25,371 bases of DNA from a virus (lineage: Duplodnaviria > Caudoviricetes): positions 1-25,371 of the IMG/VR virus record IMGVR_UViG_3300025769_000766, one strand, 5' to 3'. Numbering within the stretch: position 1 is the first letter of the stretch; each line of letters starts with the position of its first letter. Both the position numbers and the translations under genes were made by a program. This document shows, in pieces, positions 1-25,371 of the stretch. Under the pieces are notes generated by a model. That model was not told the origin of the DNA, ran no database searches, and saw nothing but the letters and a program-made list of their open reading frames with translations.

Positions 1-2
1 TA

Positions 3-578
3 CATCATTGTACACCTTGGAGAGGTTTAAATGTTTTATTACGTGCTATGCAAGAAATTGAAAACCCTAATATAAAATTAGATGTTTATAGTTCATGTAA
101 AGTTTACGGATCTGAATTTGAAAAAAATACTGAAAAAGATTTTGAAGCGCTATATGAACAAGCTAGAAAATTACCCAATGTAAATTATATTGGTTATAAA
201 CCGAATGAATATATTAGAGAAGTAATGCCTAGCTACGATATGTTTGTATACCCATCTATATTTGAAGAAACATCATGTGCATCAGCACTTGAAGCATTAG
301 CTTCTGGCGTACATGTTATTACTAATAACTTTGGAGCTTTGTATGAAACATGTGCAGAGTGGCCTGTATACATTAATTACTCAACAAATTATGAACAAAT
401 GGCACAAGATACTGCAGGAGCAATCAATATAGCTGCTGATTATTTGCATGAGGGTTTCATGCAAGACCACCTGGAGGAACAACAAAAGTTTTATAAAAGA
501 TTTTATAACTGGCAAAAAAAGGGTATGGAGTGGACAAACTTTTTGAAAGGAGCTTTGAATGAAAGAAACAATAAATGA
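3..578 (+). CDS. Glycosyltransferase, GT-B fold (GT4-like), 5'-truncated by the window edge
   Basis: The frame is open from base 3 (HHCTPWRGLNVLLRAM...). It has DMFVYPSIFEETSCASALEALASG, the EX7E motif of retaining GT-B enzymes, followed by VITNNFGALYET. Confidence 0.85.
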   Translation, partial: HHCTPWRGLNVLLRAMQEIENPNIKLDVYSSCKVYGSEFEKNTEKDFEALYEQARKLPNVNYIGYKPNEYIREVMPSYDMFVYPSIFEETSCASALEALASGVHVITNNFGALYETCAEWPVYINYSTNYEQMAQDTAGAINIAADYLHEGFMQDHLEEQQKFYKRFYNWQKKGMEWTNFLKGALNERNNK

Positions 579-1440
579 GGATACTTACCAAACACTTAAA
601 GAAGTTGAGGTAACCCCATACGAGAAAGCCACTCTTCCTATGTGGAAACCGGACACCGGACAAAAAGAAACAAAGAAAGTAGTTAAATCAAAATACAGCC
701 TAATGATTTGCACACCTTGTCATAGTGATGTGACTATGCATTACACACAAGCTCTTCTAGAACTACAACAACTTTGTATTAAAAAAGGAATTAAAATTAC
801 ATTTACTTTATTAAAATCATCTTTGGTAACGCAAGGAAGAAACTTATGTACTTCAGCTTTTCTAGAGTCAAGTTGTACACACATGTTATTTGTAGATTCG
901 GATATATATTTTAGAGCAGACTCTATTATAAAAATGTTAGATTTGGATAAAGAATTGATATCTATTCCTTATCCTCTTAAAACAATGATGTGGGATAAAC
1001 TTTATAAAAAATGGAACGATGGTGAAGTAAAAAACCCTGGAGACATACATAGATGGTTGAATACTTATCCTATGAGAGTAGAGAACCCAGAGAATATAAA
1101 ACTAGATAATGGTGTTATGGAAGTTACACATAGTCCTACAGGATGTATGATGATCAACAGAAGCGTGTTTGACAAGATGATAGAAAAATACCCAGACAAA
1201 AACATAGTTCAAAAGACAGTAATAAATGGGGAGTACGTAGATAGACCTAATCTATGGAACTTTTTTGATTGTATACACGACCCTGAAACAAAGACTTATA
1301 TGGGTGAAGATTTCTCATTCTGTAAGCTTTGGAAAGATATTGGTGGTAAATGCTATGTATATGTTAATGACCCAATCATCCATGTGGGGGAACACCAATA
1401 CGAAGGTTGTTTTTTAGATGAGTTGAAACTAGCCAAGTAA
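559..1440 (+). CDS. Glycosyltransferase-like protein, GT-A fold
   Basis: SLVTQGRNLC, DxD motif THMLFVDSDI, TGCMMINRSVF, GEDFSFC..W and a C-terminal HVG, all typical of phage GT2-like proteins. Confidence 0.75.
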   Translation: MKETINEDTYQTLKEVEVTPYEKATLPMWKPDTGQKETKKVVKSKYSLMICTPCHSDVTMHYTQALLELQQLCIKKGIKITFTLLKSSLVTQGRNLCTSAFLESSCTHMLFVDSDIYFRADSIIKMLDLDKELISIPYPLKTMMWDKLYKKWNDGEVKNPGDIHRWLNTYPMRVENPENIKLDNGVMEVTHSPTGCMMINRSVFDKMIEKYPDKNIVQKTVINGEYVDRPNLWNFFDCIHDPETKTYMGEDFSFCKLWKDIGGKCYVYVNDPIIHVGEHQYEGCFLDELKLAK

Positions 1441-1476
1441 AATGGTATTATTTTTACTTTAAGATCTTAAAAGGAG
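1423..1476 (+). promoter_or_regulatory. Sigma70-type promoter, palindrome and RBS for the internal-virion operon
   Basis: TTGAAA (1423-1428), 17 nt spacer, TATTAT (1446-1451) with an extended TG at 1443-1444. Perfect palindrome TTTAAGATCTTAAA at 1458-1471 and SD AGGAG at 1472-1476. Confidence 0.65.
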
Positions 1477-1486
1477 AATATATTTA

Positions 1487-2464
1487 ATGCTACAATTCTT
1501 ACCCTATGCACTAGCCGCTTACGGTGGTTATAAAGGATATAAATCAAGTAAAGACGCAGGTGGTTCAGGGATCCAAAGATTACTTGGAGGAGTTACCGGA
1601 GCAGCCATGGGATATTATGGTGGTAAAGGTGTTTTAGCAGGAGGATCTAAATTAGGTTTACCAGGCATGCAAACAGCTTACAGTAATTTTACTCCATTCA
1701 CTTCATTACCTGGAATGGATAAAGTACCTTTTATGAATGCTAAAGATGCTATGATTGATGGAGAACCGGATAAAAGAAACATGCTTCAAAAACTTCTACA
1801 AAGAAAAAGAATGGTAGATGGAGAATTTACAGGAGAGTACGAATTTGATCCTACAAAAGCAGGTATAGCAGCAGGAAGTTTAGCTTATTTATCTGGAGCA
1901 TTTAAACAACAACCAATAGATCAGTTCCAACCAACTTACAATTTAGGTTATGCTGAGTTCGCGGAGAACTCGCCTGGTTATTCATATATTGATCCAACTA
2001 CTGGAGAAGAAAAAAAATATGAAAAAGTTTATATACCTGAAGCAAATAGACCTGATAATGTTGAGAGAATGGGTCCTTACGAAATCGCAAGAACAAGATT
2101 AAAAACAGGGGGCTTAGCTGAAATAAAAAAATTCAATGAAGGTGGTATAAATTATCTTCCATCAAAAGTTTCACACGATGAAAACGATGCTAACAATTAT
2201 GTTAGAGCTTCTGGATATGTTGAAGATGGTGCGGGTGTTGGAGATAAGGATGAAGATACAATGTTAGCTCAATTAGCAGATGGGGAATTTGTAACACGTG
2301 CAGATGGTGTATTAGGTGCTGGAATTATTGCTGGAGCAAATCCGAATAGCATGAAAGATATGAGAGAAAAAGGTGCTCAATATTTTTACGATCAGCAAAA
2401 GAAATATAAAAGAGTGTTTGATTTAATTAAGGATAATAATGAAGCAAACAAAGAAAAAAATTAA
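1487..2464 (+). CDS. Putative internal virion/ejection protein
   Basis: Gly/Ala-rich hydrophobic N-terminus, KKFNEGG, and DKDEDTMLAQLADGEFV, which resembles the 'D.ipA.LsDGEFV' motif of phage virion proteins. Strong SD. Confidence 0.6.
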   Translation: MLQFLPYALAAYGGYKGYKSSKDAGGSGIQRLLGGVTGAAMGYYGGKGVLAGGSKLGLPGMQTAYSNFTPFTSLPGMDKVPFMNAKDAMIDGEPDKRNMLQKLLQRKRMVDGEFTGEYEFDPTKAGIAAGSLAYLSGAFKQQPIDQFQPTYNLGYAEFAENSPGYSYIDPTTGEEKKYEKVYIPEANRPDNVERMGPYEIARTRLKTGGLAEIKKFNEGGINYLPSKVSHDENDANNYVRASGYVEDGAGVGDKDEDTMLAQLADGEFVTRADGVLGAGIIAGANPNSMKDMREKGAQYFYDQQKKYKRVFDLIKDNNEANKEKN

Positions 2465-2903
2465 ACCATTAGTAAATGTAATATCTGTTGAACCTAAAGA
2501 TGTCGAGAGATTTTGGCCCTTAACAGAATTTATGGTTGCTGAGGCATTAAAATATTCTGGTCAGTATGCAAATTCAAAACATATTTATGATTATTTAAAA
2601 AAAGATTTGATGCAATGTTTTATTATGTTTGGTTCAGATGAAATGGAAGAGAATAAAGTTTTTGGGGTAGGTATTACTAGAGTATCGGAAATGCCTAATT
2701 TTAGTCAACTAGAGATTGTCATATGTACTGGTAAAAGAAGGGACTTATGGGAGGATCAATTTGTTGATATAATAACGAAGTTTGCAAAAAGTAACAATTG
2801 TAAACGCTTATGTCTTTGGGCTAGACCTGGTTGGGAAAAAGTTTCCAAAAAATGGGGATGGCAAAAGAAACATGTACAACTAGAGAAATGGATAAATAAA
2901 TGA
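2439..2903 (+). CDS. GNAT-like protein in the virion operon (position of T7 gp13-type genes)
   Basis: 154 aa with ...FAKSNNCKRLCLWARPGWEKV..KWGW, which resembles the GNAT C-terminal pattern. It lies between ejection-type genes. Confidence 0.5.
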   Translation: MKQTKKKIKPLVNVISVEPKDVERFWPLTEFMVAEALKYSGQYANSKHIYDYLKKDLMQCFIMFGSDEMEENKVFGVGITRVSEMPNFSQLEIVICTGKRRDLWEDQFVDIITKFAKSNNCKRLCLWARPGWEKVSKKWGWQKKHVQLEKWINK

Positions 2904-3754
2904 GTTTTATAGGCGGATTATTTGGAGGCGGTGGACAACCACAATCTTCTCCTACATCACAAACAACTTTTGTAAGAGAAGCACCAGGCATAGAAGAAAG
3001 AAAAATAGAATTGATGGACATTGCGCGACAGGTAGCGCAAAAACCAGTTAATCTCCCAGACTATCAAGTAGCAGGATTAGGTGCTTTAGAAAGACAAGGA
3101 ATTCAAGCAGCCGGGCAAACAGGTGTCGGAAGTGGTGCGGTTGGTCAAGGTATAACTGGAGTACAAGGAGCAATGGCTCCTGTAGGTGCTCAACAAATAT
3201 CTCAATATTTAAATCCTTATCAACAATATGTTACAGATGAAATTTCAAGACAAGGACAAATGATGCAACAACAACTAGGAGCTAAAGCAATAGGTGCTGG
3301 AGCTTTTGGTGGTGGAAGAGAAGGTGTACAACAAGCAGAATTACAAGGTAGAACTTTATCTGAAATGGGTAGAGCACAAGCTCAAGGATTTAATACAGCA
3401 TTGCAAGCAGCACAGAATCAACAAAGAGTTGGTTTACAAGGTGGGCAATTATTAGGTGCGTTAGGCGCACAACAACAACAAATGGCTCAGGGAGACATAC
3501 AACAAATGATGGCTGCAGGAGGATTAGAAAGACAATTAGCTCAAGCAGCACTTGATGCACAAAGACAATCTACATTACAACAACAATACGAACCATATCA
3601 AAGAGCAGAGTTCTTAAAAAATATGTACGCAGCTGGGCCTACTACTCAATCTTCAATTACAATGGGAACTGCGCCAGGGGCGGCTCCGTTAGCACAATCA
3701 ATAGGTACAGGTTTAGGAGCTTTCCAAGCATTCTCAGGAACAAGGCAGGCGTAA
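2900..3754 (+). CDS. Putative DNA pilot/ejection protein (Gln/Gly/Ala-rich)
   Basis: MSFIGGLFGGGG start, YLNPYQQYV, GAGAFGGGR, Gln-rich helices and a C-terminal GTGLGAF. ATGA overlap with the upstream gene. Confidence 0.65.
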   Translation: MSFIGGLFGGGGQPQSSPTSQTTFVREAPGIEERKIELMDIARQVAQKPVNLPDYQVAGLGALERQGIQAAGQTGVGSGAVGQGITGVQGAMAPVGAQQISQYLNPYQQYVTDEISRQGQMMQQQLGAKAIGAGAFGGGREGVQQAELQGRTLSEMGRAQAQGFNTALQAAQNQQRVGLQGGQLLGALGAQQQQMAQGDIQQMMAAGGLERQLAQAALDAQRQSTLQQQYEPYQRAEFLKNMYAAGPTTQSSITMGTAPGAAPLAQSIGTGLGAFQAFSGTRQA

Positions 3755-5110
3755 ATGAATAAAGTTTTATTAAGACCTTTATTTAGAGAGGCGTACTTAA
3801 AAAAAACTGAAAAAAAATTACCTGTTAAAAAATTTAACGTAGGGGGATTTTCTAAGGTAGAAAAAAGAAATCTACTTCTAACTCCTATTACGTCAGCGTT
3901 ATTACAAGCAAGAAGAATGCCTGGAGAAAGTCAGCTAGGTTCTGTATTCAGAAGTATTGGTAAGGGTATGGAGAAATTACCACAAACACAATTAGCTATT
4001 AAACAAATAGAACTTGAAGAACAAGCAAGAGAAGAAAGAAAAAAGGAAAAAAAATTTGCATCTTCTAAAAAAGTATTAGATCAAGATACAGGTAAAGTAA
4101 TTTTTGCAGACGAAGAAACTATTCAAACAACATACTCATCAAAACAACCGAATCAATTTAGATATGTTCCAGTGCCTGATGCTGAAAAGGCAGGTAAACC
4201 TACGAAAGTTTTTGATACAGAAACACAAAGCGTAGCCTATGCTCCACAAGGAGATATTTTAACTGCTAAAAATTCTAGTGGAGAGTTAAGATATTTACCA
4301 GTAGGAAAAGAAGATTCTTTGGTTAAAGCTTACCCTATAATAGACGGAGTACAAAGCGATACTTCTCAATTTGTAACAAAATCACAAATTTTAGAAAACC
4401 CAGAAGGGTTTGTTCCTGTTGAAGGTAATTTAGAAATGATGATGAAAATGAAAGACATCGATAGAATGAAAAAACAAAAAACAGATGCAGAAAATGCTAT
4501 GTTAGCGGCTAGAGATGTTGGGGAAATTATTACTAGAATTGAAAAAGATGTAGCTAAACAAGGCGCTTTCACTGGTAATGCAGCAGATACAGTATTAGCT
4601 ATAACAGGCATGACAGGATTTATTGATTCTTTTGTAAGCAGAAACAAACAAAAAGAAGGCAAACTATTTACTCAACAGTATCAAGATACCGAAGATGCAA
4701 TAGGTCAATTAACAAACGAAGATAGTCCTAACTTTAATGCAAAAATAACTGCCTACTTAAATGCACCAGAAACACAGGCAGCAAAAACATCTATCATTAA
4801 TTTAGCTTACGCAATTGCTAAAGCTAGAGAGCCTGGTGGAAGATTTAGTGTACCTGATATTGAATTAGCTTTACAATCAATTGGAGAAAGTTCTAACAAA
4901 CAAACTTTCTTAGCAGGTTTAAGAAGAATAGGATTAGAGATAACAGGTAGAGCACTAACAGATTATGAAACTATATTTAATGTAACAAGAGATGAAATAC
5001 CAAAAGGATATAACAAGGTTGGTGATCAATATAATTATTTCTCAGGTGTACAATTTACTGAACAAGATAAAAATAAGATAGACCCTAAAAATTTATTTGG
5101 AGCAAACTAA
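3755..5110 (+). CDS. Putative internal virion/ejection protein with three internal ~40-aa repeats
   Basis: Starts immediately after the upstream stop. N-terminal LLRPLFR and KKFNVGG, three KV.D...RY.PV-like repeats, C-terminal PGGRFSVPDIE. Confidence 0.6.
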   Translation: MNKVLLRPLFREAYLKKTEKKLPVKKFNVGGFSKVEKRNLLLTPITSALLQARRMPGESQLGSVFRSIGKGMEKLPQTQLAIKQIELEEQAREERKKEKKFASSKKVLDQDTGKVIFADEETIQTTYSSKQPNQFRYVPVPDAEKAGKPTKVFDTETQSVAYAPQGDILTAKNSSGELRYLPVGKEDSLVKAYPIIDGVQSDTSQFVTKSQILENPEGFVPVEGNLEMMMKMKDIDRMKKQKTDAENAMLAARDVGEIITRIEKDVAKQGAFTGNAADTVLAITGMTGFIDSFVSRNKQKEGKLFTQQYQDTEDAIGQLTNEDSPNFNAKITAYLNAPETQAAKTSIINLAYAIAKAREPGGRFSVPDIELALQSIGESSNKQTFLAGLRRIGLEITGRALTDYETIFNVTRDEIPKGYNKVGDQYNYFSGVQFTEQDKNKIDPKNLFGAN

Positions 5111-8100
5111 TGGCACTTTTATCAGTAGCAAATGTTGACGAATACAGACAGCAGTATGCAGAGGAATTAGCTGCGCAAGAAGAAAAATTAGGAGCACCTA
5201 TAAGTAATGAATTGATTACAGAAAAAATATATGGTGTTATATCTCAAAAAGCAGATGTAGATTATTTTTCTTTTTACAAAGCTTTTAATCCAGATGGTAA
5301 ATATTCTAATATAGATTCTTTTAGGGAAACAATTAAAGATAAAGATTTAAACGATACGGAAATTATAAACAAAGCTTACGGTGAGTTACAAAACACAGGT
5401 AAAGTAAGATTTAAAGATTTTGTAAATACCTTTGCACCTAAAGAAGAAGATTTAAGTGAAGCAGTAAAAAGAGATTTTAATATTATTGGTTTAAATATAC
5501 CGGATGTGGAATACTCAGTGAAAGAAATAGCGGAAATGAGAGGAGTTAATCCTGATACAGATGTAGGATTAGCGGAAATAGGCTTTGCACAAAGCTTAGC
5601 AAGAAATGATGCTAACGAAGTTTTAGCTTCTAAAAAAGTTTTATCAGATTATTTTGGCCAAGAAATTCCACTAAGATATGGCCCCGAAACAGAAGAGTTA
5701 GAATTTTTAAATCCTAAAACAGGAGACTATGAATTATTAAATAAACCAGGCATAGATGCTGGGGATATGGCAAAGTTTGGATCAACTGCAGCGGTTATAG
5801 TTCCAGAAATTGTTGCTACAATATTTGCAACTGGTGCTACAGGACCTACAGGAGGTGTAATTACCTCAGCAGCTACGAGTGCTGCATTAGAAACAGCTAG
5901 ACTTGCTCTAGGTCATCAACTTTATGGTATCAACCAAACAGAAAAAGGTTTTACTGATTACCTTAAAAATGAAGGTAAAGACATGGCTGTTTTAAACGGA
6001 GCGCTAACAACAGCTGGTTTTACTGTACCTAAACTTTATCGAATGATTAAACAATTTAGAAATATGGGTAAAATAAATGCTTCTGATTTTGGTGGGACAA
6101 TTAAAAATGCGGAACAAGCTCAAGAATTAATTACAAAAATAAATGATAGATTAATAACTTTAGGTACTAAGAAAAAATTAAAATTTACATTAGGACAAGC
6201 AGGAGATGACGCTGAACTACTAGCATTACAAAACGCTTATGAAAGCAATCCTAAATATGGTGTAAAAGGAATTTTTGATAGTTTTAATAAGGAACAAGCT
6301 GAAGCATTAGATACATTTTTTCTTTTAGCAAGTGATCCATATAACTACAAAGGTATATCAGGTAAAGATAATATATTATCAGATGAGTTAGGTAAAAAAA
6401 TACAAAATGTAATCCTTCAAAGATTAGAACCTAGACAAAAAATATTAACTAAAGCTTTAGAAGCAGCAGAAACAGATTTAACTGAAGCAGTTATAAAACT
6501 TCCGGGAGGATCTCAAAAAGAAGCAGGACAATCTATTAGGGGAGTGATTGATACCTTGTATAAGGATTTTGATGAGCTTTACGATCAAAAGTACACAACT
6601 CTTTTTGCAACAGGTAAAGGAAGAAAAGTAGGTACTGATATAATAAGAGAAGCGGTGAAGAGTTTAAACAAAAGACAAAAAGATACATTATTTAAAAAAT
6701 ACCCAGATATAAAAACTTTTTTTAATGCACCTAAAGGTAAAACAGTATCAGTTAATACGTTAAAAAATACTTTAAGTGATTTAAGAAAATTTGATAGAAG
6801 TATTAAAAAAGGAACATTACCAATAGAGGGAGAACCTGTAGAGGGTGCTGTATCAAAGTTAATAGGCTCTATAAAAGAGCAGTTTAAAAAAAGCTTAGGT
6901 CAAGACGATGTTTGGTATAAACAGTTTAGAACACTAGATCAAGAATACGCTACTAATAAAAAACTATATAGAGGAACCATAGGAAAATTATTACAAACAA
7001 AAGATGGTGTTTTAAAAATAGCAGACGAAGATGTGTTTGCTCAAACCTTTAAAAAAGGTGCTGGTCAAGAAATGAGAATAGATCAGATTTATGAATTATT
7101 AAAAAGAAAACCAGAATTTATCCAAACTTACAAAGACTCTATATTGAAATCTTATAAAACATTTGTAGATCCTGCAGACACTGGAAAGATTAATTTAGTA
7201 AAACATCAAAAATTTTTAAATGATTACAAATACGCTCTTGAAACATTCTTTGGTAAAAAAGGTTATAAAGAGATTACTAAAGTTGGTAACTTAGCTAAAA
7301 AAGTTAATGAAACATCTCTCAAAAGAGATAAAATAATGAAACAACTGGGAACTACTACAAAAGGTAAATTAGAGAATATGGACCCAGATAAAATTTTTCA
7401 ATACTTATACAATAATAAATCACCTACAACTTTAAATAAAGTTATGACGATTATCAGACAGGATGATAATTTATTGAAAGCTTTTCAAACAGTTGCCAAG
7501 GACGATTTAATGTTTAAAGCAACTAACAATAGAGGGCAATTTGTATTCGATAAGTTTGCAGATTATATGAAAAATAATAAACAAATTTTAGAAAGAACTT
7601 TTGCTGACAACCCTCAGTACGTAAAAGATTTATCTTTGTTTAGAGATGCTTTGGAAGTAACAACTAGAAAATCAACTCAAAAAACTATTAGTAAAGCAGA
7701 AACTGCTTTAAATGATATTATTAGAGCTAGACTTGGACAATTTACAGTAGCAGGTAGAACATTTACCGCTTTGAAAAAAATATTTAGATCGGATATTGAT
7801 AGACAATTAGCAGAAATAATGACAGATCCTAAAAAATTAGATCAACTTCTAAGTTTAAAGAATGTGAAAACAACTTCAGACACAGCTAAACAAACTATAT
7901 CTAGATTGTTCGGTTACTATATGTTTGATGAAAAATTCTTTGAGGATGATGAATACAGTCCATTAATTATTGATGCAGTCAATAACACAAAAGTATCCGA
8001 AGCTGTAATTGATGCGCAAGAAGGAGATGATCCAGTAGAATTAGCAGAATTAGAAGGTAGTAAATTACCTTTAAACTTGACAGCAAGTACAGCTGCTCCA

Positions 8101-8223
8101 GGAGCAATGCCACCAATGGCCCAACCTCAAGGAATAGCGGGAGTGCAGTCAAGACAAAACTATGAAGCAATGTTCCCTGACGATGCTTTAGGAACAGCTA
8201 TATCGAAAAGAGGAATCGCATAA
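5110..8223 (+). CDS. Large internal virion/ejection protein (1037 aa)
   Basis: Largest gene of the operon, TAATG-coupled. Mostly helical, with a small-residue hydrophobic segment (AAVIVPEIVATIFATGATGPTGGVITSAATSAA) and C-terminal YEAMFPDD. Size and position match podovirus ejection proteins. Confidence 0.65.
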   Translation: MALLSVANVDEYRQQYAEELAAQEEKLGAPISNELITEKIYGVISQKADVDYFSFYKAFNPDGKYSNIDSFRETIKDKDLNDTEIINKAYGELQNTGKVRFKDFVNTFAPKEEDLSEAVKRDFNIIGLNIPDVEYSVKEIAEMRGVNPDTDVGLAEIGFAQSLARNDANEVLASKKVLSDYFGQEIPLRYGPETEELEFLNPKTGDYELLNKPGIDAGDMAKFGSTAAVIVPEIVATIFATGATGPTGGVITSAATSAALETARLALGHQLYGINQTEKGFTDYLKNEGKDMAVLNGALTTAGFTVPKLYRMIKQFRNMGKINASDFGGTIKNAEQAQELITKINDRLITLGTKKKLKFTLGQAGDDAELLALQNAYESNPKYGVKGIFDSFNKEQAEALDTFFLLASDPYNYKGISGKDNILSDELGKKIQNVILQRLEPRQKILTKALEAAETDLTEAVIKLPGGSQKEAGQSIRGVIDTLYKDFDELYDQKYTTLFATGKGRKVGTDIIREAVKSLNKRQKDTLFKKYPDIKTFFNAPKGKTVSVNTLKNTLSDLRKFDRSIKKGTLPIEGEPVEGAVSKLIGSIKEQFKKSLGQDDVWYKQFRTLDQEYATNKKLYRGTIGKLLQTKDGVLKIADEDVFAQTFKKGAGQEMRIDQIYELLKRKPEFIQTYKDSILKSYKTFVDPADTGKINLVKHQKFLNDYKYALETFFGKKGYKEITKVGNLAKKVNETSLKRDKIMKQLGTTTKGKLENMDPDKIFQYLYNNKSPTTLNKVMTIIRQDDNLLKAFQTVAKDDLMFKATNNRGQFVFDKFADYMKNNKQILERTFADNPQYVKDLSLFRDALEVTTRKSTQKTISKAETALNDIIRARLGQFTVAGRTFTALKKIFRSDIDRQLAEIMTDPKKLDQLLSLKNVKTTSDTAKQTISRLFGYYMFDEKFFEDDEYSPLIIDAVNNTKVSEAVIDAQEGDDPVELAELEGSKLPLNLTASTAAPGAMPPMAQPQGIAGVQSRQNYEAMFPDDALGTAISKRGIA

Positions 8224-8414
8224 TGACTAAATCAGCTCTAGAAAAAATTGAGTCTCACGAAAAATTATGTAGAATAATGCAAAAACAAACACACGATAGA
8301 ATGGAAAAAATAGAAGGTTCCATTGGAAGAATAGAAAAAATATTAATAGGCTGTGCTAGTGGTTTACTAGCCGGTATGGGTTTTATTATTTTTGAACTAC
8401 TGACAAGGATATGA
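8223..8414 (+). CDS. Small coiled-coil plus transmembrane protein (XhlA/holin-like)
   Basis: HEKLC...MEKIEGSIGRIEK coiled coil followed by hydrophobic ILIGCASGLLAGMGFIIFELL. TAATG-coupled. Confidence 0.55.
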   Translation: MTKSALEKIESHEKLCRIMQKQTHDRMEKIEGSIGRIEKILIGCASGLLAGMGFIIFELLTRI

Positions 8415-8415
8415 A

Positions 8416-10140
8416 ATGGTCGCTCCTGTCCTTGGCCTTCCTGCATTATTACAAGCAATAGCTACAATTGGCGTTGGTGGAGCCGTAGGATATAAAGCAC
8501 AAAAAGATTTACAACCAGTAATAAAATCGTTAAAGAACAGTCCGGAAGATATGGATAGTTCAGAATTAAAAATGTTACGGGCACTATTGCTGCCTAACCA
8601 AGCTGTAGCTCAAGAGTTAAAAGATATGACTACTTCTAGATCTGTTAAAGCAACAGGAGATGGCCAAGTATTTGCTCCCGATGCAGATGAAATAGAAAAA
8701 CAAAAAGAAGATTTAGAGATACTTTTGAAACCACCCACAAGAGCACCCGAACCAGTTAAACCAGTCATAGAAATATTTCCTGGGGATACGTTAGAACCTC
8801 CGCAAATACCAACTACAGAAAAACCTGAAATACAAACAAAAGAAAGTTTTCCGGATTTATCAGAAGAAATAAATAAACCACAAATATTTGAGCAAAAAGA
8901 AAGTAAAGGTATTATGGGAACAAATTCTCAAGAGGGTGGAAAAATAATTAAAGATGTGACTGCCGGAGTATCAGCACAAGAGGATGCTGTACCTAGTTTA
9001 TTAGAACAAGGAGCACTAGCAAAACCTATTAAAGATTTCTTTAATGAAGATGATCAAGTAGTAAATTATAAAATTGGTGACACTATTGGAGCTTATGGAG
9101 GAACTGTTGAAAGAAGTTTGGATATAGAAGCAAATGTAAAACCTGATTTTAACATAGATACATTTGGAGAAGTTATAAAAGAAAGAGCAAAACAATTTAA
9201 CCAAGATGCTGTGTTTGTTGCTGAATCGGTTCCGGCAGATTTTGAAGGAGCAAACGTAGGCTTTAGTTTAGATTTTGGTTCTGATTTAAAAATGAAAGAT
9301 GCTTTAGATGTGTCTGGAAAATTATCAGAGACAGCTCAGTTAGATGGTTTTACTTTTAAAGTTAAAAATTTAGATACATCAGGTTCGTCAATATATTTAC
9401 CACAAAATATTATAGATGCAGAGTTGACAGAAAAAGCTATTAAAAGATACGGGATAACTGATGAAATTAATAAAGCAGGTTTCATGATGCCTGATGGTAA
9501 AATGTTAAATTTTTCAAGAAACGGAAATGTAAGGGACACCGAACACCGGAGAATCAATCTGACAATGGGTGGTTCTGACGTAAATGATTTTGGACCAATG
9601 TATGATTTTATGAACAAGACCGGTGCTATAAGATTAACAGGTAATGCTAATAGACTGTATGCAGAACTATCTTCTAAACCATCTAATACACAACTAAGAA
9701 AAATTGTTGATGAATATAACAATAATAGAGAAAAATATGATTCAATGATTATAAGTATTACAGTTCCCGGCAAAGAAAAAGGTAGCGGTCAGTTTGGTCA
9801 ACCAAAAATAGAAGCACAAGAAAAAGGTATTGATCTAAGAAAGCAAGACTATAGATTACCAAACGAAGCTTTTTACGAAGTTAATGGAGAGAAAGCAAAT
9901 GCTACAGATATTTTAAATAAATTTAAATCTACTGATGTAGCAGGCAAAACATTTACTGGTATCAGACAGTTAAACATTCCTGATTTTTCAAATATTTCTG
10001 ATCAAGAAGCGTTACAAAAAATAAGAAATTTACAAAACAATATGGGTAAGTTTATTGAATCTACTGGATTAAAAACTCTGGACAAACCTAAAACAAAATT
10101 CTATAACACTAAACTATACACAAAAGGAAAAGATTATTAA
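8416..10140 (+). CDS. Mosaic protein: hydrophobic N-terminus, Pro-rich linker, C-terminal globular domains
   Basis: 574-aa ORF 1 nt after the upstream stop. MVAPVLGLPALLQAIATIGVGGAVG, then a KPPTRAPEPVKP...PPQIP linker, GAYGGTVERS...FNQDAVFV and AGFMMPDGKMLNFS...EHRRI...GAIRL. Confidence 0.7.
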   Translation: MVAPVLGLPALLQAIATIGVGGAVGYKAQKDLQPVIKSLKNSPEDMDSSELKMLRALLLPNQAVAQELKDMTTSRSVKATGDGQVFAPDADEIEKQKEDLEILLKPPTRAPEPVKPVIEIFPGDTLEPPQIPTTEKPEIQTKESFPDLSEEINKPQIFEQKESKGIMGTNSQEGGKIIKDVTAGVSAQEDAVPSLLEQGALAKPIKDFFNEDDQVVNYKIGDTIGAYGGTVERSLDIEANVKPDFNIDTFGEVIKERAKQFNQDAVFVAESVPADFEGANVGFSLDFGSDLKMKDALDVSGKLSETAQLDGFTFKVKNLDTSGSSIYLPQNIIDAELTEKAIKRYGITDEINKAGFMMPDGKMLNFSRNGNVRDTEHRRINLTMGGSDVNDFGPMYDFMNKTGAIRLTGNANRLYAELSSKPSNTQLRKIVDEYNNNREKYDSMIISITVPGKEKGSGQFGQPKIEAQEKGIDLRKQDYRLPNEAFYEVNGEKANATDILNKFKSTDVAGKTFTGIRQLNIPDFSNISDQEALQKIRNLQNNMGKFIESTGLKTLDKPKTKFYNTKLYTKGKDY

Positions 10141-10310
10141 TGGCTACAGTAAAAGGATTATACGATTTAATTAAAAAAGAACAAGCTGAAGGTAAGCCTA
10201 TAGGCATGTTTGAACAATCTATCATCGATGCTTATGAAGCAGGCAAAGATGATAAAAAAACAAAAGAAGTAGATGTTTCATTTGTAAAAAATAAAGATGA
10301 AACTAATTAA
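10140..10310 (+). CDS. Small hypothetical protein (56 aa; not in the supplied ORF track)
   Basis: Hand translation MATVKGLYDLIKKEQAEGKPIGMFEQSIIDAYEAGKDDKKTKEVDVSFVKNKDETN. TAATG overlap with the upstream gene, and it fills the gap to the nuclease. Confidence 0.7.
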   Translation: MATVKGLYDLIKKEQAEGKPIGMFEQSIIDAYEAGKDDKKTKEVDVSFVKNKDETN

Positions 10311-10956
10311 AAAATATCCTTACACACATTACAATCGTTTTTCAGACACTACCGGTAGAAAATATTTAGTAGGTCAAGCTAAAGTTCCAAGTGTAACAAC
10401 AATACTATCAGCCACTAAAGACAAACGTTTTTTAGAAAATTGGAGAAGAAAAGTGGGTAATGAAGAAGCCGACAGAATAATGAGACAAGCATCTACTATT
10501 GGTACAGAAATGCATCAAGTATTAGAGTACGCGTACAACGGACAAGGGTATTACAACGCTAACGAAGAAACAGGTAAACAGCCTAGGATGATGGCTAAAA
10601 TAATATTACAAAATTTAAAGATAGAAGAAGTTTGGGGTAATGAAGTATCTTTAGAATACGAGAACCAGTTTGCAGGGACAACGGATCTTGTAGCACTAGC
10701 GTATGGTAAACCGTCCATAGTAGATTTTAAACAAGCAAACAAACCTAAACGAGAAGAATGGGTAGATGATTATAAGTATCAACTAGGAGCTTACTATCTT
10801 GCACATAAAAAAAACTACGGGCCTATCGAACAAGGGGTGATTAGTATTTGCACAAGAGATCTTCAATACCAAGAATTTAAAATGAATGAATCAGATTTAA
10901 TGGAGTATGGAGATAAGTTTTTAGAAAGAGTAGAACAATTTAAAAAGTTACAATAA
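10297..10956 (+). CDS. PD-(D/E)XK exonuclease (phage RecB/MGME1-like)
   Basis: PSVTTILS, GTEMHQVLE, EVSL, AGTTDLV, IVDFKQ and YKYQLGAY motifs. Confidence 0.85.
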   Translation: MKLIKKYPYTHYNRFSDTTGRKYLVGQAKVPSVTTILSATKDKRFLENWRRKVGNEEADRIMRQASTIGTEMHQVLEYAYNGQGYYNANEETGKQPRMMAKIILQNLKIEEVWGNEVSLEYENQFAGTTDLVALAYGKPSIVDFKQANKPKREEWVDDYKYQLGAYYLAHKKNYGPIEQGVISICTRDLQYQEFKMNESDLMEYGDKFLERVEQFKKLQ

Positions 10957-12378
10957 CCAATCTTTAAGTTCTTCTTCCCCTAAAGTTTTTGCAGCTATCT
11001 GTCCTTTTATAGTTAAAGCTTTCATAATTTTTTCATCTATAGTATTTTCAGTTATAATATCAATAATCACAACAGTTCCTGTTTGCCCTGATCTATGAGC
11101 TCTGTCTTCAGATTGTTTTCGTACTTCTAAATTATAGTTGTTAGAGAAGTAAACAACTGTATTAGCAGCAGTTAATGTTAGACCATAACCACCTGTTGTT
11201 GGATTGCTTACAAAAAATCTTACCTTAGGATCATTTTGAAATAACTCTATAGCTTTCTGTCTATCTTTAAGTTTGGTGGCCCCATATATTTCAACAAAAG
11301 ATTCTTTACCATATTTAGTATTAAGAAATTGTTTTATCTGTTCAATGTTATAAATGTAATTAGCCCATATAATAATTTTATCATCTGTTTCTTCTATAAT
11401 TTCTTCAAGAGCATTAATTTTTTGTTTACCAAACTCCATCATTTTTCCATCATCGTCCTTACAAAAACCATTAGTTAATTGATGTAGTTTTATCATCTCG
11501 GTTAATTTGTTACTGAAAGATATAGTAGAGTCTCCAATGATTGCTAAAGCACGTCTTCTAAGTTTTTCATATAAGATACCTTGTTCACTAGACATAGTGA
11601 CATGTCTTTTTTGTCTTACTTTAGGTTTTAAATCTAAACATTCATCTTTACGAACTCTAAAAGAAAACTTATCTAATTTATGTTCCAATTCCTCAATGTT
11701 TTTGTAGTATTTAGGTATACTAATAAAACGGTTGGCCCCCATTTGTATTTGATGCATTTCAGCATATCTATTTCTAAAAGAATAAAAACTCTCAAAACCT
11801 AATAGTTTAGGATCTAAAAAATAACACTGAGAGTATAAATCAAGTGGGGATTTAGTCACTGGAGATCCAGTTAAAATTCTTCTAAATTTAATATGTTTAC
11901 TAAGAGATAAAATGTATTTAGTTCTTTTAGCTTTTGGATTTTTAATCGTAGTAGACTCATCAATAACAGCAAAATTTTTAGGAAATTTTTTAAGAAAAGA
12001 CTCTGCCTCTTTATACCCGTTTTTACCACTTAGGGCCTCTACATTCATTAGAAATATTTTAAGTTTTTTACTTTTTAAGAAAAAATTCCAGCTTTTAGGT
12101 TTATCTAATTTCCATTGAAATATATCTCTACCTACTACATCTGGTAGGTGCGCTTGTATTTCTTTACTCCATATAGTGTATACAGATTTTGGAGCAATAA
12201 TTAATACTGTATCAATTTCTTTTCTTAAATATAAATACCCAATATTATCAATAGCTGTTTTAGTTTTACCAGTACCCATCTCCATAAAATAAGCATATGA
12301 ATTTTCTTCAGCTGATTTATTTAAAGCAGTTCTTTGGTGTTCAAAAGGTTTAGTCTTATACGGGTATTTCCATTCCAT
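10948..12378 (-). CDS. SNF2-family (SF2) helicase/ATPase
   Basis: Walker A MEMGTGKT, Walker B IDEST, LTGSP, GGYGLTLT and motif VI QSEDRAHRSGQ. ATG at 12378 is preferred over TTG at 12381. Confidence 0.92.
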   Translation of the reverse strand: MEWKYPYKTKPFEHQRTALNKSAEENSYAYFMEMGTGKTKTAIDNIGYLYLRKEIDTVLIIAPKSVYTIWSKEIQAHLPDVVGRDIFQWKLDKPKSWNFFLKSKKLKIFLMNVEALSGKNGYKEAESFLKKFPKNFAVIDESTTIKNPKAKRTKYILSLSKHIKFRRILTGSPVTKSPLDLYSQCYFLDPKLLGFESFYSFRNRYAEMHQIQMGANRFISIPKYYKNIEELEHKLDKFSFRVRKDECLDLKPKVRQKRHVTMSSEQGILYEKLRRRALAIIGDSTISFSNKLTEMIKLHQLTNGFCKDDDGKMMEFGKQKINALEEIIEETDDKIIIWANYIYNIEQIKQFLNTKYGKESFVEIYGATKLKDRQKAIELFQNDPKVRFFVSNPTTGGYGLTLTAANTVVYFSNNYNLEVRKQSEDRAHRSGQTGTVVIIDIITENTIDEKIMKALTIKGQIAAKTLGEEELKDWLL

Positions 12379-12382
12379 CAAA

Positions 12383-12440
12383 ATTATATTAATTTTTTTC
12401 TTGCATTAATCAAGAAAATAATTATTAAGGCTCCAGGAGG
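12383..12440. promoter_or_regulatory. Divergent promoter region of the replication module
   Basis: Inverted repeat TTTTCTTG-cattaat-CAAGAAAA (12396-12418) gives back-to-back TTGCAT and TTGATT hexamers. Minus-strand TATAAT at 12388-12383, plus-strand SD AGGAGG at 12435-12440. Confidence 0.55.
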
Positions 12441-12445
12441 AAAAT

Positions 12446-12994
12446 ATGGAAAACTTAAATATAGAAAAGTTCTCAAATATCGAGTTAGGTAAAGACGAAG
12501 TTGAATCTATTTCTGATAAATGTAATGAACTAAAAAGTCTTCATAAACAAATTGAAGACAAAGAAGAAGAAATTTCTGAGCTGAAAAAAAAGGCCAAAGA
12601 ATATGAGGAACGAATAATTCCTGATATGATGCACGAGGCAGGAGTTCAAAAGCTTGAGCTTAAAGACGGTTCAAAGGTTGAAGTAAAACCTTTTTATGCT
12701 GCTAAAATTCCTGAGTCGAGAAACGATGAGGCTTTTAGTTGGCTTAGAGATAACGGTCATGGAGACATGATCAAAAATATCTTAACGGCAAATATAGACA
12801 AAGGAAAAGACAATCAAGTTTCTGAGTTAATCAAAATTTGTGATGATCTTGGATTTGCATATACTCAAAAACAGAAGGTTGAACCTATGACCCTGAAGGC
12901 ATTTGTTAAAGAACAAGTGGAAGAAGGAAAGCAGGTTCCATTCGACATGTTTGGAGTGTATATTGCTAATAAGACAAAAATAACGAACAAATAA
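12446..12994 (+). CDS. Conserved phage replication-module protein of unknown function
   Basis: Strong SD. N-terminal coiled coil, AFSWLRDNGHGDMIKN and VEPMTLKAFVKEQ, a pattern commonly seen beside phage SSB/primase genes. Confidence 0.7.
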   Translation: MENLNIEKFSNIELGKDEVESISDKCNELKSLHKQIEDKEEEISELKKKAKEYEERIIPDMMHEAGVQKLELKDGSKVEVKPFYAAKIPESRNDEAFSWLRDNGHGDMIKNILTANIDKGKDNQVSELIKICDDLGFAYTQKQKVEPMTLKAFVKEQVEEGKQVPFDMFGVYIANKTKITNK

Positions 12995-13007
12995 TAACGG
13001 AGTAACT

Positions 13008-13799
13008 ATGAAAATAAATGACAAAAAAGAAGTCGCTGTCAAAGAAGTTGGTGGCGCTGTTGCAAATATAAATTTGGAACAATTTGCAGACGAAGGTTTT
13101 GAAAATGTAGACTCAAAAAGTTTGGCTTTACCATTTTTAAAAATACTTGGTCAACTATCTCCACAAGTAACGCAAGGAGATTCACAATTCATATCAGACG
13201 CAAGACCTGGTATGATTTTTAACACTGTAACTAATCAATTATATGATGGTCAAAAAGGAATTTCAGTAGTTCCATGTTTTTATAAGCTTGAGTATATTGA
13301 GTGGAGAGACAGAGGTATGGATGGAAGTTCAGCACCTGTAAATATCTATCCTGCAGACAGTGATATAATGTCGAAAACTAACAGAGACGATAAGAATAAA
13401 GATAGACTCGAAAACGGAAATTACGTTGAAGAGACTGCTTCACATTACGTCTTAATTGTGGAAGACAAAAATGTATCTAGCACTGCTATGATGACTATGA
13501 AATCTACTCAAAGAAAAAAATCTAAAAAGTGGAATTCAATGATGATGTCAGTGAGAGAGAAGAAAAAAGATGGATCAGGTTATTTCAAACCTGCACCATT
13601 TACTCAAACGTACACTCTTAAAACTGTACTAGAAAAGAATAATTTAGGTTCTTGGTATGGTTGGGAGATTGAACATGAGGGTACAATTCAATCGAGCGAT
13701 GTCTTAGAGTCTGCTTATAATTTTTACAAAAGTTGTAAGCAAGGAGCTGTAAAAGTTAATCACGATAAAGAAGAGTCCACGGAAAAATCACCATTCTAG
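13008..13799 (+). CDS. Putative single-stranded DNA-binding/annealing protein
   Basis: SD GGAG. LPFLKILGQLSPQ, YIEWRDR and GSWYGWEI, with an acidic tail ending in PF (DKEESTEKSPF) like SSB tails. Lies directly before the primase. Confidence 0.55.
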   Translation: MKINDKKEVAVKEVGGAVANINLEQFADEGFENVDSKSLALPFLKILGQLSPQVTQGDSQFISDARPGMIFNTVTNQLYDGQKGISVVPCFYKLEYIEWRDRGMDGSSAPVNIYPADSDIMSKTNRDDKNKDRLENGNYVEETASHYVLIVEDKNVSSTAMMTMKSTQRKKSKKWNSMMMSVREKKKDGSGYFKPAPFTQTYTLKTVLEKNNLGSWYGWEIEHEGTIQSSDVLESAYNFYKSCKQGAVKVNHDKEESTEKSPF

Positions 13800-13800
13800 T

Positions 13801-15375
13801 ATGGACGTACTTGACAAGACCCTGGGGGAGTTTATAGAACTCTTCCAGGGTTCACTCACATATTTTGGAGCTTCTAAACCGTTAGGCCAAACGCGTAGCC
13901 GGGACGGGAAGCAAGAATTTAGGCATTGGGTTGAACCCAAACCAATGACTAAGGATCATTGGTTACAACATTTAAAAGGAGAAGCTTACTATGGATCCGT
14001 TCCCATTCGAGATGATAATACATGCAGTTGGGGGGTCATCGATGTTGATCGTTATAATATACAGCATAAGGACGTTATATCGGTTATACGGAAAAGGAAA
14101 TACCCACTCGTCCCATTCAGATCAAAATCCAACGGACTCCATTTAATATTATTCATTGACGGTGTTGTCGAAGCTTCCGACATGCGTAAAAAATTAATTG
14201 AGCTTGCTTCTGATTTAGGTGTTAATGATACTACAACAGATATTTATCCTGCCCAAGACAAAGTAGATCTTACCCCGGAAAAGTGGGACGACAAACATAA
14301 AGGAAGTTATGTAAACCTTCCTTACCAAAAAGCGCACATGACAACTAGAGTTGCAATGGATGATGATGGTAACTCGATTAAATTAGAAGATTTATTTGAA
14401 TTTGTAAAACAACATAAACTTACCCCAGAAAATTTTAAAAAATTAAAAGTATTTCAAGACGATGAAACAAAAGATTACCCACCTTGTGTAGTTAACTTTA
14501 TGAAAAACAAAGTGCAAAAAGGTGAGGGCCGTAACGATGCTATGTTTAATGTAGCTGTATTAGGTAAAAAAATTAATCCAGATCCCGTCATGTACCAAGA
14601 TTGGACACGTAAGATGATGGGTAAAGTATGTTCTGAGGAATTACATCCAAAAGAATTAGAAAATATTTTTAGAGGAGTTGAAAATAAAGAGTATGCTTAT
14701 AAATGTAAAACATCCATAGCTAGAATGCATTGTTCTTCAAGCACATGTTTGAGACGTAAGCATGGTATTGGGGCTAATGAAGCTATACCTGAAGTTGGAA
14801 AACTTGTTAAAATAAATTCATATCCGGAACCTTATTGGATTCTTCCCATACAAGGAAAGTCAGTTAGATTATCTACAAAACAATTATACCAACAGCAACT
14901 ATTAGGAGAGCAATTATTAAATTATGATATTGTTTGGAGACCTCTTAAAGCATCAAAAAGAGATCCAGATCCTTATAGAGATTGGCTTGAAGAATTAGTC
15001 TCTAACAAACAAGACATGGAAGGATTTGATGCTCATGAAGAACAGAATGATGTATTTAATTCAAGGTTATCGCAATTCTTAGAAGATGTAGAGGATACCA
15101 CTGAGTTTGATCAAATAGACTCAGGAAATATTTGGATAGATAAAGTAGAGATGAGATTTAAATTAGAAACGTTTAGAAAATTTATGAAAAAGATGGGGTA
15201 CAATTGGTCCGAAAAAGATTGTACTAAATTCTTAGAAGCAGGGGGAGCAGTGCCTAAGAAAAAATTTCAAAACATTGACACACGTCATTGGATTGTGAAA
15301 TTACCAAAACAAACAGAGCATAAAAACAAAGATGTTAAATTCGTTAAACAAAAAGCTGCGTGGGAAGACAATTAA
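13801..15375 (+). CDS. AEP-superfamily primase with PriCT-like domain
   Basis: WGVIDVD (DxD), RSKSNGLH (SxxGxH), IYPAQD...GSYVNLPY, PPCV...GEGRNDAMF and a Cys cluster YKC...HCSSSTC. No Walker A is seen. Confidence 0.8.
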   Translation: MDVLDKTLGEFIELFQGSLTYFGASKPLGQTRSRDGKQEFRHWVEPKPMTKDHWLQHLKGEAYYGSVPIRDDNTCSWGVIDVDRYNIQHKDVISVIRKRKYPLVPFRSKSNGLHLILFIDGVVEASDMRKKLIELASDLGVNDTTTDIYPAQDKVDLTPEKWDDKHKGSYVNLPYQKAHMTTRVAMDDDGNSIKLEDLFEFVKQHKLTPENFKKLKVFQDDETKDYPPCVVNFMKNKVQKGEGRNDAMFNVAVLGKKINPDPVMYQDWTRKMMGKVCSEELHPKELENIFRGVENKEYAYKCKTSIARMHCSSSTCLRRKHGIGANEAIPEVGKLVKINSYPEPYWILPIQGKSVRLSTKQLYQQQLLGEQLLNYDIVWRPLKASKRDPDPYRDWLEELVSNKQDMEGFDAHEEQNDVFNSRLSQFLEDVEDTTEFDQIDSGNIWIDKVEMRFKLETFRKFMKKMGYNWSEKDCTKFLEAGGAVPKKKFQNIDTRHWIVKLPKQTEHKNKDVKFVKQKAAWEDN

Positions 15376-16945
15376 AATTTTTGGGCCACCCGGAACTGGA
15401 AAAACTGAGAATCTTTTAAGAAGAGTTCAACGTTTTTTAAAACAAGGAATATCTCCAGAAGAGATATGCTACATATCTTTTACTAATAAAGCGGTAGATG
15501 AATGTGTTGGACGTATTCGTAAAAAATTTAAAGAGTACGATGAAGACAGCTTTCAATATTTTAGAACCTTACATAGTTTGGCTCGACAGCAGTTTGCTGA
15601 AATACCGGTGTTAGATCCTAAAGCAGATTTGTTAATGTTTCATACACAATACGGAACGGTAAAAGTAAATTTTAAAAATGAATATGATGATGTAAAAGTT
15701 TATAACAATTGGTCGCTTCAAATTTATGATAGAGCAAGAAACATGAAAGTAGATCCAGTTTGGTTATATAAACAACAACCGAGAAAAGCGGTACGTTTAC
15801 AACAGTTCAAGTCAATTATTGCGGGATACGAGGAGTTTAAAACAATGGAAATGGATAACGGACAACGGACAGCGGACAGACTAGACTTCACCGATATGGT
15901 AAAGAAATTTATAGATGATGCGGGACAACTTCCTATAAAAGTTTTGATGGTAGATGAAGCTCAAGATTTAACCCCGTTGCAGTGGGACATGGTTGTTAAA
16001 ATTGCAAAAAATGTTTGGAGAGTTTACATAGCAGGAGACGATGATCAAGCAATCTATGAGTGGAATGGGGCTGAGGTAGAATATTTTCAAAGCTTTCCTG
16101 GAAGAAATGTAATTTTAAAAAAATCAGTAAGACTTAACAAAGACGTACATTTTTTTTCTAAATGTTTATTGTTAGGTATGAAAAACAATAGAGTAGAAAA
16201 AGAGTTTTATTCAAATGATAAAGATGGGGCCATATATTATTGGAATACTTTAAAGAAAGTACCTTGGAATTTAACTGGTAGTTGGTTAATCTTAGCACGT
16301 ATCAATGATGTTAAAAAAGAACTACAAGAAGAAGCTAGGAATTTATCTCTTTATTATCAAGATGTTAAAGGCAATAAATCTTTTGACATGAATCAGTTCA
16401 AAGCTATTCAATATTGGGAAAAAATATGTGAAGGGGGAAGCATTACCAGAGAAGAAGCTTGCATTATGTATGAGTATTTACTAAACATAGACCATGGATT
16501 TAGGTCTCAAGACAGTAAAAAATGGTCGTTTGCTCATCCTAATCAGGTATTTAACTTTGACGAATTACATTTAAGATGTGGTATGACAGATAATAAGGGC
16601 CCTTGGTTAAAAGTTTTTAAAAGAAAATTTAAAGAAAAAGATAAGCAATATTTTTTAAAAATGATTAAGGAAGGTGTAGATTTAAACCAACCTCCTAAAA
16701 TTATTATAGACACAATACACCAGGTAAAAGGAGGAGAAGCAGATAATGTTGTATTATCTAGTAAATGTAATTTTCCTTCACACTTTGAGAAAAAAAATTT
16801 AGCAGAGAAAATAAAAGAACTTCGGGTTTGGTATACGGGTGCAACCAGATCAAAGGGAACACTTCACTTGTTAGGCACTCATCATCAATTTAATTTTCCT
16901 TTAGGAAAATATTACAAACTATACGAGGCTAATTATGTCAGATAA
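15332..16945 (+). CDS. UvrD/Rep-like superfamily 1 helicase
   Basis: GPPGTGKT, ISFTNKA, RTLHSL, VDEAQD, AGDDDQAIY, TIHQVKGGEAD and YTGATR. The exact start is uncertain (44-nt overlap with the primase). Confidence 0.92.
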   Translation: MLNSLNKKLRGKTIKIFGPPGTGKTENLLRRVQRFLKQGISPEEICYISFTNKAVDECVGRIRKKFKEYDEDSFQYFRTLHSLARQQFAEIPVLDPKADLLMFHTQYGTVKVNFKNEYDDVKVYNNWSLQIYDRARNMKVDPVWLYKQQPRKAVRLQQFKSIIAGYEEFKTMEMDNGQRTADRLDFTDMVKKFIDDAGQLPIKVLMVDEAQDLTPLQWDMVVKIAKNVWRVYIAGDDDQAIYEWNGAEVEYFQSFPGRNVILKKSVRLNKDVHFFSKCLLLGMKNNRVEKEFYSNDKDGAIYYWNTLKKVPWNLTGSWLILARINDVKKELQEEARNLSLYYQDVKGNKSFDMNQFKAIQYWEKICEGGSITREEACIMYEYLLNIDHGFRSQDSKKWSFAHPNQVFNFDELHLRCGMTDNKGPWLKVFKRKFKEKDKQYFLKMIKEGVDLNQPPKIIIDTIHQVKGGEADNVVLSSKCNFPSHFEKKNLAEKIKELRVWYTGATRSKGTLHLLGTHHQFNFPLGKYYKLYEANYVR

Positions 16946-17183
16946 AAATATGTTCGATGAAGCTTTTCCTCAAGATAAACAAATTGGGGGATCTCACTAC
17001 CAACACTATTTAATTCAACCCTATGAATTTATATCTAAAAACGAACTCACGTTTTTTCAAGGAAACGTTGTAAAATATGTTTTGAGATATCCATATAAAA
17101 ATGGTATAGAAGATCTTGAAAAGATAAAACACTATTGCGATTTAGAAATTGAAAAAATTAAAAATGCCAAAAAAGAAAAGTAA
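16935..17183 (+). CDS. DUF3310-family protein (T7 gp1.7 nucleotide-kinase-like)
   Basis: QIGGSHY...IQPYEFI...FFQGNVVKYVLRY..KNGIEDLEKIKHY signature. Confidence 0.85.
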   Translation: MSDKNMFDEAFPQDKQIGGSHYQHYLIQPYEFISKNELTFFQGNVVKYVLRYPYKNGIEDLEKIKHYCDLEIEKIKNAKKEK

Positions 17184-17337
17184 AATAATATTGTGTGAGA
17201 AATGTAATGATTTTGCGGCTGTGATAATTCACAATTATAATTACTACTGTGCAGAGTGTGCACTTTTCATAATGAATATTCCATACAAAAAAGCAACATT
17301 CATAGAGGATGCAAATTTAAGTAGGAAGGTACAATGA
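17164..17337 (+). CDS. Small zinc-finger protein
   Basis: CEKC...YYCAEC. ATG at 17164 is preferred over TTG at 17149. ATGA overlap with the polymerase. Confidence 0.65.
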   Translation: MPKKKSKIILCEKCNDFAAVIIHNYNYYCAECALFIMNIPYKKATFIEDANLSRKVQ

Positions 17338-19202
17338 CTCATCAATTAAATTTTATATACAATGATTCTGATTGGGTGTGTCCTTCAGAATATCCAGATT
17401 TATCTCAGGCAAAAGAAATTGCAATCGATCTAGAAACTAAAGACCCAAATATTAAAACTAAGGGATCAGGTTGGGCAACCTTTGATGGCCATATCGTAGG
17501 TTTTGCAGTTGCTGCGTTTGATCAACAATGGTACTTCCCAATAGGCCATGATGCAGGTGGTAATATGGATATTTCAATGACCACTGCTTTTATACAAGAC
17601 ATTCTCAAAACTCCTGCAACTAAAATTTTTCACAACGCTAGTTATGATGTGGGTTGGTTGTTGGTAAATGGATTCGAGATTAGAGGTAAAATAATTGATA
17701 CTATGATTGCGGCCGCAGTAGTAAATGAAAACAGATTTAGTTTTAGTTTAAATGCTTGTGCTAAAGATTATTTAGGTGAGATAAAAAATGAAACTTTCTT
17801 AAATGAAAAAGCTAAAGAATGGGGTATAGATCCTAAAGCAGATATGTGGAGATTACCCGCAGGTTATGTAGGTTTTTATGCAGAACAAGATGCGGCCTTA
17901 ACTTTAAAATTATGGCAAAGATTAAAACAAGAAATTGTTAAACAAGATTTACATGATGTTTGGGAAATGGAAATGGAATTACTTCCTATCTTAATTGATA
18001 TGAGAAGAAGGGGAATTCGAGTTGACATAGATAAGGCTGAACAAATTAAAAAAGAATTTAAACAAAAAGAGGCAATTGTTTTAAAAAAAATTAAGGATGA
18101 AACTACAATAGGTGTAGACATTTGGGCCGCAAGATCAGTAGCGCAAGTGTTTGATCGAATAGGTGTTGATTACCCACGGACAGCGAAAACCGAAGAACCT
18201 AGCTTCACACAAAATTGGTTAATAAATTGTAATAACCCGATAGCGCAACTAATAAGAGAAGCAAGAGAAATAAATAAATTCCATTCAACATTCATAGACT
18301 CCGTTTTAAGATATACTCACAAAGGTAAAATCCATTCTGAAATAAATCAATTAAGATCTGACCAAGGTGGAACAGTATCAGGACGTTTATCATATTCCAA
18401 TCCAAATCTCCAACAAATTCCAGCGCGTAATAAAGAGTTTGGAGACAAGATAAGAAGTTTATTCTTACCCGAAGAAGGTAAACAGTGGGGAAGCTTTGAC
18501 TACTCACAACAGGAACCGAGACTTGTTGCTCACTACGCGGCATCAGTTTCAAAACAATTTGCAGGGGCCGATGAATTTATTCAAGCATATGAAGATGAGT
18601 CTGCAGACTTCCATCAAATAGTTGCGGACATGGCCGGAATTTCAAGAACGCAAGCTAAGACAATTAACTTAGGTTTGTTTTATGGAATGGGTAAAGCAAA
18701 ATTAGCTAAGGAACTTGGTATAGATAAAGATAGCGCGGAGAGATTGTTGAATACTTATAATGATAGAGTTCCTTTTGTAAAAAAATTAGCAGTTGAAGTT
18801 ACATCAAGCGCTTCTAAATATGGGTTTGTGAGAACAATAAAAGGTAGAAAGTGTAGATTTGATATGTGGGAACCATCCACTTTTGGTATGAATAAGGCTA
18901 TGCATTATGAAGAAGCAAAAGCAATTTATGGAAATAACATTAGACGTGCTTTCACTTACAAAGCTTTAAATAGATTAATTCAAGGATCTGCTGCAGATCA
19001 AACAAAGCAAGCTATGATTGATTGTCACAAAGCGGGGTATCAACCTTTGTTACAAATACATGATGAATTATGTTTCTCAATCAATGAAGAAAAAGATGTT
19101 AAAATTGTAAAAGATAAAATGGAAAATGCAATTGATACATTGAAAGTTCCTTCTAAGGTAGATATTGCCTTAGGTAAATCTTGGGGTGAAGCTAAAGAAT
19201 AA
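17334..19202 (+). CDS. Phage family A DNA polymerase (3'-5' exonuclease plus polymerase, no 5' nuclease)
   Basis: ExoI IAIDLET, ExoII HNASYD, ExoIII YAEQDA; SGRLSYSNPNLQQIP; motif A DYSQQEPR; motif B RTQAKTINLGLFYG; motif C QIHDEL. Confidence 0.97.
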   Translation: MTHQLNFIYNDSDWVCPSEYPDLSQAKEIAIDLETKDPNIKTKGSGWATFDGHIVGFAVAAFDQQWYFPIGHDAGGNMDISMTTAFIQDILKTPATKIFHNASYDVGWLLVNGFEIRGKIIDTMIAAAVVNENRFSFSLNACAKDYLGEIKNETFLNEKAKEWGIDPKADMWRLPAGYVGFYAEQDAALTLKLWQRLKQEIVKQDLHDVWEMEMELLPILIDMRRRGIRVDIDKAEQIKKEFKQKEAIVLKKIKDETTIGVDIWAARSVAQVFDRIGVDYPRTAKTEEPSFTQNWLINCNNPIAQLIREAREINKFHSTFIDSVLRYTHKGKIHSEINQLRSDQGGTVSGRLSYSNPNLQQIPARNKEFGDKIRSLFLPEEGKQWGSFDYSQQEPRLVAHYAASVSKQFAGADEFIQAYEDESADFHQIVADMAGISRTQAKTINLGLFYGMGKAKLAKELGIDKDSAERLLNTYNDRVPFVKKLAVEVTSSASKYGFVRTIKGRKCRFDMWEPSTFGMNKAMHYEEAKAIYGNNIRRAFTYKALNRLIQGSAADQTKQAMIDCHKAGYQPLLQIHDELCFSINEEKDVKIVKDKMENAIDTLKVPSKVDIALGKSWGEAKE

Positions 19203-19211
19203 TTGTTTTAG

Positions 19212-19430
19212 TTAATGTAAAAATTTATCAATTTTTTTTTCAAATTTATAATTTGATTTTTTTAAATCTTGGCAGATGTCATCGAACAAATGCCATAAAT
19301 CTACTTCACTTTTTTTTAATTTTTTAAAACCACCAACAAAATGAGCTTTACTTGAAATTAGATCTTCTATTATTTCAATATCTTTAACAGACAAATAAAC
19401 TTTAACACCTTTAACTTTTTTTTGAGACAT
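19212..19430 (-). CDS. Hypothetical protein
   Basis: 72-aa ATG ORF convergent with the polymerase; it fills the gap with no competing ORF. Confidence 0.6.
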   Translation of the reverse strand: MSQKKVKGVKVYLSVKDIEIIEDLISSKAHFVGGFKKLKKSEVDLWHLFDDICQDLKKSNYKFEKKIDKFLH

Positions 19431-19451
19431 AGATAGCCTACAGAATAATTG

Positions 19452-19487
19452 AAAAAATAAAAAATGCTAGTTTTTTTTTAACTAGCA
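19452..19487 (-). terminator. Probable rho-independent terminator
   Basis: TGCTAGTT (19465-19472) and AACTAGCA (19480-19487) form an 8-bp stem, followed on the minus strand by a long U-rich tract. It overlaps the stop of the 19666 ORF. Confidence 0.55.
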
Positions 19488-19666
19488 ACATCTAGAAGAC
19501 CTTTTTTTGCGTCTTCCACACTTTGATCATTGATCTTTTTTCTAAGATCTTTGATTTTTATATCCATCCACTTCATGTCAGTAGTCACTCTACCCTGTGC
19601 TAACGCTTGTGTTGCCCACTTGGACTCCAACTGAAGTTTTTCCGATATTAACTTTTGTAGTGCCAT
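19478..19666 (-). CDS. Hypothetical coiled-coil protein
   Basis: 62 aa, strong SD GAGGAGG upstream, helical sequence. Confidence 0.7.
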   Translation of the reverse strand: MALQKLISEKLQLESKWATQALAQGRVTTDMKWMDIKIKDLRKKINDQSVEDAKKGLLDVAS

Positions 19667-19856
19667 TTCGGTCTACCTCCTCAAAGGTTAAGAAAAGGAC
19701 ATTGGGATCATGGAAACCAGGGCCTTCTCTTTCTATTACGTCTCCTGAGTCAACCTTCTTTACAAAATCCTCAAGGACGGCCTTATCGTTCTCAGCCTCA
19801 AGCATCTCATCGACATATATATTTTTATAGTTTGCTTGGACGCGATATAGCTTCAT
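19590..19856 (-). CDS. Hypothetical protein
   Basis: 88 aa, MKLYRVQANYK..., preceded by TTGCAA-18-TATAAT. Overlaps the next gene by 77 nt. Confidence 0.65.
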   Translation of the reverse strand: MKLYRVQANYKNIYVDEMLEAENDKAVLEDFVKKVDSGDVIEREGPGFHDPNVLFLTFEEVDRNGTTKVNIGKTSVGVQVGNTSVSTG

Positions 19857-19861
19857 GTGGT

Positions 19862-19891
19862 ATTATATATCAAAATGTGACAAGATTGCAA
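19862..19891 (-). promoter_or_regulatory. Sigma70-type promoter, probably giving a leaderless mRNA
   Basis: TTGCAA (19891-19886), 18 nt, TATAAT (19867-19862), then 5 nt to the ATG at 19856. Confidence 0.6.
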
Positions 19892-19893
19892 TA

Positions 19894-20124
19894 CTAAGCA
19901 GTGTTAAGACTTCTGCATTCAAATCTAATGGCTAATTTTTCTTTATTTATACGATCAAGACCGTAATTTTCATCTTCTACCAGTAATTTAAGGGTTTTTT
20001 GAGATATTGCATAACCCGCTATTGCACAATCATAATGATTTGTGAACTGAAATCCAGGTATGTGAGGATCAATACACTTACTAGTTATCATACTACAGAG
20101 ATGTAACACCAAAATAAACTTCAT
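19894..20124 (-). CDS. Small Cys-containing protein with hydrophobic N-terminus
   Basis: MKFILVLHLCS....C...F....DC...G...FEC pattern with four Cys; possibly exported and disulfide-bonded. Confidence 0.7.
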   Translation of the reverse strand: MKFILVLHLCSMITSKCIDPHIPGFQFTNHYDCAIAGYAISQKTLKLLVEDENYGLDRINKEKLAIRFECRSLNTA

Positions 20125-20190
20125 TATCCTATATTATCCTACCTTATTATTTACTTGCATATCCCATAAAAATATATATATAAGGAGAGG
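20124..20190. promoter_or_regulatory. Divergent control region with repeated TATCCYA motifs
   Basis: ATTATCCTA occurs twice 10 nt apart (20123-20141), and ATATCCCATA directly follows TTGCAT (20155-20160). An AT-rich -10 region and SD AAGGAGAGG (20182-20190) follow. Confidence 0.5.
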
Positions 20191-20238
20191 CAATGAATAA
20201 CATTATCATAAATAAAAACAAAAATAAAGGGAAACAAA

Positions 20239-20403
20239 ATGGCTAAGAAAAAGATACATGTAATTTTAACAGAAGAAGAAATTACAAATATTTTAAATAG
20301 ATTTTCTGTTGGAATGCTATCAGATAATTTAGATGAAGAAGATAAAAATTTGGCAAGAAAATTAAATTTTGCCTTAAACCAAATTGAAAGTGAACAGAAA
20401 TAA
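20239..20403 (+). CDS. Small hypothetical protein (54 aa; not in the ORF track)
   Basis: Hand translation MAKKKIHVILTEEEITNILNRFSVGMLSDNLDEEDKNLARKLNFALNQIESEQK. SD AAGGGA, TAATG-coupled to the next gene. Confidence 0.7.
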   Translation: MAKKKIHVILTEEEITNILNRFSVGMLSDNLDEEDKNLARKLNFALNQIESEQK

Positions 20404-20651
20404 TGAAATCAAAATCTGAAGCTTTTAATGATTGGGTGAATGAAATGGACAAGGTACTTTCTGAAACTCAAACTATAACAATAGATGGTCAACCGATGGA
20501 AGAATCTGATGATCATTTTAAATCACAATTAAAAAAACTTGCAAAAGTTCCGCTAGTCCTAGATGATCAGGCTGTCTACCCACTTAATGAGTGGACATCT
20601 TCTGATTTAGTCCATAGTGAAATTGATGCAAAAAATATGGAGAATGAATAA
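20403..20651 (+). CDS. Hypothetical acidic protein
   Basis: 82 aa, TAATG-coupled at both ends. Confidence 0.7.
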   Translation: MKSKSEAFNDWVNEMDKVLSETQTITIDGQPMEESDDHFKSQLKKLAKVPLVLDDQAVYPLNEWTSSDLVHSEIDAKNMENE

Positions 20652-21430
20652 TGTCTAAAGCAAAAATAAAAGACGACAATGTAATATACGTTACAAGAGA
20701 TTACAGTATGTTTAAAACTGTAAGAGGAAATCGTGAGGTGGACAAAGGACACGTTGCGAAATTAAAAAAAGAAATCAAGAAAAGAGATCTTGATCTTCCC
20801 ATCTTTATCAATGAACATGATGAAGTTGTAGATGGACAACATACCCTACAAGCACGTAAAGAATTGGGTAAACCTATCAAATACATAAGAGGTAAATTCG
20901 AAAATGAATTCGATGTTGCTATTATGAATGCCAATAGAAAAAATTGGTCTATGAAGGGTTACTTAGACTTTCACATTGAGAACGGTAAAAAAGATTATCA
21001 AATCGTTCGAGCAATGACTAAACAATATTCACTACCTTTAGAGTGTGCAATATTTTTACTTGCTGGAGGTTATTCAATGTGGAGAGAAACTAGAAATGAT
21101 TTTAAACAAGGTAAGTTTAAAATTACAGCGTTACAAAGATGTAATGATATTGGTAGTTCGTTAATGTTTATGAAAAATAACTTTAACATTAAACTAACCA
21201 GATCTTTTATTACTGCTTACGCGGTGGTTTCGGAACATCCTAAATTTAAATGGGATCGTTTTAAAACTGCATTGAAAAGTAAATCTGCGATGTTGTTGCG
21301 GGGTACAAATACTGAAGATTTTGTTAGAGTATTTGATAAAATCTACAACGGTAATGTTCACAATAAAATAAACTTTACCAGGTATTTTATTGACCGAGAA
21401 TACCAAGAGGATGAATTAAACAATAACTAA
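20651..21430 (+). CDS. ParB/Srx-like N-terminal domain protein
   Basis: GNREVDKGHV..L...I...DLPIFINE..EVVDGQHTLQA...LG.PI.Y, followed by MNANRKNW. Confidence 0.75.
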   Translation: MSKAKIKDDNVIYVTRDYSMFKTVRGNREVDKGHVAKLKKEIKKRDLDLPIFINEHDEVVDGQHTLQARKELGKPIKYIRGKFENEFDVAIMNANRKNWSMKGYLDFHIENGKKDYQIVRAMTKQYSLPLECAIFLLAGGYSMWRETRNDFKQGKFKITALQRCNDIGSSLMFMKNNFNIKLTRSFITAYAVVSEHPKFKWDRFKTALKSKSAMLLRGTNTEDFVRVFDKIYNGNVHNKINFTRYFIDREYQEDELNNN

Positions 21431-21444
21431 ACAGAAAGAAAACA

Positions 21445-21660
21445 ATGGACATAAACAAATGGAAATCCTGTGCCGTTGACATTGATACTTATTGCTTGTT
21501 AAGAGCAATGGGTAGTCACGGCTTTAGGAAACCGGCATCGATGATTGCTAAAATTACCGATGATGAAGTTAAAAAAATTGCTAAAAAGCAAAACGCTTCG
21601 TACGAAAAGACGAAAGAAAATTTACTATCTCAAGGGCGCAAGCTACTGAACGGTAAATAA
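21445..21660 (+). CDS. Small putative DNA-binding regulator (ribbon-helix-helix-like)
   Basis: KWKSCAVDIDTYCLLRAMG...RKPASMIAKI fits a strand-helix-helix pattern; 71 aa, basic. Confidence 0.55.
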   Translation: MDINKWKSCAVDIDTYCLLRAMGSHGFRKPASMIAKITDDEVKKIAKKQNASYEKTKENLLSQGRKLLNGK

Positions 21661-21668
21661 TGGCCATG

Positions 21669-21701
21669 TTGAGCGGTGCCCGGTAGCCTGGGCCCGCTCA
21701 A
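21669..21701. terminator. GC-rich hairpin ending the 20239-21660 operon
   Basis: TTGAGCGG/CCGCTCAA outer stem plus GCCCGG/CTGGGC inner stem. No clear poly-U tail. Confidence 0.5.
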
Positions 21702-21709
21702 TTAAATAC

Positions 21710-21738
21710 TTGCAAAGTTTTCAAATCACCTATAAAGT
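21710..21738 (+). promoter_or_regulatory. Sigma70-type promoter ahead of a ~200-nt untranslated structured region
   Basis: TTGCAA (21710-21715), 17 nt, TAAAGT (21733-21738). It is overlapped by CAAATCACCTA, which repeats at 21753-21763. Confidence 0.5.
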
Positions 21739-21744
21739 AAGATA

Positions 21745-21945
21745 TCGTATTCCAAATCACCTAAATGAAAAAGTGGGGTTAATCACTTTACATTCAATAA
21801 TCACGAAAAACTTTAATTAACTTAATTTTTGAGAGGTTAAAGGTGTATGGGTACGATAATTTTGTTTTTAGACATATTTCCCGTTTTTTCGGGGAACTTA
21901 CATGCGGAGACTATCCATTCCATATCTTTTCCCCTCCGCATGTAA
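21745..21945 (+). ncRNA. Candidate structured leader or antisense sRNA
   Basis: Hairpins at 21770-21789 and 21877-21896, and a perfect 12-bp stem 21898-21909/21934-21945 with a 24-nt pyrimidine-rich loop complementary to start-codon regions. Confidence 0.45.
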
Positions 21946-21949
21946 AATA

Positions 21950-22141
21950 ATGGAAGATCTAGATAGTATAACTCAAGAAAAATTAGAAATTTGTCGTAGC
22001 CTTACAGGAGAGGAACGTTCTGAGTTTATAGAAAATCATTTGGATGATTATTATTTTGCCATGAATATTGTAACTAACCGAAAAGTATTAAGGCATTATC
22101 GTGAATTATTCACTAAACTTATTAAAGATTTTGGGCACTAA
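21950..22141 (+). CDS. Hypothetical protein
   Basis: MEDLDSITQEKLEICR...; the ATG at 21950 is preferred because the 21902 ATG is buried in a 12-bp stem. Confidence 0.6.
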   Translation: MEDLDSITQEKLEICRSLTGEERSEFIENHLDDYYFAMNIVTNRKVLRHYRELFTKLIKDFGH

Positions 22142-22550
22142 TATAGCAAGAGAACTGCTTAACGAAAAACGGACACCGGAGGAGCGGTTGTTTCAGGCTA
22201 TAATATTACAGGCTTTTGAGGACGCTTTAAATATGGGGGAGCATAAGCATGACGCTTACTGTAAACAGGATAGCTATAACTGGTTTACTAATGATACAAA
22301 AAATTTTAACGATATCTGTTGGTTCGCTAATTTTGAGCCGGAGATAATTCGATCTAAGTTCAATGAGCTGATATCAATAAAACAAATAACCTACACCAAA
22401 GTTCAATTAAAATGGCTTAGATATCGTTGGTTGTATAAGGAATATCGAGCTAGCGAGGATAAGGCACAGCGTAGAAAAATTTTAAAAGAGATTAAGAGTA
22501 TCGAGGGGATAAAAAAAGCCCCCAAGGTTAATAAGAAAAAACATAAATGA
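22101..22550 (+). CDS. Conserved phage hypothetical protein
   Basis: PEERLFQAIILQAFEDA...SYNWF...FNDICWFANFEPEIIR, a pattern seen in proteobacterial phages. Start uncertain (GTG 22101 or a later TTG). Confidence 0.65.
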   Translation: MNYSLNLLKILGTNIARELLNEKRTPEERLFQAIILQAFEDALNMGEHKHDAYCKQDSYNWFTNDTKNFNDICWFANFEPEIIRSKFNELISIKQITYTKVQLKWLRYRWLYKEYRASEDKAQRRKILKEIKSIEGIKKAPKVNKKKHK

Positions 22551-22568
22551 AAAAAAAACCTTAGGGGC
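22511..22568 (-). terminator. Large-loop hairpin with U-tract on the minus strand
   Basis: GCCCCCAAGGTT (22518-22529) and AACCTTAGGGGC (22557-22568) pair fully on the minus strand with one G-U, followed by U7 (A7 at 22511-22517). The loop is 27 nt. Confidence 0.5.
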
Positions 22569-22637
22569 AAGAGAGCAAATAATGATAAACACTATTTAAG
22601 TCATTTATAGCACAGGACAACGGATCAGTAAACAATT

Positions 22638-22741
22638 TATCCTCCCCAAGCCCCGAGACTGCTTAAAAGGGTTATATGGGCGATTAAGGGGTAAAATATC
22701 CTCCCCAGACCCCGAGAATTTATCCTCCCCAGGCCCCGAGA
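22638..22741. repeat. Three copies of the 21-bp TATCCTCCCCARRCCCCGAGA
   Basis: Copies at 22638-22658, 22697-22717 and 22721-22741 differ only in the two central purines (AG/GA/GG). Confidence 0.92.
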
Positions 22742-22806
22742 AATATTCTCTTATATAGATTATACAGACCCCTGATAAAGAAAAAGTACCCCATAGGGTA
22801 AATATG

Positions 22807-22910
22807 GTGTCCCTCGTGTCCCTCTAATCAAATAATATAATAATAACAATGCTTTAAGTACGTTTTTATAGTGTCCCTTTGGTGTCCCTATGGTGTCCCT
22901 CAGGGACACC
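22807..22910. repeat. Six GTGTCCCT iteron-like repeats flanking an AT-rich core
   Basis: Direct copies at 22807, 22816, 22871, 22882 and 22893, and an inverted copy at 22902-22909 forming the palindrome GGTGTCCCT-C-AGGGACACC. Confidence 0.92.
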
Positions 22911-22958
22911 TAGCAAGTAATATTACTTAAAGAGATACCCTTCGCAACTTTTTAGAGG

Positions 22959-22977
22959 TGTTATAATGTGTTAAAAT
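22959..22977 (+). promoter_or_regulatory. Tandem extended -10 elements upstream of terS
   Basis: TGtTATAAT (22959-22967) and TGtTAAAAT (22969-22977). Confidence 0.5.
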
Positions 22978-22995
22978 AATCTATATAGTAGAAAT

Positions 22996-23517
22996 ATGGC
23001 CCAGATAAAAAAAATAGAAAGATCCGATAAAGACTTAACTCCAAAACAAAGATTGTTTGTAGATATACTCGTTGCAAACTGGGGTGAAATTTCTTATGCG
23101 GACGCTTGCAAGCAAGCAAAATACGATTGCAAAAATCCGACTGATTATTCTGCAATTGCTTCAAGGTTATTAAACAGAAGATTAAATCCTCACATAGCAA
23201 AATATTTAGATAAAAAATATGAAGAAGAAGTTAATAAGTTTTCAAAAGATAAATTAAAAAGATTTAGAAGATTAGATAAGTTATCAAAAGAAGCTGAGAA
23301 AAATAAACAATTTAATGTATCTGTCCAAGCTGAATACAGATCCGGTCAGTTAGCGGGCATGTATGTTGATAAGAGAGAGGTCACTGTTTCGGGCCTTGAA
23401 GGAATGAGCCGTGATGAATTAGAAAATAAGTTAAAAGAATTATCAACTAAAATAGACGGATACAATGCTAAAACAATTGAAGCGGAAACAACCGAGATCA
23501 AAGAAATTGAAAATTAA
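22996..23517 (+). CDS. terS: Terminase small subunit
   Basis: LTPKQRLFV...YADACKQAKY...ASRLL...PHIAKYL HTH region, helical oligomerisation region, and SVQAE..SGQLAGMYVDKREV. Confidence 0.75.
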   Translation: MAQIKKIERSDKDLTPKQRLFVDILVANWGEISYADACKQAKYDCKNPTDYSAIASRLLNRRLNPHIAKYLDKKYEEEVNKFSKDKLKRFRRLDKLSKEAEKNKQFNVSVQAEYRSGQLAGMYVDKREVTVSGLEGMSRDELENKLKELSTKIDGYNAKTIEAETTEIKEIEN

Positions 23518-23620
23518 TAGTTTTAGTGATTGGGTAAAAGTTTTTAATGAAAAACATAACCAACATTTAAAATCAAGTGTGGGGGTAGTTAGTGTCAAAA
23601 CGAAAAATAACAGTAAATAA
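23507..23620 (+). CDS. Possible 37-aa peptide
   Basis: TTG-start frame MKINSFSDWVKVFNEKHNQHLKSSVGVVSVKTKNNSK bridging terS and the next gene. No clear SD. Confidence 0.3.
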   Translation: MKINSFSDWVKVFNEKHNQHLKSSVGVVSVKTKNNSK

Positions 23621-23885
23621 AAAAGCTAAAAACTGGCAAGACAGATATCCAATGATTTCTTGCACATGGCTCGATATTTTATCCGACAGCTCATGGCAAT
23701 CTATTGATCAATTATTGAAATCTAATTTAGCAACTTGTGTTACTAAGGGCCATTTGTTATCTCAGGCAAAAGGGGTCACAAGAATTTTTGGTGATTATTC
23801 TGCAAATGAAAAAGGTGAGATTGAAGAAATAGGAAATACTACAATTATTCCAAACAGTGTTATAGTAAAGATACAAAAAATTTAG
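23592..23885 (+). CDS. Conserved marine-phage hypothetical protein
   Basis: W.DILSDSSW...C.TKG.L...RIFGDY...GNTTIIP...I.KI pattern. GTG start after GGGGG. Confidence 0.7.
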   Translation: MSKRKITVNKKAKNWQDRYPMISCTWLDILSDSSWQSIDQLLKSNLATCVTKGHLLSQAKGVTRIFGDYSANEKGEIEEIGNTTIIPNSVIVKIQKI

Positions 23886-23994
23886 TCGAGGTTAAATGTT
23901 TGTTTACAATTATCCACCCCACAACGAGTACAAACAAAAGCGGTAATCGAACATTTATAGGCATTCAGGATAAAATACCAGACCCCCTCGACTA
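23883..23994. ncRNA. Candidate multi-stem structured RNA between convergent genes
   Basis: Closing stem TAGTCGAGG/CCTCGACTA (9 bp) encloses TAAATGTT.../...AACATTTA and a second hairpin at 23960-23979. Confidence 0.45.
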
Positions 23995-24005
23995 GGCCAA
24001 TTTTA

Positions 24006-24548
24006 TTAATTCAATTTCTTAATTTTTCTCCCTTGAGAAATAATATTATCCTCCCCAAACTTTTCACTTAACATTTTAGTTAAGTTAGCAACCATTTTTA
24101 CTTCGCCATGCTTTAGTTCTTTGGGCGCTGTATATTCCTCATGTTCTTCTATTGGTATAAATTTAGTGTTATATGCCAAATAGTTATCATAAAGATCTTT
24201 TGGTTTTTTAGTTAAGGTTTTCATACTTGATACATACCATTTATTGTTTTTGAATAAATAAATATACTCAATCATGATGTCTCCTCTCATATCGTACATG
24301 TAATTAAACTCATTACTGTATTCTTTACAACCCTCCTCATCTCCTCCATAAAATTCACAACCTTCTAGGGTTTCATCTAAATACGAGGCACTCCCCTTAT
24401 TTACAAGTTCGTTTGCTTTTTCAAAAGTGTTATAATATTTCAAGAGACAGTTTCCCACTCCGTCAGGATACCCGTCTCCATGAACATAAATCACTTTTAT
24501 TTTATTATCCACCGGATCCATTACTGCTACATTACTTCTTGTTGACAT
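24006..24548 (-). CDS. Conserved phage protein (MSTRS...YVH.DGYP family)
   Basis: MSTRSNVAV...IYVHGDGYPDGVG..LL.YY...G..SYL...EYIYLF....WY. Strong SD GGGAGG. Confidence 0.8.
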   Translation of the reverse strand: MSTRSNVAVMDPVDNKIKVIYVHGDGYPDGVGNCLLKYYNTFEKANELVNKGSASYLDETLEGCEFYGGDEEGCKEYSNEFNYMYDMRGDIMIEYIYLFKNNKWYVSSMKTLTKKPKDLYDNYLAYNTKFIPIEEHEEYTAPKELKHGEVKMVANLTKMLSEKFGEDNIISQGRKIKKLN

Positions 24549-24557
24549 ATTTCCTCC

Positions 24558-24746
24558 CTATTTTTTTACTTCGTTTTTTAAAATTAAAGGGGTTTCACAA
24601 ATATAAAAATGTGTATCCCCCTTATCCTCAATCACTCTAAAAGCTTTTCGTTTTTCCTCCGCCACTTCTTTAGTTTTATATTGTCCAACAATTCTAAAAC
24701 TACTCTCCATATTTTCAAACTCTTGCTCTCTTATTATTAAAAACAT
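24558..24746 (-). CDS. Hypothetical protein (62 aa)
   Basis: MFLIIREQEF... with SD AAGGAG. The longer 24911 start in the track would overlap the neighbouring gene. Confidence 0.7.
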   Translation of the reverse strand: MFLIIREQEFENMESSFRIVGQYKTKEVAEEKRKAFRVIEDKGDTHFYICETPLILKNEVKK

Positions 24747-24747
24747 A

Positions 24748-24936
24748 TTATTTTCTCCTTCTCTGTAAGTTAAATATGTATTGGACGTAATTAGGGTCGT
24801 CCGTTCCCCTATTTGCATACATGACGGGACAATCTTCCAACCATGTTTCAAATTTTTTCCGTGTTTCGTTTTCATATCTCTTTGCGTGATTTTCCGATAT
24901 GACCTCAGCAATTCTATGTCTTGTTTGATCGTTCAT
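24748..24936 (-). CDS. Hypothetical protein
   Basis: 62 aa, SD GGAGGG, ATGA overlap with the upstream ORF. Confidence 0.7.
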   Translation of the reverse strand: MNDQTRHRIAEVISENHAKRYENETRKKFETWLEDCPVMYANRGTDDPNYVQYIFNLQRRRK

Positions 24937-25100
24937 TCTAATTTCCCTCCTTCTTTGTGAACATACTCCTCGATATCTAAAAAAATCCAGTTCATAGTTT
25001 CATCATTTAAATCTTCACTTGTTAAAACAACCTCTTCATCATTTGGGTTCTTTAATATTATTCTCGTTCGATCCCACTGCCATGTTTTTTCTTTGCTCAT
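24933..25100 (-). CDS. Hypothetical protein (55 aa; not in the ORF track)
   Basis: Hand translation MSKEKTWQWDRTRIILKNPNDEEVVLTSEDLNDETMNWIFLDIEEYVHKEGGKLE. SD GGAGGA, coupled at both ends. Confidence 0.7.
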   Translation of the reverse strand: MSKEKTWQWDRTRIILKNPNDEEVVLTSEDLNDETMNWIFLDIEEYVHKEGGKLE

Positions 25101-25297
25101 TATTCCTCCAAATGTTCTAATAAATTAATTGCTTTGGCTACCCTTTTTGCTTCTTTATGATTAACACACATACAAAAAGTTCTAGTGTTTGTGTCCCCGA
25201 AATTACACATTACACAATTTCCTTGCGCCCAGTAATAACCGTCTTTATTAATTTGTTTAATGTTGCTATCAGTTAGCGGTTCAAATATTGTGGCCAT
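25100..25297 (-). CDS. Hypothetical protein
   Basis: 65 aa, SD GGAGGAGG, TAATG-coupled. Confidence 0.7.
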   Translation of the reverse strand: MATIFEPLTDSNIKQINKDGYYWAQGNCVMCNFGDTNTRTFCMCVNHKEAKRVAKAINLLEHLEE

Positions 25298-25371
25298 TAT
25301 TCCTCCTCCCCGTCTTCATCTGTTTGTTTTATTTCGTCTCCACCATATTCAGTTTGGCTATCATCACCAAA
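25297..25371 (-). CDS. 3' end of an acidic hypothetical protein (truncated by the window edge)
   Basis: ...FGDDSQTEYGGDEIKQTDEDGEEE* ends in TAATG overlapping the next start. Confidence 0.6.
   Translation of the reverse strand, partial: FGDDSQTEYGGDEIKQTDEDGEEE

Follow-up and report, generated by a model that had tools for sequence, protein, structure and literature searches.

The C4 antisense RNAs of phages P1 and P7 and the CI RNA of P4 are mature small RNAs released by RNase P processing. C4 (RF01695) is described, in the excerpt of PMC12197685 used here, as a phage RNA whose complementary sequences likely reside in loops, whose matching is phage-specific, and which pairs near a ribosome binding site and thereby blocks translation; the target is the antirepressor mRNA of a temperate phage. 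P4 CI is cut from a leader transcript and silences the replication genes of its own phage through antisense pairing with the flanking seqA and seqC in the same transcript, which causes termination (PMC4825925, in part). The same portion of PMC4825925 presents IsrK of the Gifsy-1 prophage as a phage locus that is both an mRNA and a trans-acting RNA, and that activates the translation of its own long isoform. VpdS of VP882 and PreS of lambda, both encoded by phages, adjust replication through base pairing; the excerpt of PMC12197685 portrays both as Hfq-dependent sRNAs of temperate phages, acting at least partly on host mRNAs.

Here we describe a locus, found in a group of uncultured ocean phages, whose sequence suggests that one transcript turns down several distant phage genes by base pairing. 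Its predicted mode of action is like that of P1/P7 C4 and P4 CI, but the locus is not a member of those families. As in C4, the complementary sequence lies in a loop and its matching differs between phages, and pairing is predicted near ribosome binding sites. Unlike C4, however, the element is matched to the starts of an SNF2 helicase gene, a ParB-like gene and replication genes located 1.2-9.5 kb away, and it is a single long stem, set at a gene junction and capped by a loop of 21-29 nt, and has no Rfam match. Unlike P4 CI, the matches cover start codons on other transcripts, and pairing with the 28 nt that follow the stem is not conserved. Like IsrK, the locus would be both an mRNA and a trans-acting RNA, but it is predicted to repress unlinked genes rather than to activate its own. 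In contrast to VpdS and PreS, the covarying targets are phage start sites.

Genomic setting and upstream unit

The window, by which we mean the whole stretch of 25,371 nucleotides that was analysed, is an entire linear virus record. For both its terminase small subunit and its SNF2 helicase the nearest GenBank phage is pelagiphage HTVC023P (54% identity for SNF2), and the order of its genes is that of HTVC023P. By these sequence comparisons the window phage is an HTVC023P-like pelagiphage and, because of this kinship, its host is presumably SAR11. Neither an integrase nor an antirepressor was found among the 28 proteins of the window, a record that is about 41% complete.

Two genes start back-to-back: that for SNF2 on the minus strand (12378) and, on the plus strand (12446), a Pam3 gp33-like gene, the first of the rightward replication cluster. 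Divergent promoter-like sites overlap in the 67 nt between them (12379-12445), and a 17-nt imperfect inverted repeat is found at 12387-12427. The SNF2 mRNA appears leaderless or nearly so. From position 20651, the order is the ParB-like gene, a gene for a 71-aa protein, a GC-rich hairpin, a promoter-like site, a leader and the main hairpin. Two ORFs without a family match separate the main hairpin from the terminase small subunit gene: one of 63 aa (21950-22141, plus strand), which starts 4 nt after the stem, and one of 139-149 aa (22101-22550, plus strand), which is conserved in phages and belongs to the same unit. The stretch at 22560-22920, ahead of the terminase small subunit gene, is non-coding and carries short direct repeats, with one additional 24-nt unit at 22710 in a metatranscriptome contig; it is a possible origin or packaging site.

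A sigma-70-type promoter is predicted from conservation at 21710-21738 on the plus strand (-35 at 21710-21715, -10 at about 21733-21738); the site has 8 of 12 matches and was not listed by a consensus scan. The conserved 5' leader (21743-21858, plus strand) has an inner 6-bp helix that is kept in 21 of 21 sequences, with a double change at one pair. Both the promoter-like site and about 100 nt of the leader are conserved from clade A to clade D, and in clades A and B the 5' end of the leader is predicted to pair with a relic SD and start region near 21840-21858. Between 21743 and 21800 the leader is near-invariant in clades A-D, beyond the need of its one helix, and this part may be a separate regulatory element or a protein-binding site. 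A short 5' stretch of the leader could also pair with the loop of the helix as a pseudoknot, with one matched change, seen by eye, that distinguishes clades A/B from C/D.

The GC-rich hairpin (21669-21701, plus strand) follows the 71-aa gene and has a U-tract in some relatives that is absent here. Judged from its sequence, it probably acts as a terminator and shields the unit from transcription that starts upstream. The 71-aa protein (21445-21660) is highly conserved, with 362 matches in viral contigs. We take it to resemble a ribbon-helix-helix regulator or another small DNA-binding protein; no credible Pfam or PDB match was found for it, and a single-sequence model reached a pTM of 0.35. The protein could control the promoter at 21710. 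In some relatives (L016, at about 9150-9690, and L157), extra genes have been inserted ahead of the promoter and 3' of the 71-aa gene, and promoter, leader and hairpin remain intact as a block.

The main hairpin

A perfect 12-bp stem had been reported at this junction by the first-pass annotation, and it is indeed present: 21898-21909 pairs with 21934-21945 on the plus strand, closing a pyrimidine-rich loop of 24 nt (21910-21933). This stem is the longest pair with 100% complementarity among the 25 listed of the 34 inverted repeats in the window, and folding of a 201-nt region gave z = -1.9. The main hairpin precedes the 63-aa ORF, with the core of the loop kept, in 29 of 29 loci, and a long stem surrounds such a loop in all of the 62 distinct sequences obtained from 104 loci, a set picked by the downstream gene in which one contig was retrieved more than once, in which the window itself is counted and from which HTVC023P is left out. 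The stem of relatives measures 11-17 bp and the loop 21-29 nt. Among 50 distinct copies, 92.1% of the cells were paired, compared with 26-49% in slid-register controls, and double-sided changes occurred at 16 of 16 stem pairs, figures that are favoured because the structure was derived from the same 50 sequences. Thus stem and loop, whose conservation had been proposed as a check, are both conserved, the stem in its pairing, with a sequence that is free to vary, and the loop in an 8-nt core and a U/C tract. Inside the stems of the same copies, G·U (G·T in DNA) was found 99 times and A·C 3 times, indicating that the hairpin folds on the plus strand. By these comparative data, the hairpin is a conserved plus-strand RNA structure, as predicted from sequence, at a gene junction behind a promoter-like site.

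A hairpin model built from the copies gave one match per genome and recognized the hairpin in 51 of another 55 loci; of the four loci missed, three extend less than 500 nt beyond the 71-aa gene. The model matched 0 of 23 and 0 of 54 loci (77 in all) from deeper lineages. The hairpin is absent from L378, although the flank is long enough there, and from the stretches examined of the cultured or reference phages HTVC023P (118-24296 and 59000-60878), HTVC027P (1-16000) and 023Pt_psg01 (1-16000). Rfam returned no match at the gathering score in the window, the best E values for 21640-22000 (1.2-4) being far under gathering, and no credible match in the relative L208. We found no description of this hairpin in the literature or in Rfam; PMC10690425, which tabulates candidate RNAs with Pelagibacter hosts, possibly includes it as an unannotated entry. 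An intrinsic terminator was considered and rejected: the loop has 24 nt, a U-tract is absent, and a terminator scan did not list the hairpin. Metatranscriptome contigs from four runs partly cover the region; they are unstranded, give no level and may stem from DNA carry-over, and the gaps around the pieces listed (those of X1 end at 21676 and begin again at 21952, one of X3 starts at 21957 and one of X8 ends at 21711) prove nothing.

Could coding sequence explain the hairpin? Translation might start at ATG 21902 or ATG 21847, or a minus-strand small ORF could supply the SD and ATG of which the loop is the complement, and all three frames are open in the window. The two plus-strand frames are nevertheless not conserved, because 1- and 2-base indels among close relatives shift them, and translation from ATG 21902, which the first-pass annotation had named as a competing explanation, does not account for the sequence. 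The minus-strand ORF was likewise rejected, as it ranges from 2 to 52 codons across the 50 copies and has no common peptide. We regard a coding origin of the hairpin as very improbable.

Complementarity to gene starts

The loop had been read as the reverse complement of an SD plus ATG. Its core (21919-21926) and U/C tract (21927-21933) are nearly constant and complement starts composed of a purine spacer and AUG, while its 5' half (21914-21923) complements the SNF2 start and differs by clade. In agreement with that reading, 12 genomes or long loci contained 112 sense-strand complements of at least 9 nt, of which 30 fell at predicted starts, where 7.3 were expected and shuffled loops gave 5.9; the starts came from a simple ORF picker and some are internal methionines. 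In the window alone, six separate places match the loop over at least 10 nt, and neither claimed target was among the 8 best non-self duplexes when energies were computed for 5070 sliding windows. Scanning a sequence collection with the loop core gave at least 120 matches and, among the matches listed, most were unrelated coding sequence. Since the enrichment at starts could be generic, specificity was tested in 31 contigs that carry both the hairpin and the divergent starts, that is, 32 paired contigs minus G020, which ends before the hairpin; only 2 of 35 further hairpin-bearing records extend to the divergent starts. The contigs fall into five clades, each of which an independent protein tree separates from the rest by a single branch; one of the clades is a single contig. 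When the contigs' own loops were paired with 14 gene starts, SNF2 gave -14.7 and the gp33-like gene -15.5 kcal/mol, and the other 12 gave -3.9 to -11.1 kcal/mol. Both DNA strands encode targets, and without exception the RNA is antisense to the target's mRNA.

The best-supported candidate target of the loop is the start of the SNF2 CDS (12369-12378, minus strand), which varies between clades and has no upstream SD; the reported match between loop positions 21914-21923 and the first 10 nt of the CDS (12378-12369) was confirmed. With cognate and non-cognate combinations compared over the five clades, the true assignment was the best of 120 by Watson-Crick runs (p = 0.008) and gave p = 0.033 by energy; this covariation had been noticed by eye ahead of testing, 14 genes were tested, and an exo-gene control gave p = 0.042. 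Moreover, the clade B SNF2 start pairs better with clade A loops than with those of clade B, and non-cognate loops in general pair fairly well. In 11 of 12 genomes or loci the SNF2 start took rank 1-6 out of 24-96 predicted starts, and in the twelfth rank 10 of 27; with shuffled loops its median ranks were 7.5-51. Mismatches in the SNF2 duplexes comprised 13 G·U and no A·C, compared with 43 G·U and 87 A·C for ten control genes. Clade F was added after the tests; in each of its 4 distinct contigs that reach the SNF2 start, inspection by eye shows the 5' half of the loop pairing with the start of the same contig, over 9, 7, 8 and 12 nt. As this start is of the type known from clades C and D, the pairing represents retention and not new covariation. 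One core base of the loop is changed in clade F, and we had predicted in advance that the targets there would carry the matching change. This prediction failed: the target sequences are unaltered at the position, which leaves a G·U pair. Lineages without the hairpin and HTVC023P have unrelated SNF2 starts, which fits antisense pairing but is confounded by descent.

The start region of the gp33-like gene (PF23984; 12439-12451, plus strand) pairs strongly with the loop, in the bulged duplex described before. No clade-level covariation with the loop was detected across the five clades (p = 0.23 and 0.43). The mismatches in its duplexes show no excess of G·U (10, against 17 A·C), and shuffled loops often equal its rank because the SD is G-rich. 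In clade E, in which the gene has no SD, 11-nt perfect pairing with the loop was found in 9 of 9 distinct pairs; the clade F gene lacks an SD as well. One single-base change between contigs c248 and c257 is common to the loop and the gp33-like target. The gp33-like gene and some early genes are probably also targets. Several leftward or early gene starts match the 3' half of the loop over 10-13 nt. The 3' half is matched in this way by the starts of a recurring early-region gene of about 145 aa and of some others (L208 at 15797 and 9191; also G023, G042 and G013), with 13 nt in L208. On sequence grounds, these genes are further candidate targets.

A second antisense segment (21859-21880, plus strand), which is the 21860 segment of the first-pass annotation, is present in clades A and B only. 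The ParB-like gene (phrog_12305; 20651-20659, plus strand) is the third candidate target: the initial 9 nt of its CDS pair with 21867-21875 in the segment. In lineages a2, a6 and b1, where the ParB-like start has changed, the segment changes along with it. Over 11 lineages, cognate pairing exceeded non-cognate pairing (p = 0.0005 by Watson-Crick runs and 0.005 by energy), values that are optimistic because the lineages are related; nine control genes gave one value below 0.05 in 27 tests. The segment leaves the start unpaired in 3 of the 11 lineages, and the mismatches in the ParB-like duplexes are 7 G·U and 1 A·C. In clade D, assigned for this comparison by loop type, a protein-coding gene occupies the place of the segment, and it is the 3' half of the loop that complements the ParB-like start region, over 9-13 nt in 12 of the 13 distinct pairs listed. 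Folding of 9 sequences from clades A and B predicted, in all 9, a small hairpin (21877-21896, plus strand) that lies between this segment and the main hairpin and differs in sequence among them.

In sequence, then, complementarity is observed and covariation is found for two targets. The proposed check for covariation came out in favour of the SNF2 start (with the loop) and of the ParB-like start (with the 21860 segment), and found none at clade level for the gene at 12446. As in trans-encoded antisense RNAs, the structure is conserved on one strand and compensatory changes connect it with unlinked starts, those of SNF2 and of the ParB-like gene; for the gp33-like start no such covariation was found across the five clades. 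The layout of C4 and P4 CI, in which the targets flank the RNA in its own operon, was not found, the covarying targets being unlinked (the scan in cis covered the 28 nt after the stem). We know of few trans-acting RNAs for which covariation between loop and target is visible.

The mismatches also bear on whether the element works through a protein or as DNA, be it as an operator, as a single-stranded DNA hairpin, or as a minus-strand decoy that imitates start sites and so titrates a translational repressor. A core and U/C tract that are almost constant over divergent stems would suit such a role, as would the product of the neighbouring 71-aa gene, which we presume to be small and DNA-binding-like and for which Pfam, PDB and the single-sequence model gave nothing. 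But the wobble mismatches (13:0 for SNF2, 7:1 for ParB-like) are in line with RNA pairing, and a DNA motif in common would not account for them; likewise the 99 G·T against 3 A·C in the stem speak against a cruciform or a minus-strand fold. We consider a role of this kind quite improbable.

The first-pass annotation further proposed that the loop pairs in cis, as a pseudoknot, with the downstream ORF. The two hexamers concerned are present, at 21950 and at 21962-21967, but the pseudoknot is not conserved: the downstream gene keeps the start required for it in 27 of 62 sequences, and the commonest best pairing is 5-6 nt. The pseudoknot was therefore rejected. More broadly, the hairpin could be a cis element only, whose stem brings the upstream stop beside the downstream AUG, or gates the translation or decay of the 63-aa gene, the likeness of the loop to start sites being generic. 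In clades C and D, an ORF of about 83 aa ends 0-5 nt into the 5' arm of the hairpin (18 loci with the leader pattern, of 69 examined), so that the hairpin is embedded in an mRNA, and the next AUG is within a few bases 3' of the stem, as such coupling would have it. The ORF, seen in L197, L208, L257, L298 and others, is conserved, starts with GTG or TTG, and has no Pfam match. A generic loop would also be in keeping with the enrichment of loop complements at many starts besides the named ones, and pyrimidine tracts with CAU would pair with any purine-rich start. However, a coupling stem has no need of a conserved 21-29-nt loop, and the hairpin outlives the upstream ORF: in clades A and B the ORF is gone, the hairpin is kept and the second antisense segment appears, and a midpoint-rooted tree without an outgroup root suggests that the ORF was lost in these clades. 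Moreover, the cognate bias of the SD-less SNF2 start, its 13:0 G·U bias and the covariation of the segment with the ParB-like start would be left unexplained. A role confined to cis thus seems rather unlikely.

A predicted trans-acting repressor

The reading that we favour, with a probability of roughly 0.55, is that an antisense RNA acts in trans to block translation initiation, its purpose being to turn early and replication genes down. A plus-strand transcript, made from a host-polymerase promoter near 21710, would display unpaired anti-start sequences in the stem-held 24-nt loop and, in the lineage of the window, in the 21860 segment. In the cell, loop and segment would pair in trans over the AUG and first codons of the SNF2 and ParB-like mRNAs, and the covered AUG would no longer admit ribosomes, as expected from established antisense behaviour. 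Early and replication genes would be turned down in this manner as infection proceeds. In clades C and D, the hairpin would lie inside a polycistronic mRNA.

The same pairing might instead serve to exclude superinfecting phages or to maintain a dormant carrier state: the replication starts of the resident phage, or of incoming kin, would be silenced, as by the C4 and CI RNAs. The clade-specific matches between loop and target resemble immunity specificity, and the unit is preceded by a terminator-like hairpin and by a promoter-like site of its own; by analogy, C4 underlies the heteroimmunity of P1 and P7 (PMC12197685, in part). Yet the one HTVC023P-type isolate that has been studied is called lytic in the portion of PMC12753301 used here, non-cognate loops pair fairly well, and the three matches in 185,579 genomes are contigs of 4.6-15 kb in unrelated MAG bins. 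We hold a function in exclusion or carriage to be unlikely. Contigs L332, L333 and L334, which contain this phage gene, come from MAG bins named Saprospirales, Thermoplasmatales and Proteobacteria and are probably mis-binned phage DNA; L332 and L333 have the main hairpin.

Returning to the turn-down of early and replication genes, a more far-reaching version can be put forward tentatively, and we would not bet on it. Possibly, a protein-coding middle transcript of lytic ocean phages is a multi-address antisense repressor in trans, in which a long stem at a gene junction presents a large anti-start loop that silences both divergent replication transcripts as well as early genes, with no need for a free small RNA. 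In one lineage, the gene 5' of the hairpin would then have decayed into a further address directed at the ParB-like gene, and what was an mRNA would have become a regulatory RNA.

If the favoured reading is true, the element would be a protein-free mechanism, acting at the level of translation, for ordering phage gene expression. With named targets and natural compensatory alleles at hand, this mechanism would be testable in a simple reporter system.
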